Origin: a virus
Taxonomy: Duplodnaviria > Caudoviricetes
DNA: 58,294 nt
Direction: 5' to 3' (one strand)
IMG/VR virus record: IMGVR_UViG_3300038379_000107
Location: 1 to 58,294 of that record
Part shown: positions 1 to 58,294 of the stretch, in pieces
How positions within the stretch are numbered: position 1 is the stretch's first letter
Layout of the letters: the number at the start of each line of letters is the position of its first letter
The notes under the pieces: generated by a model
The model's input: the letters and a program-made list of their open reading frames with translations, nothing else
The model's database searches: none
What the model was told of the DNA's origin: nothing
Translations under genes and position numbers: made by a program

Positions 1-147
1 TCGCTCATCCCGAGGGTTAATCTTAGGCAAGCCTAATACAAGTCAAGGTGTCTCTTCCAGATACACTCTAACTTCCAGATAGCAATTCTCCCTAAATCCA
101 GATAGGTTATTATTTTTGGGAATCTTGTATTTTTCCCAATTATTTAT

Positions 148-176
148 TTGACTTCAATTATTAATAATTGTAGACT
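148..176 (+). promoter_or_regulatory. sigma70-type promoter with a perfect 16-bp palindrome in the spacer
   Basis: TTGACT(148-153)-17 bp-TAGACT(171-176); spacer holds CAATTATTAATAATTG (155-170); lies upstream of ORF 244. Confidence 0.7.
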
Positions 177-243
177 GGAGGTAAATCATTTGTAGTCAAA
201 CAACTACACCGCCCTGACGGGATTCAGGAAACGAGATAGAGCG

Positions 244-570
244 ATGGCCCGAGCAACCTGCTACCGAGTGCAGCCGAAGGGATTGGAATTGGGCAAACAC
301 CGTAGCCAGTGCAGCGACGATTCGGTGGACCGTGGTGTTCACGTTTTTGGATCACTGTCTGAGTTGTGCGGTGGTGTTCAGGGCTGGCTCGAAGCCAACT
401 GGACTCCGGAGGTAATAGAAATCGAGTGCGACGAAAACGCCTTGGCAGATAACGGAGATTACGAAGGTTACGTGCTCCTAGGCAACCGTGGCGAAATCAC
501 AAATCGCAAATCTTTCAAGAATTGGTCTGATCTGATTACGTGGTCAAAGGACTTCCCGGAAACTTTCTAG
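244..570 (+). CDS. hypothetical early protein
   Basis: 108-aa ORF downstream of the promoter and followed by a hairpin. Confidence 0.7.
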   Translation: MARATCYRVQPKGLELGKHRSQCSDDSVDRGVHVFGSLSELCGGVQGWLEANWTPEVIEIECDENALADNGDYEGYVLLGNRGEITNRKSFKNWSDLITWSKDFPETF

Positions 571-583
571 GGTACTCGCCTGC

Positions 584-603
584 GGGCACTCTTTGGAGTG
601 CCC
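584..603 (+). other. GC-rich intergenic hairpin
   Basis: GGGCACTC-TTTG-GAGTGCCC; no clear U-tract. Confidence 0.55.
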
Positions 604-636
604 ATCTCAACAGACCATCGAGGGAGCAATCAACCC

Positions 637-870
637 ATGAAATCCCGCTCCACCATCCAAGTCAAGCACTATTGCCCGTACTGTCAGGATAGCTGCACCG
701 ATCCTGACGATCCAACAGGTCAACACGATTGTCGCTATTGCGGAGGCTCCTTTGCATGGCGGCAACGTGAAGAGTTTTTCCGTTTCGCACGACCGGGACG
801 AAGACCAGGATGGTTATCCTCGTCAAAGAATAAACGTCCCGGCGCGTCCAAGGGATCGCTACGAGCCTGA
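637..870 (+). CDS. small zinc-ribbon protein
   Basis: CPYC...CRYC; GGGAG upstream of ATG 637. Confidence 0.5.
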   Translation: MKSRSTIQVKHYCPYCQDSCTDPDDPTGQHDCRYCGGSFAWRQREEFFRFARPGRRPGWLSSSKNKRPGASKGSLRA

Positions 871-913
871 TGCCACAACAACCACCACCACACATATAAA
901 GGAAAACCGCAAC

Positions 914-1162
914 ATGACCGCGCAATTGACAATGAGCAGACATGGTCAGCGAGTCAGTTCCAAGAAACTGGCCGATGGGACTGTGTCGATGGGTCATGCA
1001 ACGATCAGTCCGCAGGGCGAGATGTTCAGTGTAACGCTCGCTGTGCGCGATGCAGCATTCACGCCGATCTTCTACACGCTGCGTCTGGATCGCGGCGAAG
1101 CCAAGCGGTTAGTGGACTATCTGGCCAAGGAGTTGAAAAATGTCCCTGTCGATAACCGATGA
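914..1162 (+). CDS. hypothetical protein
   Basis: AAGGA upstream of ATG 914, within ORF 752..1162. Confidence 0.6.
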   Translation: MTAQLTMSRHGQRVSSKKLADGTVSMGHATISPQGEMFSVTLAVRDAAFTPIFYTLRLDRGEAKRLVDYLAKELKNVPVDNR

Positions 1163-1273
1163 TATTTTCATCCGGCATGTGCTGGCGTTCCGATTGATGC
1201 AAGAGGGAGTTCAAGGGCCAGCCCGAACGGTTGATGCCTGAGCGTTTTGTTACGATGTACAAGGGAGTTTACT

Positions 1274-2674
1274 ATGTCAAAGTCCAGTCGTGTATTTTGG
1301 GTCGAATCCGACCGCCCGAATGAAAACTTGGTGCATATGCTGGCCGATGGCCGCGGCGCGCCTTGGGAGCCGATCAGTCCGACGCAAGCTGGGGTTCACT
1401 GGCTACCGGATTCGGGGTGTGGTGGTTGGTACTCAAGCGATCTGAGTGGCACGCGGGAGGCATTTCGTTTTTCGTGTGCTGGGCCTGGCGATCTTTTGGA
1501 CGGCGCGCAGCGGGTCGTTGATTTGTTCGCCGAAGCAAAAAAAGGACTGGGGGACAAGCTAGTTTCTCCTGGCAGTGTGCTGGTTCCCGACGGGCCAAAC
1601 GATTTTCGGAGGTGCGAAATTCAGTTGGCCCGCGCTAGGTTTTTGTCTGTGGTTGTGGAGACGGTTGGACTATCCACTGCCGTAAATCTGGCAACACATG
1701 ATTCCCTAATAGCGGCCTCATTGGATCATCCTGGAAAAATCTCGTTCTCCGACAAAGAAGCTAACCGGTATCACGCCACCCGAAGGAAGGCCAGCACACT
1801 AGGCCGATGGCTCGCCCGGCATGGCAAGAGTAGTGTTATTAGCTCGGTAGGTGTGGAATCGGTCACGGCGATGCTAACCGGCCCCGATGCGATTACTGTT
1901 GATATTTTAGACACACCAAGCGAGGTCTACCAAGAGGATTGGCCGGAATGGGGAAGTTGCATGCATGTCGAAGGGCGCGACACGGCAAAACTGGTCGCTT
2001 GGTACGACGATATCAAAGGCTGCCAAGCAATCGGCGCATCAATTGGTGAAAGAAAGGTTTGTCGCGCGCTTTTGTGGAAAGGTAAGTATATTGACAGAAT
2101 CTACGGCACGCCGCTCGGCGTGCGATTGCTCAAGCAATGGGCGGTAAAACACGGATACATGACATTGGACAGTCAGACCTATGGCCGCGTTTGGCATGTG
2201 GACGGCGTGGCACAGCACTTAGAAATTTCAGTCGATCTGCCCAAGGACGGCTTCCCATACTTGGACAGCCTGCGATACTTGCACCAAAAAAACGGGAAAT
2301 ATACCATCTCAACATACAAAGCATGGTCGTGGAAAACGCTCGATCGCACCGACGGCGGCCCCAACCTGGTGGAAGCAATTTGCTCTAGTTGCGACCGCGC
2401 TTACGATCCGGAATCGGAAGGGGCAGGAGAATTCTGCCCCAGTTGTGAAGAATCCCGATCTTGCTGCGAACGTTGTAATAACAATTACTGGTCCAGCGCC
2501 GGGCGTGAGGTTGACGGTGAGTTGGTTTGTCCGGCCTGTTCCAGCGAGTCGCTCCGGTGTGCCGAATGTCGCACGCGCACTTTTGGGGGCCTGGATGATG
2601 ACGATCTTTGCGAAAATTGCCAGCAAGAATCAGAACCAGAACCGGAACCCGAACCCCTTGCCATTGAATCCTAA
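1274..2674 (+). CDS. conserved phage protein with Cys-rich C-terminal zinc fingers
   Basis: RALLW, YIDRIY, PYLDSL and TDGG motifs typical of a widespread phage family; about six CxxC motifs; AAGGGAG RBS. Confidence 0.75.
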   Translation: MSKSSRVFWVESDRPNENLVHMLADGRGAPWEPISPTQAGVHWLPDSGCGGWYSSDLSGTREAFRFSCAGPGDLLDGAQRVVDLFAEAKKGLGDKLVSPGSVLVPDGPNDFRRCEIQLARARFLSVVVETVGLSTAVNLATHDSLIAASLDHPGKISFSDKEANRYHATRRKASTLGRWLARHGKSSVISSVGVESVTAMLTGPDAITVDILDTPSEVYQEDWPEWGSCMHVEGRDTAKLVAWYDDIKGCQAIGASIGERKVCRALLWKGKYIDRIYGTPLGVRLLKQWAVKHGYMTLDSQTYGRVWHVDGVAQHLEISVDLPKDGFPYLDSLRYLHQKNGKYTISTYKAWSWKTLDRTDGGPNLVEAICSSCDRAYDPESEGAGEFCPSCEESRSCCERCNNNYWSSAGREVDGELVCPACSSESLRCAECRTRTFGGLDDDDLCENCQQESEPEPEPEPLAIES

Positions 2675-2688
2675 AGGAGTTTGTAGCC

Positions 2689-3558
2689 ATGAAGATCACT
2701 AACCTAACCTGGTGCGCAGAACGCGAAACGCATCTAGAACATCGGGATTTAATTTCCCTCCTAGCCTACCGATGCCTACAGGACGCTCCATCGCTACTCG
2801 GCTCGTCTGATAGTCGTTGGAACTACCAAGACAACGGCGCGGACATACTTGCAGTAGCTCATTGCGATCACTACAACTACGGCGCGCCGATCCAAATAAC
2901 TGGCAAAGGTAAGGTAATTAGCTCGGCGCTAGACGATCGCGCAGGGCTTCACGCTATTCTTGACTTGCTTCCACTCTACGGAATCGCGGTCGATACCCTA
3001 CTTACTACCGACGAAGAAAGAGGGCAATCCACAGCGAGGGATTGGCTGCGCTCTAACGGTGGTAAATTACCTAAAGACTATCGGTACGTCTTTAGTTTTG
3101 ACCGTGCCGGCCGTGATGCTGTCTATTACGAACCGATGCCGGCGGAATTTATCGACGCCGCAAAAGCCCATTGGGAGATAGGACTAGGGTCTTATTCCGA
3201 CGTTGCCGAATTTGAGCTACTTGCGCCACATCTCAATTGCGGCATCTCCTATCGATGTCAACATACTGGCGCGTGCAATCTCTTCTACTCTGATCTGTTG
3301 GAGTGTGTGGAGCGATTCGCGCGCTTTCACGCTAACACCTTGGGCATGCGCTGGACGATGCCAACCGAACGCCCGCATAGTCACATCTGGAAATCATGGG
3401 ATTGGAAAGAAACGTCACCGGGCAACTATCGCCTGCACGAGCTATCCGACGAAGACTTGGAGTCCGCTCCCCGTTGGGATAGGTGTGGGCAGTGTGACGG
3501 CTGGTTTCAGGTTGACCAGTTGGACCATCGCGGACTTTGCGAAGATTGCCGGCCCTAG
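2689..3558 (+). CDS. M20/M28-type Zn metallopeptidase-like protein
   Basis: VAHCD, LDDRAG, TTDEE, SFDR, GSYSD and YRCQH metal-ligand pattern; C-terminal CxxC pair. Confidence 0.8.
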   Translation: MKITNLTWCAERETHLEHRDLISLLAYRCLQDAPSLLGSSDSRWNYQDNGADILAVAHCDHYNYGAPIQITGKGKVISSALDDRAGLHAILDLLPLYGIAVDTLLTTDEERGQSTARDWLRSNGGKLPKDYRYVFSFDRAGRDAVYYEPMPAEFIDAAKAHWEIGLGSYSDVAEFELLAPHLNCGISYRCQHTGACNLFYSDLLECVERFARFHANTLGMRWTMPTERPHSHIWKSWDWKETSPGNYRLHELSDEDLESAPRWDRCGQCDGWFQVDQLDHRGLCEDCRP

Positions 3559-3652
3559 ACATTGAAGGGAGGGTTTATCGGTTTTTTACTCGCTTGCGTC
3601 CTGGTCTGGGCGGCCCTCTGTGTTTGGGCTAGCCGACAAAAGTAACTCACAA

Positions 3653-3675
3653 CCCCCTAGGACCGGCCTAGGGGG
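3653..3675 (+). other. GC-rich intergenic hairpin
   Basis: CCCCCTAGG-ACCGG-CCTAGGGGG. Confidence 0.55.
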
Positions 3676-3707
3676 CATCTTTCCTCAAACAAAGGAGTCT
3701 GTTAACC

Positions 3708-3944
3708 GTGTCTCGACTATCAACACTCTACAAACGACTTGACGCGGCCCGTCTCAATGCTGGGCTGGGCGATGAGTCCGCCTACGCTGATATGGATAAG
3801 CTGTCGTGTCTCATCGCCCACCTAGAAGCCCGCGAACACCAACACCGGTCCCGGCGACATCGCCAAGTGTCCCGGCTACTCCGTGACCGGGGCCTACGGA
3901 TTTTGTTCGGCCTGCCAGTCGGAACAGGCCGCCTAGCTTGCTAG
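3708..3944 (+). CDS. hypothetical protein
   Basis: AAGGAG RBS, GTG start, ends just before a terminator. Confidence 0.55.
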   Translation: MSRLSTLYKRLDAARLNAGLGDESAYADMDKLSCLIAHLEAREHQHRSRRHRQVSRLLRDRGLRILFGLPVGTGRLAC

Positions 3945-3946
3945 TT

Positions 3947-3982
3947 GAAAATGCCCGGATAGCTCACTATCCGGGCATTTTC
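3947..3982. terminator. bidirectional intrinsic terminator
   Basis: perfect 16-bp stem GAAAATGCCCGGATAG-ctca-CTATCCGGGCATTTTC. Confidence 0.8.
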
Positions 3983-4069
3983 GCGCCCATCCTAATCCGG
4001 CACGACCAGGCTTTCCCCGTCACCGCACCCCCTCATGCCGGAGCGGAAAAACATTCAGTAAAATTAACC

Positions 4070-4098
4070 TTGCACATGCCGGAGCGTTTTGTTACGAT
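4070..4098 (+). promoter_or_regulatory. promoter containing the CATGCCGGAGCG motif
   Basis: TTGCAC-17 bp-TACGAT with extended TG; near-identical spacer and -10 at 1234-1257. Confidence 0.7.
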
Positions 4099-4130
4099 GG
4101 TGTAGCACACGACATTAAGGGAGTCAAAAC

Positions 4131-4481
4131 GTGAATAAAAAGCAAACCGAAAAAGTCGAAGCAATCAAGCACCTCCGAAAGCTGCTCAAGCGCGGGTCCA
4201 CGGTCTACACCGTGCTACGAAGCGTGTCCAAGTCGGGCATGTCGCGCCGGATTGACCTTTACACGGTCAAGAAGAATCAGATCGTGTTTATCACTGGTTT
4301 GGTATGCCATGCCCTGGAGTACAGTCTACCAGGCAAACATCAAGGCTTGTTCGTTCAGGGGTGCATGGACATGGGCCTTCACCTTGTCCATAGTCTTTCC
4401 TATGCCTTGCATGGCATGGATAACCACGACAGCAAAGGCAACAGGCGATCCGGCTACACACTCGAACACAGGTGGATTTAA
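4131..4481 (+). CDS. conserved phage hypothetical protein
   Basis: VSKSGMSRRI and GC(G)MDMGxHLV motifs; AAGGGAG RBS. Confidence 0.75.
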   Translation: MNKKQTEKVEAIKHLRKLLKRGSTVYTVLRSVSKSGMSRRIDLYTVKKNQIVFITGLVCHALEYSLPGKHQGLFVQGCMDMGLHLVHSLSYALHGMDNHDSKGNRRSGYTLEHRWI

Positions 4482-4483
4482 CC

Positions 4484-4783
4484 ATGATAATGGAATTCCT
4501 GAAAAGAGAAGTAGCCCAAGCTGGCTACGCGATTTCAGCAGCTAGTTGGGAGAATGAAAATCACGCTTATGCCTTCTCTCAAGAGGCAATCAAGGGAACG
4601 TATGGGCATCCGGCATTCACCGCCCACTACAACAAATCGACTGGGCAGTTGTCTGTAACAGGAAGGCAGCCAGTCATGATAATAGCCCGACTAACGTGGT
4701 CGGGCCTACGGGGTGACGGCGTAGCAATAGAGGGTAGGCTAAGATGCGTAAAGGGCCAGGCCAGTCGGGTACGGACGGGGTAG
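4484..4783 (+). CDS. hypothetical protein
   Basis: ORF tightly packed after 4481. Confidence 0.5.
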   Translation: MIMEFLKREVAQAGYAISAASWENENHAYAFSQEAIKGTYGHPAFTAHYNKSTGQLSVTGRQPVMIIARLTWSGLRGDGVAIEGRLRCVKGQASRVRTG

Positions 4784-4909
4784 CTCTCTGTCTATGGGCC
4801 GATCAACCGTTATGACGCTCTGAAGCTGAGCCGCAAACTGCAAGACCCCGATGCCGTCATCCCGGCGCGTACACATGCAGGAGCGTAACTCTAACAGGAA
4901 AGTGCAACC

Positions 4910-5191
4910 ATGCCTAAAGAGCCGGAACATTCGCCCAGCCCGTTTCTCTTTTGCGGCAATCACGTCGATGATGCCTTTGGCGTGACCATAGCGCAATCGA
5001 CGCGCTCGTTTGACGGCTTGAACCCATGCTACTACGATGGGTCCAGCTTGAACGCAAGCAACGCCATGCTGTCTCTCGTCAACGGTGGCGATAGCGCTTT
5101 GTGGGATTTTCTTGACAGGTATTACCAATACGTTTTTAACGGCAAGGAATACCCTAGGCCAACCGCGTACCCCAAACCAGAACGCACATAG
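4910..5191 (+). CDS. hypothetical protein
   Basis: AGGA RBS; fits the operon packing. Confidence 0.55.
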   Translation: MPKEPEHSPSPFLFCGNHVDDAFGVTIAQSTRSFDGLNPCYYDGSSLNASNAMLSLVNGGDSALWDFLDRYYQYVFNGKEYPRPTAYPKPERT

Positions 5192-5201
5192 GAGAAGTCA
5201 C

Positions 5202-6044
<843 letters not shown>

Positions 6045-6090
6045 CTGGCAACCTTCTCGTTCCGAAATCTCTTTCACAAAGGAGTCTCAC

Positions 6091-6636
6091 ATGGGACTAG
6101 ATATGTATCTCGAGGCATCGCGGTACGTTGGCGGTTTGGGACGTTACCCTGGCTCCATGTATCAAAAACTTGTTGACCTAACGGGGGTTACGCCCGACAA
6201 ACACTCTCCCTTGTTTGATGTGAAAGTAACCGTCGGCTATTGGCGCAAGGCCAACGCTATTCATGCTTGGTTTGTAAGGAACGTCCAAGGCGGCAAGGAT
6301 GACTGCCGGGGATCATACGTTTCTCGTGAGCAACTCATCCAGCTAAAAGAAGCGTGCTTCCAGGTGCTTGACAAGTCCCAAACGAAGGATGGCAAACTGG
6401 ACGCAGGGACTACATACCACGGCGATGGAATGGTAGAGCATCACCAAAAAGACGGGCAGGTCATCGCTAATCCCGAAGTAGCCAAAGATTTGCTGCCAAA
6501 TCAGGACGGGTTTTTCTTTGGCAACACAGACTACGATGAACGCTACCTTGACAATCTGCGCAACACCATCGCCATCATTGACCGTGCGCTGGCCTTGCCG
6601 GACTGCTGGAATTTTGAATATCGGTCATCGTGGTAA
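6091..6636 (+). CDS. conserved phage protein
   Basis: MGLDMYL, YWRKANAIHAWFV, GFFFG and YRSSW signature; AAGGAG RBS. Confidence 0.8.
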   Translation: MGLDMYLEASRYVGGLGRYPGSMYQKLVDLTGVTPDKHSPLFDVKVTVGYWRKANAIHAWFVRNVQGGKDDCRGSYVSREQLIQLKEACFQVLDKSQTKDGKLDAGTTYHGDGMVEHHQKDGQVIANPEVAKDLLPNQDGFFFGNTDYDERYLDNLRNTIAIIDRALALPDCWNFEYRSSW

Positions 6637-6773
6637 CTGGACAATGGACGATTTTGTTTTCTTCTACACCATGATGATCCTGTCCGCATTTTGCGGCGGG
6701 ATCATTGTGGGAGTTATCGGCACGCTGATCTACGCGGCATGCCGGAGCGAGAACTAGCCAAGGAAGAAGCCTT

Positions 6774-7079
6774 ATGTCATCAATCACCAAAGACATGATG
6801 AAAGCTGGATTTACAGAGCAGCAATGCGACCAGATCGTTGAATGCATGAATGTTACTAATGTGTCGATGAAAATCTTTTCGGCTACAGGCATGGCCCAGA
6901 AGATGCCAAGAGAAATCGCCTACAATTATCTTATGGGTATATTCCCCATCCTCTTTGCCGTGCATTCAAAAGAAGAGTGGGGCTACGAGATGAGCGACAT
7001 TGTAGTAAAGCTGGCGACTAAGTATTTCAACATGATCAAAGCTGAGGTAAAATCCATCGCTTCCGCTGGAGCGAACTGA
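6774..7079 (+). CDS. hypothetical protein
   Basis: 101-aa ORF, TGATG coupling to the next gene. Confidence 0.6.
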   Translation: MSSITKDMMKAGFTEQQCDQIVECMNVTNVSMKIFSATGMAQKMPREIAYNYLMGIFPILFAVHSKEEWGYEMSDIVVKLATKYFNMIKAEVKSIASAGAN

Positions 7080-7459
7080 TGCGAAGAATTATCGACTTCA
7101 TGACGGAAGCGGAGTGTGTTCACCTGCGCCAGCAGGGGATGCGCTACTCGGACATCGGCAAGAAGCTGGGCCTGGGCTATAAGACCATCAAGATGATCTG
7201 TAGCGATTTCGATACCACCTATCCCAGAGGTCCGGCCAAGAACGAGCGTGACGAGCATGCCGTAGCGTTGCTCACTGAGATCATGAAGGAAGGCTTCTTC
7301 GATAATCCCCAATGGAAGATCAACGACCTCATGGAGCGACTTAAAGAAAAGGGCAACACAGCCCCTCGCTCGCTCGTCTACCAACTACTCAAAACACGCT
7401 TGGGCTTTCGCTTCGAGCGTGTCCGCATCGTTCCCAAACTGCAAAGGAGTCCGACATGA
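7079..7459 (+). CDS. HTH DNA-binding protein
   Basis: LRQQGMRYSDIGKKLGLGYKTIK helix-turn-helix pattern. Confidence 0.7.
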   Translation: MRRIIDFMTEAECVHLRQQGMRYSDIGKKLGLGYKTIKMICSDFDTTYPRGPAKNERDEHAVALLTEIMKEGFFDNPQWKINDLMERLKEKGNTAPRSLVYQLLKTRLGFRFERVRIVPKLQRSPT

Positions 7460-7654
7460 AAGAATCGTACAAAGACAGCGAAGTCTTCACCAGGATTGGC
7501 ATTGAATACGACGACAATACGCTGATCCAGAAAGGAAGAACTGTTCCATGAAAGACTTGCATGATATTGCCATAAAAATATTCAAAAGCCTTGAAGAAGA
7601 GGTCAAACAAATGACGATCACTCCACAGGAGAAATAATCCCTAGGAGGTTCGTT

Positions 7655-7819
7655 ATGCGTATCCTAATCCTGTCCGTCCTGCTGGTTGGTTGCCAACCAG
7701 GGCGGATTTATGTTTACACCCGCACCCTGGCCTACGAGGCCGAGATTGAACTGCATCTACTGTCGGCGAGAAGCCAACAAAACGACCGGCCCCAACCAGA
7801 GGACGGAAGTCGTTATTAA
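7655..7819 (+). CDS. putative small lipoprotein (54 aa, not in the ORF track)
   Basis: AGGAGG RBS; MRILILSVLLVGC signal peptide with lipobox. Confidence 0.45.
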   Translation: MRILILSVLLVGCQPGRIYVYTRTLAYEAEIELHLLSARSQQNDRPQPEDGSRY

Positions 7820-8891
7820 CGGCGCGAGTCTGCCCTGTCATCTCAAGTGCAAGAAGATCATGGATCGTGCCGGAGCGTGTTCCTTCTACGAGGAGGATAT
7901 GGAGCCTACGCGCACCATCGCCTGGCTAGTTAGTTCCAATTCCGACTGGCTATTTGCGTGGGAGCAGGTGGACCCGGCCCTGCGCGACTTCGCCTACCAG
8001 AAACACATGGACAAGGTGAACAAATGGCTGGACGATGCTGAGCGCGTCATACGCGGATACTGCGCCAAGTACGGGCTGGGCGAGCCCATCATCCATCGTG
8101 ACATCAAGAGCCGAGTCAAGCGCACCAAGGAGTTGGATCGGTTCATCGACGAGCACTGCCTGGCAGGCGACCATCTGGTCATCCTGCATACGCCCTACCT
8201 GTCCGATGACAACCAGCTTTCCATGATGCGGACGATGGCGCGCATCAAGAAGTTGGCCAGTCGCAAGATTGTGCTGCATATGGTGGCGATGGACACCGAC
8301 TTCTCCAGCCCGCTAGCTGGGATGTTCCTGCATCACGGGTATCAGATTTCCACCTATGCCCGACCCGCCATGTACGACGATTTTGGCGATGAAGTGGTCA
8401 AGGGCCACATCCAGAGCGTGGGCGGCATGCGGTATGAGCGAGCTAGGAACCACTTGTTGTTCAACTGGATCGTGAGCATGATCCGCGACAAAGGCTACTC
8501 CATCAAGGAACTGGCAAGCTATGCAGGAAAATACTGGCGCGTCGTGGCCGTGGCCAAGGGCGGCAGAAAGTCGGTTCCCATTGTGCTGGCCATCACCAAG
8601 AGCAGGGAGACAGCGCGTGCCCTGGCCGGGAAAGATACCAAGGTGTGCGAGCATTGCATGAACTCTACGGACGATCCCTTTTGCGGCCTGTGCAGCCGTC
8701 GCACATCGCGCATTAAGATGCTCGTGGCCAGCAGGGGACTCATCTACAACTTCTTTCGCGGGTCGGATCGGTACAGCACCATCCTGGCCGACATCATGCG
8801 TACCTGGGAGTTGTACTGCAACAACAACCAAGCCCAGGATCGCAAGCCGTGGGCCAAGAGAATCAGAAAGAAAGATGTTGACCGCAAGTAA
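7686..8891 (+). CDS. serine recombinase/resolvase-like protein with degenerate active site (true start uncertain)
   Basis: resolvase-like pattern (I..YC...G, D..S...R..EL, GD.LVI, VLH....D.SSP.G); YxRVS replaced by WLVSS and DRLxR by PYLSD; C-terminal CEHC/CGLC. Confidence 0.6.
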   Translation: MVANQGGFMFTPAPWPTRPRLNCIYCRREANKTTGPNQRTEVVINGASLPCHLKCKKIMDRAGACSFYEEDMEPTRTIAWLVSSNSDWLFAWEQVDPALRDFAYQKHMDKVNKWLDDAERVIRGYCAKYGLGEPIIHRDIKSRVKRTKELDRFIDEHCLAGDHLVILHTPYLSDDNQLSMMRTMARIKKLASRKIVLHMVAMDTDFSSPLAGMFLHHGYQISTYARPAMYDDFGDEVVKGHIQSVGGMRYERARNHLLFNWIVSMIRDKGYSIKELASYAGKYWRVVAVAKGGRKSVPIVLAITKSRETARALAGKDTKVCEHCMNSTDDPFCGLCSRRTSRIKMLVASRGLIYNFFRGSDRYSTILADIMRTWELYCNNNQAQDRKPWAKRIRKKDVDRK

Positions 8892-8909
8892 AACATTTGG
8901 TAACATTTA
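8878..8909 (+). promoter_or_regulatory. conserved phage promoter, copy 1
   Basis: TTGACC-17 bp-TAACAT; 28/32 identical to 43334-43365(-). Confidence 0.85.
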
Positions 8910-8915
8910 ACCTCG

Positions 8916-9413
8916 ATGGATGAGACAGGAACTCAATCAAACGAGGATGTGATGGAGTGGACGCTGCGGATAGAGAACTGGATACCAGTGTCCGTGAACA
9001 AGCTGCTTGGGTCTCATTGGGGTAAGCGTAAGCGGCTCAAGCAGATGGACATGGACTTGATCATCGTCATGGCCAAGAAGGCTGGCATCCCGGCAGCAAC
9101 CTCACGACGCAGCGTCCACGTCCATATCGTTTACCCCAGGAAACAAAGGAGATACGATACCGACAATCTGTGCAAGTCGCTGCTCGACGGAATGAAGTAA
9201 GCTCGCCTGATTGTGGACGATAACCCAAAATGGCTGGCCGGTGTCACATTCACCGACAGCCGCAGCGAACTTGATCAACCCGTTGTCAATGAAGAAGGCC
9301 CAGTCGTGGTTCGCAACGACATGGCGATCATTGCGCTGATGAACGGATCAGTCTTGGAGGTTCGGTGCGAGTCGCGCCGGATGCGCAAGTACCGTCCCGT
9401 TCCGAACAACTAG
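8916..9413 (+). pseudogene. rusA: RusA-like Holliday junction resolvase with in-frame TAA
   Basis: YDTDNLCKSLLDGMK*ARLIVDDNPKW continues in frame across the TAA at 9198-9200. Confidence 0.75.
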
Positions 9414-9422
9414 GAGGATGGA

Positions 9423-9683
9423 TTGGATCATCGGTTAAGCCGTTTTCGCAAGTGGAACAGACTGGGGGACGTGGTGGGCACGAAGCAATTTTCCAAGGTC
9501 GCTGTCCTAACCCGCTTCATCTCACCGACAGAATACGTCTTTGAACGGCATTCCGATGGCAGGATTAAAACCTTCGGCAGCTACCAGGCTGCCTTCGATA
9601 AGGTGACGGACCATGAGAATCAGTTCGTCATGGAAATCTACCTATCACCTGACCGGGTGGAAGAGTTCAAAAGGAAGGCGTGA
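9423..9683 (+). CDS. hypothetical protein
   Basis: GGAGG RBS, TTG start. Confidence 0.6.
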   Translation: MDHRLSRFRKWNRLGDVVGTKQFSKVAVLTRFISPTEYVFERHSDGRIKTFGSYQAAFDKVTDHENQFVMEIYLSPDRVEEFKRKA

Positions 9684-9880
9684 TGAATTGGCTTGCTAAC
9701 TTCGGCCTCATCCTTCAGTGTTTGCTGGCCATCATTGCCATAGGCGCTGGGCTGATCCTACTGATCTGCCACGTTCACAATCACGTTACGGGCTACCGAT
9801 CCTGGCGGGCAGAGTGCCAGAGCGCCAAGAAGGAAGCTCACGATCTTCAGTTGCGTCTCAACCGTGGAACTAGCACGATA
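9680..9880 (+). CDS. small membrane protein (appears fused to the next gene in the ORF track)
   Basis: N-terminal TM helix; removing one G at 9866-9867 gives ...RLNRELAR*. Confidence 0.45.
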
Positions 9881-9904
9881 GCGTCCACAAAACAGGAGAA
9901 GCAC

Positions 9905-10558
9905 ATGACCGAACTCAAGGTATTTCGATTTGGAAAAGGCAAGCACAATACCCGTGAAGACGGAATGTGTGTCATGGAAGCGGTAGCGTATCTGGCCGGA
10001 GAGTCGCATAGCAACCATCCTCAATGTGCCTCTCCGGTCATTACCAAACTGGCCATCTGGCTTAATGACACTGCTGGCGATGAGTTGAGGCAAGAATTAC
10101 TGCTCGATCTTCCGTGGAGGCTAGTCGGAACGCGAGCATCCGATGAAACCGAACAACGGCGTGCATATATGGCTGCTGATTGGGTTGTAAGGTTTGTGAC
10201 TCCAATCGCTTTCAGGAGAGTCAATTTAGAAAAAGAGGCCGCTTCGCTTGAACACCTAAGCGAAGTAATTGACAAAGAAAGCGCGGGTACGGCGGCGCGG
10301 ACGGCGGCGGCGGCGGCGCGGACGGCGGAGGCGGTGGCTGCGTGGGCGGAGGCGGCGGCGGCGTGGGCGGCGGAGGCGGCGTGGGCGGCGGAGGCGGCGT
10401 GGGCGGCGGCGTGGGCGGCGGCGTGGGCGGCGGCGGATGGTGGTGTGGATCGTGACAAAATTCTACGCTCTTGTGCCGAACTGATCGGCAGAATGGCCAA
10501 GCTTACCGAGCCGCAAGAAGTAATGCGGGCCAGACAACGAGAACTACTTGGAGTGTGA
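9905..10558 (+). CDS. phage protein with Ala/Trp tract
   Basis: AGGAG RBS; CVMEAVAYLAGE..S.HP.C.SPVI and LND motifs; Ala tract. Confidence 0.7.
   Translation: MTELKVFRFGKGKHNTREDGMCVMEAVAYLAGESHSNHPQCASPVITKLAIWLNDTAGDELRQELLLDLPWRLVGTRASDETEQRRAYMAADWVVRFVTPIAFRRVNLEKEAASLEHLSEVIDKESAGTAARTAAAAARTAEAVAAWAEAAAAWAAEAAWAAEAAWAAAWAAAWAAADGGVDRDKILRSCAELIGRMAKLTEPQEVMRARQRELLGV
10289..10436 (+). repeat. (GCG)n-based coding microsatellite, second copy
   Basis: same codon vocabulary as 5661-5963. Confidence 0.9.
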
Positions 10559-10563
10559 TTAGC

Positions 10564-10815
10564 ATGAATGGACAATGCAACCTCTACTGGCTATCGTTTG
10601 TGCGCGCTGAAGGAAACGCAGGGTGCTGCATTGTCGAGGCAGTGTCAGCCATTGATGCGGCAAAGCAGTCGCACAGGTTGGGAATTAACCCTGGCGGGTC
10701 AGTTTTGATTTGTGAGATCGAGACGCTTGGACCATTCGAGAAGAACCGCCTCTACTCCAAGCAAGAGTGCAGCGAACTGGGTACAATCGCAGATGCCAAG
10801 ATAAAGTGGAGATGA
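10564..10815 (+). CDS. hypothetical protein
   Basis: YWLSF...GINPGG motif; operon packing. Confidence 0.6.
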   Translation: MNGQCNLYWLSFVRAEGNAGCCIVEAVSAIDAAKQSHRLGINPGGSVLICEIETLGPFEKNRLYSKQECSELGTIADAKIKWR

Positions 10816-10821
10816 ACTGAC

Positions 10822-11070
10822 ATGACCGACACCGCCGATTTGGCCGTCTCAGGATCGCCACCGCTTACCTGCGGAACCTGCAAGCACTGGCACAAGAAAA
10901 TCAACCCCCACAACATTCGTGACGCGCGCGGGGATTGTCGATTCAATCCTCCATGCGTGACCACGCTCCCACAGGGGGCAAATACCTTCTGTTTGTCTTC
11001 GTACCCATCCCTGCCAGATAGCTTTCCGGCATGTAGCAAGCATGAGGCTAAGGTAGCTATTGAGGGGTGA
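10822..11070 (+). CDS. small Cys-rich protein
   Basis: CGTCKHW...GDCRFNPP...AC.KH pattern common in phages. Confidence 0.65.
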   Translation: MTDTADLAVSGSPPLTCGTCKHWHKKINPHNIRDARGDCRFNPPCVTTLPQGANTFCLSSYPSLPDSFPACSKHEAKVAIEG

Positions 11071-11077
11071 TTTCGTC

Positions 11078-11105
11078 TTGACCGACCATGCTGGTTTGGT
11101 AGCAT
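11078..11105 (+). promoter_or_regulatory. promoter related to the 8878/43365 class
   Basis: TTGACC-16 bp-TAGCAT; shares TTTGGTA.CATTT. Confidence 0.55.
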
Positions 11106-11149
11106 TTCCCCATACGCCCCCAGGGGCCATGCTTACCAAGGAATGAACC

Positions 11150-11797
11150 ATGTCGATTCTCAACGCAGCATCAGTCAAGAATGCCCTTGGCGCAGCCCTG
11201 GGGCCAGGCGGGTCCAAGATGGCCGAAGACCTCGTGACCTTGTGGCTGGGGTCGGGAGTAACCAACTATAACTTCTCGACCGGGCTTGGCGCGCCGGCTG
11301 GGTCGAACGTGACTGCCCAGGAATGGGTCAGTGGCAACAGCCACACAACCATTCTGACGTTTACAAGTCGATCAATCACCATGACCGATGAAGCCGGCGT
11401 AGTTGCCTATGGCGGAACCAAGGTTTATGACTTTCCGGCTGGATTGATTCTGATTCGCACAGCCGTGGCCAATTTAACTATTACCAAGTCGGGATCGGGC
11501 ATCAATGCTGACTTTGATGGCGACTTTGGCGTTGGGACAACTACAGCGGGCAACAACAATGCTCTAGCCACGACAGAGCAGAACATTATCCCGACAACAG
11601 CTACGCCTCAAGCGGTGGCAGGAGTAACCACGGCCAAAGGGTTTAATGCAGCAGCTATCGCTCCGCTAGATGGAACCTCAACAGCTATAGATGTGTACAT
11701 CAACGGGCTCATAGATGATGCCGATCAGGATGGTGGCGGCGCATGGCTAATTAGCGGTGCGCTGACGCTCATTTGGGATTTAGGTGGCGACGTGTAA
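11150..11797 (+). CDS. putative virion decoration/cement protein
   Basis: G/T/A-rich, beta-rich composition; GGTKVYDFPAG.I.I motif recalled from phage structural proteins. Confidence 0.55.
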   Translation: MSILNAASVKNALGAALGPGGSKMAEDLVTLWLGSGVTNYNFSTGLGAPAGSNVTAQEWVSGNSHTTILTFTSRSITMTDEAGVVAYGGTKVYDFPAGLILIRTAVANLTITKSGSGINADFDGDFGVGTTTAGNNNALATTEQNIIPTTATPQAVAGVTTAKGFNAAAIAPLDGTSTAIDVYINGLIDDADQDGGGAWLISGALTLIWDLGGDV

Positions 11798-12013
11798 GGT
11801 GGAAATTGCTCAGACGCTGGGAAATAGAAATCTCCCTGTTTGTATCGCTCAGTGGAATGGCCTAGTAAACTAAACCACCGAACGAGAAGAATAGGGAACC
11901 CTGAAACCCTGGGCGCAAGCCTGGGGCTTCACTGTTTCTGTGCTAGAAGAAGACCTGTTGGATTGTCTGCACATTTTGCATCTAGATGCCCTTATTTTAG
12001 TTAGGAGTCCCCT

Positions 12014-12929
12014 ATGGGAGCCAAGCAACTCACTTATGCCGATGAGGCTCGGCAGAAGTTGCTCGCGGGCGTTTCCAAAGCTCGCAAAAGCCGTCAAATG
12101 TACCCTCGGGCCACGGGGCCGCAATGCCGTCATCGATAAAGGTTGGGGCGTGCCCAACATCACTAAAGACGGCGTCACTGTCGCTGAAGACATCGAACTC
12201 ACCGACCCCTACGAGAACATGGGGGCCCAGCTCGTCAAGGAAGCCGCCAGCAAGACTTCCGATGTCGCGGGTGATGGCACCACCACCGCAACGGTACTGA
12301 CCGAAGCCATCTATCGCGAAGGCCTCAAGGGCATTACCGCCGGGTCCGATCCGATGGCCATGTCTCGAGGAATCCTCAAGGCAACCGAAAAGGCCGTCGA
12401 GGAACTCAAGAAACTGGCCGAGAAAATCAACGCCAAAGACAAGAAGGAGATCAAGGAAGTCGCCACCATATCGGCGAATAACAACACCGAGATCGGGGAC
12501 TACATCGCTCAGGCTATGGACAAAGTCGGTTCCGACGGCGTCATCTCCATCGAAGAAGGCAAGGGGTTTGTCACCGAAGTCGATTGGGTTGAAGGCATGC
12601 AGTTCGACCGGGGCTATCTCTCGCCCCACTTCGTCACCGATCCTGAAAAGGTCATCTGCGAATACGAGAAGTGCTACATCCTCATCCACGAGGACAAGAT
12701 CGGCAACGCCAAGGATTTGGTCCCTCTTCTGGAAACCATCTCCGCGCTGCAGAATGCAGCCAGCGTCGCGGCCCTGTTGCTGACCACCGAAACCCTGATC
12801 GCCGATAAGCCCGAACCCAAGAAGGCGGGCGGCGACCATCACCATGACCACCACGGCGGCGGCATGGGTGGGATGGGCGGCGGCATGCCCGGCATGGGAG
12901 GAATGGGTGGCATGGGCGGCATGATGTAA
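12014..12929 (+). pseudogene. groEL: chaperonin GroEL, internally deleted in frame, with a +1 frameshift near codon 22
   Basis: [57 protein letters not shown]; jumps from LLETIS to ALQNAASVA; His-rich and GGM tail; extra A at 12077-12079. Confidence 0.92.
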
Positions 12930-13030
12930 TTCACGAGTACGCAAGGCGTGCTACTGAAACGAACCAACTTTTTAACACCGGACGGCACGCACAGCGGTGC
13001 CCTACTCAAGAATCAGAAGGATTCACCAAC

Positions 13031-13078
13031 ATGAAACTCAGGCCCCTCGATGACCGCGTGGTCGTCAACATCCCTTGA
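13031..13078 (+). pseudogene. groES: GroES N-terminal stub
   Basis: MKLRPLDDRVVVNIP* after an AAGGA RBS. Confidence 0.8.
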
Positions 13079-13155
13079 TGAACACATCACGTTAGCACAT
13101 GATTTGAGATCATGAACCGGGCCAGTTCGCGGGCAATGTGGGCTGGCCTACTTTA

Positions 13156-16100
13156 TTATCGTGCCTGATATTTCTCTTTAACCGCAATTCGGGCCTTCTC
13201 CTGCATGGCTCGATAGGCTTTCATGAGTTGCAGCATCTCTGGCGGGATTTGGTCTTCCATACCTTTGTACTGGCTTTCCATGACGATCTGGGGCTTGGTG
13301 CGGTAGTAAGGGCTCTTGTTGAGCATCTTCTCTATCGCTTGACGGGCGGCGATACTGGTAGCAGTCGCCTGATCCACATCCACCACCCTGGCCCCGGTCA
13401 GGAGGTTGAGGAAGTTGGTCAGCAACCCTTTCTTGTCGGCTTCGGCCAGTCGGTCGGCAGTGGAGAAGACGCGCGAGGCGGGCGTGGCTTGGACTGCTTG
13501 CGAGATGAACTTGCTAACATCGTCGGGAACGCCGATAGCCGACATGAGGCCGGAAGGCTTAAGGTCTTCCAGTTTGCGGCCTGAGAAGAGTTGGGTTCCT
13601 GTGCTCATTTCATAGATGGTTTTGATCAGGGGGTTGCTGGACGAGGCGGCACGCCTGATAGCTTCTCTGGGGCTTCCTGCACCCAAGGCAGCCAAGGCTC
13701 CAACCATTTCATCCTCGATGGACAGTCCAAAGCTGGCTAGGAAGCGCTGCTGGCCGGGATCGGCCCCAGGCAGGGGTACTGCCGCACCGGAGGAAACGTA
13801 GCTGGGTACGAAGCTATCATCCTGGCGACCGGAGTTGGCTACCTTGATGAGCGAGGTGATCGGGCCGGGGTCGCGGGAGAACTGATCCCCAATACGCCGC
13901 ATATTGGCTTTCGTGAACGAGTAGAAAGGTATAATGTTCCTTCCCCACTTGCGTTCCCATTCTGTCAGGTTTGAGTAGTCCAGGTGCGTGGTCTTAACCC
14001 GCTTGGCTGCCGCCACAGGGGACCAACCGTCGTCGATCAGGCTTTTGAACTGGGCCAGTCGTGATACCTGATTCTGGTAGTGCTGCGCCTCTTCCATCAT
14101 GCGCAGGTAGCCGCGCCCCATATCGGCAGCGCCACCCAGATACTTGGCTGCCTTGCTGGTCGGGTACATTTCCGAGAGCGGCAGGATGCCAACGGATCGG
14201 CGAGCCTCTTGTCCCATCTTGCCTGGAGCGGTCAATTTGATTTGATCGGCGAAGGTTTTGGCAAGCGATTTGTCGGACTGGATGGGGGCAATGTTGTAGC
14301 CAATCTCTCCGGTACGTTTCATGCCCTTGCCGATCAGGTCGCCTAGTTGATCGCCTACCACGCCATGAACCACAGCTTCCTCGAATACCTTTTGCATCGG
14401 ACCAAGCTTGGCGGCATCGGCAAGTCTGCCCGATGAGTAAGCTGCGGAACTAGCCAGGTTGCGGGCTGGGTTGGTTCCGGCCAGTCCCGTGTTGAGCGTG
14501 GCATCGGTCCAGTTACGCGACAAGTTGGCGATCCACGGAACAGTCACGCCATAGCGGAACCAGGTGGACATCTTGTCAAAGAGATTGGGATCAGCCACAT
14601 CCTGGTAGGCTGCCTTGAGTTCCTTGCCCATGCCCTTGACAATGGAAGACTTGACACCCATTTGTTCTAATGGCACATTGCCGCCAATTCTGCGCGACAA
14701 CTCGCTAGCCCCCGTCTCCATCCCCAACTCTTTGAGCGCATCGGCCAGGCTCATGTACTTGGCCGTATCGCCTGGCAAGGCTCGTTGCGCCGCCAGATCG
14801 CCTGAGTATTCCTTGAGCGTGTCGAGGATGTTGTTGAGAACGGGTTTCTGCTTGCCTGCAATGTTCTGGGCATAGCGGATAACATCGACGCTGGGTGACT
14901 GGCCGTAGAAGTAACCGCGCTTCACGATGGCAGGATCGGCCTGCGAAAGATGCTTGGCAAAGTCGTAGGACCACTTGGTAGCCACGCCACCCGTGTCCAT
15001 GACGAAATCAAGTGCATCTTGAAGGTGTTTACCCTGGATTTGTCCGCTACGAATCGCTTTTTCTACATCGTCCTGAGTAGAGGATAAAAGGTGTTTGGCG
15101 TTGGCCTGGATGTTGGCGGCAAGCGCAGCCGGGTCGGTCCCGCCTACACGGGCGATGCCGCTGAACTGCGGACTGGTCATGTAGCGTTCAACGTCCGTAG
15201 CTCCACCGGGAAGTTGACGATACAAATCTTCGCGGGCCATCTGCTGGCCCTTGAGTTGGTTGCCCGTGTCGGCCTGGCGGCGCGGGAAGTATTCGGTGTA
15301 TCCGCCATGATGCTCCAACTTGCCGCCGTGACGGACGAAATCAACGTACTCAGGATCGAAGTAGTTCCTGGCATCGACAGCCGCCTTCTGAGCCGTGCTT
15401 CGCAAGCTGGCTTCAAAAGTCGGATCGAGAATACCTGTGGGCAGGATGGGTGAGCCGGTTTCGGCGGCAGAGCGGATAGCCTGATTGGACAGTCTGACTG
15501 CTTCCTGGCCGGTGAAGCCGTGTTGCTGAAGGAGGTTGAGCGCCTGACTTTCCGTGTCGATGATCGGCTTGCCTGCCCGCATGGAATCGACAAGCATCTG
15601 CTCGGAGATTTGCCGGTTCTTCTCGGCTACCAATTGGTATTCGCCTGTGCCGGAGTGGCCCACTCCAGGAGTGAACATGGATTTGACGTAAGCCCAGGGT
15701 TGGATTTCAGTCCCAGGAATGCGGGCGACCGTAGCCCAGTCGGATAGATTGCCTAGCCACGTTCCGATGGACTGCCCGATCTTCCCGGTCCCCAGAGGCA
15801 GGACGTTGGCCTTGGCCCCGGTCAGGGCTTCGACATACCAGGGCAGGGACTTGACCCCAAACAGACCACCCTGGCCAGCGGCAATCCTCTCCCCGATCCG
15901 GGGAAGCAGGGTTCCTGCCTTCTCGGCTGCCAAGCCGCCCTTTACCCCCTTGGTGAGAGCCCCTGCCGGTCCGGTCACGAGGTTGAGCGGGTCGGTCAGG
16001 ATGTCCATCGTCAAACCGGCAGCAAAGTTGCCCCAAGTATCCTCTGGACCTACGATGCCCCAATTCCGCAGCAGATCGCGGCCAGAGCGTTGTTTTGTCT

Positions 16101-16341
16101 GGATGAGACCCTGCCCAGGAACATGGCTAGTAATGCCAAAGGTGTCCGATAATGGGATCAGATTGGCCAAGGCCGACAAATCGCCTTCCAGAAGCCCGTA
16201 GAGGGCTTGCTGGGGCTTCCCAAGACTCTCTCCCAGGAACTTGATCGGCGCAAACCAAGCCGAGTTAGCCATTGCGGACAGCCAAGACTGGTCCTCAATG
16301 TCCTGCGGTTGGTACAGATCGTATAAATCCTGTAGGGCCAT
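13156..16341 (-). CDS. large internal virion/DNA ejection protein
   Basis: 1061 aa, helical; DILTDPLN and DYSNLT..E...R.IIPFYSF motifs; last gene of the tail block. Confidence 0.7.
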   Translation of the reverse strand: MALQDLYDLYQPQDIEDQSWLSAMANSAWFAPIKFLGESLGKPQQALYGLLEGDLSALANLIPLSDTFGITSHVPGQGLIQTKQRSGRDLLRNWGIVGPEDTWGNFAAGLTMDILTDPLNLVTGPAGALTKGVKGGLAAEKAGTLLPRIGERIAAGQGGLFGVKSLPWYVEALTGAKANVLPLGTGKIGQSIGTWLGNLSDWATVARIPGTEIQPWAYVKSMFTPGVGHSGTGEYQLVAEKNRQISEQMLVDSMRAGKPIIDTESQALNLLQQHGFTGQEAVRLSNQAIRSAAETGSPILPTGILDPTFEASLRSTAQKAAVDARNYFDPEYVDFVRHGGKLEHHGGYTEYFPRRQADTGNQLKGQQMAREDLYRQLPGGATDVERYMTSPQFSGIARVGGTDPAALAANIQANAKHLLSSTQDDVEKAIRSGQIQGKHLQDALDFVMDTGGVATKWSYDFAKHLSQADPAIVKRGYFYGQSPSVDVIRYAQNIAGKQKPVLNNILDTLKEYSGDLAAQRALPGDTAKYMSLADALKELGMETGASELSRRIGGNVPLEQMGVKSSIVKGMGKELKAAYQDVADPNLFDKMSTWFRYGVTVPWIANLSRNWTDATLNTGLAGTNPARNLASSAAYSSGRLADAAKLGPMQKVFEEAVVHGVVGDQLGDLIGKGMKRTGEIGYNIAPIQSDKSLAKTFADQIKLTAPGKMGQEARRSVGILPLSEMYPTSKAAKYLGGAADMGRGYLRMMEEAQHYQNQVSRLAQFKSLIDDGWSPVAAAKRVKTTHLDYSNLTEWERKWGRNIIPFYSFTKANMRRIGDQFSRDPGPITSLIKVANSGRQDDSFVPSYVSSGAAVPLPGADPGQQRFLASFGLSIEDEMVGALAALGAGSPREAIRRAASSSNPLIKTIYEMSTGTQLFSGRKLEDLKPSGLMSAIGVPDDVSKFISQAVQATPASRVFSTADRLAEADKKGLLTNFLNLLTGARVVDVDQATATSIAARQAIEKMLNKSPYYRTKPQIVMESQYKGMEDQIPPEMLQLMKAYRAMQEKARIAVKEKYQAR

Positions 16342-16343
16342 AA

Positions 16344-17372
16344 TTATCGTGACGCATTAATCAAGGATTGAAGGAGATTAAATTCGGCAAGGCGACTTGG
16401 TTCCAACGATTGAGGATCGACCGATTCTGCATAAGGCATGCCAGCGGAACGAGCAAATCGGTGGTACCAAGGTGGCCTGATAAGATCAGCCATTCTCTCC
16501 GAAAGCCTTTGCCTATTAATGCCTTTCATCCTTAAAAGCTGATCGGCTAACGACCGATAATTAGTGTTGGCTCCAACCTTTGAGGCGAGTTTGCCCAAGT
16601 CTTCTGGCGTGTTAATCTTGTCTAAAAGGCTAGCAGCAAGCGCATCATCCAACTGAGACTTGGAGATTCCGGTTCCAGATACAGCCTCCTCAATGATCGC
16701 CCTGCTTAATGGACTTACTTGGTTTTTGGCTGCTTCCTCCAATGCTTTTATAGCGGCAATCTTTTCGCGTGACTGGATGCCTGATCCCAGTCGATCCGAG
16801 AGGGCGTTCTGTTGCAAGGCAAACATCTGCATCTTGGACTGATCGTCCATCATCTGGTTAATGAAGTTGTACCGCTGGCCAACGTCGCGCCGCATACTGC
16901 CGATCTCGCCCATCCCATACGTTTGGGGAAAACTCCTGCCGCCCAGCGCGCCACCACTGAAACCCAGGGCATGCGATGGCTCCATCGTATCGTGATCGAC
17001 GATGGGCAGCATGGACCAGGGATTGAAGGCGGGTCGGTTATGTCGCACGAACGCAGGCTCGTTGCCTGTCATGCCGTAGCTGACCGTGAGAGTCGATGGA
17101 TTGAACATCCTGGAGATATCACGCTGTTCTTCCATTGGCGTGGTCAAGGGTGGCAAGTTTATTATGGGAGGATTGGCCATGCTATTGGAGATCGCCCCAT
17201 GCACAGTAGGGTGCAGTATGGGTTTCCTGACCGGCTGGGCATAGGGAGTCTCGACTGTCTGTTTAATCTCGTCGATGAATCGACCTCCAGTGGGATCAGG
17301 CGCAGTCGGCAGGAAGAATCGACGCTGGCCAGGCGCAATCGGCAGAAGGTCGTTGATGTCGTCAAACCACAT
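16344..17372 (-). CDS. putative ejection protein
   Basis: position between two other ejection-like genes. Confidence 0.55.
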   Translation of the reverse strand: MWFDDINDLLPIAPGQRRFFLPTAPDPTGGRFIDEIKQTVETPYAQPVRKPILHPTVHGAISNSMANPPIINLPPLTTPMEEQRDISRMFNPSTLTVSYGMTGNEPAFVRHNRPAFNPWSMLPIVDHDTMEPSHALGFSGGALGGRSFPQTYGMGEIGSMRRDVGQRYNFINQMMDDQSKMQMFALQQNALSDRLGSGIQSREKIAAIKALEEAAKNQVSPLSRAIIEEAVSGTGISKSQLDDALAASLLDKINTPEDLGKLASKVGANTNYRSLADQLLRMKGINRQRLSERMADLIRPPWYHRFARSAGMPYAESVDPQSLEPSRLAEFNLLQSLINASR

Positions 17373-17374
17373 GC

Positions 17375-18067
17375 TTAGCCTCCGTACATGCCGAGAAGAC
17401 GGGTGATCAGATCATAACGTTGCGACTGGCCCTGCATCTGATTGCGGGCCTGGATTTCCTGTTGCTGGGCCAGGGCGCGGGCATAGTCGCCATAGATGCC
17501 TGCATTGATCCTCTGGGCCTGAAGCTGAGCGTCACGATTGGCCTTGGCTGCATCGAAGTTCAGGCCCGTCTCATTGGCGGCAGCCCCCTGGTAGGCGCGC
17601 CACATATTCTGGTTTTGCATCGAACCCAGCATGGGCGACATGGGAGAGAAGCCTCTGGCTGCCATGTTCTGGGCCAGTCCTCGATCCTGACGGGCAGCGT
17701 CACCGTACAGTTGTGCCCGCTGGAGGTTGGCCTGGTTGTCGATCTGCCTCTGGGTCCACACGCCCCCTTCGCCTACATAGCGTGGTCGTGGAATCTGGTT
17801 GACGGGACGCGAGTTGTAGAAGCCGCTTCCTGACCAGTCGCCATTGCCGCGCAAGAGCTTTTCCAGGAAGCCTCGGCCCAGGTTGCGCATCCGGTTGTTG
17901 CCAAAAGCCTGTTCCTTGGCCAGATCATCTTCCCAGGTGGTGAACATGCCCTTGTAGGCGTTCCAGATTTCCGGGGCTTGCGGCGACCGGCTTATATCAA
18001 AGTAACGATAGTTGCCGGTCCCCTGCTCGGTATAAGGGCCGATGATCGGAGTGATTCTGGTGGCCAT
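17375..18067 (-). CDS. putative ejection (pilot) protein
   Basis: Q/A/G/N-rich, MAARGFS...G motif, position after the nozzle. Confidence 0.6.
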   Translation of the reverse strand: MATRITPIIGPYTEQGTGNYRYFDISRSPQAPEIWNAYKGMFTTWEDDLAKEQAFGNNRMRNLGRGFLEKLLRGNGDWSGSGFYNSRPVNQIPRPRYVGEGGVWTQRQIDNQANLQRAQLYGDAARQDRGLAQNMAARGFSPMSPMLGSMQNQNMWRAYQGAAANETGLNFDAAKANRDAQLQAQRINAGIYGDYARALAQQQEIQARNQMQGQSQRYDLITRLLGMYGG

Positions 18068-18268
18068 GATAGCCCTTTCTTAGTCCAAGGCTGCCAAGAT
18101 GGTGTTGGCTGCTTGCTGGTGTCCAAGATTGTCGGGATGAAGATTATCAAACCAACTTGTTACCGACCCGGCCATGTTGACAAATGAGCTAGCTGGCGCG
18201 CCAGTCGATGAAGTCAAGGCGATCAAGCACCCAGGCGTTTTTTCGATCTGACTACCCATGCCGCCTCG

Positions 18269-18949
18269 CTAGTTGCTCAGGAAGCCGTTGGCAACATGAG
18301 CGGTTTCACTCTTGAGGACTCTGGTGGTGACGGGAACCCATTTCTTGTTGCGTTTGGTCCAGGTGGTTGCCACCTCCCATTGCTGGGCCAAAGTTATCTG
18401 AATTGTATCTCCGGCATTGGGCGGCACAAGACCAGTCCCGCTGGCGGCAAAGGGCAAGCCGGAGGTGCTGACGGTGTACTGGTTGCCGACAAAACTCCCC
18501 GGACTGGCGGTCATCCCAGAGAGAGCGTCACCCACAATCTCCACGCCGGTCACGGGATCGGTGGACTTCTTGGGCTCGTCACCCTTGACCCTGGCTGTAA
18601 ACGAAGTGGCTCCAGCAGCCACGTCGCTCATGACCATCGCAGGAAGGTAGTGGGTTTTGATCTCGATGCGCGTCTGCCTGCGCGCGTAAAGCCCGCCTCC
18701 TACGGAAGGCGGCAGACCTGTCTGTGGATTCTGAACCAGATAGGAAGATGGATGGCCTGCTGAAGGGTCGCCTACGCCCAAGGTGGTTCCGCCCTGAACG
18801 TCGGCGATCTCGTTGCGGGCAATGCCACGAGCAAAGCTAGGCTGGCGGGCCAGGGCCGAAATAGCCGAAGCCATCTCCCTGGCCAGAGCGTTGGTATCAG
18901 TGAACGACCGACCTTTGATGCGAGCCACGATGGAATCAAGCGAAGGCAT
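18269..18949 (-). CDS. tail-associated protein, paralog B (possibly truncated)
   Basis: N-terminus aligns with 18953..20005. Confidence 0.7.
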   Translation of the reverse strand: MPSLDSIVARIKGRSFTDTNALAREMASAISALARQPSFARGIARNEIADVQGGTTLGVGDPSAGHPSSYLVQNPQTGLPPSVGGGLYARRQTRIEIKTHYLPAMVMSDVAAGATSFTARVKGDEPKKSTDPVTGVEIVGDALSGMTASPGSFVGNQYTVSTSGLPFAASGTGLVPPNAGDTIQITLAQQWEVATTWTKRNKKWVPVTTRVLKSETAHVANGFLSN

Positions 18950-18952
18950 GGA

Positions 18953-20005
18953 TCACCAGATGGGAGTGAAGTCGTTATGTTCGTAAATGTTTTCCCAGAC
19001 TAGCCGTGTGTCGTCGTAAGGACACCCTGTAATTAGGGCAACACTTGCCTGGTCCACTTCGTTGTCACCGAGAGAAGGCCAGGGAATACTGGCGGGCATG
19101 CCGACCATGTCGCCTCCAGAAGTGCAGGTTCCAAAGTAGTAACCAATTCCAGGGATATCCCATTGGTTGAACCATTCCGGGAAAATTGAAAGTCCAAATT
19201 GCACTGTAATGATGCGCCACCTGGTTGTATCTGACACAGTCTGTCCAGTTTGGTAAGGAGTTAGGTCAATAGTTAAGGCGTGGCCCAGAGTCCATTCCCA
19301 TACCGCAATAGTGCTGGTAACGCAAAATTCGACCGTGGGGTCGCTGCTGCTGCGCCAACCCGTGCAGGTGACGGCGGAATTGGCTTTCTCGGAACGGACC
19401 ACGTTCATATGCCATTTGTTGCCGCGCTTGGTCGCCACAGTGTCGGTGCGCCATTGTTCCGAAACAGTTACGGGAATGATCTGCCCAGCCACAGGAGGAG
19501 TGGTCCCCAGGGCGACCGATGAGAGCGGCCTGCCCGTAACGGTAGCCGAATATGTTTGCCCGGAAGCAGGCGGGAAGGGATCGTCCACTACCTTGCTGGG
19601 CGTGACATTGTCGCTAGCCTGGTGCGGTTCGATCCCAGCGACTACGACAGGGATAGTCGTATCCCCGGCAGAAGCATTGCTGGTCACGCGGGCAGGCGTA
19701 GTTCTGGTACGCATCTCCACTCGACTGATCAGGCGGGTTTCCAGGCCGCCGCCAACCTTGGTAGGCAGGCCGGTTTGTGGCTTGGAAACCAGGCTGGAGG
19801 AAAGGTGGGTAGCCGATGGATCGCCTACGCCCAGAGTAGTTCCGCCCTGGGGATCGGTGATGACTGTGCGATCCAGGGCACGATTCTGCGAGGGCAGGCG
19901 GGCCAGGGATGAGAGGGCTTGGGCCACGTCGCGGGCCAGGTCGTCATTGGATTGGTACGACTTACCCTTGATGTTGGCGGCAACCTTGCCCCAGTAGCGG
20001 TCCAT
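18953..20005 (-). CDS. tail-associated protein, paralog A
   Basis: shares IKG.S...LAR..A.A.S.LAR.PS, QGGTTLGVGDPSA.H.SS and TKR..KW with paralog B. Confidence 0.75.
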   Translation of the reverse strand: MDRYWGKVAANIKGKSYQSNDDLARDVAQALSSLARLPSQNRALDRTVITDPQGGTTLGVGDPSATHLSSSLVSKPQTGLPTKVGGGLETRLISRVEMRTRTTPARVTSNASAGDTTIPVVVAGIEPHQASDNVTPSKVVDDPFPPASGQTYSATVTGRPLSSVALGTTPPVAGQIIPVTVSEQWRTDTVATKRGNKWHMNVVRSEKANSAVTCTGWRSSSDPTVEFCVTSTIAVWEWTLGHALTIDLTPYQTGQTVSDTTRWRIITVQFGLSIFPEWFNQWDIPGIGYYFGTCTSGGDMVGMPASIPWPSLGDNEVDQASVALITGCPYDDTRLVWENIYEHNDFTPIW

Positions 20006-22527
20006 TAACCGGCTCCGGTAACGGCGATCTCATTGATGACGGGGCGGCTTTCGCCGGAAGAACCATCGAACCTGAATTGGAAGGAGTAGTCAAGGGGAGC
20101 ATCCTTCTCCTTCTGGGCATCGAGATTTTCCTTGACTACTCCCATGCTCGTAGACATATCCAGGGCGATCTGCTTGGTGGATACGGTGCGACTCTTGCTG
20201 GCCGCCCCCCAGGTGGCACGAGCGGCAACCATCGTAGCTGGAGAGGCCAGGCCATCCTTGTAGATGGTAAGCGTAGCATAGAGTGGTGTGGACGAGTTGG
20301 GATCAACGTAGGCTGCCATGCTGATGGGTTGCTGACCTTCCATCATGTCGGCATCGAACGCGCCCGTTACCAGCTTGTACTTGATGCCTCCCAACTGAAC
20401 CTTGTCTCCCTTTTGTGGCAGGATGTCCATTGGCGTGCCGAACTGAATCTCGGCTCCGTTCTGATAGGTGATGACGCGATCCGTGCCAGCCGACTGCCCG
20501 TTGACGATGACGGCAGGAACACCCAGGCACGTCTTGGGCTCCTCGGCGAGCGTCAGGGAGAAAGGTGAGTTGACCGACTCGATCTCCAGCAGCGTTCCGC
20601 CCGCTTCGATCAAATCCAAAGACCCCGAATCAGCCGCAAGAATCTTGCTCTCACTCGTACCCAGAAGCGGTCGGCCCGTGATAGCCAGCGACATGCACGA
20701 TGCAGTAATCGGACGAGGATACTCCTCGATCCAGAATCTCTGCTTGCGATAATCGTAACAGATTGCGTGGCGTGGATAGAGGCTTCCTGCCAACGCAACG
20801 TACCACTTGATGGTCCCAATCTCTTGATGCACCACTGCATGCCACATACAGGTGTGCGCGTTCCAGTTGAGCCTAAGACCATCCGTGTCCTCCCTCCAGA
20901 GATCGGTAATCGGACCGCTCACCTGGGACGGGTTAGGCCCGCCCGTAAAAGCGTGAATACCTTCCCGGTCCAGCATGTAGCACGCCCCCTCGACAGTCAC
21001 GGCACAGGACTGGTTGATGCAGCCGCGCCCCTTGCAAGCCGGATAGATTTCGCCGTCGATGGCCGGGTCTTCACTGAAGCTGAAGCGATAGATGTTGCGA
21101 GTCTTGAGGACGTAGAGGGCGTCGCCATAGACCACAAGCCCCGTAGGAATGTCGCCATCCTGGGGCAAAAGGGCGGAAGCCGTGGTCGGCCACGCTTCCG
21201 GCCCGGAGAGATCGCTCCAGCGAACCAGCATCTTTTCGGCAGGATAGCTCTCGATGTTGTAGATGGCGAAGTTGTCGGTTGCCCCCTGGTAAGGGCGTTC
21301 GATGGTGAGTTCCTGAGTAGCCGGGTCCACTTCGATAATGGTGTACTGGCTGTTGCCGCAAGTAAACAATCTGCCTACCATCGGAACCGACCATTGCGTC
21401 CCGATACCTTGCACCGTGGTTGACCCATTTGTCACTTGGCACGAACCGTCGTAGTAGTCGCGGAAGCCGATGGCGCTGATGCGGCTCTTGAACTCGGCCA
21501 TGTAGGGCTTGTCTGCCGGAGGCAACCCGTAGAGGTAGGGGATGGTGTAGCCATCCACGTCGGTAAAGGTGATGACATCCGAGAGGGCCAGTTGCGTATC
21601 GGACTTGCTGCTGGTGAATTCGGTACTAGCCAGATCGGTCGTCTCGATGTCCAGGTAGAAGTTCTGCACCTGTCCTGTGGTGTTCCTCCAGATTTGGCGT
21701 CTGACGATTCTGGGATCGGTCGGAACTTCAATGTTGGCGTAAGAGACATAAAGCTGGCTCGTGACAGTAGCAGGGGACGATATGGGTGAAGGATCGCTCA
21801 CATTGCCATCGTAATCCACCCAACGCTGGAAGCACTGGTACTGGCCGGAAATGGTGGAGCCGAAAGCTCTTCTGATAGTTGTGTCGTAGACTTCAACATC
21901 AAATACAAGATAGTCCCATTCTTCTCTTTGTGGATGTGGCGATGCTGGCGTGCGCTCTGGAGCCCAAGTGAAGCCATACATAAGGCGTTCAAACCGCAGT
22001 AAGGCACCAGGGCTGTATCCATAACCAGGAGGAAAATGAGGAGGAAAAAATATCTCATCGGGCAAGGGGACAATACGATCCTTATACTGATTGAACTGAG
22101 AAATTCTTGCGTTCAAGGACAAGCGACCTTGTTCAGTAAGACGCAAAGAAGAAAAGCCAGCAAAAAAGGTTTGCCTTGTTGATCGGACAGGTCCATATTG
22201 GGAAAAATCAAAATGAACAATCTTTGTGCCCACTCCCGCCGTGGAGCTATAGTCGCCATCTTGTAAAAGGCGGGGCACAACCAAAGGAGCGGGCACGCCT
22301 GCTTCGGTCAAGATGCGTTCCTTGCGCCGCATCCTGAGCATGGAACCCAAGCCCGTGGCTACGAGCAGCGTGCCGTTGGAAGCCTGAAGCATGGTCGCTG
22401 GGCAGCCGGAAGGCAGGAGGTCGGCAATGATTCCCTGGCGGCGAATGGACCCGACCGTGGAAATGCCGATGGTCGCTGATCCGCTGATCAGGACCGACAA
22501 CCCACCAGTGATGAGTAAAAACCGCAT
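20005..22527 (-). CDS. tail nozzle/stabilisation protein (P22 gp10/T7 gp12-like)
   Basis: 840 aa, beta-propeller-like (VRWS...PEAWP, GLVVYGDALYVLK, GCI); VTNGSTTVQG insert; podoviral position. Confidence 0.7.
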   Translation of the reverse strand: MRFLLITGGLSVLISGSATIGISTVGSIRRQGIIADLLPSGCPATMLQASNGTLLVATGLGSMLRMRRKERILTEAGVPAPLVVPRLLQDGDYSSTAGVGTKIVHFDFSQYGPVRSTRQTFFAGFSSLRLTEQGRLSLNARISQFNQYKDRIVPLPDEIFFPPHFPPGYGYSPGALLRFERLMYGFTWAPERTPASPHPQREEWDYLVFDVEVYDTTIRRAFGSTISGQYQCFQRWVDYDGNVSDPSPISSPATVTSQLYVSYANIEVPTDPRIVRRQIWRNTTGQVQNFYLDIETTDLASTEFTSSKSDTQLALSDVITFTDVDGYTIPYLYGLPPADKPYMAEFKSRISAIGFRDYYDGSCQVTNGSTTVQGIGTQWSVPMVGRLFTCGNSQYTIIEVDPATQELTIERPYQGATDNFAIYNIESYPAEKMLVRWSDLSGPEAWPTTASALLPQDGDIPTGLVVYGDALYVLKTRNIYRFSFSEDPAIDGEIYPACKGRGCINQSCAVTVEGACYMLDREGIHAFTGGPNPSQVSGPITDLWREDTDGLRLNWNAHTCMWHAVVHQEIGTIKWYVALAGSLYPRHAICYDYRKQRFWIEEYPRPITASCMSLAITGRPLLGTSESKILAADSGSLDLIEAGGTLLEIESVNSPFSLTLAEEPKTCLGVPAVIVNGQSAGTDRVITYQNGAEIQFGTPMDILPQKGDKVQLGGIKYKLVTGAFDADMMEGQQPISMAAYVDPNSSTPLYATLTIYKDGLASPATMVAARATWGAASKSRTVSTKQIALDMSTSMGVVKENLDAQKEKDAPLDYSFQFRFDGSSGESRPVINEIAVTGAG

Positions 22528-22536
22528 GCCCTACTC

Positions 22537-23205
22537 CTAGGCAGCCACGCCGACAATTTGGAAGGTATCGTCCGCCACGGGTACGAAGGCCAGATCGCTA
22601 CGCATGGTAAACAGCCCGCTGTTGCTGGTAAAGGACGATACCACCCTGGGAACCATGCTGGCGTTCTGTCCGCTGGTAAAGACGATGGCTCCGTTGCGGA
22701 AGCAATTGTCGGGATAGGTTGCTCCCGTCAGTCCTCCGGCAAAGGTGGAGATGGTAGGAGCGGGAAAAGCGGCAACCGTCGTGGTTCCCATGCCGTAGAG
22801 GAAGAGATTGGACTGTCGCGTGGCAGCCGTGGCCGATCCGGCTAGTTGGGTCACGTCGATCTGGAGGAAGTCGGTCCCGGCGATAAGCGAGTCGTAAATG
22901 TTAGCGGGATAGACGCAGTATTCCATCCTGACTGGCCTGGCCCCTGCTACATGCGTGTAGATGATTAATGGGCCAAGAGTATCCGTGTCGGTGGCATCCA
23001 GCACGGCAGAGTAGATGCCGCCTGAAATGTGCGTACCGCCACCAGAGTTCTTGTTGGCCAGCGTGGTAGCTCCTGCCTTGCCGAGTTTGATGTCGGTGTC
23101 GGCAATAGTCAGGCCGGTCTCGGCTGTGAACCCGTCTGTAGCGTCCACGAAGACCCCAAGAAAAATCTCCTGGCTGGCTGTTGCCAGCTTGAGTGGAATA
23201 GCCAT
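22537..23205 (-). CDS. tail appendage protein
   Basis: likely start MAIPLKLA at 23205 (TGATG coupling); DATDG.TAETGLTI and LDATDTDTLG motifs. Confidence 0.65.
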   Translation of the reverse strand: MAIPLKLATASQEIFLGVFVDATDGFTAETGLTIADTDIKLGKAGATTLANKNSGGGTHISGGIYSAVLDATDTDTLGPLIIYTHVAGARPVRMEYCVYPANIYDSLIAGTDFLQIDVTQLAGSATAATRQSNLFLYGMGTTTVAAFPAPTISTFAGGLTGATYPDNCFRNGAIVFTSGQNASMVPRVVSSFTSNSGLFTMRSDLAFVPVADDTFQIVGVAA

Positions 23206-23618
23206 CACTGACTCCTGGCGGTGATCGTGAATGTGAACTTGGAAAGGTTGCCAGCCTTGAACGCGCTGGTCCCTTCGGCAAAGTAACCCTGGATAGGCAA
23301 GTAGCCCGTGGCCGCTCCCTTGGTAGCTACTGAGGTGATGAAGTAGCCTACCACGCTGACATCGTTGTTGGGCGTGAAGTCGATGGTAATGGGGTTGTTC
23401 ATCACGCCTGCCGATGGGTCGCCCAGGGCTAGGATGGGACGGGTCGTTTCCGAGTAGTCTGTATATTCCGTCCAACCTGCGTGGGAAGCCATCGTGTCGG
23501 TGATGGCGAATCCGGTGAAGCTGGTCACGGATACCAGGCCGACATACCAGGTATTGACCTTGGACAGGTCGCCAATGTAGGTATCCAGGAAATTATTGAG
23601 CCCTTCGGTTGTGACCAC
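23205..23618 (-). CDS. small tail-fibre-associated protein
   Basis: WYVGL...DTMASHAGWTE motif; GAGGT RBS, GTG start. Confidence 0.65.
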   Translation of the reverse strand: MVTTEGLNNFLDTYIGDLSKVNTWYVGLVSVTSFTGFAITDTMASHAGWTEYTDYSETTRPILALGDPSAGVMNNPITIDFTPNNDVSVVGYFITSVATKGAATGYLPIQGYFAEGTSAFKAGNLSKFTFTITARSQ

Positions 23619-23620
23619 GC

Positions 23621-25096
23621 CTACCTCACAATTTGAGGTTTGTAACCAAGCTTGACATCGCCGTCTGCTTCGTGTGAGACTATCGCACGACCCAGGGGTC
23701 GGTCAATCTCAAGTAATCCTATCACGGGAGCGGTCCCCACACCACCCATGACCTCGAAGTAGGCTACGGAAGCATAAGCCACCGTTCCCACCGTGAAGCG
23801 AATCACCGCTCCGTACTGGCCGTCCTCGAAGTTGCCATCGAGCAACTGGGTGTAGCCAAAGATGTTCCTAGTTGGGTCGAGAACAGGTAGCTGGATGGAC
23901 AGGACATTAGTGGTTCCATCCAGCCAAAAGTCTACTGTGGGTACATCGTCAGGCTGATCGAGCAGTTGCCACTGGACCTGAAGATACTCTCCTCGTGCCA
24001 GCCTGCCCCAATACTGGCTATCCTGGTAGTTGACAGGCGGTGTCGGCCCATAGGGATGAGCGGTGGGAGCAAACAGGTAGATCGTGATGCCCTCGGCAAA
24101 AGCCGTGGCATCGGGAATGGAAGCCGTGGGAGCTGTGAGCGTGATTGCGCCGGGCGTGGAGGCTGTGGCGGTTGCGCTGGTGGAAGCGGTAGCCGTGGGA
24201 GCAGTGAGGGTGATCGTACCGGGAGACGTGCCCGTGCCTGTATCGTTGGTGGAAACAAAGGCGTTGGCAGTGGGAGCAGTGAGGGTGATCGTTCCTGGAG
24301 AGGAGCCTTCGGCAGTGATACTGGGATCGACGGAAGGACCGACCCGCCACAGGTACGTCTTGGGCATGAGAGTCGGAAAGCCCTGCAAGGCTTCCTCGTA
24401 CTCCATCGCCATCATGCTGTCAGGCTGCTTGCGGTTCCAAACCAGGATGTCGCCAACAACACCGTTCATGTTGTTGGCCCCGCCCGACGTGTTGTTGGCA
24501 AAGTCGATGGCCTGGGCTGAACCGGGGGCAGCCGGGGTGATCGAATCGGTCCCCGCCAACTTACCGTTGATCCAGATGGAGATGGCCCCGCCGCCATCGC
24601 TGGCGTAGGCGATCCGATACCACACGCCTGTTACAAGCGTCTGGTTGAGGGCAATCGCCCCGCTATCCACGTTCCAGCAGAAGACGCGGGCCGCATTAGT
24701 GGACGGCGCGCCTGTTCCTACACGCAGGGAGGTATTGGCATTGGTCGTATCGGTGATGCAGCCTAGATTGGGAAACGCCCCGAACTTGCACCACATGGAG
24801 ATGGTGAGGTCGGCAATGATTCCGTAAGTGCCGGAATTCCAGATGCCGCTTTCGATTCGGGCGATCTGCGTGGAAGAGGCGCGGCCTGCATGCCCACTGG
24901 TAGGACCATCGGGACCGTAGAGAAGGTTCCGCGAGGTCTGGGACATATTGTAGCGTCCCAGCATATCGCGGGTATTGCTGTCATTGATGAAGGGGGGAAT
25001 GAAGCGATACGCACTGATCAGACCGACAGCCAAAGGATGGTTTAGCTGGACTGAATCAGCATAACGAATTGACCTGCCAATGAAGTTAGAAAGCAT
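23621..25096 (-). CDS. LamG/ConA-like domain receptor-binding protein
   Basis: LTISMW, GVWYRIA, IWING and MNGVVGDILVWNR LamG pattern; (S/T)PGxITLTAPTA repeats. Confidence 0.75.
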   Translation of the reverse strand: MLSNFIGRSIRYADSVQLNHPLAVGLISAYRFIPPFINDSNTRDMLGRYNMSQTSRNLLYGPDGPTSGHAGRASSTQIARIESGIWNSGTYGIIADLTISMWCKFGAFPNLGCITDTTNANTSLRVGTGAPSTNAARVFCWNVDSGAIALNQTLVTGVWYRIAYASDGGGAISIWINGKLAGTDSITPAAPGSAQAIDFANNTSGGANNMNGVVGDILVWNRKQPDSMMAMEYEEALQGFPTLMPKTYLWRVGPSVDPSITAEGSSPGTITLTAPTANAFVSTNDTGTGTSPGTITLTAPTATASTSATATASTPGAITLTAPTASIPDATAFAEGITIYLFAPTAHPYGPTPPVNYQDSQYWGRLARGEYLQVQWQLLDQPDDVPTVDFWLDGTTNVLSIQLPVLDPTRNIFGYTQLLDGNFEDGQYGAVIRFTVGTVAYASVAYFEVMGGVGTAPVIGLLEIDRPLGRAIVSHEADGDVKLGYKPQIVR

Positions 25097-25097
25097 G

Positions 25098-25601
25098 TCA
25101 TGCTATTATGGTTGCGTAAACGCCGGTGACGTAGACCGTGTGGTTGCCAGGCGTGGCGTGCAAGGCGGCTACGGTATTATGCGTGACGAACACGACGAAC
25201 TTCTTAGGCAGCGATCCGCCAAAGCAGGCTGCTACCGAGATCGGGCCAAACGGATAGCCTACGTCGGAAGTGTTGGTGACGGTAATGTCGGCAGCCACCT
25301 TGCAGATCGAGTTCTTGATGCCGGTGTTGGTGACTGTTTCTGCCGAGTCGGTTCCGTCGAACACGTCAGGCCAGGTCGAGTCCTCCATGATGCCTACCAC
25401 GCACACCTGAATATGGGTAGCATCAGTCGGGCTGGTTCCTACCGTGATCTTGCCTGCCAACAAGTAGTCCAGGTACAGATTGGACGTGTTGTCGATGAGG
25501 GTTGATTCTCGGCCAGCGACGAAGGTAGCCGACGATGCCAGGCTTGCTGGCGAGATCGTGACTGCTGCACTGGCTGCGTAGGCAATCTTATAGCTGGCCA
25601 T
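25098..25601 (-). CDS. small beta-rich virion protein
   Basis: ASLASS...RES..IDNT.NLYLD motif; directly upstream of the LamG gene. Confidence 0.65.
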   Translation of the reverse strand: MASYKIAYAASAAVTISPASLASSATFVAGRESTLIDNTSNLYLDYLLAGKITVGTSPTDATHIQVCVVGIMEDSTWPDVFDGTDSAETVTNTGIKNSICKVAADITVTNTSDVGYPFGPISVAACFGGSLPKKFVVFVTHNTVAALHATPGNHTVYVTGVYATIIA

Positions 25602-25602
25602 G

Positions 25603-26022
25603 TTAGTTCTGATACCTCAACGGCCCAGTGAAGTCGAGTGTGAACGTGCCGCCCGTGGTAGTCTTGTCGGACACGAAGTCGAAGTAGCAGACCAGTTCGT
25701 CTGCTGACGCTGCCCCACCCCGTCGCTTGTAGATGACAGCGGCCCTGGCCGTGATGGTGGAGGATGGCCAGGTAACGTCAGTGAAGGAAACGTCAAACCG
25801 ATCATTGGCGGTATCAAGTGCCGTGGTGACGGTGACGGCCTGCCCACCTGCCGTATAACCCGTGCCAGATACTTCGTTGGTGACATTGGAACGCTTGGTA
25901 TGCGTGTCCTTGTCTGGAGTGTAGGTGGAGGTAACGAGCATGACGTAGAACGTGTCGCTATCAAAGTCGATGCGCCCTTCGTTCACGTCCTCCATCATGC
26001 TGTTATAGATAAGATTGGCGAT
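25603..26022 (-). CDS. small tail protein (paralog of 30635..31063), probable ATC start
   Basis: DFDSDTF.VML, TNEVSGTGYTAGG and ITARAAVIY; GGAGGT precedes ATC-GCC-AAT-CTT. Confidence 0.7.
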   Translation of the reverse strand: MANLIYNSMMEDVNEGRIDFDSDTFYVMLVTSTYTPDKDTHTKRSNVTNEVSGTGYTAGGQAVTVTTALDTANDRFDVSFTDVTWPSSTITARAAVIYKRRGGAASADELVCYFDFVSDKTTTGGTFTLDFTGPLRYQN

Positions 26023-26032
26023 GACCCACCTC

Positions 26033-26347
26033 CTAGTAGATCGACAGGCTGAAGACCTTCTGGCGTTCGGTCACAGATGTTTCCCAGGAGACGACTACCT
26101 GGTAGTTCGAGCCCCTGGCAAACGATCCGCTCACGGAGAAGCTGACCTTGTAGCATCCAGTCAGGTTGCCTGTGTCGAAGGCCGTTGCCGTTCCGGTCGC
26201 CTTGGGAACCTGGCTATCGGAGCCATAGACTCTGAAGGTGGGCAGGGCGTCGGCTGAAGCAGGAACGCCCGAAGCGTTCTCGACCTGAACCAGTCCCCAT
26301 GCCGTTCCGCTTAATGGGAAGAACCCCCAGAACATCATGTACTCCAA
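26033..26347 (-). CDS. small Ig-like virion protein
   Basis: DALPTFRVY...TGCY...Y.VVV.W beta pattern. Confidence 0.55.
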   Translation of the reverse strand: MEYMMFWGFFPLSGTAWGLVQVENASGVPASADALPTFRVYGSDSQVPKATGTATAFDTGNLTGCYKVSFSVSGSFARGSNYQVVVSWETSVTERQKVFSLSIY

Positions 26348-26399
26348 AGCGAATCTGCACTAAGTTGTATCTTGCCCAAAACGGCCTGTCAATTGCAGA

Positions 26400-26585
26400 T
26401 CACTCCAGGAATTCAGTCTCCACTTCCAGGAGTCCGCCTCGTGTGGTCAGTGAGCCGACCTGCTTGGAAAAAATGTTGACTTCCTCAACCATCCCCCCTG
26501 GAGGGCAATCGGAGTGGTCGATGTCGGATACCAGGCCCAGGAAGTCCTTCATGACCAGGACGCGCTTGTGTGGTTCTTGATCCAT
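26400..26585 (-). CDS. 61-aa protein resembling a nozzle N-terminal segment
   Basis: DFLGL..D....PPGG..EEVNI....GSLTTRGG; TAATG-coupled to the upstream gene. Confidence 0.55.
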   Translation of the reverse strand: MDQEPHKRVLVMKDFLGLVSDIDHSDCPPGGMVEEVNIFSKQVGSLTTRGGLLEVETEFLE

Positions 26586-26899
26586 TAGACATTGTCCTCT
26601 GGGTTGGGCAAGACGACCACAACCGCCACCGTGCTACGCAGCATAGTAGTCGCCCCGCTGTAGGCTACCACCTGGACCAGATAGCTCCCTGCCGTAGGGA
26701 ACATGGCCGCTGTGGTGCTGATTTGGGCCGACTGGACGTTGGCGGGCACGGCTGCCGTCATGGAGAACGTACCAACCAGAACGTGAGCGTCCGTGTAAAT
26801 GTGCAACTTGAGCGTGTAGGGAACAGCGGCCCAGTCGATACCCAGGTTGGGAGTGGTAATGAGCCGTCCAACCTCTCCAGCCTGGATGTTTCTGCTCAT
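26585..26899 (-). CDS. small Ig-like (BppU-N-like) virion protein
   Basis: FPTAGSYLVQV motif; ATGA coupling. Confidence 0.55.
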   Translation of the reverse strand: MSRNIQAGEVGRLITTPNLGIDWAAVPYTLKLHIYTDAHVLVGTFSMTAAVPANVQSAQISTTAAMFPTAGSYLVQVVAYSGATTMLRSTVAVVVVLPNPEDNV

Positions 26900-27939
26900 G
26901 AGAAATGCACCGGAAGCTCGTGTTCGCTGTCCAACATTACATCGGTATCATATCCGCTGGTCATGGTCAAGTTCAGTGCGGTTGTCGAGGGGATAAGCAC
27001 GATCTCAGGAATCTCGTAGACCGATGCCATCTCAGCGTCATCCAGTTCATATTCCGACGTGATCGTAAAGCTGATCGGGTAGATCAGCGACACGTCGACG
27101 AACATAGGAGCCACGGTGACGGTGGGAGCGTAGGTCGTGATCAGCAGAATGGCCGGGGCAGGCGTAAAGAGCGGCGTGCCGATGACGACCGTGGGGGCGA
27201 ACGGTGTAATCGTCAGGGCGGCAGCAGTCGGCGTGACCAGTCTGGGCGTAAGGACGGTTGGCGCAAAGGGTGTGATGGTCAGCGTGGCGGTTGTGGGAAT
27301 GACAAATAGCCCGGCAACTACCGTGGGAGCAAAGGTGGTGATGGTCAGTGTTGCCGTGGCAGGCGTAACCAACCTGGGCGTACTGACCGTGGGGGCGAAA
27401 GTATTGATCGTCAACGCCGTGGTAGACGGCGTGATCTTGAGGTCGAGTTTGGGCGCAAATGTGGACAGCGTGAGTGTAGCTGTCGTGGGCGTGACCAGCC
27501 TGGGGGTCAGGACGGTTGGCGCGAAGGCGTTAATGGCCAGGGAAGCTGTGGGCGGCGTGACCCTGATGCCAATGACTACTGACGGAGCAAATGGCGTAAT
27601 CGTCAGCGTGGCGGTTGCAGGCGTGACTAAACGAGGCGTTAGTACCGTGGGAGCAAATGGCGTAATCGTCAGCGTAGCGACAGGCGGGACGATCTTGAGG
27701 TCAAGGACGGGCGCGAACGAAGTGATGGTCAGGGTCGCTGTGGTCGGCGTGACCAATCGCGGCGTGAGGATCGTAGGGGCGAATGTGGTGATCGTCAGGG
27801 TTGCCGTCGTGGGCGTAACCGTGGCGCTGCCCACCACGCTGAAGATGAATTTCCTCGCGGGACGAGGGTGCCATCTACGACGGAAGAATCTGGTAGACTT
27901 GGGATTGCGGCCAGTTAATCGCGCTCGTGTGTACGCCAA
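26896..27939 (-). CDS. Thr/Pro-rich repeat fibre/stalk protein
   Basis: about 11 copies of a 20-22-aa unit TPxTATLTITxFAPTV; Arg-rich N-terminus. Confidence 0.8.
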   Translation of the reverse strand: MAYTRARLTGRNPKSTRFFRRRWHPRPARKFIFSVVGSATVTPTTATLTITTFAPTILTPRLVTPTTATLTITSFAPVLDLKIVPPVATLTITPFAPTVLTPRLVTPATATLTITPFAPSVVIGIRVTPPTASLAINAFAPTVLTPRLVTPTTATLTLSTFAPKLDLKITPSTTALTINTFAPTVSTPRLVTPATATLTITTFAPTVVAGLFVIPTTATLTITPFAPTVLTPRLVTPTAAALTITPFAPTVVIGTPLFTPAPAILLITTYAPTVTVAPMFVDVSLIYPISFTITSEYELDDAEMASVYEIPEIVLIPSTTALNLTMTSGYDTDVMLDSEHELPVHFS

Positions 27940-28413
27940 TCAATTCAACTCCTCATAGATCAGAGTTCCACCCATTGATAGCGAATCGGTGGGAGCGGCA
28001 AGAAGGCGAACAACAATGGTCGTATTGGCTTCGCTGGCTTGTGGGCGAGCTTCAGGAGGATACCAAATCTCCAGCCCTTGCCTGGTATTGAAGTAATGCG
28101 TGTAGCAAACGACGGCAGTGCCAGTCGAGGCAATGGTGGTATTATTGATCTCGACAGTCGTGTCGCCCGCCGCCGTGTCATTGGGATTCATCGGCGTGGG
28201 CGTGGCCGTTGACCCGCCTGAGCCGGACGTTGCGTGTCCGCGAATGATTTGTACGCGCAAAATCTCTTCGGCAGCATCAGCCAGGTCGCTGTACTGGTAA
28301 AGCAAAATTCCATGAATAGCCACCGGCTTGTCGTCGGCGGGATCGACTTCAAAAAAGTCTTGTGCCGCTGTCACGGCCACGTTCTCGAAACTAACTGTAT
28401 AAATACGCCCCAT
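27940..28413 (-). CDS. small beta-rich virion protein
   Basis: likely start MGRIYTVSF at 28413 (GGAG RBS). Confidence 0.65.
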   Translation of the reverse strand: MGRIYTVSFENVAVTAAQDFFEVDPADDKPVAIHGILLYQYSDLADAAEEILRVQIIRGHATSGSGGSTATPTPMNPNDTAAGDTTVEINNTTIASTGTAVVCYTHYFNTRQGLEIWYPPEARPQASEANTTIVVRLLAAPTDSLSMGGTLIYEELN

Positions 28414-28415
28414 TG

Positions 28416-29684
28416 TTATCTCCCCATGAAATGCCGCATAGGATTGCGTCTGAATAAGAATGATGTAGGAGCAGCTCCACCCGATTCCGTGAACGCCACA
28501 ATCACCGATCCCCATGTACGTGATGCGGTCAGGTTGCCCGTGATCGAGGGCGTTCCAGCTTGAGCCACCTTGTAGTGGACGGCACACGACTGGTTGTCGT
28601 TGTTTTCGTCAATTTCCTGGGCCTGCGTGCCGTCATCGACTCCCATTGTGGTGCTGCTGCCGTCGTAACCAAAAATCAAGATCACCAAAGACGATCCACT
28701 CACGGAGACCGATCCATCTGGCAACTGGGAATTACCAGTTTTGTCGTCGGCTACAACGGTAGGGCTTGCAGCAACCCCATCCCATTCTTGCGCGCCCAGT
28801 GAATTACTGTCGCCTTCGTCAACGTGAGAGATGGTGTGTGAACTTCCGCGTGTGCCCCCGATATTGTAACTCAGGGCTAGCTTTGCATGCGATACGCCGC
28901 TGCTCGAAAAATACACTTCGCCGTTGGTTGGTTCGGTATATGTGTTCGATTTGTTATCGGTGCATGGATTGATGTCAACTGATGCCTCTCCATGCCATGA
29001 TCCGGCGGTCCCCGTAATAAGACTCCCGTTAGTAGTAGTGCGAGAGCCGGTTGTTAGCGCGCCAGCGCCTTCGGCAGCCGCGAACGTCCCCAAGAGCGAT
29101 GCCGAACGCTGGCCAATTGGTGCAGGTGGGGCAGGCTTGCGGAGAATGTTGCTCTCTACTGAGTAGCCGACTGCTGAAGAGGTTGTGACAGTGATTCGAT
29201 ACCTGCCCTCAAGAGCAAGCTGATGGTAAACCGCCGTGTCTTCATTGACCATCGTGTGTGCGGTTCGCCAGCCCTTGCCCTGTACAACGTCGTCGCGGTA
29301 AACCTGCTCTATGATGTTGAGCGTGAGATGATCCCGCCAGGGCAGTCCGGTTGACTTCTTGACCGCTTGCAGATTGGCCTGCAAGTCCTCGGTGGACATA
29401 CCCGCCAACGTCCACCACTCCACGCCATCCAAAGACTGCTCGACATTAAGAGAAAACGTCACGCCCGCGCCGATGCCAACTGGATTAAAACGAACCAAGA
29501 CTTCGACGCGGTTCAGTTCACCGGGCGGGTTGGCTTCATAGACCTGTGTGCCTGTCCGCACCATGTACGGATGCGTCTCGAACTTCCCCGCATTGCCAAA
29601 GAACCAGTCTCGGCTGATGGCTCCAAGTGGGCCACTAGCTCGACAGTGTGCCGGGTTGTGTGCAAACCCAAGCCGCTTCATCAC
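28416..29684 (-). CDS. putative adhesin/receptor-binding protein
   Basis: S/T/G-rich beta C-domain (TDNKSNTYT, QEWDGV); Arg-rich C-terminal peptide. Confidence 0.6.
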   Translation of the reverse strand: MMKRLGFAHNPAHCRASGPLGAISRDWFFGNAGKFETHPYMVRTGTQVYEANPPGELNRVEVLVRFNPVGIGAGVTFSLNVEQSLDGVEWWTLAGMSTEDLQANLQAVKKSTGLPWRDHLTLNIIEQVYRDDVVQGKGWRTAHTMVNEDTAVYHQLALEGRYRITVTTSSAVGYSVESNILRKPAPPAPIGQRSASLLGTFAAAEGAGALTTGSRTTTNGSLITGTAGSWHGEASVDINPCTDNKSNTYTEPTNGEVYFSSSGVSHAKLALSYNIGGTRGSSHTISHVDEGDSNSLGAQEWDGVAASPTVVADDKTGNSQLPDGSVSVSGSSLVILIFGYDGSSTTMGVDDGTQAQEIDENNDNQSCAVHYKVAQAGTPSITGNLTASRTWGSVIVAFTESGGAAPTSFLFRRNPMRHFMGR

Positions 29685-30508
29685 GCCTGCCCAACGGTGA
29701 TAGCTCCGTTCAGGAGTCCGGTGCTAGTGGTGGAACAATAAACCATGACTGACAAACAGGAATCATCAAAGATTCTGGCCAGTGCCATCTGGTAGGCATC
29801 CTTGAGTTCCGAGACGTTGGCCTGACGGTTCACCCAGGTATTGATCCGGCGAACAATGGTGACCCCAAAGTCGCCAGCCGAACCCGTACTGGCCGAGAGT
29901 TGCAGGCTGTCCAGAGATTGACACCCGCGAGTTGTGGCTGGGTTGCCGCCGCCCGGAATGAACTGCACCATTTGGCCCACGGTTTCAGCGTTGGCTGGTT
30001 TGCTATAGGTCCAGGTTCGCCCTGTGTTGCCGTTGAGGTCGGTTCCTGTCAGCGTGAATACGCTGGCCGTCGCACCCGGAGCTGTGTAAAACTCGCCCCA
30101 GATTTCGATGGACTTGTCTGCTGGATTGCGCCCACTAGGCAACGTGCCGAACGTGTTGATATTCTGGGCTGAGGTCGAGTTGCACGCGAAACCCGAACAG
30201 TGCCAGAGCCGGTCCAGGAGCGTGGGCTGCCCGATCTGAGCCAGAGCCACTTCACTGTTCAAGCAGTGCAGCGTGTTGCCGTTGGTGGGATTCGTGTAAG
30301 GGATCGCACCGGTAGTTGCCTTGGTAGGGACGTAGCCGCTGCCCGAACTAAAGGCGGGCGGATTGCTGCCAGCCGGAGGATCGCCAGCCGCTTTCCAGAG
30401 AGACTGCCACGTTCCCGCGCCCTCTGAGGTCGATGATGCCTTATTGATCATCAGGTGTTGAGAGTTGGCGAAGGCGTTGATCAGGTCATCGGTGTTGAGG
30501 ATGGGCAC
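29681..30508 (-). CDS. tail appendage protein
   Basis: NKAS...AG.W.SLW..AG.P.AG, LLDRLWH and GDFGVTI.R family motifs. Confidence 0.65.
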   Translation of the reverse strand: MPILNTDDLINAFANSQHLMINKASSTSEGAGTWQSLWKAAGDPPAGSNPPAFSSGSGYVPTKATTGAIPYTNPTNGNTLHCLNSEVALAQIGQPTLLDRLWHCSGFACNSTSAQNINTFGTLPSGRNPADKSIEIWGEFYTAPGATASVFTLTGTDLNGNTGRTWTYSKPANAETVGQMVQFIPGGGNPATTRGCQSLDSLQLSASTGSAGDFGVTIVRRINTWVNRQANVSELKDAYQMALARIFDDSCLSVMVYCSTTSTGLLNGAITVGQA

Positions 30509-30634
30509 GGATTTTACCTCATTTAGTTCAATTCAAACAGGTGCAACCTTGTATGTCGGGGACCGCTTGATCGCCGACCAGGGCGGCCCGCTCTCCAGGT
30601 CCAGTTCCAGGACCAGAAGAGTTGTTGTCAATCG

Positions 30635-31063
30635 TTATGACAGGGTGAAAATCCCTGAACTATGAAATCCTACAGTTAGGGTATTTCCGTCCGTCGCTGT
30701 GACATCGGCAGGCGTGCTATCTAACAAGCAGTAGCACAGCACCCTCCCACCGCTTTCGTAGATAGCGGCGAACCGCGCCGTGATCGAGCCGCCAGACGCA
30801 GTCCACACCACATCCGCAGGATCATCCACCGTCACGGTAGTCGTGCCAGAAAGAGTCAGCGACCCGATGCTCACGCCACCTGTGGTGTAGCCGTTGGCAT
30901 TGGCATGCTCGTTGGTCACGCCTGCGTAAGTGGTTGTGCCTGCTCCGATGTTGGAGGTAGATAGAAACAACGCCACCAGAAAGGTGTCGGTATCAAGATC
31001 GTAAGTACCGTTGAGGAGGTCGGTACGGCCTACTGATGTGAAGGTCCAAGCGCCAGCCGCCAC
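30635..31063 (-). CDS. small tail protein
   Basis: DLDTDTF.VAL, NGYTTGG and WTASGGSITAR; AAGGAGGTG RBS. Confidence 0.75.
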   Translation of the reverse strand: MAAGAWTFTSVGRTDLLNGTYDLDTDTFLVALFLSTSNIGAGTTTYAGVTNEHANANGYTTGGVSIGSLTLSGTTTVTVDDPADVVWTASGGSITARFAAIYESGGRVLCYCLLDSTPADVTATDGNTLTVGFHSSGIFTLS

Positions 31064-31074
31064 AGATCACCTCC

Positions 31075-32232
31075 TTACGCTAAAACGTAATAGTCATCCC
31101 AGAGTCCTGGGAACCCGATAGCAGAGTTTCTAAAGCTGCCAGCGACCCCCACGCTGCCGCTGCTGTTGCTGGATGCCTTGGCAAGATAGAGCGCCTTCTG
31201 GTAATCCAGTTCATACATGGCTTGCAGCTTGGGGTTAATGCGCTGGAGTTTGCAAAACTCAAGCCTGGCACATTGAGAGACTACATCGTAGAGGATGGTG
31301 TTGTCAACATCGACCAGATCGCTGATCGTAAACGACACATCCTCCTGCGTTGTCGTCAGGGAAGCCTTGGTATCCAGGTGAGTCGCATCCAACACTTCGT
31401 CGATTACCGCTTCATCCACGGGAGGATAGGCTCCATCGTATCCTGTGGGAATGTTGGTACGGTCTGAGTAGGTTCGGATGACAGCGCCTTCATGGATGGA
31501 TGAGAAGGCCGTGTTCGTGCCGATTACCGAAGTCGAGCCGCTGTCTGTTTCCACTTGGCCGTTCTGGTAATCCCACACCAGGATGTCACGAGGATGGCGA
31601 ATGTAGCCCATCCTGATTCGCAGTTCCGTAGTAGGGTAGGGCCAGAGCGATAGCACCTTCTGGCCGGTGTTGAGCCGGTCCCTGGAGATAGTAAACCATC
31701 GCGGCCTGCCACCCGTGGTCATGTAGCGATAGCGGGCCTCGGTCTCAAAGAAGGCAGGTGGAATGTACTCGATCCAGTTGGACTGATCGACCTGGAGCTT
31801 GCCTACACGGTAGATGTTGTCGTTGGTGGGCAGGGTGAACTGGTACTGGTAAAGGGTGTACGATCCTGTGTAGTTGCTGCTGGGAGCATCGTCGGAATCC
31901 AGGACCACGCTGGTCCCGCTGTTACGAGTAACAATCCTGGCATGCTTGCCATCGACAATCAGCACACCCTGATTGGCCCAGGTCGGGTACGTTCCGCCCG
32001 CAAGGATGGCGGTACGGTTGCTGGCCGTGTAGGTGATCATTCCCGTGGTATAGGTTGCGTTGGTTGTCAGGTGCAGGTAGTCGTGGTAGTAGGGCCAGTT
32101 ATGGGAAGCAGATACGGTACGCAGGGCTTGGCGGATCGCTTGACGAATGTCGATGACGGTTTCAGGGCTCGCCCTGCCGCCTACCATGCGAATCAACCGC
32201 TCCTGGATGTCCTGCGCCGTAAGGTAGTACAC
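31075..32232 (-). CDS. head-tail adaptor (P22 gp4/T7 gp11-like) with inserted domains
   Basis: helical N- and C-termini, NWPY, GRPRWF and LWPYP motifs; position after the portal. Confidence 0.7.
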   Translation of the reverse strand: MYYLTAQDIQERLIRMVGGRASPETVIDIRQAIRQALRTVSASHNWPYYHDYLHLTTNATYTTGMITYTASNRTAILAGGTYPTWANQGVLIVDGKHARIVTRNSGTSVVLDSDDAPSSNYTGSYTLYQYQFTLPTNDNIYRVGKLQVDQSNWIEYIPPAFFETEARYRYMTTGGRPRWFTISRDRLNTGQKVLSLWPYPTTELRIRMGYIRHPRDILVWDYQNGQVETDSGSTSVIGTNTAFSSIHEGAVIRTYSDRTNIPTGYDGAYPPVDEAVIDEVLDATHLDTKASLTTTQEDVSFTISDLVDVDNTILYDVVSQCARLEFCKLQRINPKLQAMYELDYQKALYLAKASSNSSGSVGVAGSFRNSAIGFPGLWDDYYVLA

Positions 32233-32786
32233 TACCTGATCCTCCCGCCACGACCTTCTGCCCTGAGCTTGGACAGGACCGGCCTTTGCTGCTTGTACGT
32301 TGGCTTATGGATTCTCGGCTTCTTGAGGAGTTGCGCTTGGGGCGGCTTAGTCGGGTCCATCGGGATGCCGATCTTCATCACCCCGTCTTCCTTGGAAACG
32401 TGATACCCCTTGTGCTTACAGACAGACCGAACGTCTGACTCATCCCGTACCCAGGCATCAGGGTCGCCAGGATAAGCAGCCAGGCCGGAATTGTAGGTCT
32501 TGCCCGCTATGCTGGCCCCAGCAGCCTTGGCTGACCTCTGGAGCGAATCTATGTAGTCCGGGTCGCGGTCGGCCTGGGCCTGCAAGGCAGCCATCTGCTC
32601 ATTCCTGATCCGGTCATTGGACACGCAAAAGGGAGCCTGTTGAGGAGGAAGCCTCTGCGACTTGGGAACAAACTCCAGCCTCAGCCGACGGCGTTCCACA
32701 TCCTCGTGGGCATCGCCTTCATCCATGCCCGTGGCAACCAGACGTTCATATTCTTTTTGAGCCAACGGCTCAGAGAACTTGGTCAT
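32232..32786 (-). CDS. hypothetical protein
   Basis: GLAAYPGDPDAWV motif; ATGA-coupled to the portal. Confidence 0.65.
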   Translation of the reverse strand: MTKFSEPLAQKEYERLVATGMDEGDAHEDVERRRLRLEFVPKSQRLPPQQAPFCVSNDRIRNEQMAALQAQADRDPDYIDSLQRSAKAAGASIAGKTYNSGLAAYPGDPDAWVRDESDVRSVCKHKGYHVSKEDGVMKIGIPMDPTKPPQAQLLKKPRIHKPTYKQQRPVLSKLRAEGRGGRIR

Positions 32787-34849
32787 TTCCTGGCTTGCTC
32801 CTTGGCCTTTCTCTTATCCGCCTCCGCTTGTGCGGCGGCATCGGCTGCCGTGTCCTGAGCGTTGGGCGGCAGCATTTGCAGGGCGGGGAACATGAGCGGA
32901 GCCGGGTCCATCTGGCGGGCCTTGCACCAGGCCGCAATGACGGCGTTGAGTTGTGAAGGATCGCCCGTGGTCTGGTAGTATTGCATGAACGCCGGGAACA
33001 CGAACTGCATCGCCTGATTGATGTTGTCCAGATCGCTCTGGATGTCCAGCGGCCTGCCCTTGCCAGTTTCGACATTGAACGTGGACTCGCGGAAGAGTTC
33101 TCGAACGTCTTGAGTGCGAATGGACTGGTCCCAGGCCATCGCTCCGTACTGCCCCAGGATCGTCACCATGTCCTCGCCAGTAAGCAACCACCGGGAAGCA
33201 ATGGCCTGCTTGCGAGTAACGCGGGCCAGGAACGCCTGCATCTTGGCCGTCATGTCGTCAGGACGCAACCTGGAAGCGTTCTCGACCACCTGGGCTTCAT
33301 GAGCCGAACGCATCTGCTTATCAAACGTGGCTTGCAGCACGTCGGTCATGCCTGTAATTTGCTCGAACTTGCGCTCCATGAACAGATAGAGGTCGATTAA
33401 CCCGCCATCAAAGTCCGGCCCCTTGATGTACTCGATTAACTCCTTGATGGACTTGCCTTCGTGGCCACGATTGAACTTGAGGTATTCCTCATCCATTCCG
33501 TTCTGGAGCCACGACTCGAACTCGCTGGTCACGCTACTGTCGATAACCCACACGCCACGCGAGTCGCGGTAGGCTTTCTCGGCCATGAAACCCAAGACCC
33601 ACACCATGAAGTTCAAGTAGCCAATGGCAAACGACAAGTGGGCTACCGGCCAGGGAGAGTTCTTTCTCTCGTGGAACCACAAGGCGGTGAATGGCCACGG
33701 ATCATCCATGTCGTAGTAGCTGGGCCAGGGCCAACTGGTCGCCACCTGGAACGGCTGGATCGACTGTGACTGCATCGCCATTTGCTCGATGTACGGAGTC
33801 ATATTGAGCGGGTAGTCGCTCCCGTGAGAAACCACCAGGTACACATAATCGCCAAGAGTTTGGTCGATCTGCACCATCTCCTCAGTTCGCTCGTTAAACG
33901 ACTTGAGGCGCGTGCCCATTCCGCAACGGCTGAACACCTTCCAGTACTGGAACAGGTTGTTCCTGCGCGTATCGTGCGGCCTGCTATTCCAGGTGGAAGC
34001 CGACCCCGTGTGGCTGATCCGGTCGGCATGCAGCATGTCTTCCGTGATCCCATAGGGAGCGTACATATCGGCCACTTCATAGGCGGGATGCTCACACAAG
34101 ATGGCTACCCACTTGGCGTTCTTGAATCGTGTAGCATCGGGGTCGATGACCACATTGTCGTCACACAGGTAGTTGCTCGACACCAGCCTACCCGTGCCAT
34201 TGGGCAGGTTGATCAGTTCCGTGTTCAGGAACCCGGCTCCCCGTACCAGAGAATCCCGCAGGCATGTCCTGGATTCATCCTTGAGGGCACACTCCTTGAT
34301 CGAATAATTGATCATGGCGTCCAGGACGGCGGCCCGGAACGAACGCTGTGTATATTCCACGCTTGCCTGCTGCTCGATCATCATGTACTGCTGCTTGGCC
34401 ATCTCGTTCTGGACATAAGCAGCCATCGCCTGCGCGTTGCCCCTGGGCGGGACGGGCGTGGGTGTGTTGATGTCGCCCACGATGCCGAACATGGTAGGAG
34501 GCGGAATGAACGGCTTGTTAGCCTTGACCGTGGAAACGATCTCGCCGGAGAGCAGGAAGGGAGAAAAGATTTGCACCAGCTTGCCAGCCGCGTTGTCCCT
34601 GATCCGCCAGCGCGGATAGCGGCCTGCATTGCCGTCCGTGCCCGCCTGCAAAGAGGTGCGCTCTTCCGAGAACATGCCGATGTCTTTGGTGAACTGATCG
34701 GTATAGATGTCAGTCTGATCGCCAACGTAGTAGCGTTCGCACATATCCGCTTCACGCAGATAGTCAGCCCGTTTGACTTCCAAGGCTTTCTCGATCACCT
34801 TGAGCCAAACCTGGTTGATCTCAGACTGGTAACGACTAGCTGGTGGCAA
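32783..34849 (-). CDS. portal protein
   Basis: 688 aa downstream of TerL; DSLVRGAGF, VIDPDA and ITGM.D..Q...SA.EA pattern. Confidence 0.85.
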   Translation of the reverse strand: MPPASRYQSEINQVWLKVIEKALEVKRADYLREADMCERYYVGDQTDIYTDQFTKDIGMFSEERTSLQAGTDGNAGRYPRWRIRDNAAGKLVQIFSPFLLSGEIVSTVKANKPFIPPPTMFGIVGDINTPTPVPPRGNAQAMAAYVQNEMAKQQYMMIEQQASVEYTQRSFRAAVLDAMINYSIKECALKDESRTCLRDSLVRGAGFLNTELINLPNGTGRLVSSNYLCDDNVVIDPDATRFKNAKWVAILCEHPAYEVADMYAPYGITEDMLHADRISHTGSASTWNSRPHDTRRNNLFQYWKVFSRCGMGTRLKSFNERTEEMVQIDQTLGDYVYLVVSHGSDYPLNMTPYIEQMAMQSQSIQPFQVATSWPWPSYYDMDDPWPFTALWFHERKNSPWPVAHLSFAIGYLNFMVWVLGFMAEKAYRDSRGVWVIDSSVTSEFESWLQNGMDEEYLKFNRGHEGKSIKELIEYIKGPDFDGGLIDLYLFMERKFEQITGMTDVLQATFDKQMRSAHEAQVVENASRLRPDDMTAKMQAFLARVTRKQAIASRWLLTGEDMVTILGQYGAMAWDQSIRTQDVRELFRESTFNVETGKGRPLDIQSDLDNINQAMQFVFPAFMQYYQTTGDPSQLNAVIAAWCKARQMDPAPLMFPALQMLPPNAQDTAADAAAQAEADKRKAKEQARK

Positions 34850-35348
34850 GCGTTAGTTCCTTGTCGGATTCCATTCGAGCATTACGTCGGGCTGGCGCAG
34901 GATGGGACGAGGCGGCAGCGTTCAGTTTGGAGATCATGGCCGTCTGGGACCGGCACGTCTCTTCAACTACCTTGAGTTGCGCCTCCAATACCGAAAGCCT
35001 GCCCATCAAAGCCTCGATCATCCCGGCATATTCCAGCACAGAAATCTTGCTGACCAGTTCCCAGCCTACGTCGTCGTACTGGGTGCTGTGAATGAACTTG
35101 GGGTCAGTGACGTGAACGGCATTCTCCACGACGACGTTGGTCATGCCGCGCTGGAGAATCTGGATTGTCAGTCTGCGGTCCACCGGATCACCCGGTCTCC
35201 AGTTGATCCGCTGGGGCGGCATCACTACGCCCACTTCCCAGACGTTCCTGTTCCTGCGCTTGACCAGAACCATCTGGCCAGCCGACACGGCAGGCGTGCC
35301 GGTGAACTCCTCGTGCAAGCGCGTCAATTCCATTGGGTCACTGATCAT
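34836..35348 (-). CDS. hypothetical protein with coiled coil
   Basis: start MISDP overlaps the TerL stop (ATGA). Confidence 0.6.
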   Translation of the reverse strand: MISDPMELTRLHEEFTGTPAVSAGQMVLVKRRNRNVWEVGVVMPPQRINWRPGDPVDRRLTIQILQRGMTNVVVENAVHVTDPKFIHSTQYDDVGWELVSKISVLEYAGMIEALMGRLSVLEAQLKVVEETCRSQTAMISKLNAAASSHPAPARRNARMESDKELTLATS

Positions 35349-37147
35349 GAGATTATCTTTCTCCGCATAAGTTGAGGATACATCTGCTCGTACATCCACA
35401 GCCTGGGATTGCGGTCGATCTTGCGCAACTCCTGGGCTGAGTAAGTCTGGCTGTTCGTCTTGTTGGTTCTCCCCGGAGGAGTGAGCCACTTGAACTCGCG
35501 GCAGCAGGCGTAGCGGACGCAATCCATGAGATCATTCTTCTTTCTCCTGATCTCATCGGTCGGCTTGCCGTCCTCGCCGCGCTTCTTCTGATAGTAGCGA
35601 AACTCCCAGAGCGTGTCGGGAACTTTACCCCGCATGCACACGAATTTGGGTGGACCCGAACGCGGCTCAAGATGCTGCTTGACGCGCTCGATCCCTGAGT
35701 TGAGATTGTCTTCCCCGTGAATGAACCTGTCAATACGAGGTTCGACTCCGGCTTCCTTGAGGGCGTTCCAGTAATGCTCGGCAATGGTGTAGCCGTCTTC
35801 CTGCCGGATGCGGCCACGGTGGTTGTCGAAGGTGATGTCCTCGACCCAGTGCTGAAGCTTCTCCAGCTTCTCCTTGACCGCCCTGGCCATCTTGAACGCC
35901 GTGCAGTTGTAGATCAGAATCTCGTCGAAGGCGATGAGGCGATCAGGACATTCGGGCAGGTAGTGCGGACTGCTCTCAGCAAGGACAGCAACGAACAAGG
36001 CAGCCGCCCTGGTGTTGCCGGGGTCCAGAATCATGTAGACCGCATCGTCCCAGGTAATGTCGAATGGGTCGATGACGTGCTTGTGGTGGTCAAACTCCGG
36101 GTAGATCAGGAACTTGGTGAACGCCGACTGCCCATGCACCTTGGCAACAGCCGCTTCAGGATCGTCTTCTTCGATCTTTTCGGCGGCAGCCTCGAATGCC
36201 TGCTGGTCGATGAAGGGATTGTTCTTGGACTGCAACTCGTAGAAGCTGGTCTGATTGATCGGGTCTCGATCCTTCATGCCCGGCTTGTTAGCCCGCGCCT
36301 GGAGGTTGTAGAAGGTGGGCGTAGCGTTCTCAGGCGTGGCCGACCAGAAGACGCGCCCACGCCGGGACACGACGCGCATGCGCATTTCCGAAAGCCACGT
36401 CTTGGCCCGTTCATGTTCCTCGTCCATCCACACCAGATCGAACGACACGCCGCGCGGAGGGTCGGAACGGAACGAGTAGAAGTAGATGTTGGTTCCATTG
36501 ACCAAGCTGACCATGTTGGGAATTTCTTCCTTGGCGTTATCCCAACCTACGTTCTTGACCATGCGCGGCGGAATGAGTGGCTGAGCATCCTGCCACTTGA
36601 GAATGTTGGCGACATCGTCTGGATTGTCGTAACGGGGAACGCGCCACAGACCGGGAGCGTAGTTGTAGACCTTGAACGTCTTGCCATGTCTGAAGAGGAT
36701 GTAATAGAGTAGGCGCAGGTGGGCTTCGTTTGGGCCGACAACCGCGATCTCCAGTTCCCTGGGCTTGTACTTGCCATCGACAATATGACGACCTGTAGCG
36801 GCCATCGCCACTTCCGCCCCGGCAGCTACCGACTTCCCGGCACGGTTGGGGCCGACGAGCCCCACCTCATGGGACATGCACTGATGGAAGGTGGACGCAT
36901 CGGGAGTGGGGACGTAGACCGACAGGGCTTCGCCGTTGCGAACGTTGAGTTCGTTGAGAATGAGTTCTAACTGGTAGGTGTGATCGAGCGACCAGCCATT
37001 GCATATCTCGATACCGGATCGGCGCGTGTTGATCTCACGCTCGATCTCGTGTATCGTTTCCTGGGCAAAATCGTTCTGGCCAAAGATGGCGGCAAAACGC
37101 TGTTGCTCAGCCTTGAGTTGGGCCTTGGAGCCCCGTGGCCGTCCCAT
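35345..37147 (-). CDS. terL: terminase large subunit
   Basis: Walker A GPNRAGKS, Walker B LVWMDEE, SATP, nuclease ILDPG and NDLMDCVRY. Confidence 0.92.
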   Translation of the reverse strand: MGRPRGSKAQLKAEQQRFAAIFGQNDFAQETIHEIEREINTRRSGIEICNGWSLDHTYQLELILNELNVRNGEALSVYVPTPDASTFHQCMSHEVGLVGPNRAGKSVAAGAEVAMAATGRHIVDGKYKPRELEIAVVGPNEAHLRLLYYILFRHGKTFKVYNYAPGLWRVPRYDNPDDVANILKWQDAQPLIPPRMVKNVGWDNAKEEIPNMVSLVNGTNIYFYSFRSDPPRGVSFDLVWMDEEHERAKTWLSEMRMRVVSRRGRVFWSATPENATPTFYNLQARANKPGMKDRDPINQTSFYELQSKNNPFIDQQAFEAAAEKIEEDDPEAAVAKVHGQSAFTKFLIYPEFDHHKHVIDPFDITWDDAVYMILDPGNTRAAALFVAVLAESSPHYLPECPDRLIAFDEILIYNCTAFKMARAVKEKLEKLQHWVEDITFDNHRGRIRQEDGYTIAEHYWNALKEAGVEPRIDRFIHGEDNLNSGIERVKQHLEPRSGPPKFVCMRGKVPDTLWEFRYYQKKRGEDGKPTDEIRRKKNDLMDCVRYACCREFKWLTPPGRTNKTNSQTYSAQELRKIDRNPRLWMYEQMYPQLMRRKIIS

Positions 37148-37472
37148 CGGGAGTTTTCTTATCTGGCCACGGCAGCTTACCTCCGTGGTCGCCCATCAGT
37201 CTTAGAGCAAACTCCCTTAATTCTTCCGTACTCATCTTCTTGGTTTCATTGGGGTCTTTGAGGCTCGTGGCCTTGGCAATGATCTCTGTGGCATTGATCA
37301 CGATCTGCCGCTTCACGTTGGGAGAAGCATCCTCGTCGGTAAAGACATCATACCACTTATCCACCAAGCCGTTGACCCCGCCAAACTTCCGTACCAGCGC
37401 AGCAGAAATCTCCAGGAGACCTCCCTCTCCCAGATACGACGAAATACCCAGCGTTGGCTCATTGTTTTGCAT
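37107..37472 (-). CDS. putative terminase small subunit
   Basis: small helical ORF immediately upstream of TerL; KMSTEEL tail. Confidence 0.5.
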   Translation of the reverse strand: MQNNEPTLGISSYLGEGGLLEISAALVRKFGGVNGLVDKWYDVFTDEDASPNVKRQIVINATEIIAKATSLKDPNETKKMSTEELREFALRLMGDHGGKLPWPDKKTPDGTATGLQGPTQG

Positions 37473-37475
37473 GAA

Positions 37476-37997
37476 TCATGTCCACATGAAATCCATGATG
37501 TCGATCATGGACTTGCAGTTGGCCTTGAGTTCATCCTGAAGCATCCTCTCATTCTCGTTGGCTGCATCCTTGAGTTTTTTGCCAATTGCTTCATGTTCTG
37601 GATAGTCCCACTTAAAAATGAGCTTCGACAAGGGCTCGCTACTGCAATGCTGATTCATGAAATTGTGCCATTCATCATACACATGATCTACTGTTGGAAC
37701 GTATCGCTCATTCCACCACCGATAAAGTCGGCGCATCTCCTTCATGGCATCTCTGTGCTTGTCGTCAGCGTCCCAATCAATATGCCCAGGAGAACATTCC
37801 TCTTCAAGGAACCTGCGCAAGATTTCAAACATGACATGAGGCAACAGGTCGCCTCTATCTGTCCAAGTATTCCACGGCATAGTCCGTGGCTTGACGGTTG
37901 TGTACCGATGCCAAAAGAAGCACTTGAGCCGATACCATATCTGGTGCGGCCTCCAGTCGTAAGGCACAATCTTCCAATAGAGTTCTTTGATGCTCAT
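37476..37997 (-). CDS. conserved phage hypothetical protein
   Basis: W.D....H..FEIL..F.EEE and LY.WW...MWT. Confidence 0.7.
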   Translation of the reverse strand: MSIKELYWKIVPYDWRPHQIWYRLKCFFWHRYTTVKPRTMPWNTWTDRGDLLPHVMFEILRRFLEEECSPGHIDWDADDKHRDAMKEMRRLYRWWNERYVPTVDHVYDEWHNFMNQHCSSEPLSKLIFKWDYPEHEAIGKKLKDAANENERMLQDELKANCKSMIDIMDFMWT

Positions 37998-38191
37998 TGT
38001 TTTGCATACAACCTTTCAGCAGTAAAGATGCGCTTGCGGCCTGCCCGTTTCTTGGGACCAAGCAACTGCTTCTGGTCTACCTCTTCCCAAGTCGTCTCTC
38101 CGCGCTGGATGGACTTGTAGACGCGAGCATAGCACTTGAAGCAGCAGCCGCGCACCTTAGCCTTTTTATAGTGACAAGCCTGACATCTCAT
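37994..38191 (-). CDS. small zinc-finger protein
   Basis: CQAC...RGCCFKCY; ATGA coupling. Confidence 0.6.
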   Translation of the reverse strand: MRCQACHYKKAKVRGCCFKCYARVYKSIQRGETTWEEVDQKQLLGPKKRAGRKRIFTAERLYAKQ

Positions 38192-38700
38192 AAGAGTCTC
38201 ACTGTTAAATACGGTTCCCTGGGAATCTCTACCACGCCGGGAACCTTGAATCCTCTGGCGAACGCTTCGTCGATCAATTTGGTCATGGGTTTCCAGGTCA
38301 AGACGCTTTCCCTGTAGTCGGAAGGAAGGTTCATGACATCAGGGACAGACAATCTGGTTCCTGTTGGCTTAGCCAGCGTAGCTGTGCCCAGAGTGGAGCC
38401 AAACTTGTCCATGCCACTGGATTCCATCAAGGCCCGCATCAGGCTGCGGAAGTAATCGACCTGGGCTTCTTTCCTTTTGGCTTTGGCTGCGAAATGGGCC
38501 TGCTCCAGCTTGTAAGCAGCAGCTTCCCTCTCAGACTTCCGTATGAGATAGAGTAAAGACGAGAGGCAGTCTTGCGTGCTGGCTTCGAGCCTTTTGAGTT
38601 CCGCTTCAAAGGCTTCGCTGATCTCGCCATCACTTTCCTCCAGTAGATTGCCCAGATACTCCCACAACTTGGCCTGGCTTTGTATTTGCTCCTTCATCAT
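38188..38700 (-). CDS. Siphovirus Gp157-family protein
   Basis: coiled coil, LPSDY, VPGV...YLTVR C-terminus; near ERF. Confidence 0.8.
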   Translation of the reverse strand: MMKEQIQSQAKLWEYLGNLLEESDGEISEAFEAELKRLEASTQDCLSSLLYLIRKSEREAAAYKLEQAHFAAKAKRKEAQVDYFRSLMRALMESSGMDKFGSTLGTATLAKPTGTRLSVPDVMNLPSDYRESVLTWKPMTKLIDEAFARGFKVPGVVEIPREPYLTVRLL

Positions 38701-39103
38701 TACTCCCTTGGATGGTTTTTACCAAATCTGTTATCTGTTGTACCACATTTTCCAGGGTCTTGCAATCCCCGTTCTGGAACCGGGTCATGGCATAGAGGCA
38801 TTCCGCTTTCTGCTTGAGGGCGAAGTAGCGTGGACCATGCTCGATAGAGGCAGCGGACAGTTTGGCAGCAAAGTCGGCAAAGGCTACAGGGATGGATGCC
38901 TTACCCTGGATGGGCACACCACGGCCCCCCAGGAACGCACAGATCGTCTCGTGGGCTACATTGTCATTCTCCCTGATGTCCCAGAGGAACTGGCGAACCA
39001 AAGCATCTGGAACCCCTTCCGGGTCTACCCTGGCCAGAACCGACCTTCCCTCTCTGGTCAGGCCCAGGCCCATCAGCATCCCTACCAGTTCGGAAGTCCA
39101 CAT
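38630..39103 (-). CDS. hypothetical protein
   Basis: 157-aa ORF within the replication operon. Confidence 0.55.
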   Translation of the reverse strand: MWTSELVGMLMGLGLTREGRSVLARVDPEGVPDALVRQFLWDIRENDNVAHETICAFLGGRGVPIQGKASIPVAFADFAAKLSAASIEHGPRYFALKQKAECLYAMTRFQNGDCKTLENVVQQITDLVKTIQGSNDEGANTKPGQVVGVSGQSTGGK

Positions 39104-39104
39104 G

Positions 39105-39411
39105 CTAATCCCTTATGTGTTCAATGGCTTCGGTTCCATTTGGCTTACCCCACTTTCTGGCCCGGTTGATCAGCAACTTCTCGTGGATAGCTGTTACCAA
39201 CTCTTCGTAAGCAAACCCGGCCCGGCGAGTAGCGTCAAAAACCAGGAACACCATGTCCGCATATTCCATAATGTCATTCGGCTTGTCCATAGCCTCTTGG
39301 ACTTCCTTTAGCCAAGTGCTTGAGCGGCTCCTGCGGGCCGCGCTCAACGTCCAGACCAAACGTAGCCTGCGACCAAGTGGATAACTCGTGCCAAAACCTT
39401 TCTAGTGTCAT
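39105..39411 (-). pseudogene. DUF550-type dATP/dGTP pyrophosphohydrolase, +1 frameshift
   Basis: WSQATFG..RGP..PLKHLA/KEVQEA...EYAD...DATRRAG...EKLLINRARKW; extra base near 39307. Confidence 0.8.
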
Positions 39412-39533
39412 GGGCTCTCCAAAAGAAAAGATGCCACGCTGCCAGACAAAATACCTCGGCGTGGCCCAGAGGTTAGGGATGCTTACTGCCACTCGAATTA
39501 TCGCCAGCAGATAGCAGCAAGCCCATAGCTGGC

Positions 39534-41264
39534 CTATGGTGCCATAGAGCCCGCTGGCGTTTGATTCTTGATCTGCCTCAAGTAAGCCAAGCCCTCTTTG
39601 TTGTTCTTGGGTACAAAGCCGGTCCCCTTGAGTTTGGCAACAATCCACGACTGGCATGGCTCTTTCATGAGTTTGTCAATTACAGCCCCGGCCTGCTTAC
39701 GGCCCAGGCTCATGTAGAACTCGTCCGCGAACCGCCCCCCACTCAAACTCTTGACCAACCGCTTCTGCTTGTCGCTGGCATCACCCAAGTTCTTCTGTGC
39801 CGGCTCCGTGGTACGCACGCCTGACGAATACGACTTGCCACCACCATAGGGATCAACCTCGGTCATCCGGTAGGTAATGTCCGGGGCGATCTCCAAGAGA
39901 GCGGCCCTCAAGCCTTTGTAGAATGGCGACTCAAGGCGCTCTGCTTCTTCGACGATGGCTTCAGGCTCGATAAGTCCATCGGACTCACGACTCCGTACAA
40001 GAAGTTCATGAATTCTCTTGCGGAGCGCAGGCGTTGCGTTTGCGGGTGCAAATAGGTCGATAACGTGAGCGAGTTTAAGCTTGCTGCCAGCCCGCTTTGT
40101 TGGGTCGAAGATAAGGGCGAAAGGCTTGGGGCTTCTAGCAATGACTTCCCGTCGCTCTCTGGCCGTGGCTCGCTCCAGGCCGTCAAGAATTCCGGGCCAG
40201 GTGCGGAAGACCCTGCCGCACCCCTGCGCCAGCAGAAGGCGAGACTTCGTGAAGCGTAGCCAGCCAATCGCGCCAATGATCGGAACATTGGTTCCCTCCG
40301 TAAGGACCCCCATGTTGGCAACGTGCTGTAGTTCGTCATGTACATCGCCAAACTTCCTGAGTATAAGCCGCCTACGATCCTTTGGATAGTCCGACCTGTT
40401 GTTGCCTTCGTCGATCTGGTAACTGGCAACATAGTCTGCTGTCCTGCGCGGGTAGGTCATCGAGTTGATGACTTCCGCTACCTCCTTGGCTTGCGGGACT
40501 CCGGGACAGAAGTAGAGCGTCTTCTTGTCGGAGCCGACTTCCTTGACGATGGGGGCGACGAACTCGTGGATCGCCTTGAAGTCCTGCCAGACTTTCTGGA
40601 CTTGCTCGCTGGTGAAGTCTTTGCCCGACTTCCCTTTGAGCCACCTCCATTGCAGCGATCCAACATGTATGTGCTGAACTCTTGGAGGAACAAGCCAGCC
40701 TTGCTCAACGAATTCAGGAAGTCTGCCGTCATACCAACACTCATCGTACATCGACCCAACAAGACCCTGGCCATCAGTACGATCCGGCGTTGCAGTCAAG
40801 CCAACCCACTTGCACCCAAAGTATTCCTGCACTTTGCAATACTGACTACTTTCAGTGACACGATGGGTCTCGTCATTGACCAGAAGAGCGATTGCTTTGT
40901 CAGGAGCTTTCATTAAACGCTTTCCCTGTAAGGACTGAACAGTAAGGCTGACCACGCCTCCTCTGGCGATCCTGTCCCACTCCCAATCGGCCGTCCTGAA
41001 GTCACTCCCTTGTTCACGATAGCACGTCCTTCCCGTTAGAGCCTCGTACTCATTGGCGTTCTGCTTCATGAGTTCGACGCGATGACTAATAATCCCCACT
41101 CCTCCGCTGCGATTGGCCAGCCACCATTCCGCAATCCCGGCCATGACTAAACTCTTGCCCGCTCCGGTCGGTAGCACGATCAACCCGCCCCGTGCCACTT
41201 TGTCGTGGCGTTCGATGAAGCGGGCTATCGCTTCTTCCTGGTATGGACGGTAGGTGATGGACAT
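39534..41264 (-). CDS. SF2 DEAD/H-box helicase
   Basis: LPTGAGKS, DETH, TAT, LTEG.N.P and Q..GR.FR. Confidence 0.92.
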   Translation of the reverse strand: MSITYRPYQEEAIARFIERHDKVARGGLIVLPTGAGKSLVMAGIAEWWLANRSGGVGIISHRVELMKQNANEYEALTGRTCYREQGSDFRTADWEWDRIARGGVVSLTVQSLQGKRLMKAPDKAIALLVNDETHRVTESSQYCKVQEYFGCKWVGLTATPDRTDGQGLVGSMYDECWYDGRLPEFVEQGWLVPPRVQHIHVGSLQWRWLKGKSGKDFTSEQVQKVWQDFKAIHEFVAPIVKEVGSDKKTLYFCPGVPQAKEVAEVINSMTYPRRTADYVASYQIDEGNNRSDYPKDRRRLILRKFGDVHDELQHVANMGVLTEGTNVPIIGAIGWLRFTKSRLLLAQGCGRVFRTWPGILDGLERATARERREVIARSPKPFALIFDPTKRAGSKLKLAHVIDLFAPANATPALRKRIHELLVRSRESDGLIEPEAIVEEAERLESPFYKGLRAALLEIAPDITYRMTEVDPYGGGKSYSSGVRTTEPAQKNLGDASDKQKRLVKSLSGGRFADEFYMSLGRKQAGAVIDKLMKEPCQSWIVAKLKGTGFVPKNNKEGLAYLRQIKNQTPAGSMAP

Positions 41265-41273
41265 GATTGGTTA

Positions 41274-42281
41274 TCAGAATGGAATCGGCTTAATCCACTC
41301 AGCACTGGGCCAGGGCTCATCACGCATGAGATACCCGTGACCCTGACAGCAGTAACAGTCGTAGCAGTCTTCCTTGCCTCTGGCCCGCCAACGGCGAATA
41401 CTGATCTCGGAATGGCTGATCTTCTCGCCACGACAATGCGGGCAAACGGCAGCAGGCTGTTTGTTTTCCAGGTCGGAAGCCAAGTCGCGTAGCGTCTTGT
41501 AATACTCAGGTGAGATGGCGTGACCGGAAGGATGGTCAATGACGCGCTTAAGTTCGGGCAGGATAGTATCAAGGTGGTTCTTGAGAACGGCGAAGTGGGC
41601 CAGCCCTCCCCAAATGTCGATCAGTGAATCGGGAACAAGAACTCCCTTGATGTCCTGATAGGCTTCGTCTTCCGGTTCGGGCAGTTCATCTTCCTTGGCA
41701 ATGTCGCCACCGATTACCTCACCCAGCTTCTCCTCGATCTTTCGCTTGGCTGCCGCATCAGCAAGGCTGATCTCGGCGTTGAGAACCTTGTTAATGTCAT
41801 CGGCGCTTCCCCTGGATGCCAGGACGATGCCCCGGCTTGCAGACGCCCTCGACACATTGGCCATCAACATGATGTCTTTGATCAGGCTGCCCGTCTTGGA
41901 ACAGCCACGTAACTTGTCGAGCGTGCAGATCATGACGGCGATGATCGTCTTCTGACCCTGGTTCAAATGCCTGCGCGTGTAGTTCTTGGCCACCACGAAG
42001 TTCCTGGCCTGCTCGTAGTTGCCCAGGAATTCCTTGTACTCAAACGGATAGCCCAGTTCCACACACACCCGCATACGATTGCGACCATCCAGCAGCTTCC
42101 CTTCCCATACCGTGCCAGGATCGTTCCAGATGCCTCCCAGTTCCTTGGCCATCCTGAGCATGGCATCGTAGTCCATCTGATCGGCTTCCGGCAAAGCCGA
42201 GCAGAGTTCATGCAGATGGAACTTGGGAACGTCCACCCGTTGCAGAGGCCCAAAGTCCTTTTCAGTGATCTTTCCTATCAT
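41274..42281 (-). CDS. ParB-like N-domain/HTH protein with C-terminal zinc finger
   Basis: LLDGRNR..C and N..RRHL..GQK; CPHC...CYCC.G.G. Confidence 0.75.
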   Translation of the reverse strand: MIGKITEKDFGPLQRVDVPKFHLHELCSALPEADQMDYDAMLRMAKELGGIWNDPGTVWEGKLLDGRNRMRVCVELGYPFEYKEFLGNYEQARNFVVAKNYTRRHLNQGQKTIIAVMICTLDKLRGCSKTGSLIKDIMLMANVSRASASRGIVLASRGSADDINKVLNAEISLADAAAKRKIEEKLGEVIGGDIAKEDELPEPEDEAYQDIKGVLVPDSLIDIWGGLAHFAVLKNHLDTILPELKRVIDHPSGHAISPEYYKTLRDLASDLENKQPAAVCPHCRGEKISHSEISIRRWRARGKEDCYDCYCCQGHGYLMRDEPWPSAEWIKPIPF

Positions 42282-42284
42282 GGG

Positions 42285-43139
42285 TTAGAACCTGTTCTCG
42301 TTGACATACTGATCGACCTTCTCAGTAATTTCCTTGGCCCTGGCATCGCCAAGGAACTCGACCAGCTTGGGCCAGTTAGCCTGGACGGAAGCAGCTACGT
42401 TGGCTGCATGATTAGTTTCCATTGCCGTCCTGAGCAGATAGGCAGTACACTTGGATATGATTTGCAGCCCAATCTCAGGCGGGCAGCCTTTGCTCTTGAG
42501 ATCGGACTTCATCAAGTTCATGACCCCGATCCAGTCGAACACTTCCATACCCGTGTCTTCGATGTCCTTCTTGTTGCAGACGTTGGCCAGAGCCTCGTCG
42601 TAGTAAGTCTTCCATTGCTCCGGCCAAGCGTTGATGTCGGGAGGGGCGGCAGCCTGCTTGACGGGCGGCTTCTGCTTGCTTGGAACCGTCCCCATGCCGT
42701 CACTGCTTCGAGTATCAGGATCGTACTCATCCCCACGCTTGAGCATGAGAACGCTCTCCCAAGCTCGCCTCGTGGCATAAGTTATAGCCTTCCCTGGACC
42801 CTTGTCACCCTCATCCAGACCATAACTAGGATCACTTATTTCTAGATACTCACCGCTCTCAACGTGGTAGAGTCTGAAGGTGAAAATATAAGCGTCACAA
42901 TTCATCCGAACTGACCCACGCTGACCAGACCGCTCGTAGGGCGTGCAATTAGTTTGAACGACTACATGAGGGACCATATGCAGGCCAAGAGCCACCGCAT
43001 GATCCCTAATAGCCTCCAGCAGGCCATCGTAGGTAGAAATTTTGTAAGGTAAGTTGCCCTTCTTCTCAAGCGCGATGCCTTCAACCTTTTTTGACAACTC
43101 GTTGACGGCTTTGAGGACTGCTGTTTTGCTTTCCGACAT
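42285..43139 (-). CDS. ERF-family ssDNA annealing protein
   Basis: H.ESGE and GLDEGDKGPGKAITYATR. Confidence 0.85.
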   Translation of the reverse strand: MSESKTAVLKAVNELSKKVEGIALEKKGNLPYKISTYDGLLEAIRDHAVALGLHMVPHVVVQTNCTPYERSGQRGSVRMNCDAYIFTFRLYHVESGEYLEISDPSYGLDEGDKGPGKAITYATRRAWESVLMLKRGDEYDPDTRSSDGMGTVPSKQKPPVKQAAAPPDINAWPEQWKTYYDEALANVCNKKDIEDTGMEVFDWIGVMNLMKSDLKSKGCPPEIGLQIISKCTAYLLRTAMETNHAANVAASVQANWPKLVEFLGDARAKEITEKVDQYVNENRF

Positions 43140-43329
43140 ACGAACTCCTTTTGGCGTGAGCTATGACGATGGCTGCCGGGTTCCAGTTCTTGGCGTTGGC
43201 AATTCCCATGTCCTCAGCCATTTGCTTGGAAGCAGCCAGATAGTTAGTGGTAAACAACTTCTCGAAGCCGCAATCCTTGAGGATGCGGACTTCGGTCATC
43301 CAAGTAACAATAGACTGCTTCCGTGGCAT
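43081..43329 (-). CDS. hypothetical protein, probably leaderless
   Basis: ATG lies 7 nt downstream of the TAACAT -10 box. Confidence 0.5.
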   Translation of the reverse strand: MPRKQSIVTWMTEVRILKDCGFEKLFTTNYLAASKQMAEDMGIANAKNWNPAAIVIAHAKRSSYVGKQNSSPQSRQRVVKKG

Positions 43330-43333
43330 AGGC

Positions 43334-43365
43334 TAAATGTTACCAAATGTTTTACCACTGGTCAA
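43334..43365 (-). promoter_or_regulatory. conserved phage promoter, copy 2
   Basis: TTGACCagtgGTAAAACATTTGGTAACATTTA. Confidence 0.85.
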
Positions 43366-43633
43366 TCTCGGATCGAAGAATCCTGACGTTTTGTGGAGCC
43401 TCGAATCCCAGCACCACTTCAGGCACAGCCTGATTCGTCTTGAGCCCCAGAATGTTCTCGCCACGAATAGGGGTCACGGTGATCGTATCCACAATCCCCT
43501 TGAGCATATGAACATGCCCACCCAGGGATTCGATGATTCTGACAAGGTGCTTGTTCTTGGAATAATCGACATGGAGATTGATGGACTCTGGGTATTCCTG
43601 GTCAATCTTTCTTGATAAAAGCAGCATCCACAA
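43352..43633 (-). CDS. hypothetical protein
   Basis: 93-aa ORF; the C-terminal LGFEAPQNVRILRSEI is reminiscent of CsrA-like proteins. Confidence 0.5.
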   Translation of the reverse strand: MWMLLLSRKIDQEYPESINLHVDYSKNKHLVRIIESLGGHVHMLKGIVDTITVTPIRGENILGLKTNQAVPEVVLGFEAPQNVRILRSEIDQW

Positions 43634-43638
43634 CTCCG

Positions 43639-45738
43639 TTAGGGAATAATCACCCTTGGCTTAACCTGCAACTCACCCACCCCGCCCACCCCGTAGGTCA
43701 CTCCTGCGGGACGTTTGGTGATGTCTGCTCCATTATCCCAGTTGGGCTGATAGTAATAGCCCCATTGTTTCCATTGATCAAGAGTGGGAGTTCGTATTCC
43801 GATGCGTTCGGCGAAGAGTCCTCCAGAACCACGATCCGACCGGACGATTCCTCTCCCGTAGGACTGACTGAATACGACACTTTCAAGATCGGGCTTGTTG
43901 AACTGACTTGCAAGATTGTCACACCTCACCTCCATCTGATCCACCCCACCGCATGGCAGCGAGAGTAGATTGAAATCCGTGTTGCCGACATGGTTTACTT
44001 TGTTGCCTTTGATCGAGAGGACGCCCTGGCAGTACGTCCGGCCTTCTGCGAGGGTTGCGATGTCTTCGTCGATCCAGAGAGATTCGACGTGAAGATGGGA
44101 CCGGAAAGCGTTAGTGATAAAACTTCTTCCGCCTCCGTATTTAAGAGAATTTCTGCAAGTCGTGTTCGATCCGTTGGCAAGATAGAACCCACAAGAATGG
44201 CTCGGTCCTGCCCTCCAGTCCGATCCGATATGACAATCAATAAACTCGAAGTTGACAGATTGGATGCCCGCAATCTTAACTGCCGTCGTCCCCATAAAGT
44301 GACAGTTAATCGCTTTGAGTTCCGAGAGCGAGTGATTCCCGTCTTCCGTTTTCCCTGTGTTCGTGACATTCTGCCATAACCCCCATGAAGGATAGTGTTG
44401 ATTATTGACAATGAACCGGCAATTGTCAAACGTCGGCCCGAACGCCTGACCCCCGCTCCAATCGTGCGCCGCCAATCCTGCCCGGCCCCCTTCGTGTGTG
44501 ATGTGCAAGCCAGAGACGCGCGAGAACTGAGACTCGACTATCAGGGCTTCCCAGTAAATCGAAGGGCTGACGATCCCATCAGGGCAAGAGCGGGTTGTGG
44601 TGAGAGCAATTGAGCCGTCATACTCAACCTTGATCGTGCGGTTGTGCTTCTGGGCTATTCCCAGGCCGGGACCCTCCAATGTCGTAAAAAAAAAACCCAG
44701 GCTTTTCACCCAGGGCGAGGGGAGCCAGTTTCCGAAGTATTCCAGGTGCAGTGGGCAGCGGATAGGACTCAAAGTCCCCCTTACGACCACAGTTGGCGCT
44801 GCAGTGGACCATAATGCCAATTGGAGTTCGTTCGCGTATGACTGGGGAGCGGCAACAGGGACAGGTGTCAATCCAGTCCGATGAAAGTTGAGAATCTGAA
44901 ACCGATCCATCGTCGCTGGCCATAAAAACTCCTCAGTAGGGCGGTTGACATTGTACGGCCCCCAGGAACTCCAGGGGACCGGCTGGCGATGCCATTGGGT
45001 TTCGCCGATCTTTCGCATGTAGAAATAGTAACCTAGGACACCGGGGTAGTACCGATCTGCACGCCTGACCTTTATGCGGTTGTGGTGTGTACGCGGTCGA
45101 TTGGAATCCAGGGGGCAAACCACGGCGGGTGAAAGTATTGTTTCCCCGTTACAACAAACGTTGCTGTAGGCCAGCTCAACGCCGTCATTGGGAAGTGAAT
45201 ACACTCGGACATCGGGCGCACGGCTAGGCTTGTTTTCGGTTGAGGTTGTCCAATAGGCGGTTGGGGTTCCATTGAACTTCTCCTTGTTCGTGGCAACTCC
45301 TCGATGGAACATGCTGAACAGCCAGTCATCTCCGTCAGCGAAGGTGCTGCCCGGCTTGACTACCCAGGAGACAGAGGCTTCTGTTGCGGCTGGAGTCCAC
45401 GCTGCTGTCCCGGCTCTCCGCTCAAAGACTTGCACTCCGGTTGCTGGATTAAGCCGATCAGTTCCCGCAAAGTTAATCCCATACTCGAAGTTGTCGCATT
45501 GAGGGCCGATAAGAGCACTCGGAGAGAGTAAAGAAATACGGCCCAACTTGTCGTAGTGCGCATAAGTGACTTCCCAGTCTCCCGATGGCCTTGGTGCATC
45601 TTGTGAAGCGAACTGCCGGCCATCGAAAACCATCGCTTTCTGCGGAGCTTCGACTTTGAACCAACGTGATTTGAATTGCGGATCGTCCGTGTAGACGGTT
45701 TGGCCTGACAGCAACAGCACAGCTAAGACTTTGAGCAT
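43639..45738 (-). CDS. secreted-type protein with pectin-lyase-like beta-helix C-domain
   Basis: hydrophobic N-terminus; FDNCRF, INCHF and FIDCHI rungs; T10 run in the coding strand. Confidence 0.6.
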   Translation of the reverse strand: MLKVLAVLLLSGQTVYTDDPQFKSRWFKVEAPQKAMVFDGRQFASQDAPRPSGDWEVTYAHYDKLGRISLLSPSALIGPQCDNFEYGINFAGTDRLNPATGVQVFERRAGTAAWTPAATEASVSWVVKPGSTFADGDDWLFSMFHRGVATNKEKFNGTPTAYWTTSTENKPSRAPDVRVYSLPNDGVELAYSNVCCNGETILSPAVVCPLDSNRPRTHHNRIKVRRADRYYPGVLGYYFYMRKIGETQWHRQPVPWSSWGPYNVNRPTEEFLWPATMDRFQILNFHRTGLTPVPVAAPQSYANELQLALWSTAAPTVVVRGTLSPIRCPLHLEYFGNWLPSPWVKSLGFFFTTLEGPGLGIAQKHNRTIKVEYDGSIALTTTRSCPDGIVSPSIYWEALIVESQFSRVSGLHITHEGGRAGLAAHDWSGGQAFGPTFDNCRFIVNNQHYPSWGLWQNVTNTGKTEDGNHSLSELKAINCHFMGTTAVKIAGIQSVNFEFIDCHIGSDWRAGPSHSCGFYLANGSNTTCRNSLKYGGGRSFITNAFRSHLHVESLWIDEDIATLAEGRTYCQGVLSIKGNKVNHVGNTDFNLLSLPCGGVDQMEVRCDNLASQFNKPDLESVVFSQSYGRGIVRSDRGSGGLFAERIGIRTPTLDQWKQWGYYYQPNWDNGADITKRPAGVTYGVGGVGELQVKPRVIIP

Positions 45739-45917
45739 TGCACCTTCCCCATCAACTCCACCAGCATCTCGAAATACTGGTTGCAGAGCATGTTCACGAG
45801 CGAAACGTGATTGACCAATTCCGTTTCCTCCATATTTCCATCCAGGAACTTGCGGTACTGTTCCCGGCGAATCTGATCGGCGGCTTTGAAATCGCGGAGA
45901 CTGTCAGGGTCCATCAC
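45723..45917 (-). CDS. hypothetical protein
   Basis: GAGGGGAG RBS, GTG start. Confidence 0.5.
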   Translation of the reverse strand: MMDPDSLRDFKAADQIRREQYRKFLDGNMEETELVNHVSLVNMLCNQYFEMLVELMGKVQCSKS

Positions 45918-46087
45918 TCCCCCTCAAAATGAATCACAATCGACGCAATCAGCACCAGGGCAATCAAGGATGCCACGATGATTTTTCCAGTGACTTCCCA
46001 ATGAAAAGGAGTCATACGGGACACCGAACCGCCCCGCCTGTTTCGCAACTGTCGAGGGGGTTGGGCGAGATGGATCAACTCCTTTCT

Positions 46088-46609
46088 CTAGCGGACAAAA
46101 ATCGACATAAACCGCCTACCGTCCTGCCCCATGACCCAAGCCGCGCCAGCGTAAGCGTAGTTGTCATAAGTGCAACAACTGCCCCAACCCCATTCAGGTT
46201 CCCATGCAGCACAACCAGCGGCAGCAGCCGAGCCGCCTTCAGGGACATAGCCTAGATCGCCTTCCGGCAAATGCCCTGCTATCAATCGTTCCGCTCTTTT
46301 GCGTGCGACGATCTGGGCGGCTCTGGTCAACAGCCCATCGCGCTTGAACGGTGGCAATCCACGGGCAGCACGCTTGGCGTTGACCTCATCCAGCGCATCA
46401 TCCGAGCCAATAGGGTTAGCCTGCTTGGGCGTGGCAGGCTGGACCTCTTGCGGCTTGGGTAACGGCTGACTTCGGGGGATGACTTGACTTGGAACCACTT
46501 GCCACTGAACCGGCTGGCAATTGTAGCACGCCCGACGCGAACGCCGTTGGGCATATGCCGTGTCCGTGAGTGTCAGGAAAGCTAGGAGCAGGATCGCTAA
46601 ACGCATCAT
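46088..46609 (-). CDS. secreted CAP (SCP/PR-1) domain protein
   Basis: signal peptide; LDEVNAKRAARGLPPF..D.LLT.AA...H; GAAW....G. Confidence 0.8.
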   Translation of the reverse strand: MMRLAILLLAFLTLTDTAYAQRRSRRACYNCQPVQWQVVPSQVIPRSQPLPKPQEVQPATPKQANPIGSDDALDEVNAKRAARGLPPFKRDGLLTRAAQIVARKRAERLIAGHLPEGDLGYVPEGGSAAAAGCAAWEPEWGWGSCCTYDNYAYAGAAWVMGQDGRRFMSIFVR

Positions 46610-46830
46610 TGGCCTCCGATAGAAATGGAAGAATCAAGACGAATAAACTGAAGGTGCATGCCGATAGCGTTGGCTATCGCTTGCGCCTTTGCGCGATGAA
46701 GTTCGCAGATTCCAGCTTCATCATGTCCAGGCCAAGTATAACGATAGACCGCATCGTGTACGCAATCTTTCTGGTTGCACTTCAGCTTTGTGTCAGGAGT
46801 GGCACACATTTCCATCGTAAATATCTCCAA
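46606..46830 (-). CDS. small Cys/His protein
   Basis: C.Q..C...YTWPG...C..H; ATGA coupling. Confidence 0.55.
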   Translation of the reverse strand: MEIFTMEMCATPDTKLKCNQKDCVHDAVYRYTWPGHDEAGICELHRAKAQAIANAIGMHLQFIRLDSSISIGGQ

Positions 46831-46863
46831 GAGAATGCCCCCAACTGAGGGCAGCTAATCACA

Positions 46864-47178
46864 TCATCCACCACCACGGCGGAAGACGGAACGCCTGAAC
46901 ACAGGCTGATATTGTTGTATCGTCGTCGTGCCCGCTGGCATCTGGACAAACTGGTGTGAGTGCATGCCGGGAGCAAGGGCCGGAACCGGAATGGATGCCG
47001 CAATAGCACCCGTTTGCCCAGGTGAAGATTGCGGTTCCGGTTCCGGCTTTTCCTGCGGCTTGACCTTCTCGCTTTCGACCACCCAGGCCCAGGCTGCTTG
47101 GGCTTTGGCAGTGGCCTTGTCGTTGGCATCGACTGGGAGAGCCAGGAACACGGACAGGAGTGCAAGAAAGGTTTTCAT
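46864..47178 (-). CDS. secreted-type protein
   Basis: GGAGG RBS; MKTFLALLSVFLALP signal peptide; Pro/Glu linker. Confidence 0.6.
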   Translation of the reverse strand: MKTFLALLSVFLALPVDANDKATAKAQAAWAWVVESEKVKPQEKPEPEPQSSPGQTGAIAASIPVPALAPGMHSHQFVQMPAGTTTIQQYQPVFRRSVFRRGGG

Positions 47179-47466
47179 GACCCCTCCCAAGAATGCAAGG
47201 CGTTTTCTTGCCAAGGGGACATTTCATTTTCCCACTTAGCAGAATTGCGGTCGGCTACGCCAAGGGCTTGATTCCCTGGCTCAGAGTAATCATCATCCCA
47301 GCAATGTTCGCAGCAATGAAAAGATTCCTTCTCACGCACAACCAGGCTTACTGCTCTGATTAAACCGCACTTGGAGCAACGTCCTCTCATTGTCGTTTCC
47401 TCCCGAATCGTGCAGAGAACCAAAAGGACTGTCAGGATCAACAGTTCCTTTTGGGGTTTGGTCATG

Positions 47467-47973
47467 TCATTTGCCGAGCCACTTCAGGATGAGGTTGATG
47501 ATGATCGGGCCGAGGATTTGAATAATCATGAGCCAAGGGAATCCCACGGCAACACGAACACGGTCATCATCGGTAAACACTTCGTTGCCGTTTTTATCTT
47601 TGGCGTGCAGCACCTTCATGATGCGCGGGCGAGTCCGCATGTAGCGGGCACGTTCCGGGCTGACTCCCGCCGCCGTGGTAAACGCATCAATGTCAGCCAC
47701 CGAGAACTCGCGGGGCGATTCAACGTAATCATCGCCAGCAGCACCAACGACGATTGGCCCTTGAACGCCGATCTTATCAATCAGGCTGTAAAGGACATCC
47801 TTGAGCGGATTGATGAGCAAGGCCACTGCCGAACTGACCGCAGGGCGAAACGACTCCAACGCTTGATCAGCCGCGCTCTTGAGCCGTGCCTTGTCAACTT
47901 TGGTTAAGTCCGGCTTGAGCAAGTCCAGAATGAAGTCGGTAAACCGATTCTCCATCAAGTCGTGTTCCATCAT
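47467..47973 (-). CDS. protein with C-terminal amphipathic/TM helix
   Basis: ends VGFPWLMIIQILGPIIINLILKWLGK. Confidence 0.65.
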   Translation of the reverse strand: MMEHDLMENRFTDFILDLLKPDLTKVDKARLKSAADQALESFRPAVSSAVALLINPLKDVLYSLIDKIGVQGPIVVGAAGDDYVESPREFSVADIDAFTTAAGVSPERARYMRTRPRIMKVLHAKDKNGNEVFTDDDRVRVAVGFPWLMIIQILGPIIINLILKWLGK

Positions 47974-47980
47974 TTTCTCC

Positions 47981-48328
47981 CTAGTTGGTAGGCGTGGGGA
48001 CGGGAACGAACGGCCCGAAATACTTGGACAGCATTTGGAGCAGGAATTGGATCACCTTCTTTATTCCGTCGCTCATGCCAGTGGTGTCGATGCCGGACGT
48101 ATCCTTGATCGCAGCTTCGCTGGCAGCGTGCATGGGCAGCATGACCACGGGCGGGTCTTCTACGCCAAACATTTTACAGATCATGTTGACCAGCCCGTCA
48201 CGACCTGCGATAAACCAGGACGCTACCTTGTCATCCCATTTGTTGGCCGTGTTGAGCGTGCCGGTCTTGATGCGATCAAGAACCAAGTCTACTGCCTGTT
48301 CCACGTCGGTTCTGCTAAGCCAAGCCAT
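47981..48328 (-). CDS. protein with C-terminal amphipathic helix
   Basis: T.NKWDD motif; IKKVIQFLLQMLSKYFG. Confidence 0.65.
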   Translation of the reverse strand: MAWLSRTDVEQAVDLVLDRIKTGTLNTANKWDDKVASWFIAGRDGLVNMICKMFGVEDPPVVMLPMHAASEAAIKDTSGIDTTGMSDGIKKVIQFLLQMLSKYFGPFVPVPTPTN

Positions 48329-48340
48329 AAAGCCTTTCTC

Positions 48341-49153
48341 CTAGTTAGTTGACGGAGACACAGCGCGAACCGCTATGCCGCCATCAGGAATTGCCTTCTT
48401 GCCCATGAGGGTGAACCGGCCCTTGTCCCCCCAACCATCCGTCCATGAGTTGTCGCCTTCGGGCCATACTTCCCCGTCTTTCTCAACAGGAGTATCCAGT
48501 TCCACAGAATGTCCCCACCAATTGAAGTCGTAAGCGCCGGGGATGCATAGCAGCAAGCAAGTCATCATTTGGTCGTAGGTCATGTTGCGGTCATAGGCTT
48601 GCTTGGTAACGTCGTACCAGCCCTCAGTGATGCGATGGCCGGCAGCATTCTCCCAGGTCGCTGCATTGTCGTGGGATCGACTCATGGACTTCTCAGTCCA
48701 AAATTCCACTGATGGAACACCTCGATCACAGATGAATTGCTGGGATAGACCGCACCAACCACCCTCATCCCTAAACCCTTTGATGATGCAAGCCACGGCA
48801 TGAGCGGAGAGCCTGACGTAAGGCAGATTCATGATGGCCCGTTGATACATCACTGCTCGCGTGACGCTATAGGCCCAGCAATATCCCTGGCCATTCTGGT
48901 CAAGCGTGGGCATCTGCTGGCCGTTGGCTGCGATCTCACGCAAATGGCGAAGCGTAGCCTTTCTCTCCCACAGTTCACGGCATCGAGGAATCCACTCGTT
49001 GCGAGGAATGACCTTGAGTTGGTCCGGGGCTTCACCGAACAATGGGCGCAAGCCTGAATCGGCTGGAACCTGCGATGGGTCATGCCCTCGGCCAAAGGCT
49101 TTTGGGTAGATGATGTCATTGTTCGTGCTGTCGTCGATAATAAAATCGCTCAT
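48341..49153 (-). CDS. papain-like (C1) cysteine peptidase
   Basis: DQNGQGYCWAY (Gln/Cys), WGHSV (His), NSW..GWG..G.F (Asn). Confidence 0.88.
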   Translation of the reverse strand: MSDFIIDDSTNNDIIYPKAFGRGHDPSQVPADSGLRPLFGEAPDQLKVIPRNEWIPRCRELWERKATLRHLREIAANGQQMPTLDQNGQGYCWAYSVTRAVMYQRAIMNLPYVRLSAHAVACIIKGFRDEGGWCGLSQQFICDRGVPSVEFWTEKSMSRSHDNAATWENAAGHRITEGWYDVTKQAYDRNMTYDQMMTCLLLCIPGAYDFNWWGHSVELDTPVEKDGEVWPEGDNSWTDGWGDKGRFTLMGKKAIPDGGIAVRAVSPSTN

Positions 49154-50043
49154 CCACCGAACCTCTTGAGGAGTGCCATGAGTTCCGTTGTGGTTTTTGG
49201 CAACGGCCCTTCATAGCCCGTCTTGCCAGTGCTGATCAGAATCCAAGGCAGCTTGTTCTCCGCGATTGCTTTCTTGATGGAGTCCCTGGCCATCGCGTCT
49301 TTCCAGATGGACGATTCACTTGCCCACTTGGAGTCCTTGGCAATGTCTTTGTCGTACAGCCTCCATTCCGGCCAGTTGTTGACCTTGGCGCACTTGGCGT
49401 TGAGGTATTGCCGCACCTCCTGAGAGTTGATCGCTGCAATTTGCGATGAAGGAAGGCCGCTATTCTCAAACGTCTCAAGCACCATCAGCACCCGAAACCC
49501 TTCCGCAGGAATCGGCGTAGGATCGGGCGTTGGATCAGGCCCGGGCGGATCAGGCGGCTTTGGCCCCTTGCCCACCGTCACATTCACTTCGCCATAGATC
49601 GAAGGTGGGGCTTCCTTGGTTACCCCGTTTTGCGCCGCTACTAGCCGCGCCGCACCTTCCTTGTTTCCAATCAGAACCGCCCATCGGAAAGTCTGCGGTG
49701 AGAAGTAGTGCGTTTTCTTGACCGTGTCCCCGGCGCGAACTCCCCGGATCATGAACGGAACGCCCGCATCGATCTCGATTCGCTCTACGATGGTTTCATC
49801 ATTCGTGATCCAAAGCAGCGGACTGGTAGACGGGCTTTCTTTCTTCGGATGCACACACTCGAACTGGTCGATCTCCAGTTTCAGCTTCACACCATCGGCT
49901 GCATTGATGATCGCCCTGGCCTTGGCTTCCTCCGCTTTGGCTTTGGCGATTTCTTCTTTGGAGTATGCCCCGCCGACTGTGATTTGCCCGTAGGCGGGAA
50001 GGGCTAGGAAGATGTAGAGCAGGAAGGATAGGACTACACGCAT
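49150..50043 (-). CDS. secreted protein with Pro linker and thioredoxin-like C-domain
   Basis: signal peptide from MRVVLSF; PKPPDPPGPDPTPDP; LPWILI...GPLP; ATGA-coupled to the protease. Confidence 0.7.
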   Translation of the reverse strand: MRVVLSFLLYIFLALPAYGQITVGGAYSKEEIAKAKAEEAKARAIINAADGVKLKLEIDQFECVHPKKESPSTSPLLWITNDETIVERIEIDAGVPFMIRGVRAGDTVKKTHYFSPQTFRWAVLIGNKEGAARLVAAQNGVTKEAPPSIYGEVNVTVGKGPKPPDPPGPDPTPDPTPIPAEGFRVLMVLETFENSGLPSSQIAAINSQEVRQYLNAKCAKVNNWPEWRLYDKDIAKDSKWASESSIWKDAMARDSIKKAIAENKLPWILISTGKTGYEGPLPKTTTELMALLKRFGG

Positions 50044-50104
50044 TAGATACTCCGTTTCCTTGATGAGATTGACAGTGTACCAGATCGGCAAATTCTTTTC
50101 CAGA

Positions 50105-50591
50105 TCATTTTACCCTGATTTTTCGCGTCTCGCCAAACCAGCCGTACATGACCCCCGTATTACGGTCGTAGATCGGCACGCCCCTGGCTTCACACCAAAC
50201 ATCCCGCCCCGCCTCTGTCACAAAGCGGAAGCGAACCACATACTGCCGCCTCTCCGCATGAGCCGCCTTGACTTCCCGCATGACGGCATCAGTATCGTCA
50301 GGGTGGAGAATCACCCGCCAGTCCAGACCAAGGAACTCTCGTTCCGTTCGTCCTGCTAGTCGGCACAAGGCAGGATTGACCAAAACGCATCGCTCGTCCG
50401 CATCAGTCTCCCAACGGGCAGTCGAGCAAAGTTGCCAGATGGCTTTGAGTTTGAGAATCTCTTTGTGGTCGTCAACGAAGGCGGGAATCGGCGGCTCTTT
50501 CCGCCATGAATCGGCCCGTCCAAAAAACAAAGACTGTAACAAAGACCATTGTCAATGCGATGGCAACGATGCGAATACTGCGTCCGTTCAA
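50105..50591 (-). CDS. membrane-anchored PAS-domain protein, +1 frameshift
   Basis: TTG start gives a TM helix; removing one base at 50483-50485 joins it to the PAS fold (VNPA...G...LHPDD...RF...G..VW...RG.P). Confidence 0.8.
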
Positions 50592-51205
50592 GGCTTGTGC
50601 TCCGGTGGAGGCACGGGAGGAGACGGAAGCTTGCTTCCAAGCCAGCCCGTGATGGCATCTCTGATCTTGTTGGACGTAATGAAGCTCATCAGTACGTCGG
50701 CCAACAGGGAGATGACCACGGCAATCAGGAGGACACGATGGTAAAGCGGTGGAGGCCAGAGTTCAATGGCGACGTAGGCACTGGTCCCCAGTCCAAGAAT
50801 GAAGGACACCATGATGAACGCACCGCGCTTGTAGTACGTCCAAGTATTGACCTCGGTAGCAAACACCTTGTCCTTGAATACCTTGGACCAGTAGCCACCC
50901 CAGGCTCCAAGGAACGAGCCACCTACCCAGACAAGCCAAAAGAACGGATCGTGCAGGTGGGCGTTGGCTAAAAGTATCTCATGATCCTCCGGGGTCAGGT
51001 CGGCATTGCGCATCAGTCGCGCCTCCCTCTCGCTGTCGTCCTTCTTTCCCGGTTCAAGCTTCTTTGGAACGTCCTGTGGTGGCGGAGGCAGTTCTGCCAC
51101 AGAAGAGAAGGAAGACGAGGCGCTGTGTCCCAGCATCGTCACCACGCCCAGCCCGGCGAAGATGAACCCAATCATGACCAGCATGGAATAGAAGGTCTGC
51201 TTCAC
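50588..51205 (-). CDS. multi-TM membrane protein, holin candidate
   Basis: about 4 hydrophobic helices; first gene of the membrane cassette. Confidence 0.6.
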   Translation of the reverse strand: MKQTFYSMLVMIGFIFAGLGVVTMLGHSASSSFSSVAELPPPPQDVPKKLEPGKKDDSEREARLMRNADLTPEDHEILLANAHLHDPFFWLVWVGGSFLGAWGGYWSKVFKDKVFATEVNTWTYYKRGAFIMVSFILGLGTSAYVAIELWPPPLYHRVLLIAVVISLLADVLMSFITSNKIRDAITGWLGSKLPSPPVPPPEHKP

Positions 51206-51207
51206 GT

Positions 51208-51627
51208 CTACCTCCCCTGAGCATAGATGTTGCAGGTCGAGGTGTTGGCCCCCGTGGCCACCGTGAACCGCCAGTAGCGGAACAGAGTGTACTGAGGCTG
51301 GTTCTTGTAGCCCAGGATGATGTGATCAGTTGCGCCAGCAGCAATCGCCAGCGGCAGGGCCACGGAAACGTCTGCCTCGTCGTAGGCATTGGCCAGGTTA
51401 AGCCAACCGCTCGATTCGCCCTTATCATTGCTGACGTACACATCCAGATTAATAGCCACCGAAGCATGCGTGTTCTTGAGTGTGATTGAAACAGAATGCA
51501 GGCCCAGCGCGCCTGAGTCGATGACGAGGATATTGGTTTCTGTGGTCGTGACCGGGAAGGCCATGACACGCGAGAACGACAGGTTTCCACGCTCCGTCAT
51601 GGATGAGTAATTGTGGTCGGCAGCCAT
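51208..51627 (-). CDS. small beta-rich virion protein
   Basis: jelly-roll-like pattern (LDVYVSND.G...W, FRYWR); follows the capsid genes. Confidence 0.55.
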   Translation of the reverse strand: MAADHNYSSMTERGNLSFSRVMAFPVTTTETNILVIDSGALGLHSVSITLKNTHASVAINLDVYVSNDKGESSGWLNLANAYDEADVSVALPLAIAAGATDHIILGYKNQPQYTLFRYWRFTVATGANTSTCNIYAQGR

Positions 51628-51645
51628 CTGAAGCTCCTATGAGAA

Positions 51646-51676
51646 CCCCTACCGCAGATTGCTCCACGGTAGGGGA
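51646..51676. other. hairpin after the capsid operon
   Basis: CCCCTACCG...CGGTAGGGG. Confidence 0.5.
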
Positions 51677-51695
51677 TAGTTTTACCGCAGATGGA

Positions 51696-52292
51696 TTACT
51701 TGTAGAGGCTGTAGACGTAGATCAGCTTGTGGATATCCCAAGCTGTTGCGTCATTGACCGTCACCTCTTCGGCGAAGCCGCAAACACCATTAGTTTGACC
51801 GAACGTCGCAGCCCCGGCAGCCACAGCTACGTCCTGGCCAAACACCTTGCCCGACCCAGCGCACACCAGGGGCTCGCCGGGAACCGTGGCCACCTGAGTA
51901 TCGGTCGAGCCGTGATACTTGGCGTAGTGAACACCCTCGATCACGATGCGGAAGATGGCATTGGCTGGAACGCCAGCGGTGTAGCCATCCTCGACAAAGC
52001 CAGCAATCTTGTCATTGGCATCGCCCAGAGCGTCGATGTTCTTACGGAAGTCGCCCGCCGTAATACCAAAGGTCACAGCCAGATTTCTGGTCAAGGTTCC
52101 ACCAGAGGTGTTCTTGACCAGTCGAATCCAGCGCGGCTTGTTGGTACGGTAGCCAGTCGTGCTGCTGATGTTACCTACGTCGTAGTAAACGTGGCCAAGC
52201 TTGTTGGTATCCAGTTCGATGCCACGAGTGGTATCGGCAAGTTCGTAGTCACCCTGAGCAAGAGGGCAGACGGCAAAGTGCGGAGTAAGCAT
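51696..52292 (-). CDS. capsid decoration/cement protein
   Basis: directly after the MCP; VKN.SG.TL, GV.....F.IV.EG and GEPL. Confidence 0.6.
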   Translation of the reverse strand: MLTPHFAVCPLAQGDYELADTTRGIELDTNKLGHVYYDVGNISSTTGYRTNKPRWIRLVKNTSGGTLTRNLAVTFGITAGDFRKNIDALGDANDKIAGFVEDGYTAGVPANAIFRIVIEGVHYAKYHGSTDTQVATVPGEPLVCAGSGKVFGQDVAVAAGAATFGQTNGVCGFAEEVTVNDATAWDIHKLIYVYSLYK

Positions 52293-52335
52293 GTGTTTGT
52301 TTCCTTTCCTTTAGAAACAAGTACAAGGGTCAGGG

Positions 52336-53568
52336 TTAGACTGTGTAGTTGCCCAGCGGATACCAGAAGCACAGCTTCCGTGGGCTGACGATGATGAACT
52401 GGCCATGACTGCGCCCGCCGAACATCACGCCGCTTCCACCAGGAATGTCTTCCTCATGAATGACCATGAGGCGATTCATGCCGGTCGGCCCCATGCTGTG
52501 GACGGTGCGATACTCGATGGCGTCCATGTTGACCCCGATCAAGAGGTCGTCGTCGCCGATGTCAATGTCGGTGGCCAGGAAGCAGCCGTTGTGAACGATG
52601 CAGGGCAGACCTGTATTCCAGGCATTCATCGAGCCCGTGGTCATAGACCCTGTGGCAGGCGTGGGAACCATTTCGGTGATTTGCCGCTGCGTCGTCTGGA
52701 ACCGCTTACGCCAGATCAGCATGTTCTTGGTGGACATGAGGATCAGTTCGAGCGGGCCCTTGGTCGCTACCGTGTTGTTCTTGGCTGCGTACTCAATACC
52801 GAAGTTAAGTTGGTCTTCACAGTAGGTTTCGTTGAACGCGGCATCGGTCGCACCCCAACCCTGGCTGGTCGTGTTGACCACCAGAGGCGACCAACAGTCA
52901 AACTTGCCTTCGCCGCTACCGGCAGGCCAGTAGTGGAAGACAGCCGAGTCCGCCGTGTTGGTGTAGGTGGTTGTTCCGTTGGCTCCGGCCCAGTTGCCGC
53001 CAATGGCTCCCAGTGTGGTGTCGTAACCAGCATAGGTTCCGTTGGGCAAGCGAACCTTGCCCTCGTAGCCCTGTCGCGGCGCACCTGCCGTGGCGGTGGC
53101 TGCCGTGTAATAACGGAAGGCCGACTTGAGGCCGAACATCGGCATTTCTTCGGTGGCCGTGGTTCCATCCTGAAACATCAGGGCGGGCCACTCTTCCGAG
53201 AACGCCTTCTCCACGGAACGCTGCATGTTGGCATAGAGGTCGATGAACCTCTCTTTGCCCATGTTCTGTTCCAGGTCGATCACATGCAACTGTTCGCCGT
53301 AGAAGTACGCGCCCCAGTTGAGTTGCGGCATGCGCAGGTTGTCAGCCGTGACAAACGTGGGAGGAGTATTGCGGCCAAAGCCCGTGGGGCGCTTGGCGTT
53401 GGCGAACAGCGGCCATTCCACGAATCGGCCACCGCTGGGGCCGGTGATGCGGCCACGGTTGGACATGAACGACAAGAGGTGTCGCTTGCGAATGGTGAGG
53501 TCGGTGGTTTGGTCGAGGCGCGCCTGCCATGTGGCAGTGTACTGCTGGATGGTGGTCGTACCAGGCAT
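52336..53568 (-). CDS. major capsid protein
   Basis: 410 aa; SGGRFVEWPL, NW..Y, N.GKE..IDL, F.DGT and FGL pattern; downstream of a scaffold-like gene. Confidence 0.8.
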   Translation of the reverse strand: MPGTTTIQQYTATWQARLDQTTDLTIRKRHLLSFMSNRGRITGPSGGRFVEWPLFANAKRPTGFGRNTPPTFVTADNLRMPQLNWGAYFYGEQLHVIDLEQNMGKERFIDLYANMQRSVEKAFSEEWPALMFQDGTTATEEMPMFGLKSAFRYYTAATATAGAPRQGYEGKVRLPNGTYAGYDTTLGAIGGNWAGANGTTTYTNTADSAVFHYWPAGSGEGKFDCWSPLVVNTTSQGWGATDAAFNETYCEDQLNFGIEYAAKNNTVATKGPLELILMSTKNMLIWRKRFQTTQRQITEMVPTPATGSMTTGSMNAWNTGLPCIVHNGCFLATDIDIGDDDLLIGVNMDAIEYRTVHSMGPTGMNRLMVIHEEDIPGGSGVMFGGRSHGQFIIVSPRKLCFWYPLGNYTV

Positions 53569-53614
53569 GGAATGGACTTCCTGTAGTCAAAAGTCCATCA
53601 GATTTTTTCAACAG

Positions 53615-54727
53615 TTATCGACCGCGAATGTGCCTTAGATAGTCCAAGCCTGATTTGCCATCTGGAATGTTTGCCAAATCTCTTTGCAATGCCGTCCTGA
53701 AATCCATCGTCGGTTGCTGGTGGCCGTTGATATTTGCCACCTGTGCAGCCCCCGTGTTTTTATGTGCCGCAAACAAGCTTGTCAAGTCGTCATGCTTGAC
53801 TTGAGCCGGTGGACTCTGTCCGCCAGCCGCCTGTTTTTGATTCGCCTGCTTGAGCGCCTGCCTGTCCTTGGCGATTCTGATCGCCATCTTGGCCAGGGCA
53901 GCCTTGCTCTGGAACTGGCCTGTTTGTTCCAATTCCTGAGCAGCGATGTTGAACTCTACACCAAGAGGCGAGAGCTTGTCAATAGCCTGTCCATCCATTC
54001 CGAACTCACGGGCAGGGCTGCCATCCGGACCCATCTCAAAGAGATCGTTGCGATACTGCGTCATGAACTGGTCGCTCTCCCACCGCTCGCGTTCCTTGGC
54101 CATGCGCTCATCAACAGCCTTCTGGATCGTCTGTTCGTGTTCGGGAAGGAACCCGCCCTGAACCACTGTGTTCTGCCTGACGGCCCGGACCTGATCGTTC
54201 CAGTTCTTATCCTGAGCCACCTGTTGGAAATACGGGTGGAGAACAGTAGGAACCCACTGCTGGGTCTGCGGGTCACGGGCGATCATCGTTTCCCACGAAG
54301 GAGGAAGCGGCTTCTCGGTGAGTTGTTGTTGCTGCGTCTGTTGGGTAGGCTGCACTTGTTGTTGCTGAACTTGCGCTTGCGACTGGTACTGCTGCGCCTG
54401 CTGGCTACGAAGGTACTGAACTGCCTTGATGCCATTGAGCATCATGTTGCTAATGATGGCGGGGTCAGACGGAATCTGATCCACAGAAACACCTACGGCT
54501 TGAGCCAGAGTATTCCTGAAAGAAGAGAATTGATCAACTTGCTGCTGCTGAACTTGCTGCTGTTGTGGCGGCTGCTGAACGACTTGCCCAGTCTGGGGAT
54601 TGATCGGAGCGTATTGAATTTGAGGCGTGGTTTGAGGAGCCTGCTGGATGGGTTGTTGAACAGGTTGCTGTTGTACTGGCTGCTGACCTTGAGGCTGCTG
54701 GAATCCACCTACCAAATCCGTTGACAT
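53615..54727 (-). CDS. capsid scaffolding protein
   Basis: Q/P-rich disordered N-terminus, helical core, immediately upstream of the MCP. Confidence 0.65.
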   Translation of the reverse strand: MSTDLVGGFQQPQGQQPVQQQPVQQPIQQAPQTTPQIQYAPINPQTGQVVQQPPQQQQVQQQQVDQFSSFRNTLAQAVGVSVDQIPSDPAIISNMMLNGIKAVQYLRSQQAQQYQSQAQVQQQQVQPTQQTQQQQLTEKPLPPSWETMIARDPQTQQWVPTVLHPYFQQVAQDKNWNDQVRAVRQNTVVQGGFLPEHEQTIQKAVDERMAKERERWESDQFMTQYRNDLFEMGPDGSPAREFGMDGQAIDKLSPLGVEFNIAAQELEQTGQFQSKAALAKMAIRIAKDRQALKQANQKQAAGGQSPPAQVKHDDLTSLFAAHKNTGAAQVANINGHQQPTMDFRTALQRDLANIPDGKSGLDYLRHIRGR

Positions 54728-54754
54728 CAAATGTCCCTTGTGCAAGAGAATCAA

Positions 54755-54785
54755 CGGTGGGAGAGCGTAAGCTCTCCCCCACCGC
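54755..54785. other. hairpin between ssb and scaffold
   Basis: GGTGGGAGAGC-GTAA-GCTCTCCCCACC. Confidence 0.55.
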
Positions 54786-54859
54786 ACTGTTGAACCCCTC
54801 TGATGTATGGGGCTAAACGCGATTCTACATCATGGAACTATGCTGTCAACAGAAGTTTG

Positions 54860-55288
54860 CTACCAGGATGCTCCCGGCAACGCTCCTTGCTCCTGACGTG
54901 CTTCGTGCCCACCATTCCCATCGCCACCATCATCCTTGCGATCCAGGAACAAAATGTTATCCACCTCGATCACGATCTTCTGCTTCTTCTCGCCAGTCGT
55001 GCGATCATCCCATCGTTCCAATTGCAGCCGTCCTTCAAGATAGCATTGCTTCCCCTTGGCCAGATACTTCTCCACCAGGTCAGCATTCTTGCCGTACCCC
55101 CCCTTGTTGAACGCCTTACAATCCAGGAAGCAAGGCTCTCCCTCCCACTTGCCCGTATCATTGTTCTTGACGCGCTTGCCCGTCACGGCAAAGCCAAAGT
55201 TGGCTACCTTGCCGCCATTCTGGAACGTCCTGATTTCAGGATCACGAGTCAGCCTGCCAATCAATTGGACCTTGTTCAAATCCGCCAT
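54860..55288 (-). CDS. ssb: single-stranded DNA-binding protein
   Basis: LNKVQLIGRLTRDPE, KYLAKG and EGRLQ..W. Confidence 0.93.
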   Translation of the reverse strand: MADLNKVQLIGRLTRDPEIRTFQNGGKVANFGFAVTGKRVKNNDTGKWEGEPCFLDCKAFNKGGYGKNADLVEKYLAKGKQCYLEGRLQLERWDDRTTGEKKQKIVIEVDNILFLDRKDDGGDGNGGHEARQEQGALPGASW

Positions 55289-55320
55289 AGCGCACTCCCT
55301 TAAAAAGGTTGGATACAAAC

Positions 55321-55386
55321 ACTTTAACAAAAACGAGACTTCGGCTCAAGATTCTTCTTGATCTTTTTTCCCAAATAGTTTACTAT
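55321..55386. promoter_or_regulatory. divergent promoter pair
   Basis: leftward TTGAGC-17-TAAAGT; rightward TTGATC(55358)-17-TACTAT(55381); strand switch point. Confidence 0.65.
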
Positions 55387-55427
55387 TTAACTCAGCCGGG
55401 ACGCTGAAGGTGCAGAGGGATGCAGTG

Positions 55428-55931
55428 ATGGACGAAGGCGCGATTATACGAATGTGGCTTGAGTCAAAAGATGTGGCACTCAAGGATGATGATCTTGTCG
55501 AATTGGGGCGTTGCGACGATGCAACCGCGTATCAGTGTCCAACTGGGAAAAAGGACCACGTTGCCTTGCGCATGTTTGAAGAACCTGAATTACCTGCAAT
55601 GATCCTCAACTGCTTTATTTGTAAAAAACAGTGGGTCATTGCCGCCACAAATTCCAGTTACGCCAGCGCCTCTATTGCAATAGAAGAAGCACGCTTTCTG
55701 CGTCGTCTCGAACTCTCATCTGAGTTCGTCAAAAAAACATACAAGGAACCATCTAAGATGACTGGCGAAGAACTGGCATCTATACACCACAGTCAAGGAA
55801 TTGACCCAGAGTCCATTTCCGCGATCCTTAGATTCTTTTTCTCAAAGGAAGTGATGAACGATTACCATTCAGCATGGGAATTGCACTGCAAGACCGGCAG
55901 TAATCGTGCCAAGCCCCACAGGGAGACTTAG
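55428..55931 (+). CDS. protein with alanyl-tRNA-synthetase-like helical fragment
   Basis: EEARFLRRLE...MTGEELASIHHSQGIDPE...YHSAWELH resembles AlaRS EEERF..TL...SGE.AF.L.DT.G.P.D...F...MEE. Confidence 0.55.
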   Translation: MDEGAIIRMWLESKDVALKDDDLVELGRCDDATAYQCPTGKKDHVALRMFEEPELPAMILNCFICKKQWVIAATNSSYASASIAIEEARFLRRLELSSEFVKKTYKEPSKMTGEELASIHHSQGIDPESISAILRFFFSKEVMNDYHSAWELHCKTGSNRAKPHRET

Positions 55932-55933
55932 CG

Positions 55934-56176
55934 ATGGAAAAGATCGAAATCACAATCGACAAAGAGGTTCTAATGCGAATGCTTTCGCAACGGACATACA
56001 GCGCAGCAATCCTGGAACGGGATTACTTGCAAGGAAGAGACGCGATGCGGGAATCATTGGAAATCAAAGATACACAGATGAGTCAGATTCATTTAGTGGT
56101 GTCCCGATGCAAAGTGGAAAACCTGCTCTTGGCGAAGAGAAGCAGGAGACGTAGCGATGGACGATTACGACTATGA
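55934..56176 (+). CDS. hypothetical protein
   Basis: GGGAG RBS; operon packing. Confidence 0.5.
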   Translation: MEKIEITIDKEVLMRMLSQRTYSAAILERDYLQGRDAMRESLEIKDTQMSQIHLVVSRCKVENLLLAKRSRRRSDGRLRL

Positions 56177-56293
56177 TGACGAGATGGTACGGGACGGTTC
56201 AGCGGTTTATGTGGCGGTCTCGGAAGAGATGAGGCCACGGGTGACACAGAGGCAGCCGAGTTTGTTTGACGTTTCACGGGATGGGGCGAGGGC

Positions 56294-56833
56294 ATGACGT
56301 TTGGATCATTGTTCTCTGGCGTGGGCGGAATGGATTTAGGACTTGAAAGGTCTGGTATGGTTTGCAAGTGGCAATGCGAGATTGATCCGTTCTGCCGCAA
56401 GGTACTGGCCAAGCACTGGCCGGGGATTCCGTGCTACGAGGATGTCAAGCAAATTGGGGCCGACGTTCCGGAGATTGACTTACTGTGTGGCGGGTTTCCG
56501 TGCCAACCACACTCCGTCGCCGGCAAACGCAAAGGAAAAGACGATGACCGCAACCTTTGGCCAGAGTGCATTCGGCTTGTTCGACTGCTTAGACCCAGTT
56601 GGTGTCTGTTTGAAAACGTCCCTGGCATCCTCACTACGATCTTTGGGGATGTCGTCAGTGATCTTCGAGGAGCGGGTTACGAAGTCAGGCCACTGGTACT
56701 GGGCGCTGAGGACGTTGGTGCGCCGCACAGAAGGAAGCGAGTGTGGATCGTGGCCTACCACCAGCCAGCCAGATTACAAAGGAGCGGTAACAGCCAGCAG
56801 GAATGTGGCAACCGGCATTTGAGCAAGGGTTGA
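56294..56833 (+). pseudogene. C5 cytosine DNA methyltransferase, C-terminally truncated
   Basis: LFSGVGG (I), GGFPCQ (IV), ENV (VI) and H.R.RVWI (VIII); motifs IX/X not seen. Confidence 0.8.
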
Positions 56834-56923
56834 GTGGATGGATTAAATTAAAGCACGTTCAAACCCGCTCCCAACTCCGCAACCTGCTCGCGGTACTGGG
56901 GATTAAGACGAAGGAGAAGGACA

Positions 56924-57298
56924 ATGGATAAGCCGACGTTGCCCAAACGATGGCAACCGCCTTTTGAAGCAGTTGATGACGGTGATGGAAGGTGCTCTGT
57001 TTACGCTAGTGACACTTATGTGTGCATTGGTGATTATGCACGGCTTCGAGATGATGAAGCTAAAGCCATCGCCTACGCCCTGAACCAGGTCTACGGCCCG
57101 AACGGACTTGAGGCTGAGAACGAGCGGCTGAAATCCGCCCTTGAATCAATTCAACTTGTCGTCAGGGCGCAAAAGGAAGATGCCCCTGAGATGGCATCTG
57201 TCAGCAGGTTGCAGTATCTGCACCAAGTTATTGATAGTGTTGGGCAAGAACTGAAAAAGCGGGTTGCGCTTTTGGAGAATCCACAGGACGAATTGTGA
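56924..57298 (+). CDS. cassette protein 1 (unique N-terminus plus shared coiled-coil C-terminus)
   Basis: AAGGAG RBS; C-terminal half encoded by both repeats. Confidence 0.7.
   Translation: MDKPTLPKRWQPPFEAVDDGDGRCSVYASDTYVCIGDYARLRDDEAKAIAYALNQVYGPNGLEAENERLKSALESIQLVVRAQKEDAPEMASVSRLQYLHQVIDSVGQELKKRVALLENPQDEL
57103..57205 (+). repeat. direct repeat A, copy 1 (at least 103 bp)
   Basis: identical to 58192-58294. Confidence 0.95.
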
Positions 57299-57331
57299 AC
57301 CAAGAACCCGAAAGGAAGGTGAGAGCGATGG
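57249..57331 (+). repeat. direct repeat B, copy 1 (83 bp)
   Basis: identical to 57669-57751; includes stop, RBS and ATG. Confidence 0.95.
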
Positions 57332-57718
57332 CCTGGGTGTTTAAGTTCGGGCAGATGGTGCGGCACATTGATACTAAACGGATCGCGTTTGTGATTGCCG
57401 ACAGTGCTCCTGCGCACGCTTATGTCACGGTTTGGCCAAGCGGCGCGCCGGAACCCGCTGAATGGCATCGTGCAAACATCGAACCCATCCCCACCGGCGA
57501 CTGGCGGGAGAGGTGGGAGGAGAAGTCGAAGCATGGATGGCTGGTTCTTTATGTAAACGAGCAGGCCGCTCTTTCCGTACAGCAAGTTGCACTTGGCATA
57601 GATGTTGTTCGCGGCCTTGGCGACCTCATCCCCCGCATCCCGCCCGCGAAAAGAGAGCGAATTGGAGCAACTGAAAAAGCGGGTTGCGCTTTTGGAGAAT
57701 CCACAGGACGAATTGTGA
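57328..57718 (+). CDS. cassette protein 2 (+1 frameshift near its end)
   Basis: removing one A at 57649-57652 gives ...PAKESELEQLKKRVALLENPQDEL*. Confidence 0.6.
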
Positions 57719-57751
57719 ACCAAGAACCCGAAAGGAAGGTGAGAGCGATGG
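57669..57751 (+). repeat. direct repeat B, copy 2
   Basis: identical to 57249-57331. Confidence 0.95.
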
Positions 57752-57984
57752 AACACCCAGCGATAAAAGACGCAAAAGATATCTGCACACGGTATCGCAA
57801 GTGTGGTGCCATCATTGTGAGTTTTGATGGGAACCTGTTTCATTGCGCCTCTTATGGCTTCACTCGTGCGTGGTGTGATGAGATGCGGAAGGTTGTTGAT
57901 CAGTTTTACAAACTCATCGAATCAGAAGTAATCGTCATAACCCCACCCACCGGGCGGGAGAGAGGAGAGGATGAAAACGTATAG
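57748..57984 (+). CDS. hypothetical protein
   Basis: starts at the ATG supplied by repeat B; ASYG.T...C motif. Confidence 0.6.
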   Translation: MEHPAIKDAKDICTRYRKCGAIIVSFDGNLFHCASYGFTRAWCDEMRKVVDQFYKLIESEVIVITPPTGRERGEDENV

Positions 57985-58153
57985 GATTTGTAATCGAAAA
58001 ATGGCAGAGAGCGTGGGTATGCAAGGCCGAGTTTCGTGCTGCCCATTGCACACAATTCACGGACATTGCTTGCGAGTCAACTGGATACGCCTCACGGTGG
58101 GCATGGCTGGCATTTTTGAAATGCTGGTGTAATCAGGCGAGAGCCGAGAAAGG

Positions 58154-58294
58154 ATGGATGTGATGGAAGTTCCAGAAGGCACTTACTTCAGCGGACTTGA
58201 GGCTGAGAACGAGCGGCTGAAATCCGCCCTTGAATCAATTCAACTTGTCGTCAGGGCGCAAAAGGAAGATGCCCCTGAGATGGCATCTGTCAGC
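58154..58294 (+). CDS. cassette protein 3, partial at the window end
   Basis: MDVMEVPEGTYFS runs in frame into GLEAENERLKSALES (repeat A). Confidence 0.6.
   Translation, partial: MDVMEVPEGTYFSGLEAENERLKSALESIQLVVRAQKEDAPEMASVS
58192..58294 (+). repeat. direct repeat A, copy 2
   Basis: identical to 57103-57205; the sequence ends inside it. Confidence 0.95.

Follow-up and report, generated by a model that had tools for sequence, protein, structure and literature searches.

The window, by which we mean the whole stretch of DNA analysed, is an IMG/VR phage record of 58,294 bases that is classed as linear and has a CheckV completeness of 89%. In a simple ORF map, the genes of a plus-strand arm run up to position 11797, and a long minus-strand arm extends from 13156 to about 37000 and beyond. 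The latter carries the structural and packaging genes, with a helicase and an Erf-like annealing protein farther along. The two arms converge at 11.8-13.2 kb, a convergence of transcription that had already been recognized in the first-pass annotation of this DNA, and it is in this gap that a piece of a groEL-groES operon is found (Table 1). Only nine of 30 large proteins match a PHROG family and, since the terminase has no match among 50,697 GenBank phage records, the phage belongs to a poorly charted lineage. A pattern search with the 1061-aa protein brought up no close phage relatives. There are no tRNA genes within the 58-kb window, and an Rfam scan of 11000-13400 returned nothing at E <= 1.

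Several features were recorded elsewhere in the genome. A 292-aa protein (phrog_3416; 9680-10558, +) has an odd Ala/Trp-rich repeat, AAWAEAAAAWAAEAAWAAEAAWAAAWAAAWAAA, near its C-terminus, and a small PAS-domain protein of 145 aa is encoded at 50105-50542 (-) (PAS_3, E 3.3e-16). The ORF of a C-5 cytosine methylase (56294-56833, +) is just 179 aa long and aligns to positions 1-175 of a 324-position profile; it may represent a short form or another case of truncation. Two copies of the peptide GLEAENERLKSALESIQLVVRAQKEDAPEMASVS are encoded, one at 56924-57298 and the other at the extreme right end of the contig, at 58154-58294, and NQEPERKVRAM is repeated within 57295-57984. Direct repeats in this position may bear on the genome termini.

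The groEL-groES piece (12014-13079, +) bears three lesions: a frameshift at codon 22, an internal deletion of 261 codons and a groES cut at 15 codons. The first-pass annotation had read all three from the letters, together with an intact ribosome binding site, and each of these readings stands: the AGGAG precedes ATG 12014, the +1 shift comes from one extra A in 12077-12079, and groES' stops after 15 codons (13032-13079). In the frame of the native ATG, a stop is met at 12137-12139, after 41 codons, where the nearest relative (P0002, see below) is uninterrupted. The GroEL reading resumes one base on and runs to the stop at 12927-12929, and the product expected if the +1 were an error is indeed 304 aa long, as first calculated. 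The next in-frame start, ATG 12036, has no ribosome binding site; it is the one used by the 297-aa gene call in the databases (P0001).

The fragment matches the Pfam profile PF00118 (E 2.4e-37; 129 bits, for a cut-off of 34.3), but only over profile positions 1-214 of 490. In a phmmer search of the PDB, query residues 2-224 match GroEL 20-240 (22-241 in 1aon_A), with an E-value of 2.8e-91 to solved GroEL, and query residues 216-246 then match GroEL 492-522. The in-frame jump, which the first-pass annotation had set between residues of about 240 and 503, is placed at 12743|12744 by blastn and codon comparison. The blastn alignment with relatives, at 72-75% nucleotide identity over 12078..12743, ends at 12743, and 261 codons are missing (262 in two of the seven relatives compared by blastn and by codons). 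From the PDB match combined with the E. coli sequence, we take the missing residues to be 242-502 in E. coli numbering. The deletion takes out the greater part of the apical domain and of the second equatorial segment along with the second intermediate segment, and with these 261 codons gone the full equatorial-intermediate-apical-intermediate-equatorial architecture (~545 aa) is no longer present. The GDGTTT motif and the HHHDHH/GGM tail are retained.

Downstream, groES is 100 and 106 aa long in two relatives (L082 and L083), against 15 codons in the phage, so that the piece holds no intact co-chaperonin gene. The right edge of the host-derived DNA lies near 13067, after about 12 homologous groES codons. 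The left edge is uncertain, somewhere in 11798-11954. A related contig from another sequencing run (X3) fits from 11954 on, which hints that the host DNA begins about 60 nt ahead of the ATG, downstream of the place where a promoter would be expected. Base composition does not distinguish the fragment (GC 58.5% and GC3 0.75, versus 56.3% and 0.65 +/- 0.07 for the phage genes, with a maximum of 0.77).

The short palindromes noticed earlier on both flanks are confirmed as stable hairpins. Judged from sequence and folding energy, the one at 11895-11938, whose core at 11917-11929 is listed as terminator-like, resembles a terminator that separates the 215-aa gene from the groEL piece. The downstream hairpin is terminator-like on the plus strand (z -3.3, versus z -0.85 on the minus strand).

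Table 1. Coordinates of the groEL-groES piece, of the phage genes mentioned and of the contigs of run X1 that tile the locus
Feature	Position	Strand	Observations
215-aa phage gene, phrog_11997, function unknown	11150..11797	+	Final gene of the plus-strand arm; PHROG E 2.1e-22
Hairpin followed by a U-rich stretch, between the 215-aa gene and groEL'	11895..11938	+	-23.3 kcal/mol, z -3.4; 1 of 200 shuffles as stable
5' leader, host-type, with ribosome binding site AGGAG	11954..12013	+	Related X3 contig aligns from 11954; its 36 bases farther upstream misfit
groEL' codons 1-21, native start frame	12014..12076	+	ATG 12014 with AGGAG ahead; N-terminus identical to P0002
AAA run with one extra A (+1 frameshift, codon 22)	12077..12079	+	
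groEL' codons 22-243 (E. coli about 21-241)	12078..12743	+	First equatorial and first intermediate segments, start of apical domain
In-frame deletion junction, 261 codons (783 nt), E. coli 242-502	12743..12744	+	blastn and codon comparison
groEL' C-terminal 61 codons and stop (ALQNAAS...)	12744..12929	+	Last equatorial strand and helix, His-rich GGM tail; PDB chain 492-522
groEL-groES spacer, 102 nt	12930..13031	+	96 nt in L082, 157 nt in L083
groES', 15 codons and stop, MKLRPLDDRVVVNIP	13032..13079	+	GroES likeness (RPLDDRVVV) ends near 13067
13-bp hairpin followed by a T-rich run, abutting the stop of the 1061-aa gene	13107..13160	+	13 pairs at 13119-13149; -27.3 kcal/mol, z -3.3
1061-aa phage structural-module gene	13156..16341	-	Final gene of the minus-strand arm
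Virion or internal-virion protein	20005-22527	- arm	
Terminase large subunit	35345-37147	- arm	
X1 contig, 1.8 kb	10800-12233		Depth 17.8; phage gene, leader, groEL' start, frameshift
X1 contig, 703 bases	12227-12929		Depth 22.8; deletion junction
X1 contig, 31 kb	12900-14200+		Depth 17.6; GGM tail, spacer, groES', phage arm

Origin of the fragment and probable host

Among 185,579 species genomes, the best matches to the fragment are found in a Gemmataceae MAG (L082, 73%) and a Fimbriiglobus MAG (L083, 71%). In both, a groEL1 whose product ends in a His-rich GGM tail is followed by groES and groEL2, and it is this planctomycete operon order that accounts for groEL preceding groES in the phage. 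The nearest named relatives are Gemmataceae, at 71-76% amino acid identity, and the best metagenome contig is 78% identical. The nearest sequence in a large protein collection is P0002, a 315-aa partial GroEL on a 1.6-kb contig, which is 93% identical over 243 residues. P0002 reads without interruption across the site of the phage frameshift and, after LLEVIS, goes on with KANRPLLIIAED, that is, into the apical domain; it thus displays the ancestral state for both the frameshift and the deletion.

A tree built by quick search from 68 N-terminal GroEL parts groups the fragment with P0002 as a pair (SH-aLRT 99). The pair is joined by P0003 and P0004, and the sister clade of this group (96) contains the Gemmataceae GroEL1 sequences. 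This placement suggests that the host is probably a planctomycete near, but outside, the sequenced Gemmataceae, of Gemmataceae or Gemmatales kind, an assignment that is approximate because the named relatives are just 71-76% identical. The origin from Planctomycetota, surmised at first from gene order and the His-rich tail, is thus borne out by the genome matches, the operon type and the tree.

A portal-like match (34% identity, E 4e-58), present in one of 201 genomes sampled from the order to which the Gemmataceae MAG belongs, lends weak backing to a planctomycete host. In another observation on this order, a MAG (G157) has portal-like pieces on two short contigs, C585:2717-3754 and C455:4134-4946 (L253 and L254), with 34% and 29% identity to a 688-aa protein of the phage; the first piece contains one in-frame TGA.

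Three sequencing runs, X2-X4, hold only short groEL-like contigs (word shares of 0.05-0.08). The groEL1-like contig in X2 agrees at 151 of 151 bases, and that in X4 has three other letters and two gaps over 213 bases. These contigs cannot separate phage from host, and they are uninformative on habitat.

Reality of the junctions and a possible route of capture

Run X1, the probable source run, holds 0.99 of the sampled words, compared with 0.05-0.08 for the three other runs. In the Logan contigs of X1, made with another assembler, three contigs tile the locus with 0 differences (Table 1). No reading without the extra A is seen there (0 of 17.8 depth), and the related contigs of X3 and X4 lack the extra base. 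No single X1 contig covers the whole locus: the breaks fall at 12227-12233 and 12900-12929, both inside groEL', in its most conserved and most repetitive parts, where many contigs of other organisms pile up. The tiling argues against a chimera. X1 may, however, be the same sample from which the phage contig came, and the agreement is therefore a re-assembly and not independent proof.

The only syntenic relative, a viral record with 29-60% protein identity (L162/G001), has homologues of the terminase, the portal, an 840-aa, a 226-aa, a 230-aa, the 1061-aa and the 215-aa proteins in this order, all on one strand. The 1061-aa protein is 29% identical to its homologue over about 1120 aa and is collinear with the terminase, portal and 840-aa genes. 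In this relative, the 215-aa homologue (L162 7965-8636; G001 10732-11346) follows the 1061-aa homologue after 10 bp, on the same strand. In the phage, the corresponding gene at 11150-11797 is inverted and the host piece stands between it and the 1061-aa gene. Homologues of the 215-aa gene occur at nine viral loci; beside the syntenic relative, it is present in eight other viral contigs in otherwise unrelated contexts, and one locus (L168) gives two adjacent tblastn matches, at 8001-8618 and 8875-9372. The gene behaves as a mobile module.

No repeats above chance were found at the edges of the fragment or at those of the putative inverted segment. A direct repeat of 13 nt, identical at 11 positions, flanks the host-derived piece at 11851-11863 and 13137-13149 (GTGGAATGGCCTA and GTGGGCTGGCCTA); its score of 16 compares with a shuffle mean of 15.1, the control being a different segment pair.

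The first-pass annotation had offered an assembly chimera and an excision scar as possible origins, and both have to be weighed against a capture by the phage. The assembly artefact would be a mis-join of two phage ends, or of phage and bacterial contigs, through conserved groEL words. It is true that both X1 breaks coincide with the groEL' stretches of highest conservation and repetitiveness, at which hundreds of other contigs pile up, that the 215-aa gene is inverted with respect to the only syntenic relative, and that the whole locus is seen in no independent sample (one run at 0.99, the others at 0.05-0.08). Nevertheless, each of the three junctions is spanned by a separate X1 contig at even depth (17.8, 22.8 and 17.6), from the same reads, and every abnormal feature lies inside a single contig. 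Moreover, the host pieces on both phage arms keep the order and orientation of one operon, G001 has homologues of the two flanking phage genes side by side, and no inverted or direct repeat above chance exists at the supposed mis-join, all of which makes a chimera improbable. A scar left by specialized transduction would mean that a prophage beside the groEL1 operon took adjacent DNA with it on imprecise excision. The host DNA is indeed contiguous and runs collinearly with a real operon, the phage has an Erf-like annealing protein of its own, and there is the portal-like match in one of the 201 genomes of the Gemmataceae MAG's order. This origin is not favoured, since no integrase or recombinase family was found in 57 ORFs scanned with Pfam or 30 scanned with PHROGs, sets that take in only part of the small ORFs. 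In addition, no att-like context was found, the site lies between two structural-module genes with just 10 bp between them in the relative and would be an unlikely attachment site, and the internal deletion and the gene inversion would require further events. We thus regard an excision scar as very unlikely.

A capture from the host remains the preferred reading of the locus. About 1.1 kb (roughly 11954-13067) would have been taken from a host groEL1-groES operon, recently, through illegitimate recombination of the microhomology or template-switch type, the partners being the host chromosome and replicating phage DNA. One complex event, or a short series, at the late operon end could have brought the host DNA in and skipped 783 nt, and the same event possibly inverted the neighbouring 215-aa gene. 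The Erf-like annealase of the phage could have helped. The piece would have persisted because its position is neutral. The junctions, microhomologies and timing in this scheme are inferred.

Inert remnant or working protein

In the Gemmataceae-like relatives, groEL1 is preceded by a sigma-54-type site, TGGCAC-N5-TTGC, 65-155 nt before the ATG; nine of 11 have 9-10 matches out of 10, and the other two have 8. Examples are found at L172:4805-4819, at L174:4791-4805, in L176 and in other groEL1 upstream regions. A conserved leader motif (GAGATTCCCT-like) lies about 25 nt past this site, and the ribosome binding site of the relatives' groEL1 is a conserved GAAAGGAGAT. In the phage, no TGGCAC-N5-TTGC was found in 11798-12013, either at 8 of 10 positions or with up to two mismatches, and no sigma-70-like site was found in the same interval. 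Over the whole window, the motif with up to two mismatches is at chance level (70 found versus 71 expected); its sole perfect copy is at 57797-57811 (-). A MAFFT alignment paired 11800-11840 with the sigma-54 site and leader of the relatives. This pairing was rejected as an alignment artefact, the spacing being wrong (TGG-AAA-TTGC).

The deleted form was searched for in several collections, which may omit the window's own record. Among the best 80 viral loci none exceeds 62% identity and none matches end to end, and a 30-mer across the 12743|12744 junction has 0 exact matches in viral contigs. None of the five viral records with a homologue of the 215-aa gene has a GroEL. None of 272 matching GenBank phage records covers at least 80% of the query, and the best metagenome contig (78%) is among 80 kept that include no end-to-end match. 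The form was likewise not found in genome contigs or, at near lengths, in a set of 5.8 billion proteins. The 297-aa product makes up a one-member cluster, present on two contigs of which the longer is this phage record. The deleted form is thus seen in no other viral contig, GenBank phage or protein cluster. A search for the same deletion in related phages, as the first-pass annotation had advised, accordingly gave nothing in the viral contigs and GenBank phages searched, only one distant syntenic record being available.

The state of the retained codons was assessed by conserved columns, relative rates and branch lengths, dN/dS being unusable because the DNA of the relatives (72-75% identical) is saturated. 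At columns conserved among 100 reference GroELs, the fragment violates none of 36 invariant ones, one of 65 at >=97% and four of 91 at >=90%; 25 of the 100 references do as badly or worse in this last class. Of 17 differences between the fragment and P0002, with P0003 and P0004 as outgroups, eight are private to the phage, all of them conservative, versus five private to P0002. The terminal branches of this pair in the 68-sequence tree are 0.038 and 0.039. Third codon positions make up 32 of the 38 coding positions listed as differing in the contigs of other runs. Besides the three lesions, the retained codons are without extra decay and the sequence resembles a live allele. Either the capture was recent or the remnant is under selection; since no extra decay is visible, the capture looks recent rather than old. 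Of the earlier description of a decaying host fragment, the host origin stands, with three disabling lesions, no native promoter and no relatives that carry the piece; the retained codons are not visibly decayed.

We consider it quite probable that the locus is an ordinary captured pseudogene, a recent remnant of a planctomycete groEL1-groES operon that is most likely inert, because the frame breaks off at codon 22, 261 codons have been lost and groES is cut, because the sigma-54 promoter was left behind and a terminator-like hairpin stands upstream, and because the frameshift takes the native start out of the GroEL frame, ATG 12036 being devoid of a ribosome binding site. Two points run counter to this: an in-frame deletion and well-kept codons would also be expected from selection on a shortened protein, and gene callers did call the 297-aa ORF from ATG 12036.

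In a competing proposal, a shortened GroEL of 297-304 aa would be expressed, from ATG 12036 or, if the extra A were an error, from the native start, and act as a decoy or poison subunit that enters or binds host GroEL rings and so alters the activity of the chaperonin during infection. In its favour, the deletion keeps the frame, conserved columns show no excess of changes, the branch is no longer than that of the live relative and the ribosome binding site before ATG 12014 is intact; the fragment also keeps elements of intra-ring contact, namely the N-terminal strand, the stem loop 34-52 and the C-terminal strand 518-522. On the other hand, a deletion has a one-in-three chance of being in frame anyway, and both assemblies have the frameshift in their consensus, no variant being seen (0 of 17.8 depth). 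ATG 12036 lacks a ribosome binding site, no promoter was found, a hairpin stands upstream, and the form is a singleton, present in no other phage or protein cluster. The missing residues 242-502 include the catalytic D398 and the nucleotide-site residues 415-495, as well as most of the apical domain that binds substrates and GroES, residues 241 and 503 belonging to different domains. Without them, we would expect neither native folding of the apical remnant nor ATP hydrolysis. The chaperonin decoy suggested in the first-pass annotation thus finds no positive evidence and, given the frameshift, an expressed fragment has little likelihood. A more specific version, in which the phage carries a dominant-negative, equatorial-only subunit that enters host GroEL rings and disables or redirects the chaperonin during infection, is highly improbable. 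It supposes that the frameshift is lost or bypassed in part of the population, or that an internal start is used.

Relation to known systems

The chief value of this piece would be as a host link, tying a phage lineage that is otherwise unplaceable to Gemmataceae-like Planctomycetota, a phylum with very few known phages. It also offers a snapshot of host-gene capture before decay, with sharp junctions, an internal deletion and the inversion of an adjacent gene. With the host genome known, the piece could reveal the type of illegitimate recombination.

The closest counterpart is the planctomycete operon of L082 and L083, which the phage piece resembles in having groEL ahead of groES with about 100 nt of spacer between them, a His-rich GGM tail, 71-76% amino acid identity and its placement in the tree. 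It differs from this operon in being frameshifted at codon 22, in lacking 261 codons and in having groES cut at 15 codons; it is also devoid of groEL2 and of the sigma-54 promoter and is set in phage DNA.

Host gene fragments and morons are found at the module boundaries of tailed phages, as part of phage mosaicism, and the piece is like them in being foreign DNA in an intergenic gap between transcription units, with hairpins on either side. Morons, however, have an intact ORF and carry a promoter and a terminator of their own, whereas the ORF of the phage piece is broken, promoter searches found none and, of such signals, only the downstream hairpin is present. GroEL has also been reduced to a fraction of its length in the minichaperone, which is the isolated apical domain (about residues 191-345 or 191-376). 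The phage fragment is the opposite of this construct, with the apical domain mostly deleted (242-376 gone) and the equatorial N-terminal half kept.

Cpn60-family sequences in phage genomes are otherwise represented by gp146 of phage EL, a full-length divergent chaperonin (PDB 6tmt; bioRxiv 10.1101/2020.02.24.962803), and by the chaperonins of virioplankton, which are full-length and form divergent viral lineages (PMC5649160). The first of these, 6tmt, is a weak PDB match to the fragment (E 1.2e-16). Both are full-length chaperonins with a function shown or presumed. The fragment, in contrast, is host-like (93% identical to the cellular-type partial GroEL P0002), truncated, broken and unshared, and no other viral contig or GenBank phage carries the form. 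It fits the known kind of a host gene fragment in a phage genome.

Follow-up and report, generated by a model that had tools for sequence, protein, structure and literature searches.

Phage lysis cassettes of the lambda S/R/Rz/Rz1 type combine a holin, an endolysin and in some cases spanins, with a leaderless enzyme gene lying beside small membrane-protein genes; they are often found between replication and packaging or structural genes, and they are exchanged among unrelated phages. The two-gene endolysin PlyC pairs PlyCA, which carries a papain-fold CHAP domain, with the docking subunit PlyCB, which is not exported before the enzyme. Also relevant here are the papain family of cysteine peptidases (MEROPS C1A, PF00112), which includes chymopapain, cathepsins S/K/L and the falcipains; the chagasin/ICP inhibitors (MEROPS I42), which are Ig-like sandwiches; and the redox-inactive thioredoxin-fold b' domains of ERp27 and PDILT. 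Here we compare with these systems a gene stretch from the record of an uncultured podovirus-like phage (58 kb, 89% complete; this whole stretch of DNA is referred to below as the window), which an initial annotation had proposed to be a protease-based lysis or envelope-remodelling cassette. We found that the only widely conserved element of the stretch is a translationally coupled gene pair, encoding an exported partner and a papain-type peptidase, and that its two genes travel together among unrelated phages.

Results

The stretch runs on the minus strand from 51205 to 43639 and contains 13 co-oriented, tightly packed ORFs of 54-699 aa (about 11 in the initial annotation), with inter-ORF gaps of -40 to +45 nt and three 4-nt overlaps. 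As annotated, these often coupled genes follow the capsid operon: the stretch is preceded by the major capsid gene (52336-53568; NCBIfam capsid_maj_Podo at 2.9e-9, under the curated cut-off). A 19-residue hydropathy scan finds a TM-like segment in five of the 13 ORFs, and short signal-like N-termini were read by eye in three further ones (the 96-aa, CAP-like and 699-aa proteins), so that hydrophobic signal or anchor segments are present in 8/13 and the stretch is indeed rich in exported or membrane proteins. The 205-aa membrane protein encoded first (50588..51205; minus strand, as are all the genes below) has hydrophobic segments at 8-26, 129-147 and 158-176 by the scan. The earlier label 'holin-like' describes topology only; the protein matches no Pfam, PHROG or NCBIfam family and has no homolog in 24 related loci.

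Several small genes lie 3' of the pair. The 115-aa protein (47981..48328) lacks a hydrophobic segment by the scan, has no Pfam, PHROGs or NCBIfam family and is absent from the related loci. Next is a 168-aa protein (47467..47973) with a C-terminal hydrophobic anchor at 141-159 (scan), whose gene has one homolog among the 24 loci, directly 3' of the peptidase in L008. It is followed by a 96-aa protein (47175..47465) without a family match, Cys-rich apart from a short hydrophobic N-terminus that is visible by eye and falls under the scan threshold; by a 116-aa protein (46864..47214), signal-like at its N-terminus and Pro-rich in its middle part; and by a 74-aa protein (46606..46830) that reads as Cys/His-rich from the ORF sequence and has no family in Pfam, PHROGs or NCBIfam. 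Further along, the ORF list gives a 54-aa protein (45914..46078) with a C-terminal TM segment (scan) and a 64-aa soluble protein (45723..45917) with no assigned PHROGs family.

The gene annotated as a transmembrane PAS protein (50105..50542, 145 aa) does encode a stand-alone PAS domain (PAS_3 at 3.3e-16, 59.8 bits against a gathering cut-off of 25.6; TIGR00229 at 4.4e-13), but the hydropathy scan finds no TM or other hydrophobic segment in it. A PAS ORF is also present 3' of the pair in L001. For the 173-aa exported protein at 46088..46609 the CAP/SCP-like call is borderline: the annotated CAP domain (PF00188) is matched at 4.4e-3, scoring 18.3 bits where the cut-off is 21.1, over profile positions 1-42 of 117, i.e. 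the first third only, and a PDB search gives GAPR-1 at an E value of only 0.88. This gene recurs in 1/24 loci (the L001 homolog, 25.0 bits, N-terminal part only).

The last gene (43639..45738) encodes the 699-aa protein that had been annotated as a beta-helix, an assignment which the AF2 model upholds (pLDDT 85, pTM 0.89). It begins with a short signal-like helix and has 61 remote homologs. The top Foldseek match of the model is the P22 tailspike, at a weak 7.8e-3, while VIA gives Z 14-18 for the 50 proteins listed, which are lyases, hydrolases and tailspikes of beta-helix type, including alginate lyase 6kfn (Z 17.9, rmsd 2.7, 259 aligned), CBA120 TSP4 (Z 17.5) and the Sf6 tailspike (Z 15.6-16.2). 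On this model the protein is a right-handed beta-helix with a tailspike-like, polysaccharide depolymerase-like fold, for which virion attachment and glycan cleavage are putative roles, and it is not evidently part of a lysis system.

Outside the pair, the CAP-like gene and the 168-aa gene, no gene of the stretch is found in any of the 24 loci at a BLAST threshold of 1e-4. Synteny holds for the pair and not for the 11-13-gene cassette as a whole, and late or accessory genes make up the stretch as a mosaic, in which the PAS protein, the CAP-like protein, the small membrane proteins and the tailspike-like beta-helix are lineage-specific neighbours rather than parts of one conserved machine.

With the ATG at 50043 as its start, the partner (49150..50043) has 297 aa; a TTG at 50091 opens the longest ORF. 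It is secreted, as annotated, with a hydrophobic N-terminus in 23/23 homologs. A Sec-type signal peptide and a helix are followed by an Ig-like (Big_2-type) sandwich (46-157), a Pro-rich linker and a thioredoxin-fold domain (184-297), modelled by AF2 with a mean pLDDT of 85 and above 95 in the C-domain. With VIA, residues 181-297 match ERp27 (Z 7.7, rmsd 3.2, 92 aligned) and several thioredoxins (Z 7.2), with 90-92 residues aligned at an rmsd of about 3.3 for the thioredoxin-type matches, and we took Z values below 8 to indicate a shared fold only. There is no CxxC motif in this domain, since neither the window protein nor the family consensus has a Cys pair after the first strand; P266, at the cis-Pro position, is nearly invariant among partners, and an extra CxxC domain occurs in the partners of L017-L020 only. 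The model indicates that the C-domain is a redox-inactive thioredoxin fold.

The peptidase (48341..49153, 270 aa) has a start that overlaps the partner stop by 4 nt. The window protein matches PF00112 at 1.9e-3 with 18.7 bits, below the gathering cut-off of 20.7, and a precomputed PF00112 label is present on some relatives. A profile built from 20 family members finds chymopapain at 1.8e-12, with both lobes covered, and 103 solved sequences at E values of up to 0.01. The catalytic Q86, C92, H215 and N235, together with W237, are invariant in the 20 aligned sequences, in canonical order and within canonical motifs, so that the annotated intact C1 protease stands. None of the 20 has a hydrophobic N-terminus, and the window peptidase is without a signal peptide; some 47 residues precede the mature-like domain as a conserved extension, and there is no I29-type prodomain. 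Judged from its sequence, this leaderless C1A-type enzyme is a real member of the papain family with a complete predicted catalytic set.

The partner gene lies immediately upstream of the peptidase gene on the same strand in 23/24 loci by BLAST and in 24/24 by all-against-all clustering, and the partner stop and peptidase start are at most 4 nt apart in 14/23 loci. The pair was also found in a 40-kb prophage of one complete bacterial genome. It co-occurs with Terminase_6N, TerL_ATPase/nuclease and GpA-type terminases and with two portal families, a variety which argues that the pair is host-specific rather than virion-specific. Family relatives number more than 1000 in metagenomes and 0 among 50,697 deposited phage records. 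No cell-wall-binding domain was found in the relatives; most of the Pfam domains listed for the 40 longer forms (about 550-720 aa) belong to inteins or to C1. At least 36 of these 40 have an intein placed precisely at the catalytic Cys, with the same C-junction, labelled Hint or Intein_splicing by Pfam and classed as inteins on Hint or homing-endonuclease domains, a Cys/Ser as first residue, a terminal Asn and a nucleophile at +1; the L005 intein, for example, has LAGLIDADG_3 at 8e-8 and the junctions ...GQGY/C... and ...SN/CW... (slash, splice junction), and the window gene has none. An intein at this position speaks for conservation of the active site and for the importance of the gene to the phage. 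Small ORFs up to 1.5 kb downstream of the pair have a TM-like segment in 13/24 cases against 18/119 far away (Fisher p 1.1e-4), an enrichment that depends on crude ORF calling and the hydropathy scan, and the first ORF 3' of the pair is small and hydrophobic in 9/19 loci.

As first annotated, no muralytic enzyme was recognised in the 58-kb genome: lysozyme, amidase and transglycosylase families are absent from about 98 window ORFs (Pfam) and from 65 (PHROGs), a six-frame search of G000 with ten muralytic Pfam families returned 0 matches, and no holin or spanin family is matched. In 19 non-redundant loci, the 271 ORFs lying no more than 10 kb from the pair include no muralytic domain, and neither do the 48 ORFs of the 40-kb prophage. 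The ten muralytic families likewise gave 0/15 in the pair-bearing virus records, six of which are at least 90% complete, with CHAP at 0/15; these searches in viral records were run without a positive control, and PF00182 was silent in control genomes too. The TerL-related genome G418 (87% complete), from which the pair is absent, also has no recognisable muralytic enzyme: PF00959, PF01510 and PF01464 were found in 0/5 when G418 and four partial relatives were searched, and the complete Pfam set matched no muralytic family in 51 G418 ORFs or 19 G419 ORFs. Because a near-complete pair-less relative lacks a recognisable endolysin too, this absence is not diagnostic, and 'endolysin-less' counts for less as evidence than it might seem; the failure to find an endolysin may reflect sequence divergence only.

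Discussion

We tentatively favour, at somewhat less than an even chance, a reading in which the pair is a protease module that acts on the envelope, either to bring about lysis or to assist it. The peptidase would accumulate in the cytoplasm, and small membrane proteins encoded beside the pair would breach the inner membrane late in infection, letting the enzyme reach the periplasm. There the pre-exported partner would meet it and dock or position it, and the peptidase would cleave some protein or peptide of the envelope, allowing progeny to exit; the pair would then act as an endolysin substitute or a lysis helper. Conservation of the pair, the exported partner, the intact enzyme, the varied terminases and portals, the membrane-protein neighbours, the intein at the catalytic Cys and the lack of any muralytic domain in our searches all speak for this reading. 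Counted against it are the pair-less relative in which an endolysin is likewise not recognised, the lack of a cell-wall-binding domain in the relatives, the puzzling role of a redox-inactive thioredoxin fold, the would-be holin without relatives and the position of the pair in the window, 11 kb from the terminase; in addition, peptidoglycan cleavage is not known from C1A enzymes. What recurs of the proposed protease-based system is its core, the pair, and not the whole cassette, which ends in a tailspike-like depolymerase gene. A broader claim is doubtful, namely that a wide range of uncultured phages, some of them infecting Planctomycetota, lyse their hosts with the papain-type peptidase and its exported partner of thioredoxin fold in place of a muralytic endolysin; evidence for a Planctomycetota host of the window phage is itself indirect. 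If the claim is true, these phages would leave the cell by means of a protease, whose gene would be important enough to them for an intein to have settled on its catalytic cysteine.

The absence of a signal peptide from the peptidase would suit a cytoplasmic host-takeover or counter-defence protease that is merely co-transcribed with an exported partner having a separate job, such as superinfection exclusion. In L008, as in the window, the pair is surrounded by genes for recombination and replication, and the lack of a recognisable endolysin in the pair-less relative points the same way. We nevertheless consider this unlikely: strict adjacency in 24/24 loci and the frequent stop/start overlap argue for a joint function of partner and peptidase, the partner is exported in every homolog examined (23/23), and membrane-protein genes are enriched beside the pair.

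Another reading makes the partner a dedicated inhibitor or chaperone that restrains or protects the peptidase, irrespective of what the enzyme targets, either through a chagasin-like Ig-like domain or with the thioredoxin fold as chaperone, and translational coupling fits such an arrangement. Four chagasin-family inhibitors are among the top 30 Foldseek matches of the partner, namely amebosin (6cjz, 1.5e-4), PbICP-C bound to falcipain-2 (2.4e-3), EhICP2 (2.7e-3) and chagasin (9.5e-3), and with VIA residues 44-158 score Z 7.2 against EhICP2, with 6.5 for chagasin. However, generic Ig domains reach equal scores (PADI6 at 7.1, a phage SU10 tail protein at 7.0, and Big_2), the BFVD matches are Big_2 proteins and Pfam gives no Inhibitor_I42 match at E values of up to 0.1. 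The Ig-like domain is moreover the variable part of the partner, being missing from the 142-165-aa partners of L002, L011, L014 and L023 and from the 139-aa partner of G360, and the enzyme is produced in another compartment than the partner. On balance we regard this as a rather improbable explanation.

It is very unlikely that the peptidase is a virion-associated entry enzyme, packaged or tail-bound, which digests a proteinaceous surface layer at infection. A leaderless peptidase would suit cytoplasmic assembly, and the pair adjoins tail-fibre or tailspike genes in several loci (a Peptidase_S74 spike in L004, a beta-helix in L006 and the 699-aa protein in the window), but an exported, strictly coupled partner is unsuited to virion assembly, the pair is seen with unrelated virion modules and no PHROG structural family is matched. 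Finally, we reject the capsid maturation (prohead) protease as exceedingly improbable: the pair does lie 3 kb past the capsid genes in the window, yet relatives show no linkage to capsid or portal genes (in L005 the pair precedes the terminase, apart from a block of its own that comprises the portal, two ORFs of 197 and 401 aa and the capsid gene), the pair spans different terminase and portal families, the partner is exported and a papain-type fold is not known from prohead proteases.

Comparison with known systems

The phage peptidase shares with the papain family the Gln/Cys/His/Asn/Trp set and its spacing, and differs in its conserved N-terminal extension of about 47 aa, which takes the place of signal peptide and I29-type prodomain, in scoring below the Pfam cut-off, in its phage origin and in its constant coupling to an exported thioredoxin-fold partner. 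Its leaderless gene beside small membrane-protein genes, its frequent location between replication and packaging or structural genes and its exchange among unrelated phages recall lambda-type cassettes; the enzyme here, however, is a papain-type protease rather than a muramidase, amidase, transglycosylase or known cell-wall endopeptidase, the exported partner has no classical counterpart and holin or spanin families are not matched. Chagasin and other ICP inhibitors resemble the partner in its Ig-like sandwich encoded beside a C1 peptidase gene, in contrast to which the Ig domain here is optional, ties in Z with generic Ig domains and is not recognised as I42 by Pfam. The b' domains of ERp27 and PDILT are the best fold matches of the partner C-domain, in which the cis-Pro is retained, but the partner is phage-encoded and periplasmic, and Z values below 8 denote a common fold only. 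PlyC offers a parallel in organisation, with one product carrying a cysteine nucleophile and the other docking it (docking and binding being putative here), although there is no sequence relation, CHAP is found in 0/15 records and the partner described here would be exported ahead of its enzyme.

A conserved pair of genes within the stretch

The genes at the centre of this analysis lie side by side on the minus strand. A gene for an exported partner protein (49150-50043) is situated upstream of a gene for a 270-aa C1A-type peptidase (48341-49153) and overlaps its start by 4 nt. A single-sequence pattern scan for relatives returned nothing from genome contigs and one hit from viral contigs; alignment-based scans yielded 21 viral loci and 3 loci in bacterial assemblies. 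The partner gene is directly upstream of the peptidase gene at 23 of these 24 loci by BLAST and at all 24 by clustering, the partner stop falls within 4 nt of the peptidase start in 14 of 23 cases, and every one of 23 partners has a hydrophobic N-terminus. The initial annotation had proposed a run of about 11 genes as a possible lysis or envelope-remodelling cassette, but at a BLAST threshold of 1e-4 only the pair recurs widely. None of the other genes reappears among the 24 loci except the CAP-like gene (at locus L001, which additionally has a PAS ORF) and the 168-aa ORF (47467-47973, minus strand; at locus L008). Since the pair recurs across loci without the rest of the cassette, the unit of selection is the pair rather than the 7.6-kb cassette.

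Phages that carry the pair have terminases of at least three types and portals of two families, and the pair is also present in a 40-kb prophage of a complete bacterial genome (G360). In that prophage the pair is followed by a gene for a 377-aa trypsin-like serine protease (L029:18536-19669, minus strand; Trypsin_2 at 1.5e-10) with a hydrophobic N-terminus, and next by one for a 1598-aa cadherin-domain protein. The peptidase family has more than 1000 metagenomic members. Three diverse members used as queries found no relatives among 50,697 deposited phage records, and there is no isolate at hand. A full-text literature search, judged from titles and the openings of abstracts, returned nothing on a protease and partner module of this kind. 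Small ORFs (45-170 aa) with a TM-like segment are enriched beside the peptidase gene (13 of 24 at up to 1.5 kb downstream versus 18 of 119 at more than 2.5 kb; Fisher p = 1.1e-4, with crude ORF calling and loci that are not independent), and the first ORF downstream is small and hydrophobic at 9 of 19 loci. This tendency towards membrane proteins fits an envelope or lysis module.

The peptidase is a leaderless member of the papain family

The window peptidase matches the Pfam C1 family only below threshold (1.9e-3; 18.7 bits, cut-off 20.7). Relatives are nonetheless numerous, with 1043 at E<=1e-3 among 1411 candidates, nearly all of 250-300 aa, and residues Q86, C92, W93, H215, N235, S236 and W237 are invariant in a 20-member alignment. 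The profile built from these 20 sequences matches 103 solved sequences at E<=0.01, the best being chymopapain (1.8e-12), and it matches the Cys lobe and the His/Asn lobe of solved C1A enzymes separately. The intact C1 protease (Q/C/H/N) of the initial annotation is thus real: judged by its catalytic residues and profile homology, the protein is a true C1A-type cysteine peptidase. It is of an unusual leaderless kind, however, which falls short of the Pfam cut-off and departs from the usual secretory zymogen layout of the papain family, having neither a signal peptide nor a long prodomain. Ahead of the mature-like domain there is a conserved N-terminal extension of 47 residues. One could envisage a peptidase with a cytoplasmic role and an unrelated neighbour, which would suit the lack of a signal peptide and sits uneasily with the near-constant adjacency of the partner gene; we consider this unlikely.

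Some relatives of the peptidase, the window protein not among them, carry an intein at the catalytic cysteine. The peptidase ORF of locus L005 (L005:8714-10528) encodes 604 aa and contains a LAGLIDADG domain. Its N-extein ends in ...GQGY, the insert of ~340 aa starts with Cys and ends in ...SN, and the catalytic Cys, in ...CWAYS, comes immediately after, such that the protease nucleophile is the +1 residue of an intein with a LAGLIDADG homing endonuclease. Forty longer relatives (P0197-P0236) are all of about 550-720 aa and several are labelled Hint, Intein_splicing or LAGLIDADG; a junction script located the same ...N|CW junction in at least 36 of them. In these alleles splicing must precede placement of the protease nucleophile, which is a curiosity in itself. 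Inteins favour conserved sites in important genes, and their recurrence at the catalytic cysteine argues that the peptidase active site is under strong constraint.

Predicted structure of the exported partner

The AF2 model of the partner (mean pLDDT 85, and >95 over the last 115 residues) comprises a signal-peptide helix, a short helix, an Ig-like sandwich (residues 46-157), a Pro-rich linker and an alpha/beta domain (184-297). The C-terminal domain is predicted to be a thioredoxin fold. In fold comparisons it comes closest to the b' domain of ERp27, which is redox-inactive (Z 7.7, rmsd 3.2 over 92 aligned residues); many thioredoxins rank next, with Z of about 7. The domain lacks a CxxC motif. 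In the partners of loci L017-L020 there is an extra C-terminal thioredoxin-like domain which does possess CxxC, and at locus L002 the ORF after the peptidase gene (L002:7641-8099) has a weak Thioredoxin_2 match (3e-5).

The Ig-like domain invites a different comparison. Foldseek ranked amebosin (1.5e-4), PbICP-C (2.4e-3), EhICP2 (2.7e-3) and chagasin (9.5e-3) highly, and it is striking to meet such a domain beside a C1 peptidase gene given that inhibitors of the chagasin family target papain-type enzymes. However, its Z scores against that family (7.2 and 6.5) equal those for generic Ig domains, its viral structure matches are Big_2 proteins and it is missing from the shortest partners. We therefore downgraded the identification as a chagasin-type inhibitor, and there is only a small chance that the domain, which we treat as a generic Ig-like spacer, acts in this way. 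More broadly, the notion that the two proteins form an inhibitor or chaperone pair draws on the same fold matches and on the coupling of the genes, and we think it improbable in view of the same objections.

Search for an endolysin

No muralytic domain was recognised in the window, either among about 98 ORFs with Pfam, 65 with PHROGs or 17 of the cassette region with NCBIfam, in agreement with the initial annotation; structures were predicted for two proteins only, and muralytic folds may yet be hidden among the many unknown ORFs. The same was true near the pair elsewhere (none in 271 ORFs of at least 110 aa within 10 kb, at 19 non-redundant loci) and in the 48 ORFs of the G360 prophage; at none of the 24 loci did a recognised endolysin adjoin the pair. 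Six-frame searches with ten muralytic families (Phage_lysozyme, Amidase_2, SLT, Glyco_hydro_25, Peptidase_M15_4, Amidase_3, NLPC_P60, CHAP, Peptidase_M23 and Glyco_hydro_19, the last discounted as it had no match in any control genome either) found nothing in 15 pair-bearing virus records, six of them at least 90% complete. Elsewhere in the window, a 289-aa ORF (2689-3558, plus strand) matches PHROG 4191 'peptidase' (7.2e-7) and contains, by eye, metal-binding motifs resembling those of M42/M28 aminopeptidases; sequence searches gave no Pfam or PDB matches, and it is not evidently a cell-wall enzyme.

If the pair stood in for an endolysin, relatives that lack it might carry an ordinary one. 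There are 42 viral loci with the window's terminase type, and as controls we took the five largest TerL-related records, leaving out those of L005 and L015. The peptidase family is absent from four of them and has one distant match (5.3e-8) in the other. Phage_lysozyme, Amidase_2 and SLT were found in none of the five. A full Pfam scan recovered no muralytic family from the 51 ORFs of G418 (87% complete, so that the missing 13% could still carry an endolysin or the pair) or from 19 of the 34 ORFs of G419, the remaining 15 being omitted because their lengths duplicated those of G418 structural genes. Complementarity thus finds no support. Because controls without the pair are also without a muralytic match, failure to recognise an endolysin is not tied to the pair but is a trait of this type of uncultured phage, and the term 'endolysin-less' holds for what can be recognised in the window without being a distinguishing property of the pair.

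Genomic context

The window is a whole assembly, a single linear contig of 58,294 bp whose virus record is rated 89% complete. An exact direct repeat of 103 nt (57103-57205 and 58192-58294) has its second copy at the contig end and another of 83 nt is nearby (57249-57331 and 57669-57751); no repeat joins both contig ends, and these repeats may be an artefact of assembly or belong to a terminal repeat structure. A minus-strand gene run extends from the SSB gene (54860-55330) down to 13156. After the SSB gene come a 390-aa ORF, the major capsid gene (52336-53568; NCBIfam capsid_maj_Podo at 2.9e-9, below the cut-off, and PHROG major head protein at 1.7e-3), two small ORFs and the 13 ORFs of the stretch, which share one orientation within 51205-43639 with gaps of -40 to +45 nt and three 4-nt overlaps. 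Erf, a ParB-like ORF, a helicase and a Gp157/Gam-like gene follow, and then the large terminase (35345-37147), a probable portal and the tail genes. Promoter and terminator counts over 43000-55500 were not above those of shuffled sequence. An enzyme carried in the virion for entry is another reading, which we view as very unlikely for a pair that travels with different portal families; identity as the capsid maturation protease was rejected and its probability is negligible.

TM-like segments were detected in five of the 13 ORFs by a 19-residue hydropathy scan and short signal-like N-termini were read by eye in three more; the stretch can fairly be said to abound in membrane and exported proteins. 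The 699-aa protein (43639-45738, minus strand) has 61 remote relatives and no PDB matches by sequence, alone or as a profile. Its model (pTM 0.89) bears out the beta-helix first proposed, being right-handed and resembling tailspikes and polysaccharide lyases with Z up to 17.9, albeit with weak Foldseek E-values. The supposed TM-PAS protein (50105-50542, minus strand) has a solid PAS domain but is soluble, and the CAP assignment (46088-46609, minus strand) is borderline, with PDB matches by sequence at chance level. The 205-aa membrane protein (50588-51205, minus strand) has no relatives by BLAST at the 24 loci.

Directly downstream of the beta-helix gene, a 93-aa ORF (43352-43633, minus strand) matches CsrA, a global RNA-binding regulator (1.4e-6; 28.6 bits, exceeding the cut-off of 27). 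The structural region contains two paralogous ORFs (30635-31063 and 25603-25998, both minus strand) that match PHROG 644, of unknown function (1.3e-27 and 1.4e-39). On the plus strand, a GroEL-like gene (11940-12929) encodes only 329 aa and matches Cpn60 profile positions 1-214 of 490 (2.4e-37); a C-terminal tail rich in Gly and Met follows the equatorial N-terminal part with almost nothing in between, and the product apparently lacks the apical domain. The plus-strand ORFs 5085-6044 and 9680-10558 both contain long Ala/Trp/Glu-rich low-complexity tracts (of the type ...AAWAAEAA...), with antisense frames of poly-Pro and poly-Gly.

Discussion

Evidence for a Planctomycetota host is indirect. 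Of the three loci in bacterial assemblies, two bear the titles Gemmata sp. and Planctomycetota bacterium; one relative is named as from Gemmata, and the pair-bearing prophage resides in a complete genome from the same sample of that phylum. At 1e-10 the peptidase family occurs in 2 of 401 sampled genomes of the Gemmata MAG's phylum, and it is thus not a common prophage gene in the sample searched.

We tentatively favour, at somewhat less than even confidence, a reading of the pair as an envelope-acting protease module that brings about lysis or assists it. The leaderless peptidase would wait in the cytoplasm and, after the membrane is breached, would act jointly with the partner exported beforehand. 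A peptidoglycan-cutting endolysin is thought to be the exit route of nearly all tailed phages. If our reading is true, a mobile and widespread protease and partner module in phages without a recognisable endolysin would point to either a different lysis chemistry or an unrecognised helper step directed at a proteinaceous part of the envelope. In both cases it would be relevant to the breaching of protein-rich envelopes like those of Planctomycetota.
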